This document shows, one piece after another, positions 1 through 64,000 of a stretch of DNA of 64,000 nucleotides. The notes under the pieces are model-generated. The model saw only the letters and a program-made list of their open reading frames with translations, had not been told where the DNA came from and made no database searches. The translations under genes were made by a program, and so were the position numbers. The number at the start of each line of letters is the position of its first letter. The stretch's first letter is position 1. This stretch comes from a virus. The stretch covers positions 27,283 to 91,282 of IMG/VR virus record IMGVR_UViG_3300042907_000878, one strand, 5' to 3'.

Positions 1-3000
1 TTGTCTAGCGGAGAGCTTCCATTATATTTAAAACAAACCCCAAATAGGAGCGGCATTTTAAAAGCCGAGACTAACTGGGACTTGTCTCTTAATTCAAATT
101 CTCATATTAATCATTTTTCTAATGGCGATATTGAATATGAACAACGAGACTTTTCATCAAATAAATATGACTCATATTATGGAAATAATCGTGGGCAAGA
201 AGCAATTAAATATACACTATCTCATGACTGGTCGATAACAGATATTGCCGCCGAAAAGGATGTTATGGCAGTGTCTACAAAAGGCTGGACCAGCTTTGAA
301 AAGTACACTACTGATATATCTGACAATGATATTTTTTCAACATATATTAGTCCAGTATTTTACTATCCTTTGCCACAACCAATTACACAAACTATTACCG
401 TATATACATTTACAATAGTATGGGATTCAAAAACTGGATGTCGCATCAATACTCCCGGAAATATAGTTGTTAACTATATATATAATGGTGAATATTTAAC
501 TGAAACACAATATGTTATAGATGATGACGCTGATACTATTGGGCCACTCCAAGCTACCTCATGGCCTCCAATCATTAGTTGGACAGGAGATCCGAGTGAT
601 GAACCATGCATAGAGCCACCCGTCTATACAACTTCAACAGTCACAACAACTACATATCCAGATTTGCCCAGCGATGCAATTGTACTTGAAAATAGTTATA
701 TTAGAACATCGGAGTTATCTCCTAAAATATCAAGATATATTATACCAGAAGTTTCAAACATATTTAAAGATCAAAATTTTAATTGGATGAATATAAATTC
801 ACCAAACTTTGAAGTTCCTGATTATAGTGATATTTATATTAGAGTAGTTTATGACTCCGCTGCAATAAATCCAATTCAAACAAAATATTTACAACCAGTG
901 GTTACAGTTGGAAATGAAGAAAAAATCTATAAATTTGGTGGATTTTTAAATATTGATAATTTTTATAATGGTTTATATGATAATGCTATATTAACATCAA
1001 AGCCAACACTTGACGATGACTATGATGAGCTTTGGTATATTGTTACTAAAGACGATGGGACTTATTGTTTTGTTGGATTGTCAAGTTATACAACATGGGA
1101 ATACTCTCTTGATTTTAATTTTCCATTCGACCAAACTAATTTAATAACGGCAGATCATTTAATTGTAGGCTGGAAAAAGCCGAGCTTTCGTAGTTTTGAA
1201 ATTATAAAAGTTGCAGGATTTCCAAACTGTGGCAAAGTTGATATTTATTTTCCAAAAGTGGGTGTTATTAACACATTTGCAAGTGGTACAAATGAGGTGA
1301 CATCCTCTAATCACGGGCTTTCAACAGGCGACCGTATCAAGATCACAGAAGCTCTTGGTAGTGGAAATACAATGAACGGAGTTAGATATGTATCCACTAT
1401 AGATCCAAATAAATTTGCATTGTATTATGATAGTTCTTTATCTTATGGAGCTGCTATATATAATACCACAACAGCTTCGGGCGTTAGGTGGTCTGCAATT
1501 GATGGTAATACTTGGGGTTATAATTTAACTCTGTATTCTCCAATGGGTAAAAATGGCTATTCCACAACGTCCCAATTAAGAACTTCTATCGAGCAACCAC
1601 AGGGCGAAACCCCATATGAAAGAGCTGTTGAGAGCAGCGACACAAACAAGCCCCAAGCAAATTTAACTGGTCAAAGATCTTGGAATAATTATTATCCATA
1701 CGAAAGATTTGATTCGGGCGATAATATTATATTTGGCGTCGTCAATGGTAATAAATTTGGTGCTGACATATCGCTTAAAAAATATGGCGATAATTATATT
1801 CTTATGGTTGCCGAAGAAGGCGCTAGTGAATCTTTTCAGTTAGTAAGCTCATACGCAACAAAAATAACTGAAACAGTGCCACAAAATAAAAAAGTAATAC
1901 CTTCGTTTTTTCCATATGGGCGAATCCATTTTTATACAATTAATCCATCTGCAAGATCTATAGATTATTTAACAACATATTCTCCATCAGACAACCCTTG
2001 GGCTGCTTACGAAACAATTAATCGTCAAGAAAAATTATTGAATCAATTGAGTTTATATGAAAATAAAAAATTACAGATTTCAGATATAAATTTATACAAC
2101 ACAACAACAAATAATTTTTGGAATGGGGCTAGATTTCTTCAGTGGAGTAAAAATTATATTTATAATTCAGATCTAGATTTTAATCTTCCTGATCAAAATG
2201 GTAATCAGTACGATTACGGTTTTGTAGATAGACTTAAAACTGCGGATTTTGAAATTTCTAACGACACTATATATTGTTCAGCAATATCTAATGTAAAAAA
2301 TGCAGACTTTAATAATTATTTAAGACTTAAAAATATAGATAGATATATTAAATTAATATATTTTGATATCGCCACTCCATTTGTCAAATCTACAGATCTT
2401 ATAAATTTAAATAATTCATCATATGCAACAGTGGATGTTAGCATTCAGAAGGAAGAGATGGATTTATTTGGAAATAAACTTTACGCATTTGATAATAGAG
2501 TCGTAACTGGATGGGCATCTGACTATAGACAATCTGAATATATTTATAACTATATAAGAAATGGCAATATATTAACATTGTCTGATACAATATCAAGCGA
2601 TGGAAATAGAGGGTTTGGTAATTATTTAGTTACACAAGGTACAATTTTAATAACTAATAAATATAATATTTATGATGAAAATGAAAATGTTACAACAAAT
2701 CCACTGCAATCGCTAGAAGTTTATAGATATGATAGAATTGCTAATAGATATTATTATGTTAGCTCTTTAAGTCCAACAATTAATTTAAATAATTCTATAT
2801 ATTCTGATATAAATAGTGACACTTATGAGTTAACAACAAATCTCGCCTACGATGGAACTTCGGATAACTCTGCCACATATATTATTAATTTAGATGGCAA
2901 GTACGATCTTAAGAATGACTGTTTAGTGATGAGAGACTGGAACGAGTGCGTTGGTTTTCAGTTTGATTATTCTTCAAACACTTTTAAAAATAAATTTCAT

Positions 3001-4044
3001 AATTTTTCAACAAAGTCTTCTCAAAATTCAATCATTAGATTGGCAGAAGGAAAACAAAGTTCATTATTTGACACTTCCATAGAATATGACACTGGCGATT
3101 ATCACCAGTCTCTTCAGATTTTTGACGCTGTTCAAATTGATGAAAACTCATTAAATAATTATGTTATAATAATGGATACTCATTATCCAAACTATGTGCC
3201 TTTATTTATGAAGACAATTGAAGGCTATTCATCAGGCAACCCAATTTTATATACAGCTGGTCATGCGCCATATGCAACGGGCGCGCCTTTGTATATGCAG
3301 CCCCCCATGCCTTTAGCTACTGGAATGTCTCTTTTTGCAAAACAGATTGATATTGCAGATACGGGCTTGTCATTGTTTCATAAATCAACAAGTATATTGG
3401 AAACTGGTGTTGATTTATTTATTAGAAATGGATTCGCTACTGGTGGGTTCCCATTAGTGTTCAGTTCTGTTGAAAAGATGAATTTTCCATTATATATTTC
3501 TAACATAGTTCCAACTGTACTAATTGACAATGATATAAATTTATTTATCTATTCTGCATATAATGTAGCTCAATCACCAACTCCTTCATCCTATAATGAT
3601 TATCCTGATTTGATAAATAATCCAGTAGTTCCAAATAACTACTTTGTTATGCCATTATTTATCTCAACTATACAGTATGACGATAATGCAAATGGTTTAA
3701 ATTTATATTTAGATGCTCCCGGATTTTCTTCGACTGGATCAATTAGTTTATACCAAAACGCAGGTAGCGCAAATGGTTTATCTGGACAAACATTTAAGAG
3801 TCCTTCTTTATATACTTATGGATCAGGATATAAAGGCAACGAATTAAATGCAGGAGCAAATTTATTTATTAAATGTCCAATAACAACACAAGTTCCTCTA
3901 TTTGTGTATAATACTACATCAACAGGAAACATTCCACTGTATGTAAGTGGGGCAAACGTAGTAACAACTGGTGTAAGTTTATACTGTTCTGGTGTTCATT
4001 ATCCAAACAGCACGGTAACACTTATGATTGATGGGGACTTATAA
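1..4044 (+). CDS. Large virion/tail-associated protein (5' truncated by window)
   Basis: Open from base 1. FCCH-like motif (VTSSNHGLSTGDRIKI), FG-GAP-like FG motifs, and C-terminal ~13-aa repeats (xPLF/xSLY); first gene of a tightly coupled + strand module. Confidence 0.65.
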   Translation: MSSGELPLYLKQTPNRSGILKAETNWDLSLNSNSHINHFSNGDIEYEQRDFSSNKYDSYYGNNRGQEAIKYTLSHDWSITDIAAEKDVMAVSTKGWTSFEKYTTDISDNDIFSTYISPVFYYPLPQPITQTITVYTFTIVWDSKTGCRINTPGNIVVNYIYNGEYLTETQYVIDDDADTIGPLQATSWPPIISWTGDPSDEPCIEPPVYTTSTVTTTTYPDLPSDAIVLENSYIRTSELSPKISRYIIPEVSNIFKDQNFNWMNINSPNFEVPDYSDIYIRVVYDSAAINPIQTKYLQPVVTVGNEEKIYKFGGFLNIDNFYNGLYDNAILTSKPTLDDDYDELWYIVTKDDGTYCFVGLSSYTTWEYSLDFNFPFDQTNLITADHLIVGWKKPSFRSFEIIKVAGFPNCGKVDIYFPKVGVINTFASGTNEVTSSNHGLSTGDRIKITEALGSGNTMNGVRYVSTIDPNKFALYYDSSLSYGAAIYNTTTASGVRWSAIDGNTWGYNLTLYSPMGKNGYSTTSQLRTSIEQPQGETPYERAVESSDTNKPQANLTGQRSWNNYYPYERFDSGDNIIFGVVNGNKFGADISLKKYGDNYILMVAEEGASESFQLVSSYATKITETVPQNKKVIPSFFPYGRIHFYTINPSARSIDYLTTYSPSDNPWAAYETINRQEKLLNQLSLYENKKLQISDINLYNTTTNNFWNGARFLQWSKNYIYNSDLDFNLPDQNGNQYDYGFVDRLKTADFEISNDTIYCSAISNVKNADFNNYLRLKNIDRYIKLIYFDIATPFVKSTDLINLNNSSYATVDVSIQKEEMDLFGNKLYAFDNRVVTGWASDYRQSEYIYNYIRNGNILTLSDTISSDGNRGFGNYLVTQGTILITNKYNIYDENENVTTNPLQSLEVYRYDRIANRYYYVSSLSPTINLNNSIYSDINSDTYELTTNLAYDGTSDNSATYIINLDGKYDLKNDCLVMRDWNECVGFQFDYSSNTFKNKFHNFSTKSSQNSIIRLAEGKQSSLFDTSIEYDTGDYHQSLQIFDAVQIDENSLNNYVIIMDTHYPNYVPLFMKTIEGYSSGNPILYTAGHAPYATGAPLYMQPPMPLATGMSLFAKQIDIADTGLSLFHKSTSILETGVDLFIRNGFATGGFPLVFSSVEKMNFPLYISNIVPTVLIDNDINLFIYSAYNVAQSPTPSSYNDYPDLINNPVVPNNYFVMPLFISTIQYDDNANGLNLYLDAPGFSSTGSISLYQNAGSANGLSGQTFKSPSLYTYGSGYKGNELNAGANLFIKCPITTQVPLFVYNTTSTGNIPLYVSGANVVTTGVSLYCSGVHYPNSTVTLMIDGDL

Positions 4045-5606
4045 TGGCAACAGTAACTTTGACTTGGACTGGCACTTCTATTTCTTTTGACTATGGGTTT
4101 TCAACATCTGTGCAAAAAGAATTTGGAAGAGCGGACGATGGCTCTATTTTAAATGAGAAACACACAATTAGTATCAGAGGGCAGATTGTTTCTAGTGGAG
4201 CAGAAGCAGATGCTAGATATTCTAATCTAGTTACTCAGATGTTTTCGCGAGCTAAAAAACTTGCGACTGGAGCTGGTAGAGTTGTAACTCTGCAAGCTGG
4301 ACTATTAGTAATTACTGGGGATTCTGGAGAGATCGTAAGATATGATTCTGCATCGTTATTGAGTGTCAATGTTAGCGAAGCTCCAGAAGATACTGCTGGA
4401 TTGCACTATCAAGAAGTGTCAATGACTTTTGAATCATACAATACTCCTTCAGATCCCGTAAGTGCATATAAACTAAGATCAGTTAGTGAAAATATAGAAT
4501 ATAAAAAAGAAGAAAATCAATTTTCTTATAAAGGTAACGAAATTGACACAGAAGATGAACCATATCACGCATTTACAGTAACTCATACTATATCCGCACA
4601 AGGATTTTTTAACAACGGATCTTCAAAAAAAGAGGCATTTGAAGAGGCTTATACATATGTCACTTCTCGCAAAAAAAATAGTCTTGGAACTATAAATACA
4701 GATGCATTTGCTAAGAATTATCTTGGCAGTTCAAAACTTGAAATGAAAGAGTATAAGATTGCAGGACAAGCTTCTGACGTTGTAACCTCTGCTGATATTT
4801 CAAATTATAGTGAATATAATAAAGTACGTACATCGTCTACCGATGTTACATCTGGATCATACTCTTTAACTACTACATTTTTATTAGCCAGAGAATCTGC
4901 AAATATAGATATCACAGGAAATTATACCAGAGACGAGTCGGGCGATGCTTCAATTACTGTAGAAGGGACTATTCAGGGTTTATCTACAAAGAGTGCAGAC
5001 GCTGCTCAGCATGATAAAATAATTGAAGCTAAAAAAGCTTATGATGCAATTGCAGGAAATTTAAGAAGTGGATCTAAAATATATAAGTACGCAAATACTA
5101 AAATATACGATAAATTCCAAATAGATAAAGCTGGAGTTACTTTAAGAGATGTGCCATTAAATTATTCTTTTGGCGAGAATAAGAGCAATGGAACAATTAC
5201 ATTTAACGTAACTTATAAAGTTTGTCCGGGTGAATTAAAGTCTCTATTGGACAGTATAACGGGCGCTCTTGTTGCTCAAGCGACTATTGTAGATAACAAC
5301 AGAAGTGGAGGGGGAAATGACTATAATCAAATTGTAATCATTCCAATTATCGGAAGAGCTGATGGTCCAGTTATTCAAGATATGAATACAACAAAGGAAA
5401 GATCAAGAAATGTCACAGTCGATGTTACATTAGAACCCCAATATAGAACTTCAACCAATAGCTTAGTAAGAACTCAAACCTTAGCAAAAGTAAATAGTTA
5501 TAAACCAACATCATATTCGGAACTTTATATTCAAAACTTTAATGAATCTTGGGATTGGATAGCAGGAAAATACAATGTGTCAATAGATTGGATTTATACA
5601 ACATGA
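4044..5606 (+). CDS. Putative tail/baseplate structural protein
   Basis: 520 aa, beta-rich, with recurring HTIS(I/A)xG and ITVEGTIQG segments; coupled to both neighbours. Confidence 0.55.
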   Translation: MATVTLTWTGTSISFDYGFSTSVQKEFGRADDGSILNEKHTISIRGQIVSSGAEADARYSNLVTQMFSRAKKLATGAGRVVTLQAGLLVITGDSGEIVRYDSASLLSVNVSEAPEDTAGLHYQEVSMTFESYNTPSDPVSAYKLRSVSENIEYKKEENQFSYKGNEIDTEDEPYHAFTVTHTISAQGFFNNGSSKKEAFEEAYTYVTSRKKNSLGTINTDAFAKNYLGSSKLEMKEYKIAGQASDVVTSADISNYSEYNKVRTSSTDVTSGSYSLTTTFLLARESANIDITGNYTRDESGDASITVEGTIQGLSTKSADAAQHDKIIEAKKAYDAIAGNLRSGSKIYKYANTKIYDKFQIDKAGVTLRDVPLNYSFGENKSNGTITFNVTYKVCPGELKSLLDSITGALVAQATIVDNNRSGGGNDYNQIVIIPIIGRADGPVIQDMNTTKERSRNVTVDVTLEPQYRTSTNSLVRTQTLAKVNSYKPTSYSELYIQNFNESWDWIAGKYNVSIDWIYTT

Positions 5607-8353
5607 AAATAACTAAACCTGTAGAATTTTTGGGCGCTTATGTAGTTAGTGCAGATCTTAGTATGGGTTGGGGTGGCGAATCAGGATATTGTAATTTAGA
5701 ACTAGTAGAAGAACCCAAAGATGGTAAACTTTTTAAACCACCGTCACTAGGAACTGGATGTATATTTAATTTTGATAAATTAAGCTTTGGTGGAATTTTA
5801 AAAAGGTGGACGTATAGTGAAGATACCGGAAATGGAAGAAGATATTCGGTAGTGCTGGAGTCTCCGGCTTCAATTTTAGCAGGAACGCAAATCGTATTAA
5901 ATCGTTTTCAAGGAACCATATACACAGACGATAGTAATATTGACGCATTGCAAAATAAAGATGTAATGACATACGGAGGAAAATATCCTACAAATATTAT
6001 TAATATCTTTGCATCTAAAGAAAATTATGAATATGGCGGTATTTTTGGCGCTGCCAATTTAAATGAACTTGGGTATCCAGCAGCTAATATTATTGGGGAT
6101 ATTAATAAAGCAATCTCAGATGGTGTATTTGGTGGCAAGATATTTTTTGCAGATACTGAATATGAGTTAGATTTATCAGAGTTATCAGAAGTTATATCAT
6201 CTATTGCGGATTATAGAATTGGTGGTGACTTTGTAGATTTATCTACGCTGATTAGTGATATATGTGATACAGCGGTCTATGACTATACATTAACACTAAC
6301 AGGAACTACGAACACTTTGGGCGTAATCACCAAGGACGCTAAAATAAAAATAAAAGTGCTGTCAAGAAGAAGCGCCCCAAATCCAAATGTGATAAGCGAA
6401 ACGATCCAAAATTTAAAAAATAAGCCGGATAAACAAAAAAATCTGATTAGTTACAATACTGGAAAAGAGTTTGCAGATAACATAACTCAAAAGGTTTTAA
6501 TTGGTAGTCAAGCTAGTAGATATTGGCTTGCTGGTAGACCTTATATGCTTCCTATCTGGGGCCAATTGGGGCAAGGTCAATCTGCCGTTTATTTCTACGG
6601 CAATAGCGTTTACGAATACGGAAATATGTTTGCCCCCATTAGAGTAACTATCGACGGGGCAAATCAATACGGCGAAGGAAGCTTTAGCTATGTTGATACA
6701 AATCTATTAGAGTTAAGATGTGCAATGTCTGAAACAAAAGATACTTGGACAGCATATCATATTTTAATGGCTTTGAAAGAAGGCAGAGAAGGCTTAACAT
6801 TTGGTAATTTTTCTATAACAAAAGATGATTTTAAAAACTTGCTTCAGGGCAAGCTAGCCCCCGCTGATGTTATGGATACCGGACTTGACAATGCAGAAAT
6901 GGCCGCAGCTTACTTGTATGGTCCTGCGGTAGCAGCAAAAACTGCCGCCCAAAGACTTATGGATACAAGATATAATTCATTAAAAGCAGCCGCGAACACT
7001 TTTTATGGTAGGTCTTTCTTAGTTGCTATTCCTGCTGAAGTTGGTGGAGCAAGCAATAATTTTAGATGGATTGAACTAGATAAAAAAATTGAAAACTCTT
7101 GGGATATAGCTGGAAATTCTTGGGCTGGCGACAATGCTTCGGCTTATTTTCCAGATACTAAATTTTATGATGACAATGGAAAACTAGGAGCTGTTGCCGT
7201 TTTTCCAAACTATACTAATATAGATTTTTCAGATTTTAAGAGCGACTATGGCAGATCTGTACTTGGTACAAATAATGGTGTAGTTGTTAATGTTACTGTT
7301 GATACATCTTGGGGGATAAGGTGGATTGACACTGCGACTTCGGATGTAGATAGTTCAGGCAATGCTAAAACTGATTCTGCGGGTAAGCGAATAAGCACTT
7401 CTCGTACAGTTGGATATGTTAAAGTTGATATACCATCCTGTGATATTTACGATGAATATACAACACAGGTTAATGGCTTTAATATGTTGTGCAAATTAAT
7501 TATGGGTACAGATCTACTTCCGGGATATCATAATATGTTCGGCTTTGAAAATTTTGATTTCCCCCTTCCCCCGTCTAGGGTTGCTCCAGAATATATTGGC
7601 GTCCCACAACAAAGCAACCGATATGTTTGGGGTCCGTGGTTTTCATTCAATAGTGATTCTGGACAGAAAGGTAAACTATCTATAGATCAAGACACTAGTC
7701 TAAATCCTGAAACTTTTGGGACTATTGCAAAAATGAATGAATATGCCAATAGTACTGTTAATATAGATATGAATATGCTTCTTGAAGCTGAAACTGGATC
7801 GGTCGAACTTGCTGAATCCCCGGCCTTTAGCTTAGCTGATAGATTCTTTGGCAGCGGACCTTATGTTACAAACATGTCAATTAGAATTGATGCAACTGCT
7901 GGATATAGAACTACTTATTCATTTGCTAATTGGACTAAATCTTTTGGTAAACTATCAAGATATAATATAGATTCATTTAAAAAATCTAGGCAAAACGCTT
8001 TTAAATTTCAGAAGAATATCAGAGACTTATTTCGCTATCCACCGGGAAGACCTATAAATACTAAATTATTAAAATTATTTGAGCCTAAGTTGCCCCGTAT
8101 GCCAATGCAATCTACAAATATGATAGTAGGAAATTTTTCAAATGCAATAGGATATGCTATTAATAATCCTAATAACTTATCGCCGGGAATTAATATGCAA
8201 GCGGCCCCAACAAATGCTGCTACAAGAGGAATGGGGCTTAATTACATGGAAAGCTTTGGCGCGGGATATGAACAAATATTTACACCAATTTTTGCCTACG
8301 ATCAAAGAGATCCTGCAAGGGTAAAGAGAAACTTTAATTTAGGAAATTATTAA
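5603..8353 (+). CDS. Putative tail/baseplate hub-like protein
   Basis: Start reassigned to ATG 5603 (ATGA overlap with upstream stop); ~916 aa; structural context. Confidence 0.55.
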   Translation: MKITKPVEFLGAYVVSADLSMGWGGESGYCNLELVEEPKDGKLFKPPSLGTGCIFNFDKLSFGGILKRWTYSEDTGNGRRYSVVLESPASILAGTQIVLNRFQGTIYTDDSNIDALQNKDVMTYGGKYPTNIINIFASKENYEYGGIFGAANLNELGYPAANIIGDINKAISDGVFGGKIFFADTEYELDLSELSEVISSIADYRIGGDFVDLSTLISDICDTAVYDYTLTLTGTTNTLGVITKDAKIKIKVLSRRSAPNPNVISETIQNLKNKPDKQKNLISYNTGKEFADNITQKVLIGSQASRYWLAGRPYMLPIWGQLGQGQSAVYFYGNSVYEYGNMFAPIRVTIDGANQYGEGSFSYVDTNLLELRCAMSETKDTWTAYHILMALKEGREGLTFGNFSITKDDFKNLLQGKLAPADVMDTGLDNAEMAAAYLYGPAVAAKTAAQRLMDTRYNSLKAAANTFYGRSFLVAIPAEVGGASNNFRWIELDKKIENSWDIAGNSWAGDNASAYFPDTKFYDDNGKLGAVAVFPNYTNIDFSDFKSDYGRSVLGTNNGVVVNVTVDTSWGIRWIDTATSDVDSSGNAKTDSAGKRISTSRTVGYVKVDIPSCDIYDEYTTQVNGFNMLCKLIMGTDLLPGYHNMFGFENFDFPLPPSRVAPEYIGVPQQSNRYVWGPWFSFNSDSGQKGKLSIDQDTSLNPETFGTIAKMNEYANSTVNIDMNMLLEAETGSVELAESPAFSLADRFFGSGPYVTNMSIRIDATAGYRTTYSFANWTKSFGKLSRYNIDSFKKSRQNAFKFQKNIRDLFRYPPGRPINTKLLKLFEPKLPRMPMQSTNMIVGNFSNAIGYAINNPNNLSPGINMQAAPTNAATRGMGLNYMESFGAGYEQIFTPIFAYDQRDPARVKRNFNLGNY

Positions 8354-10098
8354 TGAGCGTTGTAGTATCAAAATTAACATTTTGCGGTGGATATATAGGC
8401 TCATTTACAGCTAGCACATCTCCAGATGGTGGACAATTGATAGTTAGAGTATTTGACTCTAAGGCCGATGGAATTACTACAAGTCCACCAGCCACTGGCA
8501 GCTTAAAGATGTTTAACTATGGCAACTTTGGATTTAGTTTTTTAGGAGCGGTTCAAACTGTAGTAACGAATCCTGAGACAGCAACCGAACCAAAATCATA
8601 TACTTTAAACTTAACTTGTAATCAAAATATAAGTAATTTATCGGATACTATTGTTGGATTATATCCATATAATATTAATGTAGCATATATAGCTAAACTC
8701 CCTCAAGATGTTGTTGCTGTAGAAGCTTATGGCTATAGTGAAAATTCGCCAAACTCAAACTATGGTAGTTTTTTTGACTGGAATATATCTACAGGATCAG
8801 ATGATTTTTCATTAAATGCTGTTTTGTACAAGTCATATATTAAACATCCTTACAATGCTCCAAATGGAAGTCCTCTATATAAAATTGATGGATCAATCAC
8901 ACCTAGCGCTGCTACGCAAAATATTGTTATATATTCCTCTTCTGAAAATCCACCAGCAGTGACAGATCCTAATGCCGACACTTCTCCTCCTATTACTATT
9001 ATTACGCCACCAGCACAAGGTACGCCACCAGCACAAGGGTCTACGGGTGCTGTTGGCAGTTCAACTACAACACAGACAAATGACTACGGCGCTGGATCTG
9101 TTATAATTAAATATCCAAATAACGGCACAGTTCCAGTTGGAACAACAGTGACTACATCGTCATCGGATGGACTCACTTCCACTAAGACAATCTATGCCGA
9201 TTCTTCTGAAGTAACTGAAACTACATTAACGACATTTTCTCCTACTAGAAATGTTGCTTCACAAAATATTGCACAAAAACAACAAGCGTTTAATCAACCC
9301 GCATCCTTTCAGGGGTCAATCGATCCAACAAAATTATTTCCCAGCACTGAAATTTACCCTTCTAGTACATATTCAGGAAAAGATTCTGGTGTTTTTTTTG
9401 GAAAAAGCGCTAGCCCAACCTCCTTTGATTTAGATCCATACTTTTATTTTTCTAAAAATGACTATGGTTTAGTCGCGAAAGATGGAAAAAGTAATTCTAA
9501 AAATATTAATACAAAAAAGGAACCAGTCAAAGACCATGTTAGAACAATGGGCCTTAAGGGACCAATGTATTATTCTGGATGGGGCTATGATACCAGAGGA
9601 CTGCCTGTTCCGAATGCAGCAAATCAAATTATTCAAACTGGAGTTGGAACTAATAAACAACCATTGTATGGAACCGATGTAAATGGATCTTATAAATTTC
9701 ATGAAAAAACCCCCATAGAAAGAAAACTTTGGAAAACTGGTCCAGTGGATTTAAGATGGCATGATAAAAGAAAAACTTGGGTGGGTGGACATGAAATGCT
9801 TGAGGGGTATTTAATGTCTGACTTAGCAGCGCCAAAAAAACAGGGAGTAACAACTGCAAAAATGGCAGTATTAAGGATAGCCTCTCCATCGGGTCTTACG
9901 GGGCAAAATTTATTAGCAAGTCCTGCTGTAGACTTAAAAGATGAGACAGGAAAAGTGACTGGAGTTCGCCCTGCTGTTTACACTAATGAATTTATAAGTG
10001 TATCAAATCGTGACCCTTCACTATCTGCGTCTTCGGGCGCATATTGCATGGTTGCAGACATTAATTATGAATGGAGGCCGATTTATATCGGATGTTAA
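8353..10098 (+). CDS. Putative tail protein with T/P-rich linker
   Basis: 581 aa; N-terminus resembles that of the upstream protein; T/S/P-rich middle; C-terminal GWGYD and GPVDLRW block. Confidence 0.5.
   Translation: MSVVVSKLTFCGGYIGSFTASTSPDGGQLIVRVFDSKADGITTSPPATGSLKMFNYGNFGFSFLGAVQTVVTNPETATEPKSYTLNLTCNQNISNLSDTIVGLYPYNINVAYIAKLPQDVVAVEAYGYSENSPNSNYGSFFDWNISTGSDDFSLNAVLYKSYIKHPYNAPNGSPLYKIDGSITPSAATQNIVIYSSSENPPAVTDPNADTSPPITIITPPAQGTPPAQGSTGAVGSSTTTQTNDYGAGSVIIKYPNNGTVPVGTTVTTSSSDGLTSTKTIYADSSEVTETTLTTFSPTRNVASQNIAQKQQAFNQPASFQGSIDPTKLFPSTEIYPSSTYSGKDSGVFFGKSASPTSFDLDPYFYFSKNDYGLVAKDGKSNSKNINTKKEPVKDHVRTMGLKGPMYYSGWGYDTRGLPVPNAANQIIQTGVGTNKQPLYGTDVNGSYKFHEKTPIERKLWKTGPVDLRWHDKRKTWVGGHEMLEGYLMSDLAAPKKQGVTTAKMAVLRIASPSGLTGQNLLASPAVDLKDETGKVTGVRPAVYTNEFISVSNRDPSLSASSGAYCMVADINYEWRPIYIGC
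9003..9038 (+). repeat. Perfect 18-bp tandem duplication (TPPAQG x2)
   Basis: tacgccaccagcacaagg occurs twice in tandem. Confidence 0.95.
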
Positions 10099-10099
10099 T

Positions 10100-11968
10100 A
10101 TGGGACGAGGATGTGGCTGTTGTAAAACTTTAAATAATTATAATATTTTTGTAAAATTTGTTCCATATGTGGCAACATCATATTCTGTACCCTTTCCCCC
10201 GCCACCTTCTGGTGACGGTTGTAATGATTTAGAATATATAAATAAATATTTTTATGATTTATCTTTAACTGGATGTGGTGGCGCTCCACCATTACCCGCT
10301 ATCCAAGATTCTATAAATATACCTTCATGTGTTTCTGAAGTTAAAAAAAATACACTAAAAAGAAATTATGATAGTAATAAATTATATATATCTCCATTAA
10401 TAGAAGATTTTAATTTATATATAAATGATAATTTAGAATTATCTGATGAATTTTCTTATTTATTACCAAGACAAGTAACTTATAATGAATATAATCCCGG
10501 TGGCGAAAAGTATAACTACTGGAGAGGTAATGCAATAAATTATATATATAATTATGATTTAGGTGTAATAAATCCAGAAGATAAAAAATTATCTACTTCC
10601 ACCCAAATAAATGGATATAAAGGCTTTAATTATACTCCACTTTCAACATTATGCACAGTACTATTAGGAAAAGTAAGATATATCTCTAATAGAGATTGTT
10701 TAATCAAAGCTGATGCTGATTTTTATAATAGTTCTGATGTCTACACTCAGTATGGATTTGTACCATGTGGTGACGGAGCGATCTTAAAAGGATCATATAT
10801 TATAGATGAAGGTATTGTTTATGATATAAATGAATATATATCTAAAATTGAAGTGCCTTCTACTAGTTATCAAAGTGTAACTATAACTTATCCGATAATA
10901 ATTACATATTCTGGAAATAAAGCTAATGTTACAGGAAGTAATTCTGGATCAGCAACATATAAAACTACACTTTCATTTACTTCAGTTAATAGTGCCAGTA
11001 CTAATATTCAACCTCAAGTTGAATATGTTCGAGACTCTTTTAGAATTATAGGTAATACAGAAGTATCTTCAAACGCTTCGGAATCATATGAAAATTGCGC
11101 AACTACTGAACGATTTAAAAAATATCCTTTTAATCCTGTGAATCCTTGTGGACTTCCAATTATTAAAGATCAATATATTTGCGGTAGACATATCGAAAAC
11201 TCCGGTCCAAAAAGACTAGTAATATCAATGGCTCCAAAATTTACATTTGGCTCAGCTTTTGTTAGATTAAAATATATAAATAATGGTGAATTTGCAGTTA
11301 AATTTATAGATTTACCTATAATATCACTTTCTTCATCATATGCATCAATATATTCTTCAGCCCGTATAGAGGCTTATGCTTTACTAAAAGGTTCTATATC
11401 TAAAAATGGAGAATATATTTATACAAATAATTTTCAAATAACTATTTGTGAAGACAATGCAGATGTGACTTCGGAAGATGGGGAGGTTTTGATTGAATAT
11501 TCTGGATACGAAAGACCAGTAATTACTGATTCATTGCAAGCTATACCAAATGGAATTGGCGCTAATGCCGCAATAACTAGTTATAATTGTGGAGTAGACT
11601 TTAAAGTTGATAAGGTTCCAGCTAAAACAATTGGTATTTATTATGCATATTCTCCTTTTGCCTTGTCTAACTTAGGAGTTCCTTTTTTGGGAGGCTTTAT
11701 AAGTAAAATAGTAAATGATCCATGCGAAGAGCCACAACCCAATGTATCGGACCCTCCTTTATTTACGCAATGGAATACTAGATTTGCTTATGAAACAAGA
11801 TATGAGTTTGGAGAAGGCGCTGGAACGCCTATAAATTCAAGACCAGTAGGAGCGGAAATAAATATAGATGGAAAAATATTTCCAGTAGATGGATTGACTG
11901 ACGCTTTGTATCTATATTTTAGAGATTTTAATTATGACCTTATATATATAAATCAGGAAATTAACTAA
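10100..11968 (+). CDS. Cys-rich putative tail fibre/receptor-binding protein
   Basis: Likely start ATG 10100 (MGRGCGCCK), 1 nt after upstream stop; very AT-rich and Y/N/I-rich. Confidence 0.45.
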   Translation: MGRGCGCCKTLNNYNIFVKFVPYVATSYSVPFPPPPSGDGCNDLEYINKYFYDLSLTGCGGAPPLPAIQDSINIPSCVSEVKKNTLKRNYDSNKLYISPLIEDFNLYINDNLELSDEFSYLLPRQVTYNEYNPGGEKYNYWRGNAINYIYNYDLGVINPEDKKLSTSTQINGYKGFNYTPLSTLCTVLLGKVRYISNRDCLIKADADFYNSSDVYTQYGFVPCGDGAILKGSYIIDEGIVYDINEYISKIEVPSTSYQSVTITYPIIITYSGNKANVTGSNSGSATYKTTLSFTSVNSASTNIQPQVEYVRDSFRIIGNTEVSSNASESYENCATTERFKKYPFNPVNPCGLPIIKDQYICGRHIENSGPKRLVISMAPKFTFGSAFVRLKYINNGEFAVKFIDLPIISLSSSYASIYSSARIEAYALLKGSISKNGEYIYTNNFQITICEDNADVTSEDGEVLIEYSGYERPVITDSLQAIPNGIGANAAITSYNCGVDFKVDKVPAKTIGIYYAYSPFALSNLGVPFLGGFISKIVNDPCEEPQPNVSDPPLFTQWNTRFAYETRYEFGEGAGTPINSRPVGAEINIDGKIFPVDGLTDALYLYFRDFNYDLIYINQEIN

Positions 11969-12243
11969 TGTTACTAGATTCTATTAAAAATTATATTATC
12001 AGTGGATTTTCAAATGTAAGTGACAACACAAAACAAAATAGATTAAATATATGTAAATCCTGCGAGCATTTTAATGAATCTTTACATCAATGCAAGCACT
12101 GCGGATGTTTTCTTCATATAAAAACCTCTTGGGCAACTGAGAAATGCCCACTTGACAAATGGGTTGCTGAAATTGAACAAATCCAACATCCTCCAATCGA
12201 CCAAAATACACCTTCTGGAGATTGCGGATGCAACAAAAAATAA
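11968..12243 (+). CDS. Small Cys-rich protein (DUF6171-like)
   Basis: RLNICxxC...QCxxCGCF...K...CPxxKW pattern. Confidence 0.65.
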   Translation: MLLDSIKNYIISGFSNVSDNTKQNRLNICKSCEHFNESLHQCKHCGCFLHIKTSWATEKCPLDKWVAEIEQIQHPPIDQNTPSGDCGCNKK

Positions 12244-12251
12244 TGTGTATA
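12244..12251 (+). promoter_or_regulatory. TGTGTATA putative phage late-promoter element
   Basis: Same octamer lies upstream of genes at 42282 and 60681 on the - strand. Confidence 0.45.
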
Positions 12252-12308
12252 TTATAATGACATGTCAAAAAACCTTTAAAGGTAAAATAGTAACTTAGGA
12301 GATCTCTT

Positions 12309-13271
12309 ATGGCAAGTATTAGTTTTGAAGTATTAGATAATAGCAATCCGGGCATCGGAAGCGGCATTAGCGCTTCGGGCCTCGGATTCTATGGAAGTGG
12401 AGGTTTTGGAACAAGTGTTCCTCTGCTTAATTATCAAGGTAAAACATTTGTAACAAGCTCTGATGGAACTAATCAAGGTCCAGAAGCAAGAAACGTACAA
12501 TTTACAAGCGTATCTGGATGTACAATTTCTGCTGGCACAGGATTATTATCCAAGATTAATTCTTCAGAAGCTACACTAGTTGTTAATTTTGACCATACAG
12601 CAAGTGTTAAAGTTCAAAACGCACAGCTCCGTATTTATGACCGCGATAACATTGACAACCCTGCGAGTGGAGTTATCACTAAAATTGCAGAAGTTGCTAA
12701 TTTTGGTGGTGGTACAATTAGCTACAGCACATGGGTTGGCAATAATGGCAACGATATTTTAACCACTGTTGGTTCGGGCGATGCATTCTGGTGGGGCGCT
12801 CCTTGGCCAAATAATCACTGCTATGTTCCATTCCAAGGGACAACAGTTAATCGTCCATACTATCAAAACTCTGTGGGTGTTAAATTCTATAATTTTACAG
12901 ATGTTCAAGACGCTGCAAATAGTGGTAATCCTCACCCAAGCCTTTCTGGATTATCAAGTCCCGGCAAGCAAACAGTTGGTGGAAGTGGATTAATTGTTCC
13001 CTTGTCAGACTCTCCGGGAAGTGGTGGTCGCGGCCTTGCCTCTCCATTACACACGGGCGCTCCAAAATATTGCCAATATATCAATGCAACTTCTCAGGGG
13101 ACTTTACTGGGAGCCAATACAACATTTGATAGTGGCAGTTTGTTAGCTAGTATGTATGGTGGAACTGGTGCTGATACACGCCACACTTGGAGGGTTGCGA
13201 TTTCTTCCGCTCCTCTAAGCATTGGAAGTAAAACCCAGTTTGGTATGTATATCAGTCTAGAATATCTATAA
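12309..13271 (+). CDS. Gly/Ser/Thr-rich putative virion protein
   Basis: 320 aa; AGGAG RBS; last gene of the + strand module. Confidence 0.55.
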   Translation: MASISFEVLDNSNPGIGSGISASGLGFYGSGGFGTSVPLLNYQGKTFVTSSDGTNQGPEARNVQFTSVSGCTISAGTGLLSKINSSEATLVVNFDHTASVKVQNAQLRIYDRDNIDNPASGVITKIAEVANFGGGTISYSTWVGNNGNDILTTVGSGDAFWWGAPWPNNHCYVPFQGTTVNRPYYQNSVGVKFYNFTDVQDAANSGNPHPSLSGLSSPGKQTVGGSGLIVPLSDSPGSGGRGLASPLHTGAPKYCQYINATSQGTLLGANTTFDSGSLLASMYGGTGADTRHTWRVAISSAPLSIGSKTQFGMYISLEYL

Positions 13272-13277
13272 TTATAA

Positions 13278-13376
13278 ATTACCGAGAGATTAGCTGGCGA
13301 TCTTTTTATCGTTTCGAATCGCGACTCATTCTCGTAATATAACTGAAGACGAACGATTGCAAGTTATATCGGTAAT
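13278..13376. ncRNA. Candidate structured RNA (multi-branch)
   Basis: Closing stem attaccga/tcggtaat, inner stems tataact/agttata and ggcgat/atcgtt; hand-folded only. Confidence 0.35.
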
Positions 13377-13380
13377 AAAT

Positions 13381-13410
13381 AAAAAAGCCCCGTTTTACCG
13401 GGGCTTTTTT
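13381..13410. terminator. Bidirectional intrinsic terminator
   Basis: aaaaaagccccg-ttttac-cggggctttttt between convergent modules. Confidence 0.9.
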
Positions 13411-13414
13411 GTCT

Positions 13415-13759
13415 TTACACTTCTTTATTTTGTGACTTGTCCCATCTCATCCAGCCACCATCAGGTAGCCACTTATCGTCCTTGTCTTTTCGTCTTGGAA
13501 ATAAACCTCCACCTTTTTTATGAACACCGAAAGCGAGTTTAGCTCGACACTCTCTGCTTGTACATCTAAGTTCATAATATTCATTTTCTTCTGCATCTTT
13601 ACGAACAACGTGACTCAATCCATCATATCCGCACTTTCCGCAAATTGAAATAGCAAAAACTTCTTCAAGGTCTGCTAATTGCTTAAAAGCGTCTGTCATC
13701 TTATCTGCTTCAACACTAATTGTAGAATTGCCAACCTTTTGTGAAATCGTAAAACTCAT
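13415..13759 (-). CDS. Zn-ribbon hypothetical protein
   Basis: CGKC and CxxxxC motifs; W/G/K-rich C-terminus; ATGA-coupled. Confidence 0.6.
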   Translation of the reverse strand: MSFTISQKVGNSTISVEADKMTDAFKQLADLEEVFAISICGKCGYDGLSHVVRKDAEENEYYELRCTSRECRAKLAFGVHKKGGGLFPRRKDKDDKWLPDGGWMRWDKSQNKEV

Positions 13760-14511
13760 TCAGCACTCTCCTTTAAAATTTCTACCGGAATTGATTTGCT
13801 ATTGTTTTGATAGTCATTCAATAGCTTAATCATATTAATTGCAGTCTTCTTACTCACACTCTCAAGTTTATCATAATTCTTTTCTCCAATATTAATATAC
13901 TTGAGGACATCAATATTAAGCTCTCTACATTTATTAGTTAATAGACGAATTTGAGCATCGCTAATAGGATCTTCTTCTCTATAACTACCATCCGTAGGAG
14001 ATGTTTTCATAACTTCTCGCACTGCCTTAGCAACATCTCTATTTCTGGTAAGCTCTTCAGCAGCAACACAGTTAAGCATTAGTAGCTTTCTTAAGCATCT
14101 GCCTTCTGCTCTTGTTGCAGCAGTTTCATCTGGATATCCTAAGAATAAGTCGTCAGTATTAACTGCCGATACACCAGCCATATCGCCAATTGTAACCAAC
14201 TGTCCGCTATCAGTTTCTATAGTTACTTCATATCGAACAACTGTTCTTGGAGTCGGGCTTTGCACGTTGATAACCTCTACGGGGCGACTAACAATAATCT
14301 CTCCCATTAAAAGTCGAGCAACTCTTCGCAGTCCATAACAGTTAGGATATTTTTTATCATTAATCTCAATTAGTTCGTTATCGGCGAATTTACTCATAAC
14401 GAAATCATGCCACTCTGGAGATAGTGGGTCTGGGGTTTCTGGGTCTGTTACACCTTCAACAATATCTACAAGGCTCCGTTTGTCGAATACGCTATCGCTA
14501 TCATCAATCAT
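13756..14511 (-). CDS. Putative single-strand annealing protein (Rad52/ERF/Red-beta-like)
   Basis: AATRAEGRCLRKLL...AEEL helix motif and C-terminal ISDAQIRLL domain typical of phage SSAPs. Confidence 0.55.
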   Translation of the reverse strand: MIDDSDSVFDKRSLVDIVEGVTDPETPDPLSPEWHDFVMSKFADNELIEINDKKYPNCYGLRRVARLLMGEIIVSRPVEVINVQSPTPRTVVRYEVTIETDSGQLVTIGDMAGVSAVNTDDLFLGYPDETAATRAEGRCLRKLLMLNCVAAEELTRNRDVAKAVREVMKTSPTDGSYREEDPISDAQIRLLTNKCRELNIDVLKYINIGEKNYDKLESVSKKTAINMIKLLNDYQNNSKSIPVEILKESAE

Positions 14512-15280
14512 TTGATAACTCCACTTCTATAAGTCTATGTGTTTTGTCGGGAAATTTGGATTCAATCTTTTGTAACTCAGATTTGATTAGCTGTAATAAC
14601 TTATTGTTATTAAATGCAGAAACATGTTTGACTAGATACTTAACTCTGATAACGCAAAAACCTCTTGTTATCAATGCCCCACTTTTTATAGCATCATATT
14701 TGATTGCCCTTTGTAAACTCTTTTCACCAAAAACTGGAATAAAGTGTTGTGGCCCATCAATTTCAATAGCAGTTAACAGATCTGGCAAGTACAAATCTAT
14801 TTCATACTTTTCGCCGGGAATCAATCCGACCTTATGCATTATAACATTGTAACCAGCTTTTGTCAAGTGTTCATAGAGATATTTTTCAGCTTTTGATCCC
14901 TCGGTACTCGCCTTCCTGAGAGCCTCTCCTGCGAGCTGTTGTTTGTGACTTTTTTCTTCTGGGGTTTGCGAGTTCCACCTTTCTTGGGCGTTTTTCTTAA
15001 ATTCTTCCACAGCATCTTCAGACATTAAAGCCCACTGCTTCGCCCTGCCAGCCCCAATTTTAGCTTTCTCCTCGTCTGTTCTAGTTTTGCCAAGCGTAGG
15101 AGGCTTTAACCTACCGCTTTCCACTGCCGCTTTTGCTGCATCTTCTTTGTTTCTTAATTCTTTGCCAGCTTTTTTTAAAGATCTAGCAATCTTATTAGGA
15201 TAAGTACTAAATATCTTGGCGATATCTCTTATACTTTTCCCTTCGTCATACATTTTAATGATTTCATTTATTTCAAGCAT
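14504..15280 (-). CDS. Vsr/DUF559-type endonuclease with HTH and NUMOD3-like linker (homing-endonuclease-like)
   Basis: N-terminal HTH (GKSIRDIAK), GKTRTDEEKAKIG, and SKAE...IDLY...AIEIDGPQH. Confidence 0.7.
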   Translation of the reverse strand: MLEINEIIKMYDEGKSIRDIAKIFSTYPNKIARSLKKAGKELRNKEDAAKAAVESGRLKPPTLGKTRTDEEKAKIGAGRAKQWALMSEDAVEEFKKNAQERWNSQTPEEKSHKQQLAGEALRKASTEGSKAEKYLYEHLTKAGYNVIMHKVGLIPGEKYEIDLYLPDLLTAIEIDGPQHFIPVFGEKSLQRAIKYDAIKSGALITRGFCVIRVKYLVKHVSAFNNNKLLQLIKSELQKIESKFPDKTHRLIEVELSND

Positions 15281-15699
15281 TCTATCAATCCTTTAATAGA
15301 CTTAGCTACTTTAACTTCTTGGCCACAGTAATTTTCAATAATTTTTTTATGACTTTCGCTTCTTGCAAAGATAGTAAAATTTTTAAGTAATTCTATAGCT
15401 GCTTGATAATTAATTGAGGCGTATAACCATTCAATATTATATAAGTATAAATAATTTTTAGTCTTGCAATTTGTTTGACTAATAATAGACGCACTTTGTA
15501 GGTCAAATGCCACTGCCACACCTTTAAAGTTTGACAATCCATAAACGCCCATAGTTAAGCATTCTGGAATTAGAATTGACGGCATGTGATTTTGAAAAAA
15601 TATGCATTGTGATATTTCTGGCCTTGAGTTGATTTCTTTTAACAAATCATAGTTCAATTCCGAATTTCCCAAATTGTTTACAACAAATCCTAAATTCAT
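15268..15699 (-). CDS. Glycosyltransferase-like (partial GT-B N-terminal domain)
   Basis: 143 aa with a Rossmann-like pattern; located in a GT cluster. Confidence 0.4.
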   Translation of the reverse strand: MNLGFVVNNLGNSELNYDLLKEINSRPEISQCIFFQNHMPSILIPECLTMGVYGLSNFKGVAVAFDLQSASIISQTNCKTKNYLYLYNIEWLYASINYQAAIELLKNFTIFARSESHKKIIENYCGQEVKVAKSIKGLIECLK

Positions 15700-16451
15700 A
15701 ATATTTCCTTTAGCTTTTCAAGAATAACTTTAGCTTCACGATCATATCCAAGATTTTTTACTACTGATGAGAGTGTATGGAAATTCGTGGAACCGCTTAA
15801 AATGCTCTCCTTCGCCTCTTTGATGTTAATGGTGTAATCTGTCTCGATTTCATTCCGAGCGTCACAGAGGCTTGTTATGGGCCAGCAATCGCATAGATAA
15901 CAGTTTATACGGTTTTTCATATCTACAATCGCGTAGGCTGAAGAGTTTAAAGCAGATGCTTTTAGCTGATCTGGTAAAACCCCGCAATAGTTATTGTGAT
16001 TAATAATTCTTTTATCAGAAAAGATTTTATATCGCAAAGATGGTTTAAAATAAAAGGACTCGATATTTTCGATAAAGTCCTCTTCAATACAAACTAGATC
16101 ACTTTTTAAAAAATCTAATTTTGATTTTTTATAATATTTAATCACATCTGCATGAGCTGCATCATCAATAAGTAAAAATGAATTCCCAATTCTTTTGTTT
16201 AAATTAGAAATAGCTTCATTATCTGATTCCTGTGACCTAACAAAACACGTTTTTAGAGCTGGCCTTTCTTCAATGTTTCTAATGATCGATTCGCTTATAT
16301 TCCCTAGACTCCCGATATATATATCTGGATTTACAATATCGAATGAATCGTAAACAGGCATTAATTTTGGATCTAACAAACTAGCTGAAAACCCAGAAAA
16401 AACTCCGGGCGTTGCGTAACTAACAATATTGCTATCTACTAGAATTTTCAT
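15696..16451 (-). CDS. Hypothetical protein, possibly degenerate GT-B fold
   Basis: MKILV start, NPDIYI motif; cluster context. Confidence 0.35.
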   Translation of the reverse strand: MKILVDSNIVSYATPGVFSGFSASLLDPKLMPVYDSFDIVNPDIYIGSLGNISESIIRNIEERPALKTCFVRSQESDNEAISNLNKRIGNSFLLIDDAAHADVIKYYKKSKLDFLKSDLVCIEEDFIENIESFYFKPSLRYKIFSDKRIINHNNYCGVLPDQLKASALNSSAYAIVDMKNRINCYLCDCWPITSLCDARNEIETDYTINIKEAKESILSGSTNFHTLSSVVKNLGYDREAKVILEKLKEIL

Positions 16452-17145
16452 TATTTATATCCTTTAAGCTATCTATCTCTTTTATAAAATTATTTTCAAT
16501 ATCTATACATTCAAATTCAGATCCAAATTCAATCATCTTATTAATAATTTCAAAAGTTAGCAAATGTCTAGTATCGAAATCACTTCTGACCAACAACCTT
16601 CGTAATAAATTTGTGTCATTTGTATTTAAATATGCTATTTGACACCATTTCATTGGCAAGTTATAAGAAAGCATTGTAGCTTTACCATCAACAATAGTTA
16701 TCCCAACTTCTTTTTCTTCAATTCTGTTAGCTTTATCAAATAGTAATGCAGATTTATCCATGTCAATCTTATCAAATATTTTACTCGAAAAAACTAAATC
16801 CCCGTGAAGGAATAATATATTATCTTGCATTGTATTGTTTACGGCTAATCTTAAGCTCTCACCACTATTGCTATCTTCGTGGACTTGATTTTCAACAAAT
16901 CTGGCGGTTTTTCCTATTTTCTTTACAATTTTATGACCTTCTACCCCGCCTACCACTGTTATTTCTGATTTTGTAAATCTGTTTTGGACAATTTCCATTT
17001 GCAAATCTAAAATGATTTTTCCGTCATATTTTAACAAGCATCTTGGTTCATAAGATCTTGTTCTAGCTCCAGCGCCAGCGGCAAGTATGATAACTTGGAC
17101 TGGCAACTGGGCCTTATTTTTAATTTTACGAGTAAATCTATTCAT
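16432..17145 (-). CDS. Nucleotidyltransferase (LicC/NTP_transf-like)
   Basis: VIILAAGAGAR...PRCLL, ENxxxxxSNSGESL and LHGDLVF; start reassigned to 17145 (ATGA overlap). Confidence 0.75.
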   Translation of the reverse strand: MNRFTRKIKNKAQLPVQVIILAAGAGARTRSYEPRCLLKYDGKIILDLQMEIVQNRFTKSEITVVGGVEGHKIVKKIGKTARFVENQVHEDSNSGESLRLAVNNTMQDNILFLHGDLVFSSKIFDKIDMDKSALLFDKANRIEEKEVGITIVDGKATMLSYNLPMKWCQIAYLNTNDTNLLRRLLVRSDFDTRHLLTFEIINKMIEFGSEFECIDIENNFIKEIDSLKDINNENSSR

Positions 17146-17744
17146 ATTACATAAAGTTCTTCTGGAATATGGCAAATAATTGAAACGCTAAATAGATCCA
17201 TTACAAAATCAAAGCTATTGATCTTAAATAAATTTTCTAATAATAGAGTTTTTCTCACTGCAAATTCTTTGATATTGATTTGTGAAGACAGCATTGGTTG
17301 AATGTATTGCAAGTGTACCGGGTGGCCATCTGAGATGTAATCAGAGTATACCAATCCAATTGAACTATCATTAAATTTCTCTATCACTCTTTCAATATAA
17401 TTTTTACTATAAATAGATCCTGAAGTTGCAGTAAATACAATCTCGGTATCTTCGGGTAAAATTGATTTTGCATAGTTCATTATATCAACATTGCTGGCCG
17501 TATTTTTTTCAACAACAATAAAATTATTTTTAGTAGAAATTGTATAGCCCTGATCTTCTCGCGACACAGTTGTTTGTCCACAACAATTGCCACTTAATGA
17601 TTTAGAAATACTTTGGTTTGCATCGCTTGTGTTTGAATTAACCAATATAATATAATTATCTGGCTTTACAGAATTTTCTTCTAGGCTAACAATTGTTTTT
17701 GCAAGGTATGGTTTTTCTGCCAATATTAAAAATGCTATTTTCAT
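17142..17744 (-). CDS. Degenerate GT2-like protein
   Basis: YLAKTIVSL, IGLVYSDY and HIPEELY GT2-like segments; DxD not evident. Confidence 0.5.
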   Translation of the reverse strand: MKIAFLILAEKPYLAKTIVSLEENSVKPDNYIILVNSNTSDANQSISKSLSGNCCGQTTVSREDQGYTISTKNNFIVVEKNTASNVDIMNYAKSILPEDTEIVFTATSGSIYSKNYIERVIEKFNDSSIGLVYSDYISDGHPVHLQYIQPMLSSQINIKEFAVRKTLLLENLFKINSFDFVMDLFSVSIICHIPEELYVI

Positions 17745-18448
17745 AAATCACCCCATTTAACTATCATGTTTGGATCTTTTTCATACACCTTGTGGGCAAA
17801 TGATTTTGTATAATAAGCTTTTTCTTCTTCATTTAATTCGGGTTTGTTGCCGTTCAAGTACTTATATATAAAATTAAAGTAACAAATACCATTAATTTCT
17901 ATATCATCTGGGTTATCGCTATTTTTTAATATGGCAGCTTTTCTTCCATCTTTAAGAATAAACCACTCTAATTTATCTTTAGCTTCTGCGTCAAAATCTT
18001 GTCCTACTATATTTACTAGAGTCCAACCATTTTTATACACTTTTATAAATTGGTCAAGTTTGTAAATATCGTCTAATTGTCCATAGTTTGCAATAATGTC
18101 GTATTTACAGTTGGCAGATTCAAGAATTTTTATTACCTGATAGTTTTTAGTTGGATCATTTGTACTAACTCCAATCCATAATGGATTACTGTCTTTTATT
18201 GCTAGTATATTAGATTCCAAAACTGGCAAGTCTTTAAAATCCTTTAATATGAATAGATATCCCAATTTGATATCTACATCTTCTGGAGTTTTATTTTTAA
18301 CTAAACAAGTTCTATCTAAAATATAGAATTTGTCAAACTTTTGAGCGTTTAACATGCCTAATAAATTAAAAGCGCAGCCAGATTGTTCGGTTTCTACGAT
18401 TGCGTGAACGCAACCCTCGCATGTTAAAGGTGATTCAGTTTTATCCAT
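17741..18448 (-). CDS. Hypothetical protein with N-terminal Cys cluster
   Basis: CEGC...C...C; coupled within the operon. Confidence 0.5.
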   Translation of the reverse strand: MDKTESPLTCEGCVHAIVETEQSGCAFNLLGMLNAQKFDKFYILDRTCLVKNKTPEDVDIKLGYLFILKDFKDLPVLESNILAIKDSNPLWIGVSTNDPTKNYQVIKILESANCKYDIIANYGQLDDIYKLDQFIKVYKNGWTLVNIVGQDFDAEAKDKLEWFILKDGRKAAILKNSDNPDDIEINGICYFNFIYKYLNGNKPELNEEEKAYYTKSFAHKVYEKDPNMIVKWGDL

Positions 18449-18860
18449 TGCGTTTGAACTCCGCATCAAATTCGATATTTTGAATGTTCATAGATTGTAA
18501 ACTTAATTTTGGATATTGCTGGGTAATTTCTTTTAATAAATCTACACTAAGGAATGATCTAATTTCCGAAGGGGCAAATATCGCTTGATTTAGACTTGCT
18601 AAATTTTTAGATTTGCCATAAACGTAAACGAGAAGATCAAAATCGATATCTACGATTTTTAATATTCCCCCAATCCTTAGTTTTTTATATGCTAATGCAA
18701 TTGTTTGTGCAACTTGATCGATGGGTAATTTTCTTAAAACCCCATCCAGAACAATTGCCGTGCATTCGGAATCTTCTGCAATATAATTCATAATCTGAGG
18801 TTCGCTAATATTTTTATACGAACCGTTGTCAACAGCTCTACTACCAATATAAATTTTCAT
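18441..18860 (-). CDS. Methyltransferase-like protein (degenerate class I SAM-MT)
   Basis: YKKLRIGGILKIVDIDFD matches the LxPGG motif region; no clear GxGxG. Confidence 0.5.
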   Translation of the reverse strand: MKIYIGSRAVDNGSYKNISEPQIMNYIAEDSECTAIVLDGVLRKLPIDQVAQTIALAYKKLRIGGILKIVDIDFDLLVYVYGKSKNLASLNQAIFAPSEIRSFLSVDLLKEITQQYPKLSLQSMNIQNIEFDAEFKRNG

Positions 18861-19936
18861 ATCAATCCTTTCAAAATATCACTATTTCTGTAATCGTAGT
18901 ATTTCATTTCCTCGACCTTTGCTTTTTTATTAGCAAGGTAATATTCTCTATTGTTTATAAAAGAATCGTATATTCCTCTCATTTTTTTCTGTAAGTGAAG
19001 TATGCTTGGCTCTAGCCAAAAATCTTCGCACGTATAAAGTCCTTCAATTGTATCAAGAACTCCGTAGCACCCTTCATGCATCGAAGGTATGGCATTTGAT
19101 TCCTTTGAGTATTCTTCGACGCCTGTTCCGGCAGTATAAATGACTGGCATTCCCATAGCGGAAGCTTCCATCGCTGGATAACACCAAGCGTCACCATAGC
19201 TTGGATTAACAAAACAATGACATTGTATCATAGTTGACCACAGTATTTGGTCTGGCATATATGAATTAACGATTACTTCCTTTTTATATTTGCCATTTTT
19301 ACGAAGTCTTTGCTTTATTGCTTCGCAAAATTCTTCTACAACTTTTAGATCCTTTTCAACTTTGATATATAAACTTACTGGTTCTATGTATTCGAACTCA
19401 GCATGAAAAGCGCGAAGTAATCCTTCAAGATTTTTCTGTTTTGCAAATTCTCCAACGAACATAAAATTAAATGTATTATTTAATTCCATGATCTCTGCCG
19501 CTTTATTTAAATTAACTATTTTATCGTAATTAAATAAGTGCGGAAAAATATCAATTGGAACTTTTATTCCAGAGTTTATTAGCGATTGTTTTGAAGCTTT
19601 ATTTGGAACAAAAATTTGATCCATCATAGACAATTTTTTAATCCAAAATGTATTTGATAAATTCAATGTATCAATTTCAAATACGCCTATATTCTTAGCG
19701 CTTGGATAATATTTGTATTCGCTAGGAAGAACGTGTTGCATTATTATATCAAACTGATCAGATTTTTTATCTAATAGTTGACTGATTCTATCTTCTAATA
19801 CAATGGAGACATTGTTATACTTAAGCTCTTCGCAATAAACATCGTATCCGGCATGGTCTAAAGCTAAAGCTTTGTATGTCGCAGCTTTAGCCCAGCCAGT
19901 ACCATCGTTAAAATTTGCAATGTATTTTATTTTCAT
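18857..19936 (-). CDS. Glycosyltransferase family 4
   Basis: GTGWAKA, FMFVGEFAKQKN, CFVNPSYGDAWCYPAMEASAMGMPVI. Confidence 0.85.
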   Translation of the reverse strand: MKIKYIANFNDGTGWAKAATYKALALDHAGYDVYCEELKYNNVSIVLEDRISQLLDKKSDQFDIIMQHVLPSEYKYYPSAKNIGVFEIDTLNLSNTFWIKKLSMMDQIFVPNKASKQSLINSGIKVPIDIFPHLFNYDKIVNLNKAAEIMELNNTFNFMFVGEFAKQKNLEGLLRAFHAEFEYIEPVSLYIKVEKDLKVVEEFCEAIKQRLRKNGKYKKEVIVNSYMPDQILWSTMIQCHCFVNPSYGDAWCYPAMEASAMGMPVIYTAGTGVEEYSKESNAIPSMHEGCYGVLDTIEGLYTCEDFWLEPSILHLQKKMRGIYDSFINNREYYLANKKAKVEEMKYYDYRNSDILKGLI

Positions 19937-21585
19937 TTATTAGTACCTATTTTTTGAATTCTCATTTGTTCCCATTGATTAAAAGCGTTTCTCATATATA
20001 AGCAGATATTAAAAGCTTTCTCAATATTAAATTCTTCGAATCTCTTTTCCACGTCTGGATGAGAGTAGTCATTATAATAATATCCGGGAATATTTAATGA
20101 CATTGAAGCACGATATGTCATGTCTTTTATCATTCTTCTCCACATTGACTTGTTAATTAGATCTGGCATTCCTAAAACATTCGTAAACAACCAATTCACT
20201 TGGTCAGTTACTGGGATTTGGTTTATGTCTTGAGGTAATGACTGATGGGGATTAAAGAATCTAGGTGGTGATTTCCAAGTTCTTGAATGGTCTAAAGTTG
20301 GCGTTTCTAAAAAATACTTTAACCATTTATTTGCTGTATAGTCCCAATTGTAAATTTTTCTGGCGTTGGCATGGCATCGATTTGCTACGTCATCTCTAAA
20401 GGATTTATCATTTGCAAGTTTGCCTAATATCTTAGCCAATTCATTGTTATCAGGAACCGCTCTAAAGCAACCTGTTTCAAGTTCTTTATAATAACTAATA
20501 GGATCGACTGGAATACCTTCTATGCTTGCCACTAATGATTCCATCGCTGAATAGTTAATGGACACAACTGGTAATCCCGCATATGCAGCTTCTAGCTGAG
20601 GCATACCCCAACCTTCCGAATTTGCCCATTGGATATACACATCAAATATATTGTATATTTTATTCAAATCAGTATCGGCCATCTTATTAGATACGCCAAC
20701 AATTGTAGATGAAAATATTTTACAATCATTGCAAAATTTAACAGCCTCATTAAAGAATGAAACAGTAATCTTACCGCAGTTCTTACACTTATAAGTAATT
20801 AATACTTTATTGCTAAGATTTGACTCTTTAATAAGATCTGGTATGTCCCAGCCAACATCTGGAAATCCTGTGTGGCAATACAAATAACAATTAGTTAATG
20901 ATGGGTTATCATCTAGAAATTTTCTAAACGCTTTAAATAAATCTGGATATAGTTTACGTCTTTGATTACGCATAACTGTTCCAAATATAATTGCGTTTTT
21001 ATCTAGTCCAAACTCTTCTCTAAGCGATTTCTTATCTTCTATTTTAAAGAAGGTTTCGCTAGCACAAGGAGATGCGATGTCTACAAATTTAATGTTATTG
21101 GTTTGAGCTAGCATTGTATCTCTACCAAACTCAGAATATGCAAAAACACCATCAGCAGATGAGTAAGTGTCGATCCATTGACTGTTTTGTGGTTCCGCAT
21201 CAACTGTTGGCATGATCGCCCAATTAAAAAATTCTCTAAAAGGAGACCTTTCTTCAAATTCTAGCATCCACCAATCACGAATATCCATAACGAAATCTGG
21301 CTCAAAGTCTAATAAAACGCTATTAAAAGCAAAGTCACCAAATTTATTCGACATTGACGAGTTATAATTATTCATCGCCTCTTGATTGGTTGCATCTGGA
21401 ATATTTGGATATACTTTCCAAGGTATATTCTTTAGTTCTTCTGGTTCAGGACCAGTAAAACATGCCAATTCAGCAACTTCAATCTCTGGATTTTTATACA
21501 ATCTACTAAGAACTTCTTTTGTATAAACCGAATAGCCAGTGGGGTGAAAGCTGGCTTCAGTCACAAATAAAACTTTTTTCTTCAT
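19933..21585 (-). CDS. Glycosyltransferase family 4 with Zn-ribbon insertion
   Basis: PTGYS, RNQRRK, EGWGMPQLEAAYAGLPVV; CKNC...CNDC insert. Confidence 0.88.
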   Translation of the reverse strand: MKKKVLFVTEASFHPTGYSVYTKEVLSRLYKNPEIEVAELACFTGPEPEELKNIPWKVYPNIPDATNQEAMNNYNSSMSNKFGDFAFNSVLLDFEPDFVMDIRDWWMLEFEERSPFREFFNWAIMPTVDAEPQNSQWIDTYSSADGVFAYSEFGRDTMLAQTNNIKFVDIASPCASETFFKIEDKKSLREEFGLDKNAIIFGTVMRNQRRKLYPDLFKAFRKFLDDNPSLTNCYLYCHTGFPDVGWDIPDLIKESNLSNKVLITYKCKNCGKITVSFFNEAVKFCNDCKIFSSTIVGVSNKMADTDLNKIYNIFDVYIQWANSEGWGMPQLEAAYAGLPVVSINYSAMESLVASIEGIPVDPISYYKELETGCFRAVPDNNELAKILGKLANDKSFRDDVANRCHANARKIYNWDYTANKWLKYFLETPTLDHSRTWKSPPRFFNPHQSLPQDINQIPVTDQVNWLFTNVLGMPDLINKSMWRRMIKDMTYRASMSLNIPGYYYNDYSHPDVEKRFEEFNIEKAFNICLYMRNAFNQWEQMRIQKIGTNK

Positions 21586-21589
21586 GTTA

Positions 21590-21928
21590 TCAATTTTCCA
21601 ATCGTTCGGTAGTTTTACATCCTATGGACTTAAATGTTTTAACTCTAAAAACAATTTTTTGTCTTTTTTGATCCCCAGAATTCCACTTATGCTGGCGAGC
21701 CTCTGCTTCAATCGCTAAAAGTTCGCCCTTTTTAAAGTGTTTTGCAATTGTAGTAGCACCAGTATCCCAAGCTTCAAAATCTAAATAATCCACTCTGCGA
21801 TGTTTTTCGCCTTCTTTGTCTTTTCTGTAATCCTCTACAGCTAAGGAAAAGTTGACAACATACGTATTATTAGTTTCTTTAAGTTCAGGATCAGCAACTA
21901 ATTTACCAACAAAGCAACAAATATTCAT
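21590..21928 (-). CDS. ssb: Single-stranded DNA-binding protein
   Basis: MNxxxxVGKLVADPELK...FSLAV...AW...KKG OB-fold signature; no acidic DDIPF tail. Confidence 0.9.
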   Translation of the reverse strand: MNICCFVGKLVADPELKETNNTYVVNFSLAVEDYRKDKEGEKHRRVDYLDFEAWDTGATTIAKHFKKGELLAIEAEARQHKWNSGDQKRQKIVFRVKTFKSIGCKTTERLEN

Positions 21929-21941
21929 CTAGTTCTCCCAA

Positions 21942-23534
21942 TTATATCTGAGTCACAATTTTAACAATAAAAGAAAGATCATTTTCCTTTTGTTTGATCT
22001 CTCCATATAATAGTACCGTATTGCCTTCAAAAAGCAACTTCTTGTATCGAGAAAATTCTTCAGAAAAAACCGTAATAGAATCAAGTTCACCTGAGCTATC
22101 TTCGGCAATTACAAATGCCATAAATTCGCCCTCATGCTGACCTCTTTTAAGTTTATATTCTCTAACTTGATTTATCTTCACTGCTAATTTGGCATCTTGC
22201 ATTTTTTTAACTTCACCATTAGCAATTTCTTTGCATGTGACATTTACATCATCCAAAGCAAGGTTGTCTGACTGTGAACAAGTCAAAGAACATCCCATAA
22301 GCTTCTGTTCAATATCTGCAATCCACACATAATCATCCTCAAGTGAATAAGGTGGATCTTGCAAAGCTTGATAGATATCTAACACAGAAGTAATCCTGCG
22401 AGAATTAATCTTATCGTTGTTGTTAATCATGAGATTAACTAAATCAATAAATGGAGAATTAGACATTCTGGAGCTTTTCCAATGAGATATGATCCACCCT
22501 TGCTCTTTGATAGTCAGCTTATTCCAAATATCAAATTCAAAGACCATTCTATTCCTGTTTAGCTTATTGTTCTTTCCCGTTAAGCCACCAACACTAATAA
22601 TAGAAATAAATGCATTCTTCTTGATCTCATTACCAATAAGAAATAAGCACTCCAACCAGTTAAACTCTTTAATTGATTTACCAGTGATATCCTCAGCTTC
22701 TTGCACAACTCTAGCTAGTGTTTCTTGCTCACCCTCTCCAACATTCTTGACATCGCTATATCCAAAGTATATGACGTTCTTAGCTCTATCCATTGTAAAG
22801 CGACGATAGAAGAAGTCAAGTCTAGGAGGAAGAACTTCAATTCCTTGAAGTTTAGCGTCCATAATCAACTCCTTAATCTCTCGCTGCTTATCTGGTTTAC
22901 TAGATGCATTATTTAGATATACAGTATAGAACTTAATTGGATCGTGTGTTTTACAATAAGCTGAAGCAAATGAATTGATAGCATATGCAACAGCGTGAGA
23001 TTTATTAAATGAATAGCGAGCAGATGCCGCAATCCATTCAAAAATCTTAGCTGCTGACACGTCATCTACTAATCCTTTAGTCTTAGACCCATTGATAAAC
23101 TTCTCTTCAACTTCTTTCATAAGTGCCGCATCTTTTTTACCCATAGCTTTTCTTAGTGAGTCAGCTTCTTCGGGTGTAAATCCAGCAATTTCTGTGGCAA
23201 TACGCATAGCTTGCTCTTGATAAACGATAATTCCATAAGTTTTACCCAGCACTGTTTCCAATGCTGGGTGTAAATATTTGGTTTCGTCAATCTTAGCTTT
23301 GCGATCTGTGTAGTGCTTGGTCATAGATTTGCCGTCTAATTCGGCCTCTAACGTACCGGGGCGAATAATGGATACCAAGTCAGCTAACTCGTCAATAGAG
23401 CGAGGCTGCGCCCTTTTTGCCCAACTGGAACCCAATCTGGACTCCAATTGAAAAACTCCCTTGGTTCTTCCGCTGCAAATCAGATCCCAAGTCGCTTCGT
23501 CGTCAAAATTTTTGATATCTTCAATATGAACCAT
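21942..23534 (-). CDS. dnaE: DNA polymerase III alpha, C-terminal chain (fingers, HhH, OB)
   Basis: GVFQLES, IIRPG, TYGIIVYQEQ, LRKAMGKK, YSFNKSHAVAY, VKNVG, MAFVIAED. Confidence 0.92.
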   Translation of the reverse strand: MVHIEDIKNFDDEATWDLICSGRTKGVFQLESRLGSSWAKRAQPRSIDELADLVSIIRPGTLEAELDGKSMTKHYTDRKAKIDETKYLHPALETVLGKTYGIIVYQEQAMRIATEIAGFTPEEADSLRKAMGKKDAALMKEVEEKFINGSKTKGLVDDVSAAKIFEWIAASARYSFNKSHAVAYAINSFASAYCKTHDPIKFYTVYLNNASSKPDKQREIKELIMDAKLQGIEVLPPRLDFFYRRFTMDRAKNVIYFGYSDVKNVGEGEQETLARVVQEAEDITGKSIKEFNWLECLFLIGNEIKKNAFISIISVGGLTGKNNKLNRNRMVFEFDIWNKLTIKEQGWIISHWKSSRMSNSPFIDLVNLMINNNDKINSRRITSVLDIYQALQDPPYSLEDDYVWIADIEQKLMGCSLTCSQSDNLALDDVNVTCKEIANGEVKKMQDAKLAVKINQVREYKLKRGQHEGEFMAFVIAEDSSGELDSITVFSEEFSRYKKLLFEGNTVLLYGEIKQKENDLSFIVKIVTQI

Positions 23535-23543
23535 TAGTTCCTC

Positions 23544-24251
23544 TTATATAGTAATATCCATAGGAGTATCTGCAAATGACTTCTCAAAATTAGTCTTAGA
23601 ATTTAACTTACGCTGATACTTCATAAATCTGACAAAGATATTTGCAGTGTCAACAACATCATAAATGGCATTGTGGGCATTTGCTTTACTCTCTTCGGGA
23701 AACCCAAAGAACTCTCTAAGATATCCCATGTTTAATTTCTTAACTGAGTCGTTATCTTCAAACCATCCAAACAATACATCCATCATGTCTACTTTATAAA
23801 TTTGATGGACTAACTTTTGCTTTCCGGTTTTTTCTTCAGATGGTCCATACATTTGACAATACCTATTTAAGATTGGCATATCGTAGTTATTGATATTAAA
23901 TCCTACAGGAATTGGGGCAAAGTATGGAGACCCCTTCATATTAAACTTAGTTACAAAGTTAGAGAACTGCTGCCAAGCAACTTTAGGCCCAACAGCTTTT
24001 TCCAATTGTTCGCGGGTTTTACGTGTTACATCAAGAGCTTCTTGTTCAACAGGATCAAATCCCGCTTTAATAGCTTTTTCATCATCAAACTCAGGTCGCA
24101 CTTCAATGTCAAACACTCCACCCGGCTGAAGTGTTAACTTCTTACCATGCAATACGATTGCTGATATTTGAGTTAGCTGACACTTATTAGGGTTTTTACC
24201 TGTAGTCTCAAAATCGAACACTAAAAAATCACGATTGCTGTTTAGTGACAT
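23544..24251 (-). CDS. dnaQ: DEDDh 3'-5' exonuclease (DnaQ/epsilon-like)
   Basis: VFDFETTG, GFNxxxYD, AHNAIYD. Confidence 0.88.
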   Translation of the reverse strand: MSLNSNRDFLVFDFETTGKNPNKCQLTQISAIVLHGKKLTLQPGGVFDIEVRPEFDDEKAIKAGFDPVEQEALDVTRKTREQLEKAVGPKVAWQQFSNFVTKFNMKGSPYFAPIPVGFNINNYDMPILNRYCQMYGPSEEKTGKQKLVHQIYKVDMMDVLFGWFEDNDSVKKLNMGYLREFFGFPEESKANAHNAIYDVVDTANIFVRFMKYQRKLNSKTNFEKSFADTPMDITI

Positions 24252-24462
24252 AGGTTTTTCTCAATTCTAAAAATTTATCAATAGCTTCATTTAGGTCGTA
24301 AAATATTTGTGAATACTTATTATTATGGACTTGGTATATTCCATTCTTCTTCTCTCTGTACCAAGGAACATGATTTCTTAGATCGGATAAGCTCAAATCT
24401 TTAAAGTCAATGTCATTACCATCCCTGATAACAGTTGCGTAGTCTAGAAATTTTTCCTTCAT
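24229..24462 (-). CDS. Hypothetical protein (77 aa) inside the split dnaE locus
   Basis: Fills the gap between dnaE-N and the exonuclease; tightly packed. Confidence 0.6.
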   Translation of the reverse strand: MKEKFLDYATVIRDGNDIDFKDLSLSDLRNHVPWYREKKNGIYQVHNNKYSQIFYDLNEAIDKFLELRKTYVTKQQS

Positions 24463-24463
24463 G

Positions 24464-25966
24464 TTAATCCTTCTCTGTAATCTGCATAATTTTATCTAGT
24501 AAGTTAATCCCAAGCACATCAAATTTAGTCAAACCAACCTTATCCAAGTCATGCATTTCAAATGCGACTAATCTATGACCATTCTTATCTGTGATAAGAG
24601 GTGCGTCATTGATTAGATCTTCATTAGAAATAATCACTCCTGCCGGATGTTTTCCTTGAGATTTATAAGTTCCTTCTATTCTTATAGCAAGAGAGAAAAG
24701 ATCTGACAACTCACCAGACAAATTGCCCTCCTTATCAATTCTACACCACTTTTCAAGTTTCTTTGGATCATTTTCAAGAGTCCATCGAATAACTGATTTG
24801 ATATCCATTTCTTCCAATTCATCTGAGATGCTAGCTTCTTGTGGTAAACTCTCAGTGATCTCATTTAACTCACTAAAAGATAAGTCCCCATAAACTCTAG
24901 CAACATCCTTGACTGCTGATCGACCTTGCAGACGCCCGAATGTAATCATCTGGTAAACTCTTTCATTGCCATACTTATTCTTGATATAGTCAATAATTTC
25001 ATCGCGGTGAACAGATGGAACATCCATATCAATATCGGGTAAAGAGATATTATCTTTAGTAAATCGGCCAGCGTTTAAAAATCTAGAGAATAGTAAATCG
25101 TATTTCAAGGGATCAATATCAATAATCCCAAGTAAATATGACACTAAACATCCACCAGCACTTCCACGTCCCGGTCCCGGTAGCCACTCATTCTTTCTTA
25201 CGAAGTTAATAATGTCTTGCACAATTAAAAAGTATCCAGACAGTTCAAATCCATGAATAACAGACAACTCGTACTTAATACGATCAGTATATTCCTTCTT
25301 CTTATCATCTTTTAAATGCATAAGTTTTGCTCGCCAACCATTTCTACATAACTGTGTTAGATAATCATTCTCAGACATATCTGCACAATCTACGCGAGGT
25401 AGTTTAGGCTTAGAAAGAATGCTATACTGTTGTAATTCAGAGTATAGTTGTTTAGTTCCAAAGTATTGCTTTTCGCTAGGTATAATCCTATGAACTGGAT
25501 GAAAGAAGTAATGATCAGACTCGAAGAACTTTTTATATTCTCCCATATCCACATCTTTAGCTCTCTTGAGTGTAGTTTTAAAGTTAAGACATAATACCAT
25601 CCTATGAAGAATTGCGTCATTTTGTTCAGCATAATAAACCGGCATAATTGCTAGTTGATCTTCTGTATAAAATTGCAAGTCTTCTTTGTCGTATTCTATC
25701 TTTTCTTTAGATGCTAACTTAATTAAAGCTCTATATCCTTTTAGAGATTTAGCAATATAATACCCATTATCGGCTTGCATTCCAAGAATGGGTACGATCC
25801 CAGCTTTATTCATGGCATTGAAGAAATCAACAACACCACTAATAGTTTCAATATCTGCAATTAAGCAATGTGTATAGCCTAATTCTTTACATTTTTTAGC
25901 GGCTTCATCGGGCTTGATGAAACCTTTCAATAATGAATAGTGTGTTGTTATTACTGGCAATATCAT
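24464..25966 (-). CDS. dnaE: DNA polymerase III alpha, N-terminal chain (short PHP, palm, thumb)
   Basis: HYSLLKG, GPGRGSAGG, LLFSRFLN, PDIDMD, HPAGVII, KFDVLG. Confidence 0.92.
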   Translation of the reverse strand: MILPVITTHYSLLKGFIKPDEAAKKCKELGYTHCLIADIETISGVVDFFNAMNKAGIVPILGMQADNGYYIAKSLKGYRALIKLASKEKIEYDKEDLQFYTEDQLAIMPVYYAEQNDAILHRMVLCLNFKTTLKRAKDVDMGEYKKFFESDHYFFHPVHRIIPSEKQYFGTKQLYSELQQYSILSKPKLPRVDCADMSENDYLTQLCRNGWRAKLMHLKDDKKKEYTDRIKYELSVIHGFELSGYFLIVQDIINFVRKNEWLPGPGRGSAGGCLVSYLLGIIDIDPLKYDLLFSRFLNAGRFTKDNISLPDIDMDVPSVHRDEIIDYIKNKYGNERVYQMITFGRLQGRSAVKDVARVYGDLSFSELNEITESLPQEASISDELEEMDIKSVIRWTLENDPKKLEKWCRIDKEGNLSGELSDLFSLAIRIEGTYKSQGKHPAGVIISNEDLINDAPLITDKNGHRLVAFEMHDLDKVGLTKFDVLGINLLDKIMQITEKD

Positions 25967-26994
25967 TCAACCGCTCCCGGATCTTTATATTTCCCAATTG
26001 TGAATCCCGGTTTAGAACAATTCTTGACCGTTTCTGTCATTCCAATAGTTTTTAGCTGGTCTTCAATATGATGACACATTGTACTATCTGTTCCGGGCCA
26101 ATTAGTTTTATAATAATGACAAAGTTTTTGACATTTAAAACTGGCTCTTTCTCTAGAAATTGGTTGTGGCGTTTGATTTGATACAATTTCTTTAAATGTA
26201 CTTTTTAAATACTTTATAAAGTCGGCATCATCATCTTTATCAAACGCTAGCGAAAATGGGCCACCATCTCTACAAAAGAAAATAGTCATAATGGAATGTC
26301 TATGCTTAGGATACATTTTGCCAATAGCATAGTGGTACAGCAATAGTTGGGTGTCCTTCATAAGTTTATCATAATCTTTCTTTTCTCCGGTAGCCCAATC
26401 AAGCCTTTGCCCAGTCTTCCAATCGATTACTTCTATTGTACCATCTTCCATCTCAGTTACAAGATCAATTGTTCCTTTGATCGCAAGATTTCCAGAAATT
26501 TTTTCCCCATTTGGCCCATCAAACTCAAACTTTGCCCAATCTTCTAAGATAGGAATGTCAAAGTGGGGTTCCGTATCAATAACTTTACGGTTTCGTGGAT
26601 CAAACTGACCATTGTTATATCCTAAAGTATCCCAAACCATTTTATAACAGAATTCATAATCTTTTTGATTAAATTCATTATGTGGTGAATTTTTTTTGTA
26701 GAAATCAAAACTTCTACCAAGTATATAATTTACAAAATCATCTGTGTGTAATTGATCATTGGTGAAAGAAAAATCACCCAAGGGATCTTGAGTGACTTTC
26801 ATTGTACTTCTTTTATTGAACTGCGTCCGTTTTTTACAGATTGCTAATGTTTCAAGTACTGCGTGAGTAATTGTTCCCAAATCAGCCTTTTTCCCGGAAG
26901 GAGAATAGTGGCCTAAAACATAAGTCATAAAATATTGCAACTGACAATATTTCCAGTTGTTCAATGAGGAACTTCGAAAATATGTAGTTATCAT
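25963..26994 (-). CDS. Cas4/AddB-like PD-(D/E)XK exonuclease
   Basis: SSSLxxWxxC, GTIDLV, VIDWKTG, QLLLY and C-terminal CxxxC...C (Fe-S type arrangement). Confidence 0.82.
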   Translation of the reverse strand: MITTYFRSSSLNNWKYCQLQYFMTYVLGHYSPSGKKADLGTITHAVLETLAICKKRTQFNKRSTMKVTQDPLGDFSFTNDQLHTDDFVNYILGRSFDFYKKNSPHNEFNQKDYEFCYKMVWDTLGYNNGQFDPRNRKVIDTEPHFDIPILEDWAKFEFDGPNGEKISGNLAIKGTIDLVTEMEDGTIEVIDWKTGQRLDWATGEKKDYDKLMKDTQLLLYHYAIGKMYPKHRHSIMTIFFCRDGGPFSLAFDKDDDADFIKYLKSTFKEIVSNQTPQPISRERASFKCQKLCHYYKTNWPGTDSTMCHHIEDQLKTIGMTETVKNCSKPGFTIGKYKDPGAVE

Positions 26995-27815
26995 CGGATT
27001 TTTGTGAATCTTTCTTTTTTAACTGCCGGTTCAAGATCTTGCGGAGTTCCAATTACAATTTCTTTTGGTATCCAGTTCCATTCGTATAAAATCTCAAATA
27101 ATTGTTTGCAAGACTCATGAATGGTAAGATTTGCATTGTCAATCACAGCATCGTATTCATTAAATGAGTCTAAATCGACTTCACTTGCGTGACTATCGTG
27201 CGTTTCGCCGCGAGTTAGCCTAATGACTTTTCCTCCAGCAGCTTGAATTGCCTTGACTTCGTTTTCAAATCTTGCATCTGAAATTACCGCAAGTGCCGAT
27301 TCTTCATTTTTGATATCTGAAATTGTTCTATTTGTCCAGACATCGGAATATATTTTTCGACAAACATCTGTTCCAAAATATTGAAGTAACTCTCTTCCAC
27401 TCATATAGCCTGTTTTACCCTTGACTTTTGTAGGCATATCTTCCCATTTATATTGTGTTGGAGCATTCTTTTCTTCTTCAGTACCATATACAGACTCTTT
27501 TGGAACATTAAATAGCCCAACAAGAATATCTTTTAATGGTGTTGCAAAAGCGTAGTGCTTAACAAAAGGCCAAACATTGTCTATTGCCCACATTGCAAAT
27601 GGTACGTCTGTACGAGTAACATCAATAATCCCTTTTCCTCTTTTTTCTTCTCCTGTTTCATCTCGCACCAAAGTGTCAATAATTAAGTCGCCTTCATCTA
27701 TAATTTCAAAACCATCAATAATACCAAATGATTTCAAAAAGTATCCATGTAGAAAATTACACATGGTGTTTTTACCGGCTTGCTTTTTACCAGAGAATGC
27801 TAAAATCTTACTCAT
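26991..27815 (-). CDS. Deoxynucleoside monophosphate kinase
   Basis: SGKKQAGKNT, FATPLK, RELLQYFGT, ISDARFENE. Confidence 0.85.
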   Translation of the reverse strand: MSKILAFSGKKQAGKNTMCNFLHGYFLKSFGIIDGFEIIDEGDLIIDTLVRDETGEEKRGKGIIDVTRTDVPFAMWAIDNVWPFVKHYAFATPLKDILVGLFNVPKESVYGTEEEKNAPTQYKWEDMPTKVKGKTGYMSGRELLQYFGTDVCRKIYSDVWTNRTISDIKNEESALAVISDARFENEVKAIQAAGGKVIRLTRGETHDSHASEVDLDSFNEYDAVIDNANLTIHESCKQLFEILYEWNWIPKEIVIGTPQDLEPAVKKERFTKIR

Positions 27816-28888
27816 TAAAATAATCCTTTGATTTGTGGTTTAAGTTCGTTATTTATATCTTCAATAGACATTTCTCCAATGTCTTTTTTAGATATCTTAG
27901 GTGTAAAGTAATTAAATCTTCTGTCGCCCTTTTTTATAATACCCTCTGCTGCCTTTTGTCCCGCCTCGTCATTGTCAGTTAATATAACAATATTCATTAC
28001 TCCAAGCTCTTCAAGATTGATTAATTGGTCTTCGCTAAGGTCAGATCCAAATATACCTGCACAATTTTTAATGCCCGATTCGTATAATCTCCAAACATCA
28101 CCTTGACCTTCAACCAATACAATCGTTGACGACTTTTGAATATAAGGTTTAGTAACCCATAATCCATACAAAAAGAAAGATTTTTTAAAACCTTTGCTAT
28201 TGAGCCATTTTGGTTTGGTCTGTTCGTCTGTTGCTCTCCCAACACATCCAATATATTGAGAGGTTTCATTATAGACAGGAACTACTGCTCGATTGAACAT
28301 TTGCCTATTAGAATTATAACACTCTCCAACATCAAAAGCTATTAAAGTTTCTGGTAAAAATCCTCTATTTATATAGTATTTTGAAGGAATGTCAAGAGTT
28401 GATACTACTTGCTCTCTAGATATGTTTAATTCTATCTTTTCAGATTTACGAGTTAATATTTCATTAATCTTATTAATCTCATATATACTTTCGCTAATCT
28501 TTTCTTCTGGTATATCTATGATTTTTTTATTTAAAAATGATAGTGAAAAATTAATAGCTTGGTAGAAATTAACTTCTTTACCTTCTCTTTGTGAAAGAAC
28601 TCCTCTCACAAAGCCTATCATATTTTTACCATAATCTTTTTCACATGAATGCGTCCAGCAAACCCAATTTCCTTTAGTTTTAGAGCCATCAGTAAATATA
28701 CACGACCCCTCACAGTTATCTCCTCCATGCACTGGGCATGGGAATGCTAGTCTATTGGGAAATTCTATGTATTCAATTTTTAAAGCGTTAAGTAGAGATG
28801 GTGCTTTTTCTGATAATTCGTTACATATCGAATAAATCTTCTCCCGACTCACTTTCTCGAATTTCGAAGGAGTTGTCTTGACTTGCAT
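27815..28888 (-). CDS. dnaG: DNA primase
   Basis: CPVH...CxxxxC zinc finger; VEGQGD and DND TOPRIM motifs; start reassigned to 28888 (GGAG RBS). Confidence 0.88.
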   Translation of the reverse strand: MQVKTTPSKFEKVSREKIYSICNELSEKAPSLLNALKIEYIEFPNRLAFPCPVHGGDNCEGSCIFTDGSKTKGNWVCWTHSCEKDYGKNMIGFVRGVLSQREGKEVNFYQAINFSLSFLNKKIIDIPEEKISESIYEINKINEILTRKSEKIELNISREQVVSTLDIPSKYYINRGFLPETLIAFDVGECYNSNRQMFNRAVVPVYNETSQYIGCVGRATDEQTKPKWLNSKGFKKSFFLYGLWVTKPYIQKSSTIVLVEGQGDVWRLYESGIKNCAGIFGSDLSEDQLINLEELGVMNIVILTDNDEAGQKAAEGIIKKGDRRFNYFTPKISKKDIGEMSIEDINNELKPQIKGLF

Positions 28889-30269
28889 TTGCCGCTCCAT
28901 TCTTAATTTCATCTCTAGTATACCATTCAGTAAGTTTAGCAATTGCACCATTCATTTTAACATTGATATAGTTACCATATTCAAGTCCAGATCCATGCCT
29001 AGCTTTAATAATAACAAGTTTACGATTTCCATTCTCATCACCATCATCTGCCACTTCTTCATCACTTTTCATTTGAAACTTAGCAACAGTGGATGCAAGC
29101 CACTGAAGTCTATCAGATTGTGCGATTTCCTCTTCTCGATTAAGCTGCACAAAAGATAAACATGGTAAGTCGTATTTAATACAGAAATCATTCATCTTTG
29201 TAATCTGAAAGCCTAAAGCCTGATATTCTTGCATAGCAGCTGTTAGCCCAGCTGAACTCATCAACTTGAAATAATCGTATATGATTAAGCAGTCTTTAGT
29301 TCTACCGTTCTCATCAAATCCAACATATTGATGGACCCATCTTTTAATAATGTTAAGGATATTATCAAATGGTTGGCCAGCAATTGATATATAGTGATAC
29401 GGTATCTTTTCAATCAGCTTAGCTGCGGCAATCACCTTTTCTTTAGAGTTAAAACTCTTAGCAAAAACCCCTTTTGCAATGTCATTGATCTTAATTCCGC
29501 TAATGTTTGCTAGCATACGGTTTCTTTGGTCTCCAAGATCCATTTCTGTATCTAAATACAGCACTGGAATATTATAAACCTCTGAAACATATTTTGCAAC
29601 ATTAGTAGAGATAACACTTTTACCAACCCCAGTTCTAGCACCTATTAGAGTGACCGACTTTCTTCTAAGACCACCTCCGATAGCTTCGTCAAATCTAGGA
29701 AAACCCGTAGGAATGCCAAGATAATCAGAGGGATTATTAATAAGATACTCAACATACTCATCAATGTCTTCGCCAAGAAGAACAGTCTTATTATTTTGCT
29801 CTTTATATGCAAGTGAAGTGATCTCCATGATTGGGGTTTCAACCATGCCAATAATATCTTCTACACTTTCATCGCCTGTAACTTTAGCCATAGACTTGTC
29901 ACAGATAGATAATGTTTTCTTAATATCTCTAGCTAATTTAAGCTTAGTTAATTTAGCTGCAAATTTAGGAATGTTATCTTTGTTTATGGGGAAATTAAAA
30001 AGCGACCGGATGAAACTCATCTCGGTCGATTTATTAATTAATTCATATACACCCAACTTTTGAGCTGTTGAAAATATAGAGAGATATTCAATATTCTGAT
30101 TATTGTTGATAACATCCTGCAAGCATGTAAATATAACCTGATTTAATTCGTGGCTAAAGTACTCTGCTTGCAAGAAATCGAGTTCAACATAAACCTCTAG
30201 CCCGAACTGGCAGATGCCAGCGAGGACGGCACGTTCAACTGGAAGGTTCTGCAATTCGGACTGGCTCAT
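28821..30269 (-). CDS. dnaB: Replicative helicase
   Basis: ERAVLA, GIPTGF, ARTGVGKS, DTEM, IYDYFKLM, QLNR, KARHG. Confidence 0.93.
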   Translation of the reverse strand: MSQSELQNLPVERAVLAGICQFGLEVYVELDFLQAEYFSHELNQVIFTCLQDVINNNQNIEYLSIFSTAQKLGVYELINKSTEMSFIRSLFNFPINKDNIPKFAAKLTKLKLARDIKKTLSICDKSMAKVTGDESVEDIIGMVETPIMEITSLAYKEQNNKTVLLGEDIDEYVEYLINNPSDYLGIPTGFPRFDEAIGGGLRRKSVTLIGARTGVGKSVISTNVAKYVSEVYNIPVLYLDTEMDLGDQRNRMLANISGIKINDIAKGVFAKSFNSKEKVIAAAKLIEKIPYHYISIAGQPFDNILNIIKRWVHQYVGFDENGRTKDCLIIYDYFKLMSSAGLTAAMQEYQALGFQITKMNDFCIKYDLPCLSFVQLNREEEIAQSDRLQWLASTVAKFQMKSDEEVADDGDENGNRKLVIIKARHGSGLEYGNYINVKMNGAIAKLTEWYTRDEIKNGAANASQDNSFEIRESESGEDLFDM

Positions 30270-30270
30270 A

Positions 30271-30651
30271 TTAATTTACTCCATAAAACTTCTTCACAAG
30301 TCGAGGCAATTTCTTATACGCAGAAATTATTTTATCTGCCTGATCTTGTGTCAGTTGGCGATTTTCTAAGGCTAGATTCTTTTCGGAGATAAGTTGATTA
30401 TTTGCTTCAAGTAATCTCTTGTTTGAGTCTAATATACTGTCAATATAAGATTGCGAGTCTGCAAGTTGCAATTCATACTCAAGAATTTGTTTATCTAACT
30501 CGTCGATTCGCACCTTTAGCTCTTCTTCTGTTGAAGTTCCAAATTGGCGATTGGCAAGTTCATATACATGAATTGTTTCAATCTGGTCAACAGCATTTTT
30601 AATAATCTCTAGTTGATTATAAACATTTAATGGATTCTTTTCTTCACTCAT
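30271..30651 (-). CDS. Coiled-coil hypothetical protein
   Basis: Heptad-like L/E/Q pattern; AAGGAG RBS. Confidence 0.65.
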   Translation of the reverse strand: MSEEKNPLNVYNQLEIIKNAVDQIETIHVYELANRQFGTSTEEELKVRIDELDKQILEYELQLADSQSYIDSILDSNKRLLEANNQLISEKNLALENRQLTQDQADKIISAYKKLPRLVKKFYGVN

Positions 30652-30661
30652 TGTATTCTCC

Positions 30662-30889
30662 TTAAGGGTAAATTCTATAGATTGGATATGGGTAGTACAC
30701 AGGTTGATATGTTTGAACCTGTACTGGCATATAAATTACTCTAGGTACGATTATGTACTGTGGTTGTTGTACTACATACTGATATTGGACTACGATTGGT
30801 TGAGGTTGCTGAACCACAACTGGAATTTGTGGATTAACCACAAACAATTGACCTAACGACATTGCTGCTAGTGCTACTAGTGTATTCAT
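30662..30889 (-). CDS. Small secreted Q/V/P/Y-rich peptide
   Basis: Hydrophobic N-terminus ending SLGQ, then low-complexity VVQ/YP sequence; first gene after a promoter. Confidence 0.6.
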   Translation of the reverse strand: MNTLVALAAMSLGQLFVVNPQIPVVVQQPQPIVVQYQYVVQQPQYIIVPRVIYMPVQVQTYQPVYYPYPIYRIYP

Positions 30890-30961
30890 TTGTCACCCAT
30901 TTCTCCTATGATTGTACTGCTAATTATTCTATATGATACTATACAGTAAAACGCTATGAAT

Positions 30962-30990
30962 AGTATAAAACCTATTTTGAAATATGTCAA
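30962..30990 (-). promoter_or_regulatory. Sigma70-type promoter
   Basis: TTGACA-17 nt-TATACT on the - strand. Confidence 0.8.
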
Positions 30991-31433
30991 GACCCCGAAC
31001 TCCCAAATCCATTTTCTCCGCGAGAAGTTTCATTCAAATTATCAACTGACACAGGGGTGAAATCTGGAGCTTGCTGAATAATAATCTGAGCAATTTTATC
31101 TCCGGGTGAGTAGACTTGATAATCCTCATCATGATTTACTAACAAGACTTTTACCTCTCCACGATATGGGGAATCAATAACTCCAGCCATTGTGTCTAAT
31201 CCCTTTTTTACTGCATGTCCAGATCTCGGCCAGATCAATCCTACGAAACCCCTTGGTATTGCCATAGAAATGCCCGTGGAGAAGAGTTTGCGTTGTCCCG
31301 GTGCTAATGTGACCACTTCTTTTTCATCGCAATACAGGTCAAGTCCTGCGTCAAATAGATTTGCCTTATCTGGTAGTTTTGCTGTATTTGTAAGTAATTT
31401 GACTGGCAGCTCATGACTAATAAATGTACTCAT
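30987..31433 (-). CDS. dut: Trimeric dUTPase
   Basis: AGLDL, PRSG, GVIDSPYRGE, IAQ, RGENGFGSSG; start reassigned to 31433. Confidence 0.95.
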   Translation of the reverse strand: MSTFISHELPVKLLTNTAKLPDKANLFDAGLDLYCDEKEVVTLAPGQRKLFSTGISMAIPRGFVGLIWPRSGHAVKKGLDTMAGVIDSPYRGEVKVLLVNHDEDYQVYSPGDKIAQIIIQQAPDFTPVSVDNLNETSRGENGFGSSGS

Positions 31434-31921
31434 CTGGCCTTTCCTTTCATTATGCAATCGTCGCAACGATATGCTTCTGTATACAATAGATCTTTCAATA
31501 CTTTTTTTTGCTTTCCGCATACTGTACAAGTCATTTCAACCTTATTGACTTTACGTATGATTTTTGGTTTTGCTGGTGGAGTTTTACCTTTTAGATCAGC
31601 AGCTTCTACTCCATCGTCGAGAAATTTATTACTTCTTTCCCCAACTGCTAATGCAATCTTTTTACCGTATTTAAGATCAATTGGGGCTTTATTTTCGACT
31701 CTAAATTGTTCTGTTATATCAGAATTTCTAATTGAAGAAGAAATCTGTTTCATTAGTTCGACTTTTGGCTTTGCCGATTGTTCTACAGCAGTTAATTCTA
31801 AATCAACTTCATAGCTTGGCAAAGCCTCAAGCATATCAAGTCCCATATTGATCAATTCAACATCGTTTAATAGTTTGCCTTTGGCAATTATTTTTTTTGC
31901 CTGTTCCTTAAGATCGCTCAT
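31430..31921 (-). CDS. Hypothetical protein with C-terminal Zn ribbon
   Basis: CTVC...CDDC; likely start MSDLK at 31921. Confidence 0.6.
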   Translation of the reverse strand: MSDLKEQAKKIIAKGKLLNDVELINMGLDMLEALPSYEVDLELTAVEQSAKPKVELMKQISSSIRNSDITEQFRVENKAPIDLKYGKKIALAVGERSNKFLDDGVEAADLKGKTPPAKPKIIRKVNKVEMTCTVCGKQKKVLKDLLYTEAYRCDDCIMKGKAR

Positions 31922-32405
31922 AACTTTTATTTCTCCCCATATTTTCAAAAACCTTCATAGCAGTTTCCACTGATCCAATTGTTGCTTCCCCCGCTAATAT
32001 TCTAGCCTCAGCTGTTGTTTTAAGCACTTGCAATTTTAATCCTAGTTTATGATTTCTAATAGCTGAATGATACTTCTCTTCCCATTTTGCATATTTGTCA
32101 TGACTAACGCCTGTAACAATATACCATATACCTTGTTCTGCCCAAGCTTTAACAGCTTTTTCCCTTGCTATAATGCTTTTAAGATGCATAAGGTATTGGT
32201 TGAGCAAGAAGATCGAGGCTTGATAATCTGGAAATGTCATGGATTTTAATTCTTCGCGAGAGTAGTGTAGTATCTTTCCCACCTCATCTGCCTTGTCTCC
32301 AAAATCAGTGCCATAATCTATTTTACTCTCTTTAATCCAATTGTCAATGTTTTCATGAAACTTTTTTATCTTATCTTCTAATTCCTCCATATCTTGCCTC
32401 TCCAC
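31908..32405 (-). CDS. Helical hypothetical protein (possible UvsY-like mediator)
   Basis: 165 aa, helical, two genes from recA; function is a guess. Confidence 0.45.
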   Translation of the reverse strand: MERQDMEELEDKIKKFHENIDNWIKESKIDYGTDFGDKADEVGKILHYSREELKSMTFPDYQASIFLLNQYLMHLKSIIAREKAVKAWAEQGIWYIVTGVSHDKYAKWEEKYHSAIRNHKLGLKLQVLKTTAEARILAGEATIGSVETAMKVFENMGRNKSYERS

Positions 32406-32791
32406 TCTTCAATAGATTCGTTATGAAACAGTTCTATTAACTCTAAATTATTTATTTCACACCACTGCTTCTTATCTCTATCTCTAGCTTGAGCCTTGTA
32501 AAAATCCATTTTACTCTTGAAAAAGAAGTTATTAAACTCTGTGTGCTGTTCACCATGAACTTCAACAATAAGTTTTCTCATAGGAATGAAAAAATCCGCC
32601 TTGAGGGTGGATTTTCTAGTTGATGTCTTTGTCCCCGGTAACACTAGCTCTTCTAAAATTCTATCATTAGGATATTTTTCCTTTAATAGTTCTTTAGCTT
32701 TATTATGTAGTCCAGATCTTTTTTCTGTGTCAACAATATTATTACTTGGAATCCATGAATATTCTTGCTGATCCAATCCTATGATTTTCAA
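32378..32791 (-). CDS. DUF559/Vsr-like endonuclease
   Basis: ADFFIP...VEVHGEQH...RDRDKKQWC. Confidence 0.75.
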   Translation of the reverse strand: MKIIGLDQQEYSWIPSNNIVDTEKRSGLHNKAKELLKEKYPNDRILEELVLPGTKTSTRKSTLKADFFIPMRKLIVEVHGEQHTEFNNFFFKSKMDFYKAQARDRDKKQWCEINNLELIELFHNESIEEWRGKIWRN

Positions 32792-33801
32792 TATAACATT
32801 TCCTTAACTTTAAGTTCAAGCAAAGCATAAAATTCTGGATGTTCGCCAAGATAATTATATACTTTTTCCTGCCCCTGAAGTTTAACCTTTTCACTCTCGA
32901 TAAAATCTAGATTATACCATGATCCAGCAACTGAAATTAAACCAAGGTCAATAGCAATCATAAGAATTTCTTGAACTTTATCAATGCCATGACCAAACCT
33001 AATCCAACTGTCACAGGTTTTATATGGCGATCCGATAGAAGAACACAACACATCCCATGTTACCTTAAGGCCGATGACATTCTTATTCTCTTTAGAAGAC
33101 CCCGCTGCTTCCCAAGGTACTACTGTCTTGACTTCCATGCGAGTATCTGCTTGGAATTGGATCTTAACACCACCATCGGCCATTTTTGACTTGCCATAAC
33201 CACTCGTATTAGTAATCATGTGCGTAATAAGAATAATTAAACACTTTTGATTAGGAACTGTTTGCCCCAACTTCTTAACAAAGTCAGAAAGAATCTTAGG
33301 TAGCCCCGGCCTTGTCATTCCACTAATATCCTCATCAAGATCTCGCAAAGGAATAAGTGATGAGATGGAATCAATTACTAGAACACAACCTTCATTTTCT
33401 TTCGCAGCTACTAGTTTTCTTGCAATGTCAAGAAATGTTTCTGCTGCCAGTGGCTCATCACCAGAACGAATGACCTGAACTTTAGATGGGTCGATTCCCG
33501 GAACTTCAAAGTTCATTTCTTTTAAACGACCCTCAACATCAAGATAGATGATCTTACGACCAAGGGCTTGACAGTTGGCGATAATCTGCATAGTTGTTGT
33601 AGTTTTTCCGACCTTTGGGGGGCCGGACAAGATCATCCAAGAACCCTCTTTAACACCACCACCGAGAGCCAAATCAATAGCAGGACTAATTGATATGGTT
33701 TTGTAATTTCTCTTTGTCTCAAGGACTTTATCTCCTGTAGTAACGTAGTCGCCATACTTTTTTATAAATTCTTTATCCATCACAGTATCAGCCATTTTCA
33801 A
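32788..33801 (-). CDS. recA: RecA/UvsX-like recombinase
   Basis: DLALGGGV, GPPKVGKTT, YLDVE, VIDSI, FGHGID, GSWY...QG. Confidence 0.9.
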   Translation of the reverse strand: MKMADTVMDKEFIKKYGDYVTTGDKVLETKRNYKTISISPAIDLALGGGVKEGSWMILSGPPKVGKTTTTMQIIANCQALGRKIIYLDVEGRLKEMNFEVPGIDPSKVQVIRSGDEPLAAETFLDIARKLVAAKENEGCVLVIDSISSLIPLRDLDEDISGMTRPGLPKILSDFVKKLGQTVPNQKCLIILITHMITNTSGYGKSKMADGGVKIQFQADTRMEVKTVVPWEAAGSSKENKNVIGLKVTWDVLCSSIGSPYKTCDSWIRFGHGIDKVQEILMIAIDLGLISVAGSWYNLDFIESEKVKLQGQEKVYNYLGEHPEFYALLELKVKEMLY

Positions 33802-34231
33802 TTTCCTTTAGTCTCTGCAATAGTGTCTTGTTTCCAAAAGATTGTCTAGGTGTATAAATAGACTCCTTGACTTCTATTATTTCAATTGTATCATGTTTTG
33901 GGGCGTTGTCAAGTTCAATTCTAATTCTTTGTAAGGAATTTTTGACATTTCTAGCTCCCAGAGAAATAGTCCTGATGCCTTCCTTAGAATTAACAAATTT
34001 CATCATAGCATCTTCGCCAAACTCTTTGATTAGTTTATTTGCTAATCCAATTTGACGAATGTATATACTTTTCCATTTACCTTTATTCCAAAACTTATAA
34101 GGTAATGTCCCAGCTTTTTCATGCTTTGCCTGTCTTTGGCAAATAATCTCAGCAACGTATTGAGCAGGAGTGCAAAAATCCCCGGTAGACGGGGATTTAT
34201 ATTTGCTTAGATCTGTTCGTCTTTTTGACAT
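33788..34231 (-). CDS. Hypothetical protein
   Basis: Coupled ORF; likely start MSKRR at 34231. Confidence 0.6.
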   Translation of the reverse strand: MSKRRTDLSKYKSPSTGDFCTPAQYVAEIICQRQAKHEKAGTLPYKFWNKGKWKSIYIRQIGLANKLIKEFGEDAMMKFVNSKEGIRTISLGARNVKNSLQRIRIELDNAPKHDTIEIIEVKESIYTPRQSFGNKTLLQRLKEIENG

Positions 34232-34698
34232 GAACAATTTTCTCCACAAAGATTTATTCTACGATAAATCAAGTTTTCATTTTCTGGCGTAATCTCTCTG
34301 ATTTCTTCAGATGTTCCAAACGCGCACTCAGGCCAATAAAATCTACGGACATGAATTAATCCGTCATCTTCTATTTTTCCAAATGTTATAAAAGAATAAA
34401 TGGTTTCGCCTAAATCACTTACATCTTTTGCAGTTCCGCGAACGATTAGAAGACCGTCTAGTCCAAGATCATTTCTAAACACTTGAACTTCTGGTTGTCC
34501 CGGAACAATAACTTTCACTTCAACAATATCTTTTGTGTTATTATTGCAGTATTGCCTAGCCCTTGTCCAAGGGTCTTTTTTATCTGGAACGTCGAAATCT
34601 GACCAAATTTCAGTTCCATCATTTAAAATAAGTTTCCATAGGACTTGTTGTTGCATTAACAGTCCTGTAATGTGAGCGTTATATCCTGTACAAATCAT
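34207..34698 (-). CDS. Hypothetical protein
   Basis: 163-aa coupled ORF. Confidence 0.6.
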   Translation of the reverse strand: MICTGYNAHITGLLMQQQVLWKLILNDGTEIWSDFDVPDKKDPWTRARQYCNNNTKDIVEVKVIVPGQPEVQVFRNDLGLDGLLIVRGTAKDVSDLGETIYSFITFGKIEDDGLIHVRRFYWPECAFGTSEEIREITPENENLIYRRINLCGENCSCQKDEQI

Positions 34699-34964
34699 TA
34701 GTCTTCCTTGATTTTATGAATGCAAGAGGTGACTCTAGATGGTAATACAATGCCATTCGCTCGCCTTTGTTGCGCCGATTCATCAGCCCTCATAGATGCT
34801 TGCTCTGTCATTGCTACAAATCCACGATCTTTTTTACGAGCGAACATAGTGTGCGTATTTGGCAAAGGTGGTGGATCAACTGGGCCATCGGTTTTAACTT
34901 CTTCTGGTTTTATCTTATTGATATCTGTAGGCTTAGCATTAAGGTCTACTTTTTTCTTTGCCAT
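34698..34964 (-). CDS. Hypothetical protein
   Basis: 88-aa coupled ORF. Confidence 0.6.
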   Translation of the reverse strand: MAKKKVDLNAKPTDINKIKPEEVKTDGPVDPPPLPNTHTMFARKKDRGFVAMTEQASMRADESAQQRRANGIVLPSRVTSCIHKIKED

Positions 34965-34966
34965 TA

Positions 34967-35329
34967 TTAATATCCTTTCCTAATAAATTCTCTTTTAGCT
35001 TCAAGTAAAAATGTTTCGCGTCTAGTCTTTAGATAATCGTTATATTTATTAAAAATATATTCATCTACTTTTTTATATCTTGTATCTTGTGCATTTGCTT
35101 TTAAAGCATCTACCCCATATGGATCAAAAAGCTGGCCTCTACGATGCTTTATATAATAATAAAGACTTGTTTTTTCATCATTGTTTTCTTTGGCAAACTG
35201 AACTACTTTGGCAACACCGTCTCGTTCTTCACAGTCTTTGCCCGTTTTATCCTTAAAATATATAGAATCCTTTTCTTGAGATATTCCAATTTCGTTTAAT
35301 TCTTCGGGACTTGAATTTTTAGCAACCAT
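34967..35329 (-). CDS. Hypothetical protein
   Basis: 120-aa coupled ORF (GQLFDPYG). Confidence 0.6.
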   Translation of the reverse strand: MVAKNSSPEELNEIGISQEKDSIYFKDKTGKDCEERDGVAKVVQFAKENNDEKTSLYYYIKHRRGQLFDPYGVDALKANAQDTRYKKVDEYIFNKYNDYLKTRRETFLLEAKREFIRKGY

Positions 35330-35559
35330 TATTTACCTAAGCTTTCTAATTTTTCTTTTACCTTTTTTGCACAATCCCATTTGTCAAATCCAGTTACATG
35401 GAACTCTCCAGCTTGAGTCATGCTATGATCTTTAAATAGATCTGAACAATCAACTACCTCTGGGTCTAGGCTTCCATCTGGCAGCATTCTATGTATAAAA
35501 ATATTAAATCTTACGATTCCAATATGTGGACCAATATTTCGTTTTGTTCGTTCAATCAT
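35329..35559 (-). CDS. Hypothetical protein
   Basis: 76-aa coupled ORF. Confidence 0.55.
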   Translation of the reverse strand: MIERTKRNIGPHIGIVRFNIFIHRMLPDGSLDPEVVDCSDLFKDHSMTQAGEFHVTGFDKWDCAKKVKEKLESLGK

Positions 35560-35897
35560 AATTTACCCGTTTCGATGTATTTTATTTTCTTATCAGGTGA
35601 TAGACTAGCGATTTTTCGGTATTCGCTCATTTTTGCCTGATCTTGCATTTTCTTCAAAGATCCGTCCTCTTCCATTCGACGCTGAAGCTGTTCTTTGCCC
35701 ATTGCCTTGGCGTTCGCCTCTGCTAATTGGCCAATGGTTTTGACTTCCTTATTCATTATATCAGGTGCGCCGTCTAAGACAACCGAAAGATTTTCGGTTT
35801 TACAAGAAGGACAAACCTTCCATAAGGATTCCTTTATACTGTGAAAGGTTTCAAAATCAGTTGGGCAATTTGAGCATTTGTAGTGATAAATTGGCAT
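35556..35897 (-). CDS. FmdB-family zinc-ribbon protein
   Basis: MPIYHYKCxxC...FE...CPxC. Confidence 0.85.
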   Translation of the reverse strand: MPIYHYKCSNCPTDFETFHSIKESLWKVCPSCKTENLSVVLDGAPDIMNKEVKTIGQLAEANAKAMGKEQLQRRMEEDGSLKKMQDQAKMSEYRKIASLSPDKKIKYIETGKL

Positions 35898-35898
35898 A

Positions 35899-36162
35899 TT
35901 ATTCCTCTAATAAATATTCGTTTGGGTCGTATTCTCTATATTCTTCACCACTCCATATTAAGAATGTTCTATAGCTTTCTCTATATGCAGTTCTTTCCTC
36001 TTCTGATAATTTAGATTCATCTAATAGCATTTCATAAAATTGAATAAAATCTTCATTGATATATAAGGACTCTTGTTTTATATCTTGAGTTTCTGATTCA
36101 TAATATACTATGGAGCCAATTAAGGCTCCACAGATTAGTATAACAGGTATGATCTTCTTCAC
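35899..36162 (-). CDS. Small membrane-anchored protein
   Basis: MKKII plus hydrophobic stretch; acidic C-terminus. Confidence 0.55.
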   Translation of the reverse strand: MKKIIPVILICGALIGSIVYYESETQDIKQESLYINEDFIQFYEMLLDESKLSEEERTAYRESYRTFLIWSGEEYREYDPNEYLLEE

Positions 36163-36848
36163 TTTAATCTTTCTAATATTCTACCAATAATTTTATTTCT
36201 AACGATGTCGCTAGCTTCTAATTCGCATATGCCTACACCATCTAGATTTTCTAGTTTGTGGCTGACGCTTTCTAATCCTCCTCTGATACTCATTGGAAGA
36301 TCCGATTGGTCTGCATCTCCATTAATCACTGCACGCGAATGTATGCCAATTCTCGTTATAAACATTTTTATTTGCTCAAATGTAGCATTTTGAGCTTCGT
36401 CAAGTATCATAAAACAATCGTGAAAATTTCTTCCTCTCATATATTCAAGCGGACACATTTCAATAATATCACCATCTCTAAGTTTTTTAACCATATCTCT
36501 ACCGAGATAAGCATTCATCTCCTCGATGATTGGTACTAGATAAGGTTGGATTTTTTCGTCTTTATTTCCCGGTAAAAATCCTAGCCCTCTTCCCGCTTCA
36601 ACTGTAGGACGTGTAATAATTATCTTTGAAATTTTTCCATCTAAAAGCCAACTACAAGCTAAACCGACCGCAACAGATGATTTACCAGATCCTGCTGGTC
36701 CGGTACATATAGTCACATCATTTTCTACCATTGATATAATGTAGTTTTCTTGATTAATGCTCTTCGGCTGAAGAACTTTACGATGTGGATTAGTAACGGC
36801 GGTTGTTTTTGCCTTCTGAGCTTCTTTTCTATTTCTTGATCTTGACAT
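36159..36848 (-). CDS. phoH: PhoH-family ATPase
   Basis: GPAGSGKS, TRPTVE, LGFLPG, YMRGR, ILDEAQN, GDxxQSDL, DIVR; start reassigned to 36848. Confidence 0.95.
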   Translation of the reverse strand: MSRSRNRKEAQKAKTTAVTNPHRKVLQPKSINQENYIISMVENDVTICTGPAGSGKSSVAVGLACSWLLDGKISKIIITRPTVEAGRGLGFLPGNKDEKIQPYLVPIIEEMNAYLGRDMVKKLRDGDIIEMCPLEYMRGRNFHDCFMILDEAQNATFEQIKMFITRIGIHSRAVINGDADQSDLPMSIRGGLESVSHKLENLDGVGICELEASDIVRNKIIGRILERLK

Positions 36849-36858
36849 GTTGTTTTTC

Positions 36859-37731
36859 TCACGATACTGTGAAAGAATTATCATTATTTTTGTAGGTGAA
36901 TTTGAGGATCGAATAGTCGCTATTTCCTGCGTCGCCTCCATTTCTTTCTATATTGGCCAAGAAATTTTTAGATCCTAAATCTATTGTTGGAACTCCACCA
37001 ATTGATATAGTTCTATTGGTTACTTGATCATTGATTAAGTTATAGTTTACTCCTCCGATTGACTCAGCCGAGTAATCCACTCTAGATTGTGAGTATTCTC
37101 TATCTAAAATTTCATATGCGCAGCTAATATCAACTGGGTAAGTGATATACTTATTTCTTGCAGTGTAGAATCTACCGTATGACGGAACTTCTCCGTAATT
37201 AATATTCAATGACGCTTGTACTGAAATCAAAGTCGAACTAGTTAATTCTGCTGGACGCGCAACATTTTTATCAAAATCTTGTCTTCTTTTTACATCGCCG
37301 TCTTGTACTGCTGGGGCCGATATGCTAGCTATCGCTTCAGATACATGGCCGATATAATTTAATTCCTCTGTGAAGAATCCTTGGTTTGTAAAAGTATATG
37401 TTACACCCGCAAATACAGTGTCTACAAATTTATATCCCCCTCCTCCAACTACTCCAATTTTAATTTCATGAGTCTCTGGAGGAGTGACATATATACTATC
37501 CCTAATGTCAAATCCACTTAATGCAGAGCTATAATCATCAGATATAAACTTTGTAAAACTAATATTTAGACTAGGCTTTTTATAGAAATTTTTTACATTA
37601 GTTGGATTTCCTTTGCCTACAATTGAAGTTGAGTCAAAAGATTTTGTTACATTCACTGTCTGTACGCCCCCGACTTTAGTTCCGTCGAGGAGTACAGTGT
37701 GAACATTATACTGAATTAGTATGAGTGGCAT
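36859..37731 (-). CDS. Tail-tube-like hypothetical protein
   Basis: GVQTVNVT...PSLNISFTK beta-rich pattern resembling tube folds. Confidence 0.4.
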   Translation of the reverse strand: MPLILIQYNVHTVLLDGTKVGGVQTVNVTKSFDSTSIVGKGNPTNVKNFYKKPSLNISFTKFISDDYSSALSGFDIRDSIYVTPPETHEIKIGVVGGGGYKFVDTVFAGVTYTFTNQGFFTEELNYIGHVSEAIASISAPAVQDGDVKRRQDFDKNVARPAELTSSTLISVQASLNINYGEVPSYGRFYTARNKYITYPVDISCAYEILDREYSQSRVDYSAESIGGVNYNLINDQVTNRTISIGGVPTIDLGSKNFLANIERNGGDAGNSDYSILKFTYKNNDNSFTVS

Positions 37732-39911
37732 TAAATTTCACAATTTCCCCCAGAACAAGCCAAGGCTTGCTCCAATTGAGTATCATCGTATTGTTCTTCT
37801 ACAATTGTATAATCTACTTCTTTGTATTCTCTTTTGAGTTCTGTCCAAAGTTTGAAATTATAAATATCTTTCATACAATAAGTAAGTTCTTTTACATCGC
37901 CTTCAAAATATTTATTAGCAAACTTTTTACATCTTTCAACCCATTCGACTTTTGCCTTACCTTTAATAGCACTCCCAAGTCCAGAAATGCTATCACAAGC
38001 TGCCCAAAGATTGTCTTCCCATAAAGTAAGCGCGACTTCAATTAAACCACTTACAAACATCACGCCTTCACCATAATGAGAAATCATCTCTGTAGGTAAA
38101 TACACAGCCGTGAATGGGGCTTGTGGATAATCTTTATCGCCAGTAACTGGAAGCAATGAAATGCCGCAGAAAAATTCTCTATTTGCATAGATAAAATCTT
38201 CTACTTCATTCCATTCATCAGGTTTAACATTGATTGTATTACTTACATTGTGAGTTAACCAAGGCTTAGTGCAAAGCTCAATATTAGTTCCGGGCAATAC
38301 CCAGTTCTGTTGTGTTGACTTTACGATCTTAAGCAACTCAATAGCTGTAATCTTATTCTTTGTTTTGCTACCGTCTGGAACTTCAATACAGAAGGCGATT
38401 ACATCATCGGTCCTATTGGCCGACCAAACAGATTCTTCGCACGCCCTTGGATTGACTTTGTTGAATTGCTGGTATAACGCTTCTGCCTTATTCGCCTGTA
38501 CACGCCTAATGTAGCGTTTAGCATGATGAGGATGAATACCACTGGCAGTGCCAAGGATACAACTAGCAGTGCCTTCAGGCTTGACACAGGTGACTCTCGC
38601 CGCTTGATTAATTCCAATCTTTTCGGCGATAAGTTTGTTTGTTTCTTTTGCAAGCTCTGCCGCCTTTCGTTGAATATCTGGATTCAAGCAGATTTCTGGC
38701 CTTTCCAGCCAGCCAGTTCCTGAGACTCCAAGTAATGCTTCTCTAGCAAAAATCTTTTCACTAGTCTCGCCTAGATATGGAAAACTATTAAATCCGGCTT
38801 GAAGAGTGCCAATAATAGTTACGGCTTTAACTGCATCATAAAAGTCTTGCTCTGAATTAACTTTTGCACAATTAACCGTAGAAAGATTACACCCTTGCCA
38901 TCCACTCTTGCCAGTTTCTACATCTACTGGATACATTCCAATTTCAACGCATGGGTTAACAATAAAATCTTCATCATCAGCCCATACGAATCCCGGTTCG
39001 CCAAACTGCTTAACCGATTGCATTAACTCTGCGAACTGTTCAGGAGTTGTTTTACCTCTTAGAAGAAGTGCCGAGTTATTTGAGCGACCCCGTTGAGGAT
39101 TATCAGTAAACCAATTGCCAGTTTTAGCTGTAGCCATCTCTTTATCGTCTGGCGAGAAGAGACAAATGGTAGCACTACGGCGCACTCCACCACTAATAAC
39201 AGCATCGGCGGCGTGCATAACAATATCGTATGCTTCGATTGACTTAAGTCTACCATCTCCTCTATTAACTGCATTATCTAGCACTTTCTTAATATTGCCA
39301 AGAGCTTTTTTTAGTGGTTCTGCTCCCGGAGCTTTTCCACCTCCAGAAATTCTTGTTCCTTTGGCTCTGATCTTGTCGAAATTAAACTGAACTTCTTTTC
39401 CGTTGTATTCTGGAAAATCAGTTTCGCCTTCAAAATATGAGCTGAGCAACACTCCAATCGCATCACTCCAGCCTTCAATTTCATCTGGTACTGTATATTT
39501 TACTTTGCCAGATCTTTCTTTAGATAAGTTAGGAAGTTTATCAATATGCTTTTTCTGCACTGAAAATCCTACACCACAACCACAAAGAAGCATATACATG
39601 CACTCTTGAAAGAATCTAATTCTATCAATGAAAGATACTGTACAATTAAACATACGGGCGTTATGTTTAAAAATAGGATCTCCACCGAATTGCAATGCTC
39701 TCTGCGACCCCAACCCCTTCTTCTTGAGCATCATATCATATGCCCAATCGATATCTGCGTGCAAGTCTTCACTTTTATCTGCATATTGTTTATGCATCAT
39801 ATTCCTAACACGATCAACACTTTCCTTGTATGTTTCTCGTCTTTTCTTATCTGGTAAATATCTTGCGTATTTTGCAGAGAACGTGTAATCCTGTAAAGCT
39901 TTAATCGACAT
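37731..39911 (-). CDS. nrdJ: Class II (B12-dependent) ribonucleotide reductase
   Basis: FNC, GCGVGF, GGVRRSA, NPCVEI, CNL, KPEGTAS and C-terminal CSGGNC; no beta-subunit gene nearby. Confidence 0.9.
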   Translation of the reverse strand: MSIKALQDYTFSAKYARYLPDKKRRETYKESVDRVRNMMHKQYADKSEDLHADIDWAYDMMLKKKGLGSQRALQFGGDPIFKHNARMFNCTVSFIDRIRFFQECMYMLLCGCGVGFSVQKKHIDKLPNLSKERSGKVKYTVPDEIEGWSDAIGVLLSSYFEGETDFPEYNGKEVQFNFDKIRAKGTRISGGGKAPGAEPLKKALGNIKKVLDNAVNRGDGRLKSIEAYDIVMHAADAVISGGVRRSATICLFSPDDKEMATAKTGNWFTDNPQRGRSNNSALLLRGKTTPEQFAELMQSVKQFGEPGFVWADDEDFIVNPCVEIGMYPVDVETGKSGWQGCNLSTVNCAKVNSEQDFYDAVKAVTIIGTLQAGFNSFPYLGETSEKIFAREALLGVSGTGWLERPEICLNPDIQRKAAELAKETNKLIAEKIGINQAARVTCVKPEGTASCILGTASGIHPHHAKRYIRRVQANKAEALYQQFNKVNPRACEESVWSANRTDDVIAFCIEVPDGSKTKNKITAIELLKIVKSTQQNWVLPGTNIELCTKPWLTHNVSNTINVKPDEWNEVEDFIYANREFFCGISLLPVTGDKDYPQAPFTAVYLPTEMISHYGEGVMFVSGLIEVALTLWEDNLWAACDSISGLGSAIKGKAKVEWVERCKKFANKYFEGDVKELTYCMKDIYNFKLWTELKREYKEVDYTIVEEQYDDTQLEQALACSGGNCEI

Positions 39912-40395
39912 TATCTTTTGCCCTTTTGTTTTTTAATTTTATATTTAGATTACTGAATACACTATATTCAAAATCCACTTCTTTAATTTGTAATCCGTTT
40001 TCTATTAAGAAATTAATTATCTTAATATCATCATCACTCATGGAATAAATTACTCCATGCTTATCTACTATAATTTTTCTAATACCGTTCTGCCATAGGA
40101 TTTTTGAACAGACAGAACATGGATACCCAGTTATATAAGCTCGCAAGTTTTTTTCTTTTACGATCATATTGGCTAAGGCATTTTGTTCCGCATGAATCAT
40201 ATAAGGATATTTGTATGGTCGTATCATTGGCAGATTTTCATCTTTGGTATCGGCTGGAAAGCCGTTATATCCTATGCTAACGACATGATTGTCTTCGTTA
40301 ACAATAACACAGCCCACTTGCGTTTGAGCGTCATGTGAACGCACAGCGGCTAAATGGGCCATTGCCATAAAGTATTGATCCCAGTCGGTTCTCAT
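39901..40395 (-). CDS. dCMP deaminase
   Basis: WDQYFM, GYNG, HAEQNA, PCxxC; start reassigned to 40395. Confidence 0.92.
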   Translation of the reverse strand: MRTDWDQYFMAMAHLAAVRSHDAQTQVGCVIVNEDNHVVSIGYNGFPADTKDENLPMIRPYKYPYMIHAEQNALANMIVKEKNLRAYITGYPCSVCSKILWQNGIRKIIVDKHGVIYSMSDDDIKIINFLIENGLQIKEVDFEYSVFSNLNIKLKNKRAKDNVD

Positions 40396-40595
40396 TTTGT
40401 AAGATACTCTTTGTGAATCCAAGAGAGTTGTAAAGTTTCGTCTTGAGGCCCATAAGCTACTAACTTATTATAGCCTTCTCTTGCCTCAAAGTATCCAAAA
40501 AATCCAGAAAGTCTTTTATTTGTTTCGGTTCCGGGAACTGGTTGTCGAGTTAACTTCTGAAGCTTCTCCAAGTCCACTGTCTTTAAATTAATCAT
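40392..40595 (-). CDS. Hypothetical protein
   Basis: 67 aa; ATGA overlap with the deaminase; AGGA RBS. Confidence 0.5.
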   Translation of the reverse strand: MINLKTVDLEKLQKLTRQPVPGTETNKRLSGFFGYFEAREGYNKLVAYGPQDETLQLSWIHKEYLTK

Positions 40596-40609
40596 TGTTT
40601 TGTCCTGTA

Positions 40610-40957
40610 TTATTCTTCGATTTTGAGGAGCGAAATTGCATCTTCTTTATCCATTTGTCCTACATATTCGATCTGTTCACTAGAAGGATCTTCATCTGCA
40701 AACGATAAGAAGTAAAACTCTTTAATCTCATATTTAATAAGCTCATGAAGCATTTTAATATTGTAATCGCTTTCTTTAAAAAGCTTAGCTAGTTTACTAG
40801 AAAGAGAGAAAGCTAAATAACCCTCTCTCTCGTCTAGTAATTGGATGCTTGTACAATAATAAGAAACTTTATTTTGCTTAAAACTAAAGAAGCTCAAAAT
40901 ATCATTTGACCAATCAAATTCTTCTTTAATATCAATATTGCCAATTTTAATACTCAT
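40610..40957 (-). CDS. Hypothetical protein
   Basis: 115-aa coupled ORF. Confidence 0.55.
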   Translation of the reverse strand: MSIKIGNIDIKEEFDWSNDILSFFSFKQNKVSYYCTSIQLLDEREGYLAFSLSSKLAKLFKESDYNIKMLHELIKYEIKEFYFLSFADEDPSSEQIEYVGQMDKEDAISLLKIEE

Positions 40958-41132
40958 TCTTATCGCTTTCTAAAACTACGGTTATTTTATTGAGTCTGAT
41001 ATCAATGAAGGTCTTGTCGCCAACCTTCCTTACATTGATATTATCCAACACTGCTTTCACTTTGTCAAGGTCTGACTGGGAGAAATTCAGCTGATTCAGC
41101 AAAATCTCAACTAACTTATCTTTTAATTCCAT
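40947..41132 (-). CDS. Hypothetical protein
   Basis: 61-aa coupled ORF with GGAG RBS. Confidence 0.5.
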   Translation of the reverse strand: MELKDKLVEILLNQLNFSQSDLDKVKAVLDNINVRKVGDKTFIDIRLNKITVVLESDKNEY

Positions 41133-41517
41133 TTGAAGCTCCAGCGGCAGCAGTCGCCATTCCGTTAGACATCGGGATTACTTTTTTTTTAGCATCTTCT
41201 AAGATTTCATTTAGCTCTACATTACCATGCATTATTTTATCTAATTTATTTGTATGATCATTTAATATATTTGCATGTATGGTAAAATTTTGCACTAAGA
41301 TTTCATTTTGCTTTTCTAGAATAGTTACAGTCCTGCCCGTTGAATCTTTTAATTGTGTGACTAATTCGAAGTGGGCATCTATTATTGGTTCAACTTTAAC
41401 AAATATCTTTTTACCAAGTTTATATACTACAAATCCAGTAATTAGCCATAACCCAACCGGAAATCCAGTTTTATTAATGAATTCACCTAAATTGGGAAGT
41501 ATTTCATGCCAACTCAT
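41116..41517 (-). CDS. Single-pass membrane protein, holin-like
   Basis: Start at 41517 with GGAGGT RBS; TGFPVG TM segment followed by a coiled coil. Confidence 0.5.
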   Translation of the reverse strand: MSWHEILPNLGEFINKTGFPVGLWLITGFVVYKLGKKIFVKVEPIIDAHFELVTQLKDSTGRTVTILEKQNEILVQNFTIHANILNDHTNKLDKIMHGNVELNEILEDAKKKVIPMSNGMATAAAGASNGIKR

Positions 41518-41527
41518 GTTCACCTCC

Positions 41528-41561
41528 AAAAAAAGGAGGGCTAGGCCGAAACCCAGCCCTC
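41528..41561 (-). terminator. Intrinsic terminator
   Basis: gagggctgggt-TTCG-gcctagccctc followed by c and T7. Confidence 0.88.
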
Positions 41562-41566
41562 GTATA

Positions 41567-42199
41567 TTATTTGCCTGTAATTGCTGGGTAAGAATACTTG
41601 TTAGAACTTGTTGCAGGATCGTATGTAACAAAGTTGCTTAGAATGTACAATTCGCCCGGAACTGCTCTGGTTGGAATCGACCCAGAAGTACCAAAATCCG
41701 CAGTAGCTGGTGTTGCTCCTGTTGGATCGGTAATCCATGTTGTTCTTTTCTTGATCTTAGTTCCATCTGTATTCCAGCCAGTTAAGCTGAATTGCATTTT
41801 ACGAATTAATGTTGTGGTATTTTCGTAGTGATCAGAAATGAAATATGGGAACTTAGGACCACTTGGGGTTCCACCCATAAATTGTAAGAATGTTTTAGAT
41901 ACGCCAGCAAGAGTTGTTGCTACTCTAGCTATGACATAAGTATTAGCGCCTCTAATATTTGAATTATAGGCAAATGTTCCAGCCGAAAGAATCTTTTGTG
42001 TGTTATATAGTTTAGCACCACTAAGTTCTTTTGGATAGGTGTAAATTGATTGATTTATCATATTGACATCTTTTACCTGAATAGCCTTGGTAATGATGGT
42101 TGTAGCTGTTGATAAGCCAATTATCGTACCGCCCTGAGTTTGCTTTGTGAATGATCCACCCGCTGTATTCTTAAGGTGGTTATTTGAACTTGGAACCAT
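41567..42199 (-). CDS. Thr/Gly-rich putative virion protein
   Basis: 210 aa; has its own upstream TGTGTATA motif and downstream terminator. Confidence 0.5.
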   Translation of the reverse strand: MVPSSNNHLKNTAGGSFTKQTQGGTIIGLSTATTIITKAIQVKDVNMINQSIYTYPKELSGAKLYNTQKILSAGTFAYNSNIRGANTYVIARVATTLAGVSKTFLQFMGGTPSGPKFPYFISDHYENTTTLIRKMQFSLTGWNTDGTKIKKRTTWITDPTGATPATADFGTSGSIPTRAVPGELYILSNFVTYDPATSSNKYSYPAITGK

Positions 42200-42269
42200 A
42201 GTGAAAACCCTCGATATTCATTTTATAATTTTATTTCCTTAATTATCCTTTTATAATCCTGTTCCTATA

Positions 42270-42770
42270 TTACATATACACAATTTCACGACATAACTCA
42301 AGAGCTTTTTTAAGTTTTTTTCGAGCGGCCTCTTTTCCATACCCGTTAGCTTGGCCAATTTCTTTATTTGTCATTCCACAGAAAAATTTTTGAAACAATA
42401 CATTGTAAAGTTCTTTATTCTTTTCTTGAACAGACATAAGAATATCTCTTGCTTCTTCCTTGTCTTTTGGATCAAAAGTTAGCTCTGGTTGATTTATAAA
42501 CAACTGTTTTTCTTTTTTTGTCTTTATTTTCTTTTTGTACAACCGTCTACTATTGTTTTGAATACTTCTATATAAATAGGAAGAAAACTTTGCATTTTCA
42601 TTATTTTTATATTTTTGCAAACAGTTCCATAATGTAGTGAGTGCTATTGATTGTATTTCATCTTTTGAACATACGTCTCTTAGATTTTCATTACATACTT
42701 TATATAAGATTTTTTTATAGTATTCATTATTGATTGCTTCTTGGAAAATATCATTGTTTACAGATTGCAT
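42270..42770 (-). CDS. Phage sigma70-family sigma factor (regions 2 and 4)
   Basis: DEIQS...LWNCLQKY...KFSSYLY (region 2) and GMTNKEIG...AARKKLKKAL (region 4 HTH). Confidence 0.8.
   Translation of the reverse strand: MQSVNNDIFQEAINNEYYKKILYKVCNENLRDVCSKDEIQSIALTTLWNCLQKYKNNENAKFSSYLYRSIQNNSRRLYKKKIKTKKEKQLFINQPELTFDPKDKEEARDILMSVQEKNKELYNVLFQKFFCGMTNKEIGQANGYGKEAARKKLKKALELCREIVYM
42275..42282 (-). promoter_or_regulatory. TGTGTATA putative late-promoter element
   Basis: At the end of the sigma gene, ~75 nt upstream of the 42199 start. Confidence 0.5.
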
Positions 42771-43158
42771 TCTCAATATCCTTTCTTACGCTGTTAAATT
42801 CAAAAAGTTTGCCAACTCCAATACAAAATGTATATCTACTCATTACCTTGATTGCTTCTACGCCTTCAATGGTTTTAATTTTATCAGAAATTTTATGAGT
42901 GACTCCAAAATTTGTATATCCTAACCAGCAGTCCCATCTATCCGATGGCTTTAGAATTGAATCAAATGAAACTGTACCCCAAGGAGTTTGTATTGTTTGG
43001 GGTTTCATCTCACCGAACAAAGGAGATAGAAAATTCTCTGATTGCATTGTTTGCTCTGAATCTGCTTCTTCCTCCATTTCATAGTTTTCTAAATCGGACG
43101 TATCCACTAATTCTTTTTCTTTTTCGTTCCAGCTTTCCCATGCTACTATTTTTTTCAT
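42751..43158 (-). CDS. Hypothetical protein
   Basis: WDCWLGYTNF...GVE...SRY...GVGKLF. Confidence 0.6.
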   Translation of the reverse strand: MKKIVAWESWNEKEKELVDTSDLENYEMEEEADSEQTMQSENFLSPLFGEMKPQTIQTPWGTVSFDSILKPSDRWDCWLGYTNFGVTHKISDKIKTIEGVEAIKVMSRYTFCIGVGKLFEFNSVRKDIENAICKQ

Positions 43159-43494
43159 TTAGTTTAGCTCCACGTTTGCGGGGTCGATAACTAGTTCGCT
43201 TGGCATTTGAGAATCTTTTACAATCTTTTGCAGTGCTAAGAATTTTTTATTGCCATTCTCAATACCTTTTGCTTGTTCTTTTAATTGTTCAAGCATCATA
43301 TTGTTAAAGTCTCCACTAGTGACTTTAGACAACAGAACTGCAAATTTCTTAACATCGTCTATAGATTCGCCCCATGAAGCTTCGAAGGCTATATTATTTT
43401 CTTGATCTAAACAAAATATAATAAATGATTTTGGAACAAATTCATCTGAAGGATTCTGGGGAGTTGCTTGATATGATTTTGACATAGTATTCAT
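43159..43494 (-). CDS. Hypothetical protein
   Basis: Coupled ORF; exact start uncertain. Confidence 0.55.
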   Translation of the reverse strand: MNTMSKSYQATPQNPSDEFVPKSFIIFCLDQENNIAFEASWGESIDDVKKFAVLLSKVTSGDFNNMMLEQLKEQAKGIENGNKKFLALQKIVKDSQMPSELVIDPANVELN

Positions 43495-43837
43495 CCAGTT
43501 TAATATCTAAAAAGTCGCTTATATTAATTAATCTGCCCATTTTATAACAACCTTCAAGCATTGGAAGTCTGCAAAGATATGTTATTTCAATTATATTCTT
43601 TACTCTCCTACAGTTCGCCAGATATTTAGTTGGCCAATCATAATCTATTTTTATATAGTCATTGTATAAATTCTGTAAGCAATCTTCTGGTGTTTTGAAT
43701 ATAGCTGACAGTTCTTTTTTTATAATACATTTATTTTCATCTAGTAATATTTTATAATAATTTGGATCTGTTTGAGAATATTTTTTATCTGCGAATATAA
43801 ATATAACCGATACCTCTGCTCTATATTTTATTTCCAT
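43442..43837 (-). CDS. Hypothetical protein
   Basis: Start MEIKY with GGAG RBS; first gene after a promoter. Confidence 0.55.
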   Translation of the reverse strand: MEIKYRAEVSVIFIFADKKYSQTDPNYYKILLDENKCIIKKELSAIFKTPEDCLQNLYNDYIKIDYDWPTKYLANCRRVKNIIEITYLCRLPMLEGCYKMGRLINISDFLDIKLDEYYVKIISSNSPESFR

Positions 43838-43873
43838 AGCTTCTCCAAAAATATGGGCTTGATACACTATTAC

Positions 43874-43902
43874 ATTATACCAAGCCCAATCATAAAAGTC
43901 AA
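43874..43902 (-). promoter_or_regulatory. Sigma70-type promoter with extended -10
   Basis: TTGACT-17 nt-TATAAT with TGn preceding the -10. Confidence 0.8.
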
Positions 43903-43904
43903 GT

Positions 43905-44378
43905 TTAATTTAACAATATCCATGCTATTGCTCGCATTTTTTCAGATAAAGCTACTTGCTCTTCTTTTGTAATAATAGCTTCATTCTCTCCCAGTGTAGA
44001 CAATATAATCTCATGCATTTTATCTCCAAGAGATTTATACTTATTGCTAAGTCTATTATTAAAAGTAAGTTTAGCAGAGTCTATGTAAAAATTTTCAAAA
44101 GAAATGGAATTTACATTTTCATAAGAGGGCAATCTTTTGCCCATCTCATTGTTGAAAATTGCAATTATCTCTCTGTCAAAAACTTCGTCCGATCCCGAAA
44201 CAATACTTTTAACATCTTTTAACTCTTCGAATAATTTATCTGTAGGCTTTTTTAAGTCTAACATTTTATTATAATCTGTAGATGGAATAACCGGCTTATT
44301 AATATTGGGTATTGAGATGCTATCCCAAAAGAATCCAATGATTACCAAAGCTATTCCTAAATATACTCTAGAATTCAT
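43905..44378 (-). CDS. Membrane-anchored/exported protein
   Basis: N-terminal TM, Pro linker, helical domain. Confidence 0.6.
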   Translation of the reverse strand: MNSRVYLGIALVIIGFFWDSISIPNINKPVIPSTDYNKMLDLKKPTDKLFEELKDVKSIVSGSDEVFDREIIAIFNNEMGKRLPSYENVNSISFENFYIDSAKLTFNNRLSNKYKSLGDKMHEIILSTLGENEAIITKEEQVALSEKMRAIAWILLN

Positions 44379-44379
44379 A

Positions 44380-44664
44380 TTATTTGTCCACTTTAATTAA
44401 CATGGGGAAAATTTCATCTAGTTTAACAACGGCTTCGCTTAGATTATTTTCTTCGCAAGCATCCTTCAGCACCTGCCACTTTTGAACGATTTCAACCAAA
44501 TTGTCTTTTGTTTCTACTGGAGTTGGTGCTGGAGTTGGGATAATATTTGGAATATCTATTTCACTAGCCTTCTTCTCTAATCTTTTAAGAAGAGAGGAGA
44601 AATCAAATGATGATAGGATTACAGCAAGCCCAAGACCTAAAAAAATCATTTGGCCTGTACTCAT
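44380..44664 (-). CDS. Single-pass membrane protein
   Basis: N-terminal TM and PTPAPTP linker. Confidence 0.6.
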   Translation of the reverse strand: MSTGQMIFLGLGLAVILSSFDFSSLLKRLEKKASEIDIPNIIPTPAPTPVETKDNLVEIVQKWQVLKDACEENNLSEAVVKLDEIFPMLIKVDK

Positions 44665-44849
44665 TGGGACACCTCAGTCTTTCTAACTGAATCACCAACA
44701 ATCCAGCTCGCACAAAGTAGTACGATATTTTGAATTTGCTCTGAGCTTAGAGTAGTAACTCCTAGACCTTCTGTTGTTACAGCTAAGACGCCAGCCACTG
44801 CGACCCAGAACCTACGAGATTGTAATAATGCTTGAATTTTAGTTTGCAT
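44661..44849 (-). CDS. Putative holin
   Basis: 62 aa, two hydrophobic segments, LxSRRFW motif common in small phage holins. Confidence 0.6.
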   Translation of the reverse strand: MQTKIQALLQSRRFWVAVAGVLAVTTEGLGVTTLSSEQIQNIVLLCASWIVGDSVRKTEVSQ

Positions 44850-45183
44850 TTTTTGCCTCCTGAACGATTGATTGAAAATTTTCCGATGTTATTTTTTTTG
44901 ACTCTGCCAATATAAGATCTTGTACCTGTGGTCTTAAGTGGGCATATTCCTTCGGAAGCTTATCTTTTACAGCTTTACGCAATAGAATTTTGTCGAGTGG
45001 GCCGGGATTTTTAACCCGGTCTTCTAGACTTCTTCCGAACACATTACATTTCATTAGCAGTTGAAGAACTCCAATAATGATTGATCCAATAATTATGATT
45101 AGACCAAAATCAAAAGAGTAGTTGTTCTCGCCATCCTCTATATTTGAGGCTATCTCTTTAGCTAGATCGTCTGTTGCACTCAT
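44839..45183 (-). CDS. Single-pass membrane protein
   Basis: FDFGLIIIIGSIIIGVLQLL TM followed by Cys. Confidence 0.6.
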   Translation of the reverse strand: MSATDDLAKEIASNIEDGENNYSFDFGLIIIIGSIIIGVLQLLMKCNVFGRSLEDRVKNPGPLDKILLRKAVKDKLPKEYAHLRPQVQDLILAESKKITSENFQSIVQEAKNAN

Positions 45184-45578
45184 GGATTCACCTGAATATA
45201 TTGTACTTGGGGTTGTACTTGAGGCTGAGTTGTCTGAACTGGCGGCTCTTCTTTTGGTTTACATTTACATACGCCGCCATCTTTTGAACATTGACATTTG
45301 AGCTTATTGCCGTCTGCCTGAACTATTTCGCCAGTCCCATTGCATTTACATGCGATTTCGGGGGCTGGAGGAGCTGGCTTTGGCACATTTTCCTTTTTAA
45401 TATTTTTCTTTTCTGTAGTATCTAAAATACTATTAACTCTCTCAACTTCTTTTTTTAGATCTGATTGAATGTCTCTAGATCCATATGCTTGAGATTGTTT
45501 ATCTGCTACATTATATTCGCTATAACTATAGCCAATAATTAGTCCAATCCCAAGAGCTACCACACTTTTTAAATTCAT
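45180..45578 (-). CDS. Membrane-anchored Cys-rich protein
   Basis: N-terminal TM; CKCNGTG...CQC...CKC; start reassigned to 45578. Confidence 0.6.
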   Translation of the reverse strand: MNLKSVVALGIGLIIGYSYSEYNVADKQSQAYGSRDIQSDLKKEVERVNSILDTTEKKNIKKENVPKPAPPAPEIACKCNGTGEIVQADGNKLKCQCSKDGGVCKCKPKEEPPVQTTQPQVQPQVQYIQVNP

Positions 45579-46513
45579 GCGAAAATCTCCTTCACTCTTG
45601 TCCAATCCATCTTGCGTTTAAAGCCATTGAAGTTGCTATAGGCAAATGTTGCTCCAGCACCGATCATGCCCTCGGCAACCTTTTGTCTAACCCAGAAACT
45701 TCCATCTGGTTGTTCATACCACTTAGGACCACTATTCCAAAGACCCCAGCTATTTTGAACTAGGAATAGCATTTCATTAAATCTCTCGTAAGTGTCATCA
45801 CATGCAATTAGTGTCATTGCGTGCGCCCAACTACCTTGAGGTTCAGCTATTCCATTCTTATCTCTGTGAGAAGAGAATCCATAGTTAGAGCAAACAGATA
45901 AAGCATATCCATTAGCCAATAAGTCTCTAGCTTGCTCAACGCTATTTACAGTTGTTACTGTAGTGATTTTATGCTCTGCACATTCTTTGATAACTGGTTC
46001 TGGAATGCCTCTGCCGCCCCAGTTCATTCCTATTTTAGCATTGTACGTGGATAAGTCAATGCCGAGTTTTTCATATTTTTGACGGAGTAAGAATCCACCC
46101 GTCACACTCACAAATCTTGCGGCTTGTGAACAGTGCATTCCTTGGCCGCTAGACCCCCTAGACCCGTAGATTGGTTCAGTAGCACCTCTAGCAACAAAAG
46201 ACTCTTTCTCTTTACCATAGAGAATCTCATAAGCTCTAGTGATGTCCACAGCATTACGTGTTGCATGGCTAACGCAGTCGCCAGTAGTTTGTGATTCATC
46301 TCCTCCAAAGGAAGGAAAGAAATATTGAATTGCTTTGTATGGCAAAGATAAAACACCTTTTCCTGTGCCATACAATAGTTGATCGCCAACATCTCCAAAT
46401 AGTGGATGCGGTAATTCATCCATAAGTTTTAACATATCTACTGGATCACATACCGCGCCTTGCAATCCATTATTGTATTGTTCTAAAAGTTCTTCTGGAC
46501 TATTAAATTCCAT
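45575..46513 (-). CDS. Papain-like (C1 family) cysteine peptidase
   Basis: QxxGDCV (oxyanion Gln and catalytic Cys), WAHAM (His), QNSWG (Asn). Confidence 0.85.
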   Translation of the reverse strand: MEFNSPEELLEQYNNGLQGAVCDPVDMLKLMDELPHPLFGDVGDQLLYGTGKGVLSLPYKAIQYFFPSFGGDESQTTGDCVSHATRNAVDITRAYEILYGKEKESFVARGATEPIYGSRGSSGQGMHCSQAARFVSVTGGFLLRQKYEKLGIDLSTYNAKIGMNWGGRGIPEPVIKECAEHKITTVTTVNSVEQARDLLANGYALSVCSNYGFSSHRDKNGIAEPQGSWAHAMTLIACDDTYERFNEMLFLVQNSWGLWNSGPKWYEQPDGSFWVRQKVAEGMIGAGATFAYSNFNGFKRKMDWTRVKEIFA

Positions 46514-47555
46514 TTAAGATCTCCCTTGCCGTATTTTCCCAAGAGAATTTTATAGCAGTTTCAATACCTGCTAAGTTTAGTTCTAGTTCACTATCTTGTT
46601 TTAATCTATGAGTTTCTCTCATATGATTTATAATTTGATCTTCCTGCCTTTTGCCAAGTTCAGCCCATTCGCCTTGACCATGAAACCAAATTCCATCTTG
46701 AGCCGATACTAATTTATCTGTTTCTACGATATAAGAGTTATTTCTATTCGTGAATTCCGTATGACCAGAGTAATCAGTTGTAATCACATGTTTTCCACAT
46801 GAAAGAAGTTCTAATAATTCTAGATTCCAACCTTCAGCCCGAACTGGAAAAACTCCAACATCAACTTGTCTCATAATATTATACACATCGCGATGATATT
46901 TTTGCCTTGGAATGAATCTAATTTTATCAGCAATGCGAGAACCCTTATAATAATTGATCCAATCGTTATTTTTTTCGCCCAAGAAAGGATTTTCGCACAT
47001 CATCCAAAGTTCTACGTTATCGTCTTTGTTAAAAGCCTTGTCGAAGCACTGTCTAATAATATCATGACCTTTGCGAATTTCCCACTTACCACAATTAAAG
47101 AAAATAGTGGGCTTTCTTCTTACATTATTATTTTCATTAAAGATTGATCTATCAATACCCAATGGTATAACTTTTGGGGTTGTGCCAAGCTCGTCTTCAA
47201 CAATATTTTTAGCCCACTCAGAGCATACTACAAGTTGATGACAAGATTTCATACTCCTTTTTTCTTCTGGAGTGAATTTATTTAATTCGAAGATTGGAAA
47301 TCCAACTTTCTCTCCTCTGCCTACAGATTCGTGTAGTCCATTTTGATGCCAAATTTTAAGACATGGTTGAGACCATTTTAGGTTCTCGTCTTTGTTTCTC
47401 CAGTCAAACTGGGCTAATTCTTCATATAGTTCTGGCTCAGGCTGGCCGATTGGAAAAATTGTTAAATTATCTCCAAGTTTTTCAGCTAATTGTTTTGCTA
47501 TATTAAATCCAACTTGGCCATATCCTAGACTGTTAATTGGAGCTTGTAGAAACAT
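46503..47555 (-). CDS. Glycosyltransferase family 4
   Basis: LGYG, GKWEIRKGHD, AEGWNLELLELLSCGKHVITT. Confidence 0.88.
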   Translation of the reverse strand: MFLQAPINSLGYGQVGFNIAKQLAEKLGDNLTIFPIGQPEPELYEELAQFDWRNKDENLKWSQPCLKIWHQNGLHESVGRGEKVGFPIFELNKFTPEEKRSMKSCHQLVVCSEWAKNIVEDELGTTPKVIPLGIDRSIFNENNNVRRKPTIFFNCGKWEIRKGHDIIRQCFDKAFNKDDNVELWMMCENPFLGEKNNDWINYYKGSRIADKIRFIPRQKYHRDVYNIMRQVDVGVFPVRAEGWNLELLELLSCGKHVITTDYSGHTEFTNRNNSYIVETDKLVSAQDGIWFHGQGEWAELGKRQEDQIINHMRETHRLKQDSELELNLAGIETAIKFSWENTAREILNGI

Positions 47556-47642
47556 TTTTACCCTTTATCTATAGTTATGTAATTCGCCAATTATTTTAAA
47601 TATCAATATAAGTATTAATGTAAATAGTATAACTTTAATCAT

Positions 47643-48002
47643 TTAAGTTTCCCATAGTTTAATTATATTATCTGGAAAATATAGATCTTTAATAGCATTG
47701 TTCAAATCTTCGATTGTTTGTCCCGCAAGACCTGTTCCTAGTGCAGTTAATAGAAATACAAGATCATCATTTCTCTGTGCGTATTTCATAAGGACTTCCA
47801 GTTGAATTCTTATAAAGTCCCATCCTATAAAACCTGTTCTTAGATCTTTAGTTATTATAGCATAAGTTTGCCCCTGACGCCCACTATTCTTTCCATATTC
47901 TGCACCCCAAACCATTGCAGCTTTAGCTGCCCCAGCTCCATGTCTACCTTCAGTATTACTACCAAATACAAATATCTCATTCTGCAATAGAAATTCTACC
48001 AT
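47643..48002 (-). CDS. A1S_2505-like phage protein (macro-like fold)
   Basis: EIFVFGSNxxGxHGAGAA...GxQGQTYAI...GTGLAG; start at 48002 with GGAG RBS. Confidence 0.7.
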   Translation of the reverse strand: MVEFLLQNEIFVFGSNTEGRHGAGAAKAAMVWGAEYGKNSGRQGQTYAIITKDLRTGFIGWDFIRIQLEVLMKYAQRNDDLVFLLTALGTGLAGQTIEDLNNAIKDLYFPDNIIKLWET

Positions 48003-48012
48003 TATTTTCTCC

Positions 48013-48041
48013 AAAAAAAGAGTCGCCCAAAAGGACGACTC
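48013..48041 (-). terminator. Intrinsic terminator after the DUF1559 gene
   Basis: gagtcgtcc-tttt-gggcgactc followed by T7. Confidence 0.88.
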
Positions 48042-48063
48042 ATATTTATTAACTTTTGTTATA

Positions 48064-49188
48064 TCAATAAGAATCGGCTGAGATAACTTCGTTGCCAGCT
48101 CGCGTAATCAAAGCTCTGACAATCGCTGCATTTGTTGTATCTTTAACAAATCTCACAGATCCATCTGTCATTGCCATGTTAGCTCCACCGGGATGCCATG
48201 AGAAGATCTCATTATTTGGGCCGCAGTCATGAATACCCCAGTCATTAGCACCACAGCTTGGCTTGCCAAATCCACCAGTTTTATTGTTGTTGATAACATT
48301 TGAAACGCCAGCAGCATTGTCAGGATCGCCCCATCTCCATGAGCGACGAGCGCCCTGAACGTAAGGAGCGGGAGCATTCAAGTCAGGAGCGTAATCGGTT
48401 GTTGGAGAAGCATAGTTACCAACACCTTGCATCTTTGGGCTGCGACCAGTGTCTTCATAAAACATAGCAGTGTTAGATGTGCCATCTGTCGTTGCACCAA
48501 TCGTTGCTCCACCCTTATTAATATCGACTGTTCCATCCAAAACTTTTGCTGGGTCGATTTGATAAATCTTACTAGAGGAGCATACTGTACATCCATACGC
48601 TTTATAAGCAGATGTGCCATAAGCATTGCCAGTCAATGATCCGGGAGCTGGTGTTGGCCCAACATAACCCGCTTGCCACTTTGTAGTGCCATCGGGCATG
48701 ATCTCAGTATAAGGAGCTGTTGCATAGTCAATACAACCAAATCCAATACTATCGCGTCCATTCTGTCGATCACTTTCAAGTGCGTTTGTTGGACACAAGA
48801 ATGCGTTAATCACTGTTGCACTTGCAGTTACATTACCAGAAAAATTATATGGTAGTTGCAAGTTAAGCTGATTATAAACATTACCCTGTTCAATACTCCC
48901 AAGGATCATTGTGAATGCACTATGATAATCCTGCGTCTTATAAGTTGTGCTGCCGACTGTTACATTATGCTCTCCAGAGCGTGGAAATGTGCCTTGGGCG
49001 TTTTCAAAATTATGCGCGGCCAAAGCTAACTGTTTGAGGTTGTTCGTGCATTGCGCTCGCCTAGCTGCTTCTCTAGCTGATTGTACTGCTGGAAGTAAGA
49101 GTGAGATAAGCACTGCGATAATGGCAATAACCACAAGCAGTTCAATAAGGGTAAAACCACGACGATTAGCATTTTGTGTTTTGATCAT
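48064..49188 (-). CDS. DUF1559 prepilin-type protein (N-methyl-Phe leader, H-X9-DG C-terminal motif)
   Basis: RRG|[42 protein letters not shown]; FLCP; TDGTSNT; [19 protein letters not shown]. Confidence 0.95.
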
Positions 49189-49217
49189 TTTTATTTTTCT
49201 CTCAAGTGTTTAAAGAA

Positions 49218-49242
49218 GAAGGACACCAACGTGATGTCCTTC
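49218..49242 (-). promoter_or_regulatory. 5'-leader hairpin
   Basis: gaaggacatca-cgt-tggtgtccttc (11 bp, one G-U) a few nt after the predicted start site. Confidence 0.6.
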
Positions 49243-49252
49243 GTACTCAATT

Positions 49253-49281
49253 ATTATAACCGGCTTCAACCCCATTGTCAA
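49253..49281 (-). promoter_or_regulatory. Perfect-consensus sigma70 promoter for the DUF1559 gene
   Basis: TTGACA-17 nt-TATAAT. Confidence 0.88.
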
Positions 49282-49290
49282 GTTAAGATT

Positions 49291-50016
49291 TCATGAAGAT
49301 TTTTGATTTTTGTTGAACAAGAATAGATCTTCGATCTCATTATAGTTCATTCCTTCAAATTCTTCAATGGATCTGCTCACTGGAACATCCGCTCTGCCTC
49401 TCATGACCTTTTCCATATATTCATGTTTTGTTTTACAAACATAATGATTTAACTGCACTACGTCATCAGTTCCATTGTGATTGAACGGTCCAGTTCCAAA
49501 ATTTCCATTTGTATCTTTCCATTGTACATTTGCATGATGCGGATTTATCATTGAAATGTTAGGTTCAAGCTTTATAATGGATTTAATATGTTCATTTACT
49601 TTTTTTTGTCTCATTTTAAATCTATTAATTAAACTATTATTGTTTGGATCATAATCTTCTATAAAATTATTTCCAAAAAATATCCAATTAATGGCTAATG
49701 AGTGAGTATCAAATCCATATTCATATATAAAATCTTTAATATTTGAATGTTTTTTCAATACTAAAAATTCATCAATGTCAAAAAAAGCGGCCCAATCATA
49801 AGATAGGCCGTAGTTTTGTATAAAATGATTATATGCATACCCTTGCTTGCATTCCCCATCGCATGGTATTTTTAACATTGAGCTGTCATTTATATTTGAT
49901 CTATAATTATTCTCGTATAAATATATTTGATCAAATCCTAATTTTTTATAATGATCAATCCATTCTTTTAAATATTTGTCTTCATCTTTTGCGATTGCAA
50001 CTAACGCCAATTTCAT
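49291..50016 (-). CDS. Glycosyltransferase (GT2_4/GT92-like)
   Basis: AIAKDExxYLKEWIDH, FFDIDEF, KSII, LNHY. Confidence 0.82.
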   Translation of the reverse strand: MKLALVAIAKDEDKYLKEWIDHYKKLGFDQIYLYENNYRSNINDSSMLKIPCDGECKQGYAYNHFIQNYGLSYDWAAFFDIDEFLVLKKHSNIKDFIYEYGFDTHSLAINWIFFGNNFIEDYDPNNNSLINRFKMRQKKVNEHIKSIIKLEPNISMINPHHANVQWKDTNGNFGTGPFNHNGTDDVVQLNHYVCKTKHEYMEKVMRGRADVPVSRSIEEFEGMNYNEIEDLFLFNKNQKSS

Positions 50017-50017
50017 A

Positions 50018-50290
50018 TTATTTTTGAGCCTCTTTTAGAGCTTTTGGATCTGGTCGATCAGGATCGCCCATTTTTGCTGGCTTGTAATTTTTACCCATCT
50101 TTTCTTTTTTCTTTTGAATATTTTCCCAAAGCCCCGGTTTATCCCCAGCTTTTAGAATTGAATTTTTTTCGTCTGGGTCTGGTTCGCCTTCTCTGCGACC
50201 CGCAGTCGGTGGATCGTATTTTGGATAATTAACTGGTTTTTTTTCAGCTTCTGCGTATTCATTCATTGCTTCTAAATAATTCTTTTTCAT
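50018..50290 (-). CDS. Small basic protein (GLWENI motif), putative head-internal protein
   Basis: K/P-rich; KPGLWENIxKK motif; AGGAG RBS. Confidence 0.5.
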   Translation of the reverse strand: MKKNYLEAMNEYAEAEKKPVNYPKYDPPTAGRREGEPDPDEKNSILKAGDKPGLWENIQKKKEKMGKNYKPAKMGDPDRPDPKALKEAQK

Positions 50291-50298
50291 ATCTTCTC

Positions 50299-50937
50299 CT
50301 AGTTATGTATAAAAAGGTAATTGTTGATCTTTATGATGTCATTTCTATCTACTGACTTTCCGATTTCTTCTACTAATTTTCCATCGGCCTCGAAGCAGTC
50401 ATCGCTTAAATCGAAATCAAAATTTTTTATAATATTTTTATTAAAAAATAAACAACCTAAGTCAACACGTGATTTAACAAAATGCGTTTCTAGTATTCCC
50501 CATCTATTATGACTTGATATCATATTTGAAAATACAATCTTTTTGTTGTATTCTTGTGCTGTTGCTATTAATGATTCAAATGCAACTGGAACATAATAAT
50601 TATCATCATTTGTATATATAAGCCAATCAAAATTTTCATCAATAAAAGCATATTTTTTTCTATGCGGATATCCAAATTTACCAAGTTTATTTTCTGTTTG
50701 AATAATTTTAATTCTATTATCTAATTCAATAAAATTTAATAAACTCGTTTTCTCTTCGCAGTCATTTATTGGACCGTCATGAACGATTATTAATTCAAAA
50801 TTTTCATACGTCTGAGCCAATACGCTACTTATAAATGATTTGCAATACTTATATCTTTTTTTATTATCATTAAGATACGAAGCAGCCACAATTCTTATTT
50901 TTTCTTTTCTTATGCTCAAGCTTTCCCAATATCTCAT
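50299..50937 (-). CDS. Glycosyltransferase family 2
   Basis: SVLAQTYENFELIIVHDG, TNDDNYY. Confidence 0.85.
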   Translation of the reverse strand: MRYWESLSIRKEKIRIVAASYLNDNKKRYKYCKSFISSVLAQTYENFELIIVHDGPINDCEEKTSLLNFIELDNRIKIIQTENKLGKFGYPHRKKYAFIDENFDWLIYTNDDNYYVPVAFESLIATAQEYNKKIVFSNMISSHNRWGILETHFVKSRVDLGCLFFNKNIIKNFDFDLSDDCFEADGKLVEEIGKSVDRNDIIKINNYLFIHN

Positions 50938-51608
50938 TTATTATTCCTGCTAATTAAAAAATTTCCGTGAAAGCCAAATGACTTATCTTTCATTTCTGGC
51001 ACGGGACGCTCTATAGAAAAATTTGCGGCAGTTTGTGGATCTGCAAATTTTACACCTCTGTCAATAAATTCCTTATAATATATATTACACGATAAGAAGT
51101 CTTCATTGACCGATATATCGTATACGCTCCTATTTAAACTGGTGTTAAAATTAAAATCTTTAAAAATACTATACGATGTTTTTAGAAATTTCTTTGACTT
51201 TAAGCAGAACCCCCCGTTTCCAACTCTATTTTTATAACCCCATTCAATAGGCCAAGGAGCGCCGATGTAATCAGATTCTAAAAATTTATCTGTCCAACAC
51301 TCTGGATTAATTATATATCCATCATGCTGGATTGTCAAGCAGAAATCTGTGGGAATATATTTATTTAAATCTACCAAACAGAATTTTGAATATTCAGCTT
51401 TATTTTTTATAATTGGTATTCTAAATATTTCTAGATTAACACTAGAAAGATTTTTAAACCTATTGATATTTATATCTTCTATGTCATCTGTAAAAAAATA
51501 ATATTTATCAAAATATATATTTTCTATTGATTTATCTAGAGCAATTAAAGCTTCTATTTTATTTTTTGTATCTATGCAACAAATAGATATAGTCATTTTA
51601 TTCTCCAA
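50934..51608 (-). CDS. DUF5672-like glycosyltransferase
   Basis: IQHDG, DYIGAPW, VGNGGFCL, NED, FGFH. Confidence 0.8.
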   Translation of the reverse strand: MENKMTISICCIDTKNKIEALIALDKSIENIYFDKYYFFTDDIEDININRFKNLSSVNLEIFRIPIIKNKAEYSKFCLVDLNKYIPTDFCLTIQHDGYIINPECWTDKFLESDYIGAPWPIEWGYKNRVGNGGFCLKSKKFLKTSYSIFKDFNFNTSLNRSVYDISVNEDFLSCNIYYKEFIDRGVKFADPQTAANFSIERPVPEMKDKSFGFHGNFLISRNNK

Positions 51609-52329
51609 TTAATATATTATCGTAATATTTTGTTTCATTTTTATAACTATCTCCATCTACATATCCAATCTCGCATACAATATTTTTCATCAATGCGTAA
51701 GCTATTGCCATGGGAGCCGAGAGATTTCCACAGAATAAACTGCATGAATTTATAATTTCAAATAAATTTTGTATATTATCTATATATAATGACTGTACTA
51801 AATTTTTATGTGGAAAATTTACATATTGATTTACGTCTGTATATATAAAAAATGAATTTTCTTTTCCATGTTCATGTATATATTTTATATATAAATCATT
51901 TGCTGAATGTCTTCTATAGTCTAAGCTTCTGTTAATTATTAGAGAATTATTATATTTTTTAATATTTTTGATGTTTTTTATAATTTGAAAATTTCTTATA
52001 TTGAAATTTGCGCTTTGTAAATATATCGATGATAACTTTTCAGTCCAACACAATTGGGGATTTTCATTTCTCCAAAATGATAGATTAAAATTTATGTTTT
52101 GATTATTGTATATTTCAAATGTGTTTATATATTCTTGTTTAGATATAATATCATGCAATTCATTAAAAGTATTCTCTAGACCAAATGAAAAGTGATCTCC
52201 AATTTCAGATATATATAAATTAGTTTTAATGTTGTATACATTATATATAATAGCAGGTATATATAGTTGATGTATAAAATCTCCGAGCTTTCCCCCGGAG
52301 ATCATGTTTAAGGTTTTATTACTTTCCAT
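51598..52329 (-). CDS. GT9-like glycosyltransferase
   Basis: GKLGDFI and LFCGNLSAPMAIAYAL; start reassigned to 52329. Confidence 0.6.
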   Translation of the reverse strand: MESNKTLNMISGGKLGDFIHQLYIPAIIYNVYNIKTNLYISEIGDHFSFGLENTFNELHDIISKQEYINTFEIYNNQNINFNLSFWRNENPQLCWTEKLSSIYLQSANFNIRNFQIIKNIKNIKKYNNSLIINRSLDYRRHSANDLYIKYIHEHGKENSFFIYTDVNQYVNFPHKNLVQSLYIDNIQNLFEIINSCSLFCGNLSAPMAIAYALMKNIVCEIGYVDGDSYKNETKYYDNILIGE

Positions 52330-52570
52330 ACATTTTTGTTGAACCTTGGTTATAAAGCTTTTGAGGTTTGCCAGATATGACAAGCTGATTGATTTCTTGA
52401 TCAATCTCTTGAATTAAGTCGTTCCTTTGTTGGTTTGCCACATTGGTTACTTTTGTCGCCTTTGCAATTTCACCATCTGTTGCTACTGGATTTCTTTTAA
52501 TGTCTTCACACATCCAGATACGAATATTTACTACAGTCAATTTATCAATTAAATTTCCTATTGTTTCCAT
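52319..52570 (-). CDS. DUF4254-like protein
   Basis: ETIGNLIDKL...IWxxED...NQQRNDLIQEID. Confidence 0.7.
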   Translation of the reverse strand: METIGNLIDKLTVVNIRIWMCEDIKRNPVATDGEIAKATKVTNVANQQRNDLIQEIDQEINQLVISGKPQKLYNQGSTKMYGK

Positions 52571-53505
52571 TATATAGTCCTGTCTAATATTGATTTAGTT
52601 TGATTTTTTATATTTTCATATGAATTTATATATGTGGTATTAATTTGTTCCTGATATTTTTCAAAATTATGGTATATTTCAGTTAGTGTAGTTTCTGGAT
52701 ATATTGAAAGCTCTGGAGCAAAAGATCGAAACATATTTGATCCTGTAATTAGTACTGGTTTTTGAGCTGATACTAAGTAATCTAGAGATGATGATATGCC
52801 AACATCTTTTTCCGCTTCATAGAATAAGCAGTTTATATCATTTTCATTTAGTTTATTAATTACTTCATACTCAGATAAAAAATTAGTTGTTATGTTTAAT
52901 TTGATTCCGGGCTTAGTGATTGCATTGTAACACGCTCTAATTACATTTCCAGTTTCATTTATTCCATCAAAATATGCTTTGGGCATATGGAAGTTAATGA
53001 TGGCTTTGTCAAAACAATCATTGACATGACGCACTATTCTATCAAAAAATTTATGACCAAGAGCAAAGCCAAAACTTCCAATCGTTGGAATAGCATTTTT
53101 TTGTGTGCTGTTGTTATAATAGGCAGAAAGAGGTCTATCAGTTTTAAAGCAACAATTATTTTCTAAAGAAAATTTATCTAGTATTATATAGTAGTTAAAA
53201 ATATTATCATTTCTAAATGTTTCTAAATTATTTTTACTAAATAAGTGAGGAACGCAGAATTTTATACATTTATATTTATTAATTTCTTCATTTACCCAAG
53301 GTAAAGTCATATGCATATAATTGAATATAACTGCATCTGGATTGTATTCTTGACATATATTAAAAAATGAGGATATATCATTTAATTCTGCATATATCAT
53401 ATTATAATTTTCAATTTCTTGTATTGATATAAAATGGCGCAGACCTAGATCATAAACTCCACAAGCTTTTGTAATTCCATGATTTATATATAATACTGTT
53501 TTCAT
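52570..53505 (-). CDS. GT-B-fold glycosyltransferase-like (paralog A)
   Basis: IGSFGF, ITKPGI, SAQKPVL; similar to the next gene. Confidence 0.65.
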   Translation of the reverse strand: MKTVLYINHGITKACGVYDLGLRHFISIQEIENYNMIYAELNDISSFFNICQEYNPDAVIFNYMHMTLPWVNEEINKYKCIKFCVPHLFSKNNLETFRNDNIFNYYIILDKFSLENNCCFKTDRPLSAYYNNSTQKNAIPTIGSFGFALGHKFFDRIVRHVNDCFDKAIINFHMPKAYFDGINETGNVIRACYNAITKPGIKLNITTNFLSEYEVINKLNENDINCLFYEAEKDVGISSSLDYLVSAQKPVLITGSNMFRSFAPELSIYPETTLTEIYHNFEKYQEQINTTYINSYENIKNQTKSILDRTI

Positions 53506-54401
53506 TGGATAATACTTTCAAACTTTTTACAAAAATTGATAGGAGACCAATCCTCATTCATATCAAGAACTCCTTTGTGATTTTGCTGTATAGCGTCCTT
53601 TAGTGATATGTCTGGGTATGGCTTTATATATTTAAGTAAATGTCTAAATGTTGGATTTTTAGTTGTCAGGATTGGTCTTTTTGCTGATATGGCCTGATCT
53701 GTTACCGCTGCTAATCCATGCATATTTCTGTAATATGGAAAATAATTAATTGTATTTCTAGAACACCATTTAACAAGTTGCTCTTTATCCATATAGTTAT
53801 GTGTTAACTCGATCCTAATTCCCGGCTTTGTAATGTGTGATTTTATATCGGATATAATTTTCTGCGTCCTTTGCCATGAATCAGTCACATATGTAGCAAA
53901 AGGAATATTTATTTTTACTACTGCATTGTCAAAATTCTGTTGAGCCAGTTCTATTATTTCGGTCCAATTCTTGCCATCGGTTGCAAAGCCAAAACTTCCT
54001 ATAATTGGATACCCGCGATCAATATAAGTATCCGTCTCATAATTTTCAATCGGCCTTGGGAACCCATATATATTATCGTTATCTGGGATTGTTGGATCAA
54101 TCACTATGTAGCCATCGAATATTTTTGGGGTTAATGGCATTATATCATCGCCTTGTCCGACTTCAAGAACAATGCAATATTTTTTTCCTTTAAAATTAGA
54201 TAAGATGTCAGTTGTCATCCAGTTGTTTACTGCGACATGCTGATTAAAAACTGCAAAGTCATAATCCAAATGTAAAGAATTTTCTTCTGTATAATCTAGC
54301 ATGTATTTTATTGATTGATTAAGCGCGTTGTAGCACATTAATCCCGACTCATAAATGCTGCACTGCGCTTTTTTTGAATTGTAAAAAATTCCTCTTATCA
54401 T
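53502..54401 (-). CDS. GT-B-fold glycosyltransferase-like (paralog B)
   Basis: IGSFGF, ITKPGI, SAKRPIL; likely start MIRGI. Confidence 0.65.
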   Translation of the reverse strand: MIRGIFYNSKKAQCSIYESGLMCYNALNQSIKYMLDYTEENSLHLDYDFAVFNQHVAVNNWMTTDILSNFKGKKYCIVLEVGQGDDIMPLTPKIFDGYIVIDPTIPDNDNIYGFPRPIENYETDTYIDRGYPIIGSFGFATDGKNWTEIIELAQQNFDNAVVKINIPFATYVTDSWQRTQKIISDIKSHITKPGIRIELTHNYMDKEQLVKWCSRNTINYFPYYRNMHGLAAVTDQAISAKRPILTTKNPTFRHLLKYIKPYPDISLKDAIQQNHKGVLDMNEDWSPINFCKKFESIIQ

Positions 54402-54402
54402 T

Positions 54403-55173
54403 TTATCTCTCAATCATATTTTGTCTTATTGGTTGGTGAATTAAATCTGTTAATGCGGTATGAATTATTCCCATTTTTGTCATCATTTCATATACTAAAG
54501 TTTCGCTACAAAATATTTTATCTACATTATTTACATCATTTACAATTCTTTGAATATAATTGAATGCACTCGCATATATATTCATATTTTCACTTGATGA
54601 AAATCCAAACCAATCTTCTATCATCCTAGGAGGAAGGGTGTGAATTTTTTTGTCTGTCCATAAAATATTTTTGTCATAATTGGCGCATATAATTGATCTA
54701 CTTAGTGTTGAATCAAATCTAGCTCTAATGACATAATCATATTGTATATCATTTTCAAGTCTATATTCTTCTTTTAACATGTTACATTTCATTATGCTTA
54801 GCCATGAGGAGTAAATCATATTTACAAAATAATCTCTAGAGTAATGCCTAGCATTATCTGTTGTTAATATATGATCCAGCGGTATAACTGAATCCTTTAT
54901 GACTTTCTGATTCTCAAAAAGATATTTTTTTGGTTGATATAATTTTGTGATTATTTTATCTACATGTGGAGGATATTTACTATTTTGGCTTGAGTAATTC
55001 CATCCATTTGCCCACTCTGCGTAGTTTACAAACTGCTGTCCAATTAACGATTCATCATACCAAGAATGCACAAAAACATCTGCATTATTAGGATCAATCA
55101 GTGTATTTTTAATATTTTGATATGCATATTCTACAAATCTAGGTTGTCCTGAAATACAAAGCGCGACTTTCAT
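54403..55173 (-). CDS. Putative glycosyl/glycosyl-phosphate transferase (ALCISGQPR family)
   Basis: MKVALCISGQPR, DVFVHSW, YDYVIRARFD, DWFGF. Confidence 0.7.
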   Translation of the reverse strand: MKVALCISGQPRFVEYAYQNIKNTLIDPNNADVFVHSWYDESLIGQQFVNYAEWANGWNYSSQNSKYPPHVDKIITKLYQPKKYLFENQKVIKDSVIPLDHILTTDNARHYSRDYFVNMIYSSWLSIMKCNMLKEEYRLENDIQYDYVIRARFDSTLSRSIICANYDKNILWTDKKIHTLPPRMIEDWFGFSSSENMNIYASAFNYIQRIVNDVNNVDKIFCSETLVYEMMTKMGIIHTALTDLIHQPIRQNMIER

Positions 55174-55985
55174 TTGTGGTATCGACTCCAATATTTATAA
55201 CACTTCAAAAGATCTTCTTCATTTTTTACCTGAGTGGCTTTTATAATTGTAGACCACGCTTCAAAGTTTTCCACTTCATCCGGCGTTCCAAAAACAGAAA
55301 CAAATGGTGTATCATAGTATCCAACTTTTAGCCCGTCTTTAATTAATAGATTATAAGTTAAAGTTACGTAATATTCTCCGTTATGATTAATATTTTGCTG
55401 GACCGTTTCGTTGAAATACTTTTTTACATATTTACCTTTGCTAAAATAGTAAACGCCTGTAGAAGCATGTTCACTCATTGGATTGTTTGTATAACACTCT
55501 TTTTCTTTTATTTCTGACACAATTCCATCCGACTCTTTTAGGAATGCCATTTTTGTACTAGCAAGTGTGTGCGGGTGGAATCCAGTGTGAGTTAAAATAC
55601 ATCCATCCAAATTATTGTCTTTGACATGCCTATTAAAATCCTCTCTATCCCATAAATGTGGATTATCGCAATATGATACTATAACTTCTTCATTGTCATT
55701 TATAAACTCATAAGCCTGTTGAACAGTATATATTGGTCCAAATTTGTGCTGCTTCATAGAAACTATTGATGCATCAGGTCTTAAGGAATTTAATATTGAC
55801 CTCATGTCTGTTTCTTCAAGATGTCTGTCGTTACATATAAAAACTATCTCATCACCTTCATTAAACATATCTAGGATATATTCAATAATCCTTTTGCTAT
55901 TAACTTTAATAAGAGGTTTTGGATCTTTATATCCACGCTCTACAAATCTATTTCCTGATCCAGCCATTGGAATAATAATTTTCAT
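55170..55985 (-). CDS. Sugar-phosphate nucleotidyltransferase
   Basis: IIPMAGSGNRF...PKPLI, YCD, EK, GVYYF, NGEYYV, FGTP. Confidence 0.85.
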   Translation of the reverse strand: MKIIIPMAGSGNRFVERGYKDPKPLIKVNSKRIIEYILDMFNEGDEIVFICNDRHLEETDMRSILNSLRPDASIVSMKQHKFGPIYTVQQAYEFINDNEEVIVSYCDNPHLWDREDFNRHVKDNNLDGCILTHTGFHPHTLASTKMAFLKESDGIVSEIKEKECYTNNPMSEHASTGVYYFSKGKYVKKYFNETVQQNINHNGEYYVTLTYNLLIKDGLKVGYYDTPFVSVFGTPDEVENFEAWSTIIKATQVKNEEDLLKCYKYWSRYHK

Positions 55986-57382
55986 TTGGCTACCTTTCTC
56001 ATTTTTTCCGCTGTCATATTATTTAATTTATTGATTTCTTCATCACTTAGAAATTTTGGAGTTAGATTGCAAGCGGTCATCATTTGAAATATATTTTTAT
56101 TTATATCTTCCATTTCTTCCTTTAAAACTGCCGCATCTGGGAATAATGGTTTTATTCCAGTATTTATTTCTGAACTGATTAATGGTTGGCTATTTTTGAT
56201 TAGCCATTCTTTACATTTTTCATTGACTAATTCTGTTAATAAAAATGCTCGTTCTGATGTTTCTGATCCAATAATTAAACCATGATTTTCTAAAAATATA
56301 ATTTCTCTGCCTATATTTATTTTATCAATTAACTCAAATCCCGGAGTGGTATACTCTACAAAATTAAATTGAGAATCTTTAAATAAATCAGATATTATAT
56401 CTTTACTTTCTTGACTGCACAGTATTGCATTTAAATGTATTGGATGTGTGTGACATACTATTTTAGATTTTATTTTTAAGTGAAATCCAGTTTCCATTGA
56501 CGGATTATTTTTGCCACCTCTTTTAAGATTTGATATGTATGTCATATATTCATTTTCATTCCTGAATATTGGTAATATTTCTGGTATATTACAAACACAA
56601 TATCCATTTGATAAGCTAATATCTGACATTCTAGATCCTGAAGATTTAATAATTAATCCATTGTTGGTTTTTCTGGATATATTTCCACCTTTATCTTGTA
56701 CGATTGCTGGATCTAATGATATCTTTCGGCATAATTCAATAAAATCTATAGTAGACTCATAAAATATATCTAGTTTTTGAATAATTTCTTGAGCTGATTC
56801 GCTTAAGTTATTATTTATATAACTAGGAACAACTTTTCCATTTATCTTTTTAAAAGTGATAATTATATCAGCATTATTTTTTTGAGGCTCTATGTATTTT
56901 AGTTCATCTTCTTTTCTAATATTTATATTTTTTAAAACTTGTTCTTTTGTATATCCTCTTTCGTGAGTGTCTCTTGTTATTTTCCACTCTTTCTTTAATT
57001 CTTCATCTGTTTCAACAAAAATATTTAGATTAGATATATTAGCGACTGGTTCATAAAGAGCGTGTAGCCCCACGTATATTATATACTGTTTAGGATATAT
57101 TTCTATAGGCTCATCAAATTTACCAGTAGTATGATTATATAAAGATCTTTGTATTGAAGATCCTTTCATTAAATCTCTTATATGAATATAGCCTATTTCT
57201 AAGTTATTTGAATCTGGATTAAGATGTGTTTTATTTTTCCAGTGATGACTATTTCTTTTCCACTTATGAAGATCATCCCCGCTTAGATACAGGGATTGAT
57301 CTTCACCTAAAATATATTGTAATAATTTAGCTACAGTGGTTTTTCCAACTCCAGAGCTGCCAGATATGCATATTAAATTCAT
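55982..57382 (-). CDS. Phosphoribulokinase-like kinase fused to class II aldolase/epimerase
   Basis: GSSGVGKTT, DDLH, YNHTTG, GLH, then GGNIS, PSMETxFH, HTHP, LENHGL. Confidence 0.85.
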   Translation of the reverse strand: MNLICISGSSGVGKTTVAKLLQYILGEDQSLYLSGDDLHKWKRNSHHWKNKTHLNPDSNNLEIGYIHIRDLMKGSSIQRSLYNHTTGKFDEPIEIYPKQYIIYVGLHALYEPVANISNLNIFVETDEELKKEWKITRDTHERGYTKEQVLKNINIRKEDELKYIEPQKNNADIIITFKKINGKVVPSYINNNLSESAQEIIQKLDIFYESTIDFIELCRKISLDPAIVQDKGGNISRKTNNGLIIKSSGSRMSDISLSNGYCVCNIPEILPIFRNENEYMTYISNLKRGGKNNPSMETGFHLKIKSKIVCHTHPIHLNAILCSQESKDIISDLFKDSQFNFVEYTTPGFELIDKINIGREIIFLENHGLIIGSETSERAFLLTELVNEKCKEWLIKNSQPLISSEINTGIKPLFPDAAVLKEEMEDINKNIFQMMTACNLTPKFLSDEEINKLNNMTAEKMRKVAK

Positions 57383-58587
57383 GATTCTATTATTTCAAAT
57401 TTTGGACATGGGACAATGAATTTACCTCCGCACTGTAAAAAGTTCTGTTCTCTTTGAATGAACTCATTAATGAAATGCCAAGGTAGAACAAGCATATAAT
57501 CTGGAGGATTTTGTCTCATTTCTTCTTCCGAGATAATAGGAATATTTGTTCCTGCTGTATATAATCCAAATTTATACGGGCTACGCTCAACTAATTTTTG
57601 AACCAGTCTTGAATCAATACCAAAGTATTGAAGCAGCGTGTTGCCTTTAGTAGATGCCCCATAGCCATAAACTGTCTTTCCTTCAGCCCGTGCAGACTCA
57701 AGAAATTTAACGGTTTCATCTTTAAGATCATTAATTCTATTGAAAAAATGAATCCATGTATTTTGGTTATCTAATTCAAGTGTTTTTTCATATGCAAGTA
57801 AGGATTGTACATTAAAATCGTAGACATCTCTCTTTTGTTGATTTGCAAACTTTTTAACATCTGCAATATCTTTTACTGCATACACTCTAAAGCTTCCACC
57901 GTTAACATCGTTCAATTCGCAATTAAGAATCTTAAACCCATTTCTTTCGAAAATTTTCTTAATGTTGAATAGCGAGTAATAATACATATGCTCATGGCAG
58001 ATATTATCAAATGCTAATTGGTTAATCATCAGAGGAGTATAGGACATTTGCACGACCCATATTCCATTATCATCAAGTACATCGTACACATCTTTTACAA
58101 ACTTATCTGGATTTGGAACGTCATAAAACATTGCGATTGTAGTAACTACATCGGCTTTGAAATTTTCCGGTAGAACTTCTTTTGAAAAGTAATCTTGGAT
58201 AATTGTCGCATATTTACTAGATTCATTTTTAAAAGAGTCGTCTGCTGGATCAACACCATATTTTTTATAATTATTTGGAACTTGAGAAAGTAGAGTTCCA
58301 TCGTTACATGCAATATCCAGCCAAGTTTTTTCTCCTTGGTGATTTACAATGTGTGTGATATCGTCCACTATCTTTTTAAGCTCATTCTTCATTGTTTGAT
58401 TAGTGCCAGACCGATACCAATATTTCCCCCACATGGTATCGCATGGTGGCTGTTCCGATAACCTTACAGCTCCACTATCCTCTTCCAAGACAAGTTTTAG
58501 TTCATATTTTTCAATCGGGTTTTTTAGCTGATCCTCTGTTAAAAAATCAGAAACACATATCTTTCCTAAGCTAAATAATTCAATCAC
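57379..58587 (-). CDS. NDP-sugar C-methyltransferase family protein
   Basis: YWYRSG, DIACNDG, FDNICHEH, GGS, YGASTKGNTLL, LPWHF; GTG start. Confidence 0.88.
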   Translation of the reverse strand: MIELFSLGKICVSDFLTEDQLKNPIEKYELKLVLEEDSGAVRLSEQPPCDTMWGKYWYRSGTNQTMKNELKKIVDDITHIVNHQGEKTWLDIACNDGTLLSQVPNNYKKYGVDPADDSFKNESSKYATIIQDYFSKEVLPENFKADVVTTIAMFYDVPNPDKFVKDVYDVLDDNGIWVVQMSYTPLMINQLAFDNICHEHMYYYSLFNIKKIFERNGFKILNCELNDVNGGSFRVYAVKDIADVKKFANQQKRDVYDFNVQSLLAYEKTLELDNQNTWIHFFNRINDLKDETVKFLESARAEGKTVYGYGASTKGNTLLQYFGIDSRLVQKLVERSPYKFGLYTAGTNIPIISEEEMRQNPPDYMLVLPWHFINEFIQREQNFLQCGGKFIVPCPKFEIIES

Positions 58588-58603
58588 TATATATTCTCCA
58601 AAA

Positions 58604-59155
58604 TTATGTTAAATCTGACACATTAGTATTGGACCACATCTTACAACTCCAGTAATTCGCTTTCCATTTTGGCCCCGGATTATCACATCCATGTCTAGCT
58701 CTGAAAGACTTTCGTCTTTCTGGATCGTCTCTCTTGATGCTCATGTTCGGGTCGCCAAAATTAACTTTAACAACATTACCTTTTTCATTTTTAACATATA
58801 CAGAAAATTTCTTTGGTCCGCCCGGAGTTCTGAATGGCTTATTAAGAGTTACTTTTTTATCTTTTTCGCCTACGCTTGTTGGGCCAAGCAAAGTTTTATC
58901 TCTGTCGTCTTCGTAAAATACGCCTCCAGCAAGTGAAATCTCATATGTGAATTCATTCCACTCCTCATCCCAAGAAGCGGTTGCGTACTGCTGATGAAGA
59001 TCTGCTTGATTAATTAAATCTGCCTTTGATTGTTGAATACATATGGCGACACGCTGCTTTTGATCTGGGTATTCCTTTTTCATCGTAGGATTTCCCATGC
59101 ATGTTGATAAGAATTTTTTAGGATCTTGATCTTTTCTTTTGTTTGGTATTGGCAT
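58604..59155 (-). CDS. DUF6321-like basic protein
   Basis: LNKPFRTPGGPKKFSVYV...FGD...RKSFRARH.C...YWSC. Confidence 0.7.
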   Translation of the reverse strand: MPIPNKRKDQDPKKFLSTCMGNPTMKKEYPDQKQRVAICIQQSKADLINQADLHQQYATASWDEEWNEFTYEISLAGGVFYEDDRDKTLLGPTSVGEKDKKVTLNKPFRTPGGPKKFSVYVKNEKGNVVKVNFGDPNMSIKRDDPERRKSFRARHGCDNPGPKWKANYWSCKMWSNTNVSDLT

Positions 59156-59634
59156 TATTTATCCTTTTTTTCTGATGATTTTGGATGATCTCTTGGTAAC
59201 AAATCATTATCTTGTACATAATTTGGATTTGAAGGTCTTCCATTATACATTAAATATAAGAAAGCTTTTACTCTTGCTATTCCCCAACCCCTTCTATCCA
59301 TAGATGGATGATGACTAGTAGAGAAAGCCCCTTCGCCCCTTCTCTGAACTGATTTCAATTGTCCCATTGTAGCCTTAGAACCTTTATTATTTTTTTCTAC
59401 CTTGGCATTATGCTCTTTCATCATTGATGATAAAGTATTAGTTGTTTGCTCGCCCTGTTTAATATTTTTATTGGGCTTACTTGCAGATTCTGGAGGATTT
59501 TTTTTAGAACCCTTCTTTCTTTCGCTTGGTTTAGCAGGAGTTTTTCTTGGATCATTTTTTGACGGTTTGCCATATTGTAAACTAATGGCTTCTTCCATCA
59601 TTTTAATAATCTCTGATCTTCTATCGTCTTTCAT
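59155..59634 (-). CDS. DUF5824-like basic protein
   Basis: LKSVxRRGxGAFSTSHHP...WGIARVxAFL; K-rich N-terminus. Confidence 0.6.
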   Translation of the reverse strand: MKDDRRSEIIKMMEEAISLQYGKPSKNDPRKTPAKPSERKKGSKKNPPESASKPNKNIKQGEQTTNTLSSMMKEHNAKVEKNNKGSKATMGQLKSVQRRGEGAFSTSHHPSMDRRGWGIARVKAFLYLMYNGRPSNPNYVQDNDLLPRDHPKSSEKKDK

Positions 59635-60191
59635 TTTGATGACTGACCATAATAATTATTTTCTTCTTCTGCATCATCTTCCTCTTCGTCGTCTTCGCCG
59701 TCTTCGCCTTCTTGTTCAGATGAAATATAATCATGTACTGCCATGATATAATCTCTTGAAAGAGTTAATTTTTCTTGAACCCAAGGCTCTGCCAAACACT
59801 CTTGATTACCAGCTTGCACCATAACAATTAAAGATTGTAAATGCATTGTTAAAGATTTAATATTAGACATAGCCATCCCAATAGAATCTTCTACGATATC
59901 ATCTGGAGACTCTGCGGCTTTCGCCTTCATTTTTCTCCAGCCAACTTCAAGTTCATTAAGGTAGTGCGCTTTATCTTTTTTAGTTGCCAAGTTAGTATCC
60001 TCCACTTGTCTTGTGATTAATTCTTTTTTAGCTTTATGTTTCATCGGTTCGTCTTCGGGATTTTCATTTTGTTTATCTATTGTGTCTGGCGTATCTATTT
60101 TTTCACGAAAATCGACTGCTGATTTTGCTTGAGCATGGTTAAGAGCTTCTTGTAAGCCTTGCAATACTCTATTAAAAATTGGTTCTATCAT
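59631..60191 (-). CDS. Hypothetical protein with acidic tail (putative head protein)
   Basis: Start at 60191 (GGAGG RBS); WVQEKLT...DY motif; poly-E/D tail. Confidence 0.55.
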   Translation of the reverse strand: MIEPIFNRVLQGLQEALNHAQAKSAVDFREKIDTPDTIDKQNENPEDEPMKHKAKKELITRQVEDTNLATKKDKAHYLNELEVGWRKMKAKAAESPDDIVEDSIGMAMSNIKSLTMHLQSLIVMVQAGNQECLAEPWVQEKLTLSRDYIMAVHDYISSEQEGEDGEDDEEEDDAEEENNYYGQSSK

Positions 60192-60206
60192 TAAACCTCC
60201 AAATAG

Positions 60207-60234
60207 AAAAAAACGGACGTAATTAAACGCCCAT
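60207..60234 (-). terminator. Intrinsic terminator
   Basis: atgggcgt-ttaatt-acgtccgt followed by a T tract. Confidence 0.6.
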
Positions 60235-60250
60235 TCTAAAGTTTTATAAC

Positions 60251-60607
60251 TCAATTAAGAGTTAATAAGTATTGTGCCTTGTGTACTAGAGCTAGCATCT
60301 CATCTCTAATATTTAAAAGATCTGTATCTGTTGGCTGAATTTCATTAGTTAAGCTAATTAAAAAAGTTTCAAATGCAACGATTACTTCATTGACATTAGA
60401 GGTGTTATAACTGATTACGCTTCCTGCACTAGCTCCAACATTCCTTCCATACTTGCCCATATAAACTTCCATGAAGTTGTCAGTTAAGTCGTGGATACCA
60501 TCGTATAATTCACCTAAAGTTTGGTGCTGGGAATATGAAGTTGTTATCCAGTGAAAAACGTGAATCTGTACTACGAATCCAAGAAGAGTGCTTACTAAAT
60601 TTTGCAT
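60251..60607 (-). CDS. Dps/ferritin-like protein (DUF5856-like)
   Basis: FHW...H..LGELYD...D..ME...GKYGR; DLLNIRDEM...YLL. Confidence 0.78.
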   Translation of the reverse strand: MQNLVSTLLGFVVQIHVFHWITTSYSQHQTLGELYDGIHDLTDNFMEVYMGKYGRNVGASAGSVISYNTSNVNEVIVAFETFLISLTNEIQPTDTDLLNIRDEMLALVHKAQYLLTLN

Positions 60608-60633
60608 CAAATTTCCTTTAGTTACAAAAAATT

Positions 60634-60655
60634 TCCTCCTATAAATATAGGAGGA
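60634..60655. promoter_or_regulatory. Perfect inverted repeat (terminator or leader hairpin)
   Basis: tcctcctata-aa-tataggagga. Confidence 0.6.
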
Positions 60656-60673
60656 TATGTTATTCTATATTTC

Positions 60674-60681
60674 TATACACA
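60674..60681 (-). promoter_or_regulatory. TGTGTATA putative late-promoter element
   Basis: Intergenic, ~67 nt upstream of the Dps-like gene. Confidence 0.45.
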
Positions 60682-60981
60682 TTATACCTTGTAGACATCC
60701 ATAAGAAAACCTTCTATCGATTTATAATCAGTTTTTTCGAACATATCAAAAACTTTTTTCTTTGCTTGTGATTTTTTCATACCCAAAGAGACCAAACATT
60801 CGATAGCTTCTTTTTTGATTGGATTTTCAACTACTACATTTTCATGAGGTGGCTGAGGTATGTATTTTACTACCTCAACCACTTCTTTTTTTATTACGGT
60901 CTGTTGTTTTGATATTGTGCTTAATATCATTGGAAGAAATATGCAGCAACCCATAAATATAATCACAGATACTTCTTCCAT
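60682..60981 (-). CDS. Membrane protein with RuvA C-terminal-like domain
   Basis: N-terminal TM; EAIECLVSLGMKKSQAKK resembles RuvA domain III. Confidence 0.55.
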   Translation of the reverse strand: MEEVSVIIFMGCCIFLPMILSTISKQQTVIKKEVVEVVKYIPQPPHENVVVENPIKKEAIECLVSLGMKKSQAKKKVFDMFEKTDYKSIEGFLMDVYKV

Positions 60982-60994
60982 TTTAAAACCTCAT

Positions 60995-61894
60995 TTACTT
61001 GGTAAACCGACCTTTGTTATCTCTCTTGTTATGATAAGGACACTCATCAGAGCAATCGTCTAGCTCTTCGCGAAGTTGCTCGCACTCATCGGGTTCGTCG
61101 CAATCGCAGTTTGGAAATCCGCAATCGTCGTCCTCGTCTTCGTCCTCATCATTATTATACTGCGAAGAGTAGTCGTTGGCAAGAGGTTTTTCAAATTCTC
61201 CCACAACTTTATACTTCGCCGTTCGCAGCTTTTGATTCTGGCAGTCGTGAGGAACGCTCACAACGTCCGATGGGTCAACTTCGACAATCATCAGGCGATT
61301 AGACCCGCGATTAAACTCTGTAGCGTAGGCCAGTGTGCCAACGTGGAAACCATAGCTACAACCCAGATCAGGATCATCACACACATCATTCCGGGCCATT
61401 GTATGCTCACTGCCAACAGTGTTGGAGAACTTTCCGCTATACCAATCCTTGTAATTTTCTTGTACTGATTTATATGCCAAGAAATTTCCACTTGGAGTGA
61501 GTGGCATTTGACCATGCTCAAGGAACTTATAAAGCTCTTGCACTGCTCTGCGAGAAGGATTTGCCATTACCTTGCTTACAAAGTTTAGAAGAGGCTTAAC
61601 TGGAAGTTTTGCTTTCATAAACTCCATAATCTTTTGAGTGGCATAATTGTCAATATAATTGCCATTATACTTAACACCAATATCATCAACTTCAACTCCA
61701 GAAGCGGAAGCATATACTTCAACAGCTTTCTTAACACTAAGAAGTTCTTCAAGACCTTCATAGTCTTCAGCGTCTAGCTTATCTAAGACCACTTGCCAAT
61801 TTAGATGAGTTGCGTCAATATTATATACTTTAGCAGTATCCAAGAAGCTAACTGTCAGGGAGTTCTCTGTTCCGATAAATGCGATGTTACTCAT
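60995..61894 (-). CDS. rIIB: rIIB-like protein
   Basis: NPSxxAVxELYxFL, GxFLAYK, M.R..V.DD....CSYGFHVG, V.P.DVVSVP.D...KLR..KY. Confidence 0.9.
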   Translation of the reverse strand: MSNIAFIGTENSLTVSFLDTAKVYNIDATHLNWQVVLDKLDAEDYEGLEELLSVKKAVEVYASASGVEVDDIGVKYNGNYIDNYATQKIMEFMKAKLPVKPLLNFVSKVMANPSRRAVQELYKFLEHGQMPLTPSGNFLAYKSVQENYKDWYSGKFSNTVGSEHTMARNDVCDDPDLGCSYGFHVGTLAYATEFNRGSNRLMIVEVDPSDVVSVPHDCQNQKLRTAKYKVVGEFEKPLANDYSSQYNNDEDEDEDDDCGFPNCDCDEPDECEQLREELDDCSDECPYHNKRDNKGRFTK

Positions 61895-63960
61895 ACTTCA
61901 CCATCCTTTTGAATTGTTGTAGAAACCAGATCAACGTATTGGGCCACTTGTTTAATTATACCGTCAAAATCCCTGTTGTCAATCAAAACTTTCAACAGGG
62001 GGTATTTTTCCTTGATTTTATTCTGAGCTTCGCAGTGCTTGATATCCAAGTCACCAATTGCCTTTTGGATTTCTTGATATAGCGAATGATTATGACGACG
62101 AATGATATTTGTAATCGCTTCGTAATATCCTATCTTTCTACTATCTAATTGACAATCGTTATATTCAAGTACATAGTCATCAATGATAGATGCAACATCA
62201 GTTAATTTATGAATATCTTGAAGAGCTTTCCACGTTCCATCACCACGCATATTATCTTTTGACAACATGTGAATGATCTCATCTTTATTAGTTTGCACTT
62301 CATCAACAAGATAATCCAGAAAATTTACAAAGTTACGCTCGCCCACTTTCAAACTATTGAATTGATTGTCAGTAAAAATATACACTGTCTTATCTCCAAT
62401 TACATCTCTGTTATTAACACTTGAAGTGTCTAAGCCATAATACTCGTTATCTTTAAGATAGTATCCATCTTTAGTATCTTTGTCTAGCTTAACGCCCTTT
62501 CTGTCTGCACCATTGATTGTATAGGTCATAGCAGTGCAGTTGTTGCCTGTACTAGTGCGAACTACGGCAGAATCCTTGTTAAAGGTCAGCTTTGAAGCAA
62601 AAAGAAAATCTGATTCCTCAAAGCCACATTCTTTAATGAGAACATCTTTATCTGCAACGTCAATTACAAAGATTGTCGATGTTGTCGCATTATCTGAAAC
62701 ACTTGCTTTTTGTAACTCCTTCATTTTAAGATTAAAATTAGTATTTTTATCCTTAATTACGATAACTATATCTTCGGTAACTCTATAGTTTCCATGAGTG
62801 CCAATTTTAATCATTTCGATTTTATCACGCCATCGGTCATATCTACAATACATTGCATCTTTTGACAGTTTTTCTTGATGAACAAGTGTAAAATATGAAA
62901 TATCATCATAGCTTGAAGGATATAATCCTCCCACTAGATCTTTTACAAATCTACGAGTCAATCCGCTATCATTCACAACTTTAAAGATTGACTTGAATTT
63001 CTCAAACTTAGATTGCGATGTATTAGTTTCAGCATTCTTAACTGACAAAGCGACCTCTTCAACAAGTTCATCTTTAACCTTTTGGATAAAACCGTTAGTT
63101 TTAGATCTATATTCAAGAGATTCGCGAGAAGGAGTGATATCAACATCGCCAATGCTAGCGTTGATGATTACAGCTTTATTGCCAATGAATGTATTCTTGA
63201 AGATCTCACTTTCACATGGATAAAGCACTTGACCCATACGAACGAAAACAGTAGAGGAGTAATCGGATGTATGCTCGTACTTGTCAAATCCATCAGCTTT
63301 ACTAAGCAATACAATCCTTTGATCTTTCTTGCCCTCCATCAAGTTTTTAATACTAAAGCTGTTGTTAATCTTTGGAGTAATATCAAACCAGCTCAGCACT
63401 CTAGTTACAGCTTTGTTAAAGTTAGTGCGATCTTCGTGCTTAACTGCAAAGCTAACCTTTACGCCTTTATCTTCAGTTGAACTATTTGCAAGTAATGAAA
63501 CAGAGGGTTCGCCGTTTTCATTTTCAAAACATAGGTATACATACTTATGTCCGTTGTAGTTATTCTCTACGGTGAATTGCTTTGTGTATGCGAAGGGGCT
63601 TTTTGAACCAAGGCCAAAGCACCCGACTTGAGTGTCAGAGCTTGTCTTGGTAGAATAGAAGTACGTAGTGTAGATCTTTTCAAATTCTTCGGGGTCGATA
63701 CCCTTGCCGTGATCGCGTACAGAGAACGAGTGGTCAATGAAGTCTGGGAAGTGGACTTCGATTGGAACATCGCCAATACCGGCATTTACGTGAGCATCTG
63801 AGGCATTTGTGCAAAGCTCTCGCACGATAGCCTGATATTGATCGCTATACAACTTAGATGAGAGAATGTTGAAAGCCTTGGAGCTGGTCTCGATCTTGAA
63901 TGTTGATTCTTGAAAACCACTTGAGCGAACAACTTTTCTTTTTTCATCTGCAATAATCAT
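61891..63960 (-). CDS. rIIA: rIIA-like protein (GHKL ATPase N-terminus)
   Basis: LYSD...RELCTNASDAH, VRDHGKG, STK, GCFGLGSKSPFAY, PSRESL; adjacent to rIIB. Confidence 0.92.
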   Translation of the reverse strand: MIIADEKRKVVRSSGFQESTFKIETSSKAFNILSSKLYSDQYQAIVRELCTNASDAHVNAGIGDVPIEVHFPDFIDHSFSVRDHGKGIDPEEFEKIYTTYFYSTKTSSDTQVGCFGLGSKSPFAYTKQFTVENNYNGHKYVYLCFENENGEPSVSLLANSSTEDKGVKVSFAVKHEDRTNFNKAVTRVLSWFDITPKINNSFSIKNLMEGKKDQRIVLLSKADGFDKYEHTSDYSSTVFVRMGQVLYPCESEIFKNTFIGNKAVIINASIGDVDITPSRESLEYRSKTNGFIQKVKDELVEEVALSVKNAETNTSQSKFEKFKSIFKVVNDSGLTRRFVKDLVGGLYPSSYDDISYFTLVHQEKLSKDAMYCRYDRWRDKIEMIKIGTHGNYRVTEDIVIVIKDKNTNFNLKMKELQKASVSDNATTSTIFVIDVADKDVLIKECGFEESDFLFASKLTFNKDSAVVRTSTGNNCTAMTYTINGADRKGVKLDKDTKDGYYLKDNEYYGLDTSSVNNRDVIGDKTVYIFTDNQFNSLKVGERNFVNFLDYLVDEVQTNKDEIIHMLSKDNMRGDGTWKALQDIHKLTDVASIIDDYVLEYNDCQLDSRKIGYYEAITNIIRRHNHSLYQEIQKAIGDLDIKHCEAQNKIKEKYPLLKVLIDNRDFDGIIKQVAQYVDLVSTTIQKDGEV

Positions 63961-64000
63961 CTCTGTCTCCTTGTTAAGTCCAATCTGACGTTTCTTGTAC

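Follow-up and report, generated by a model that had tools for sequence, protein, structure and literature searches.

A prepilin-like DUF1559 gene of a large freshwater phage derives from Isosphaeraceae and carries a predicted Pho box

The window analyzed here, a 64,000-nucleotide stretch of the IMG/VR virus record IMGVR_UViG_3300042907_000878, encodes a DUF1559 protein with a prepilin-type N terminus that the phage acquired from its planctomycete host clade. We hold with middling confidence, giving the idea about an even chance, that this is a host-derived auxiliary gene of the Pho response, i.e., a helper in phosphate scavenging analogous to the pstS gene of cyanophages. Three independent signals point to phosphate acquisition: the phages have kept the gene under strong purifying selection, the host copy is found beside pstS-pstC, and a Pho-type box is shared between the two. 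If this is true, it would extend Pho-controlled phage phosphate genes from marine cyanophages to freshwater planctomycete phages, with a pilin-like protein as the cargo.

The gene, an open reading frame at 48064..49188 on the minus strand, encodes a DUF1559/H-X9-DG prepilin-like protein of 374 amino acids, here called P0001. Its match to PF07596 (DUF1559, also SBP_bac_10) scored 147.7 bits against a cut-off of 23.3 (E 8.8e-43) and covered positions 1-266 of the 268 in the profile, and its N terminus was matched above cut-off by PF07963 (N_methyl; 36.4 bits, E 3.2e-9) and by TIGR02532 (32 bits, E 7e-8). The class III signal recognized by these two profiles (49141..49188, minus strand) reads RRG11|F12TLIE16; a short basic leader, M1-G11, ends in the glycine of the predicted cleavage site G11|F12, E16 occupies position +5, and a hydrophobic helix of about 20 residues follows. 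Among 77 homologues, F12, L14, and E16 are invariant. Toward the C terminus, the motif H332...D342 G343 (48160..48195, minus strand) lies within the match to TIGR04294 (H-X9-DG; residues 329-349, 40.4 bits against a cut-off of 19, E 1.5e-10), with H332 and G343 invariant among homologues and D342 conserved in at least 90% of them. The Pfam and NCBIfam matches thus bear out the original prediction of a complete DUF1559 protein with an intact class III signal and the H-X9-DG motif.

In structural comparisons, the protein resembles pilin cores only weakly. The AF2 model of P0001 (pLDDT 86) has a long N-terminal helix formed by residues 14-65, and the top matches to this model in VIA-align (wide) were all pilins or pseudopilins, at weak Z scores of 2-4, over residues 36-352 approximately and with a large insert. 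Against the GspG equivalog profile TIGR01710, P0001 scored 38.5 bits, below the cut-off of 88.85, and over residues 10-72 only. When the model was compared with the PDB by Foldseek, nothing was found below E 0.001 and the N-terminal helix alone was matched; likewise, a sequence search of the PDB with P0001 returned pilin N-terminal helices only. Because PDB, Foldseek, and VIA-align recognized no fold in the insert of about 240 residues, it gives no clue to a ligand. Among phages, tblastn of P0001 against GenBank phage sequences found no homologue. The match to the PHROG 3433 family "pilin" was confined to the first 50 or so residues (E 2.5e-6), and none of the PHROG profiles covered the DUF1559 domain. 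P0001 resembles phage pilins or pilin-like morons, such as PHROG 3433, in its phage-encoded prepilin N terminus but differs from them beyond it, its DUF1559 domain being outside the PHROGs.

The phage nature of the window is evident from a split DnaE-type polymerase, rIIA, a ribonucleotide reductase (RNR), a primase, a DnaB-like helicase, and UvsX. The IMG/VR record comprises 91,282 bases and is estimated to be 61% complete, and a relative with 98% identity is a record of 155,259 bases rated 100% complete. No GenBank phage has a polymerase more than 36% identical to that of the window, which indicates an uncultured lineage; the source is a large freshwater phage of this uncultured lineage, whose genome size is about 155 kb. 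The polymerase region itself (21942-25966, minus strand) consists of two open reading frames, matching PHROG 405 at positions 242-609 and 625-1070, that are separated by another gene.

The DUF1559 gene is present on at least 14 independent contigs of IMG/VR, which stem from different samples, always as a single copy at the same position and with 75-100% identity. Between diverged phage clades, the neighboring genes are 42-77% identical and the pilin gene is 75-77% identical. Pairwise dN/dS values among the phage copies range from 0.02 to 0.12, with dS reaching approximately 2-3, and the cellular copies fall in the same range; selection on the gene is thus purifying and not relaxed. No other prepilin gene was found in the phage genomes that carry it. 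In addition, an A24 prepilin peptidase was found neither in the window's record nor in the complete 155-kb relative, whereas each host genome contains one or two, so that the phage protein must rely on the host prepilin peptidase, as had been proposed.

We then traced the gene to its cellular relatives. The database search gave a block of sequences with at least 69% identity, beyond which identity fell to about 54% in Paludisphaera and Tautonia. The possibility that this block is wholly phage was ruled out by cellular copies in seven Isosphaeraceae genomes. These seven genomes (3.4-6.4 Mb), out of 121 of the family, hold a copy 75-79% identical to the phage gene in loci with a GC content of 0.48-0.60, and 7 further Isosphaeraceae genomes hold copies with 54-59% identity. 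The copy of Paludisphaera soli (L105) is 57% identical. A scan with generic N-terminal patterns, which returned mostly paralogues of 30-35% identity, was used only to reach the Isosphaeraceae genomes. In a maximum-likelihood tree, 7 verified phage copies and 12 database rows, the latter counted as phage by their tree position and five shared diagnostic residues only, formed a single clade of 19 rows (SH-aLRT 99). The diagnostic states, V78, S80, Q107, Y209, and a one-residue deletion, are common to 19 of 19 rows. This clade is nested in a 37-row clade together with cellular copies (SH-aLRT 100), and its sister group is L108/L110/L109. Placed in a tree with cellular copies, much as originally suggested, the phage copies thus constitute one clade within the Isosphaeraceae orthologues, and these relationships fit a single capture from a subgroup of the Isosphaeraceae (Planctomycetota) followed by vertical descent in the phage.

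The captured protein has changed little. At least 90% of the cellular copies agree at 219 columns. The phage copies leave 190 of these (87%) unchanged and systematically replace only 3, and the phage protein shows no truncation compared to the host orthologues; it is therefore a faithful orthologue. The findings also supply a host assignment for the uncultured lineage of approximately 155 kb. Separately, positions 1-20000 of the window were compared with five host genomes for CRISPR spacers or prophages, yielding one 36-nt match with 86% identity (E 0.058) and no repeat array nearby; as a host link, this match was treated as chance.

Beyond this orthologue group, at least 241 stretches in IMG/VR are related to P0001. 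Dozens of them (L168-L230) are paralogues of 28-46% identity on contigs of 50-355 kb with 31-41% GC and GC3 values of 0.17-0.30, and capture of DUF1559 genes by planctomycete phages seems to have been recurrent, with several acquisitions. At one of these loci, L173, a TCTTCAC-N6-TTCAT box precedes the DUF1559 copy by 76 nt. DUF1559 ranks first in size among the paralogous families of many planctomycetes, with 74 copies in Rhodopirellula baltica (PMC2754498) and 68 in Planctopirus limnophila (PMC10632474). Our literature search found no paper that names DUF1559 together with phage, and a study that mentions Planctomycetes phages (Kavagutti et al. 2019; PMC6802176) does not mention pilins or DUF1559. 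The earlier statement that no phage system like this had been described agrees with the literature found, but the number of DUF1559-like stretches in IMG/VR shows that the gene is not an isolated case among viruses.

The link to phosphate emerges from the host genomes. In two of them (G108 and G109), the orthologue is directly followed by pstS (PF12849, E 1e-29 and 1e-34) together with a pstC-like gene, and in a third (G107), it adjoins a phosphoesterase gene of PF04185. In four host genomes, ATCTTCAC-N2/3-AT(T/A)(C/T)TTCA(C/T) stands before the operon that comprises an alpha/beta-hydrolase gene, pstS, and pstC. This motif lies about 8 nt upstream of a -10 element, TATATGAT, with no -35 element, i.e., the classical arrangement of a Pho box. 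It is the alpha/beta-hydrolase gene (PF00561) that heads the pstS-pstC operon (L119-L122, L150, and L151) and carries the box. Searches with TCTTCAY-N6-TTCAY gave 7-11 matches per host genome, compared to 0-1 for a reversed control. This pattern precedes the DUF1559 orthologues of G111 and G112, and the same repeat is present upstream in G113; upstream of the G107 orthologue is CCTTTCATGAAATCTTGAC, which is nearly the phage sequence. The full box is absent at the orthologues L109, L112, and L113. In two host genomes, the motif also precedes phytase-like genes of PF13449. As the repeat is enriched and is found before the pstS operon and the phytase-like genes as well, we regard it as a predicted Pho box, and on these sequence grounds the host orthologue is predicted to belong to the Pho regulon.

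Other genes stand behind the motif too. These include genes for beta-propeller proteins, phosphoribosyl pyrophosphate (PRPP) synthetase, and an SSF symporter, along with genes that are not obviously phosphate related, namely, an EF-G paralogue, a rhomboid, a DUF2975 protein, and a methyltransferase; because of the latter, the regulator could be another protein of the OmpR family. The EF-G paralogue carries the Pho-type box upstream in three host genomes (L125, L129, and L141 in G111, G107, and G112) and would be an unexpected conserved member of the regulon.

The phage gene carries its own version of this box. Two direct repeats with 11-bp spacing, AATCTTCAT-GA-AATCTTAAC, occupy 49282..49301 (minus strand) and abut the -35 hexamer of the promoter. 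Compared with the host pattern TCTTCAY-N6-TTCAY, the window's box has one mismatch, its second half-site being TTAAC instead of TTCAY, and the exact host pattern is present in the phage contig L006 and in the clade of L007, L008, L009, and L012. Across three phage clades, the 20-nt stretch upstream of the -35 hexamer is nearly invariant, AATCTTCAT(G/A)AAATCTT(A/C)AC; the box, -35, and -10 elements are all conserved, and it is the 17-nt promoter spacer that diverges. We also considered AATCTT-N5-AATCTT as a general promoter element of the phage, but this was rejected since its sole exact copy in the 64-kb window is the one at the predicted Pho box.

Directly downstream of the box lies a sigma-70-type promoter, TTGACA-17-TATAAT (49253..49281, minus strand), that matches the consensus at 12 of 12 positions and whose -35 and -10 hexamers are invariant or nearly so in the relatives. 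Promoters with at most one mismatch number 8 in the window compared to 1.7 expected, and none of 100 shuffles reached 8; the phage therefore evidently uses host sigma-70-type promoters, and the consensus promoter would predict strong expression of this gene. With perfect -35 and -10 elements, the promoter should fire without an activator. Moreover, the distance from box to -10 is about 14 nt greater in the phage than in the host pstS promoters, which makes control of the phage copy by PhoB uncertain, and Pho boxes identified in silico in phage genomes have been found unreliable when tested (PMC10976474).

The transcription unit is bounded on both sides by RNA structures. The leader contains an 11-bp hairpin with a U-rich tract (49218..49242, minus strand; -15.9 kcal/mol, z -4.2) that a terminator scan scored as terminator-like, and its structure is kept with a different sequence, through compensatory changes, in L006 and L009. 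The hairpin probably blocks read-through from the upstream glycosyltransferase island, or caps the mRNA at its 5' end, or does both, and it may protect that end. Downstream of the gene is an intrinsic terminator (48013..48041, with the hairpin at 48041..48020, minus strand) with a 9-bp stem and a T7 tail (-16.5 kcal/mol, z -6.5), and a terminator of differing sequence is located 3' of the gene in every relative. The perfect promoter, the 5' hairpin, and the dedicated terminator of the original prediction are therefore all confirmed. Its description of the gene as an autonomous expression unit applies to the clades of the window and of L006 but not to the L007/L009/L012 clade, in which a 252-aa HNH-like open reading frame intervenes between the same promoter and hairpin and the gene. 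In the L009 clade, the cassette of box, promoter (TTGACT-16-TATAAT), and hairpin is intact, and the insertion of this frame explains the apparent lack of a promoter. The inserted Cys-rich/HNH-like frame, located at 7250-8008 on the plus strand of L009 and present also in L007, L008, and L012, looks like an insertion of a homing endonuclease into the leader; the DUF1559 start codon in these contigs is GTG.

How would such a gene act? In the mechanism we propose, an ancestor of the phage captured one DUF1559 gene from an Isosphaeraceae subgroup, once, along with its upstream response-regulator box. The box would have been retained as the promoter turned into a perfect sigma-70 consensus and the unit became insulated by the leader hairpin and the terminator; if so, an "autonomous expression unit" of a phage can be an inherited host regulatory cassette with its promoter upgraded to consensus. 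During infection, host RNA polymerase would transcribe the gene, and under phosphate scarcity host PhoB might enhance this transcription. The prepilin would then enter the inner membrane, be cut by the host prepilin peptidase at G11|F12, and join a pseudopilus or pilus-like machinery of the host, replacing or supplementing the host copy. As a result, phosphate capture or phosphatase export would be sustained while the phage DNA replicates. We infer PhoB binding, processing, assembly, and the benefit in phosphate supply for the phage copy from the features described above. A bolder version of the proposal is possible, and we advance it only tentatively, judging it somewhat doubtful: the orthologue group might be a dedicated fiber subunit of phosphate starvation, either a pseudopilus or a retractile pilin, that exports phosphatases or presents or docks PstS-type binders at the planctomycete envelope, and phages might have made of it a new class of phosphate auxiliary genes wired to host PhoB; if so, a DUF1559 protein would gain its first function accessible to experiment.

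Several known systems can be set beside this proposal. Cyanophage genes are under the control of host PhoB via Pho boxes (PMC10976474), and the cyanophage pstS and phoA genes resemble the gene described here in being host-derived phosphate-starvation genes of large, lytic-type phages with a host-type box upstream (PMC10976474); their habitat, too, is often phosphorus limited. They differ in cargo, which in cyanophages is a transporter subunit or a phosphatase and here is a prepilin-like DUF1559 protein for a planctomycete host, and in architecture, as the cyanophage Pho box replaces the -35 element, whereas the predicted box described here lies upstream of a full consensus promoter. A second parallel is Hxc, a Pho-regulated type II secretion system of Pseudomonas that exports the phosphate-scavenging proteins LapA/Psp (PMC2225411). 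In Hxc, which has pseudopilins of its own, as proposed here, proteins of the pseudopilin type are linked with both the Pho regulon and phosphate scavenging outside the cell (PMC2225411); Hxc, however, is a complete and dedicated secreton operon, whereas the phage has a single pilin-like gene with no secreton genes adjacent. Finally, the DUF1559 paralogues of planctomycetes have in common with P0001 the N-methylation motif, the DUF1559 domain, and the H-X9-DG tail; they form a family without an assigned function, whereas the phage-encoded copy is one of a narrow set of orthologues whose context is phosphate uptake.

The gene might instead be a conserved envelope moron that serves some other function of a DUF1559 fiber, such as polymer capture, adhesion, or secretion for lysis or release, with the box being a relic or the binding site of another regulator. 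We consider this unlikely, although a number of observations speak for it. The motif precedes non-phosphate genes as well, the perfect sigma-70 promoter makes activation dispensable, many unrelated DUF1559 paralogues are found in other low-GC viral contigs, and DUF1559 paralogues of Rhodopirellula baltica respond to several stresses (PMC2754498). A relic, however, does not sit well with a box that is better conserved than the promoter spacer between clades whose synonymous sites are saturated, nor does a function unrelated to phosphate with the adjacency to pstS in two host genomes, the phosphoesterase neighbor in a third, and a motif that, at the pstS operon, is placed like a classical Pho box.

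The original prediction favored another explanation, which we regard as improbable, namely, superinfection exclusion or receptor remodeling: the phage pilin would enter or compete in the host pilus or pseudopilus, so that the receptor fiber is changed, masked, or jammed. In such a scheme, the neighboring glycosyltransferases might glycosylate the pilin. In favor of this explanation, phage-encoded proteins that disable type IV pili are known. The class III signal means that the protein must enter the host pilin pathway, the promoter is strong and of a constitutive type, and the gene adjoins a hypervariable glycosyltransferase island. This island (49291-58587, minus strand), which precedes the pilin gene, contains glycosyltransferase and DUF5672 genes and, in the window as in L004-L012, shows hypervariable gene content between conserved bounding genes. 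Yet the island varies between relatives and the pilin gene does not; thus, the two are not a fixed module. Conservation of 87% of the host-conserved positions at full length, with no dominant-negative features, is likewise not what a blocking protein suggests, exclusion offers no obvious role for the conserved Pho-type box, and the context of the host orthologue is phosphate uptake and not a pilus operon. Because the phage protein is a faithful copy, the box is retained, and the host context points to phosphate, exclusion is less favored, and receptor blocking or pilus jamming gives way to the Pho-response reading as the leading interpretation, with the shared regulatory motif pointing in the same direction.

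Base composition is also compatible with a long residence in the phage. The GC3 of the gene is 0.33, compared to 0.26 ± 0.05 (maximum 0.40) in 38 other genes of the window and 0.49-0.80 in the host orthologues. The codons are thus phage-like, as claimed earlier, and this ameliorated GC3, the synteny across diverged phages, the low dN/dS, and the single phage clade together uphold the view that the gene has long been domesticated. Its total GC of 0.44 is above the 0.30-0.35 of its neighbors, with codon positions 1 and 2 at 0.50; the raised local GC results from an amino acid composition rich in Gly, Ala, and Pro. The GC content of the phage, 0.34, is far below the 0.48-0.60 of the proposed hosts. 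An assembly chimera or cellular contamination of the viral contig, to which the GC of the gene relative to its neighbors might be attributed, is rejected and has next to no probability, given that independent assemblies, the complete 155-kb genome included, show the same synteny and that the GC excess resides at codon positions 1 and 2 while GC3 is phage-like.

Downstream of the pilin gene lie a PHROG-2072 gene, a GT1 glycosyltransferase gene, a gene for a papain-like protein, and genes for small membrane proteins. The papain-like protein (45575-46513, minus strand) has 312 amino acids and Cys, His, and NSWG motifs of the papain type, with no match in Pfam or PHROG; together with the subsequent small membrane proteins, it is kept in all relatives, and the group may be a noncanonical lysis cassette. 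At the junction between the pilin unit and the PHROG 2072 gene (48014-48063, minus strand), a TATAAT-like box precedes the pilin-unit terminator and the ribosome-binding site (RBS) of the PHROG 2072 gene follows directly after it. The order of -10 element, hairpin, U-tract, and RBS recurs in the window, L006, and L007 and may represent a general punctuation of transcription units in this phage.
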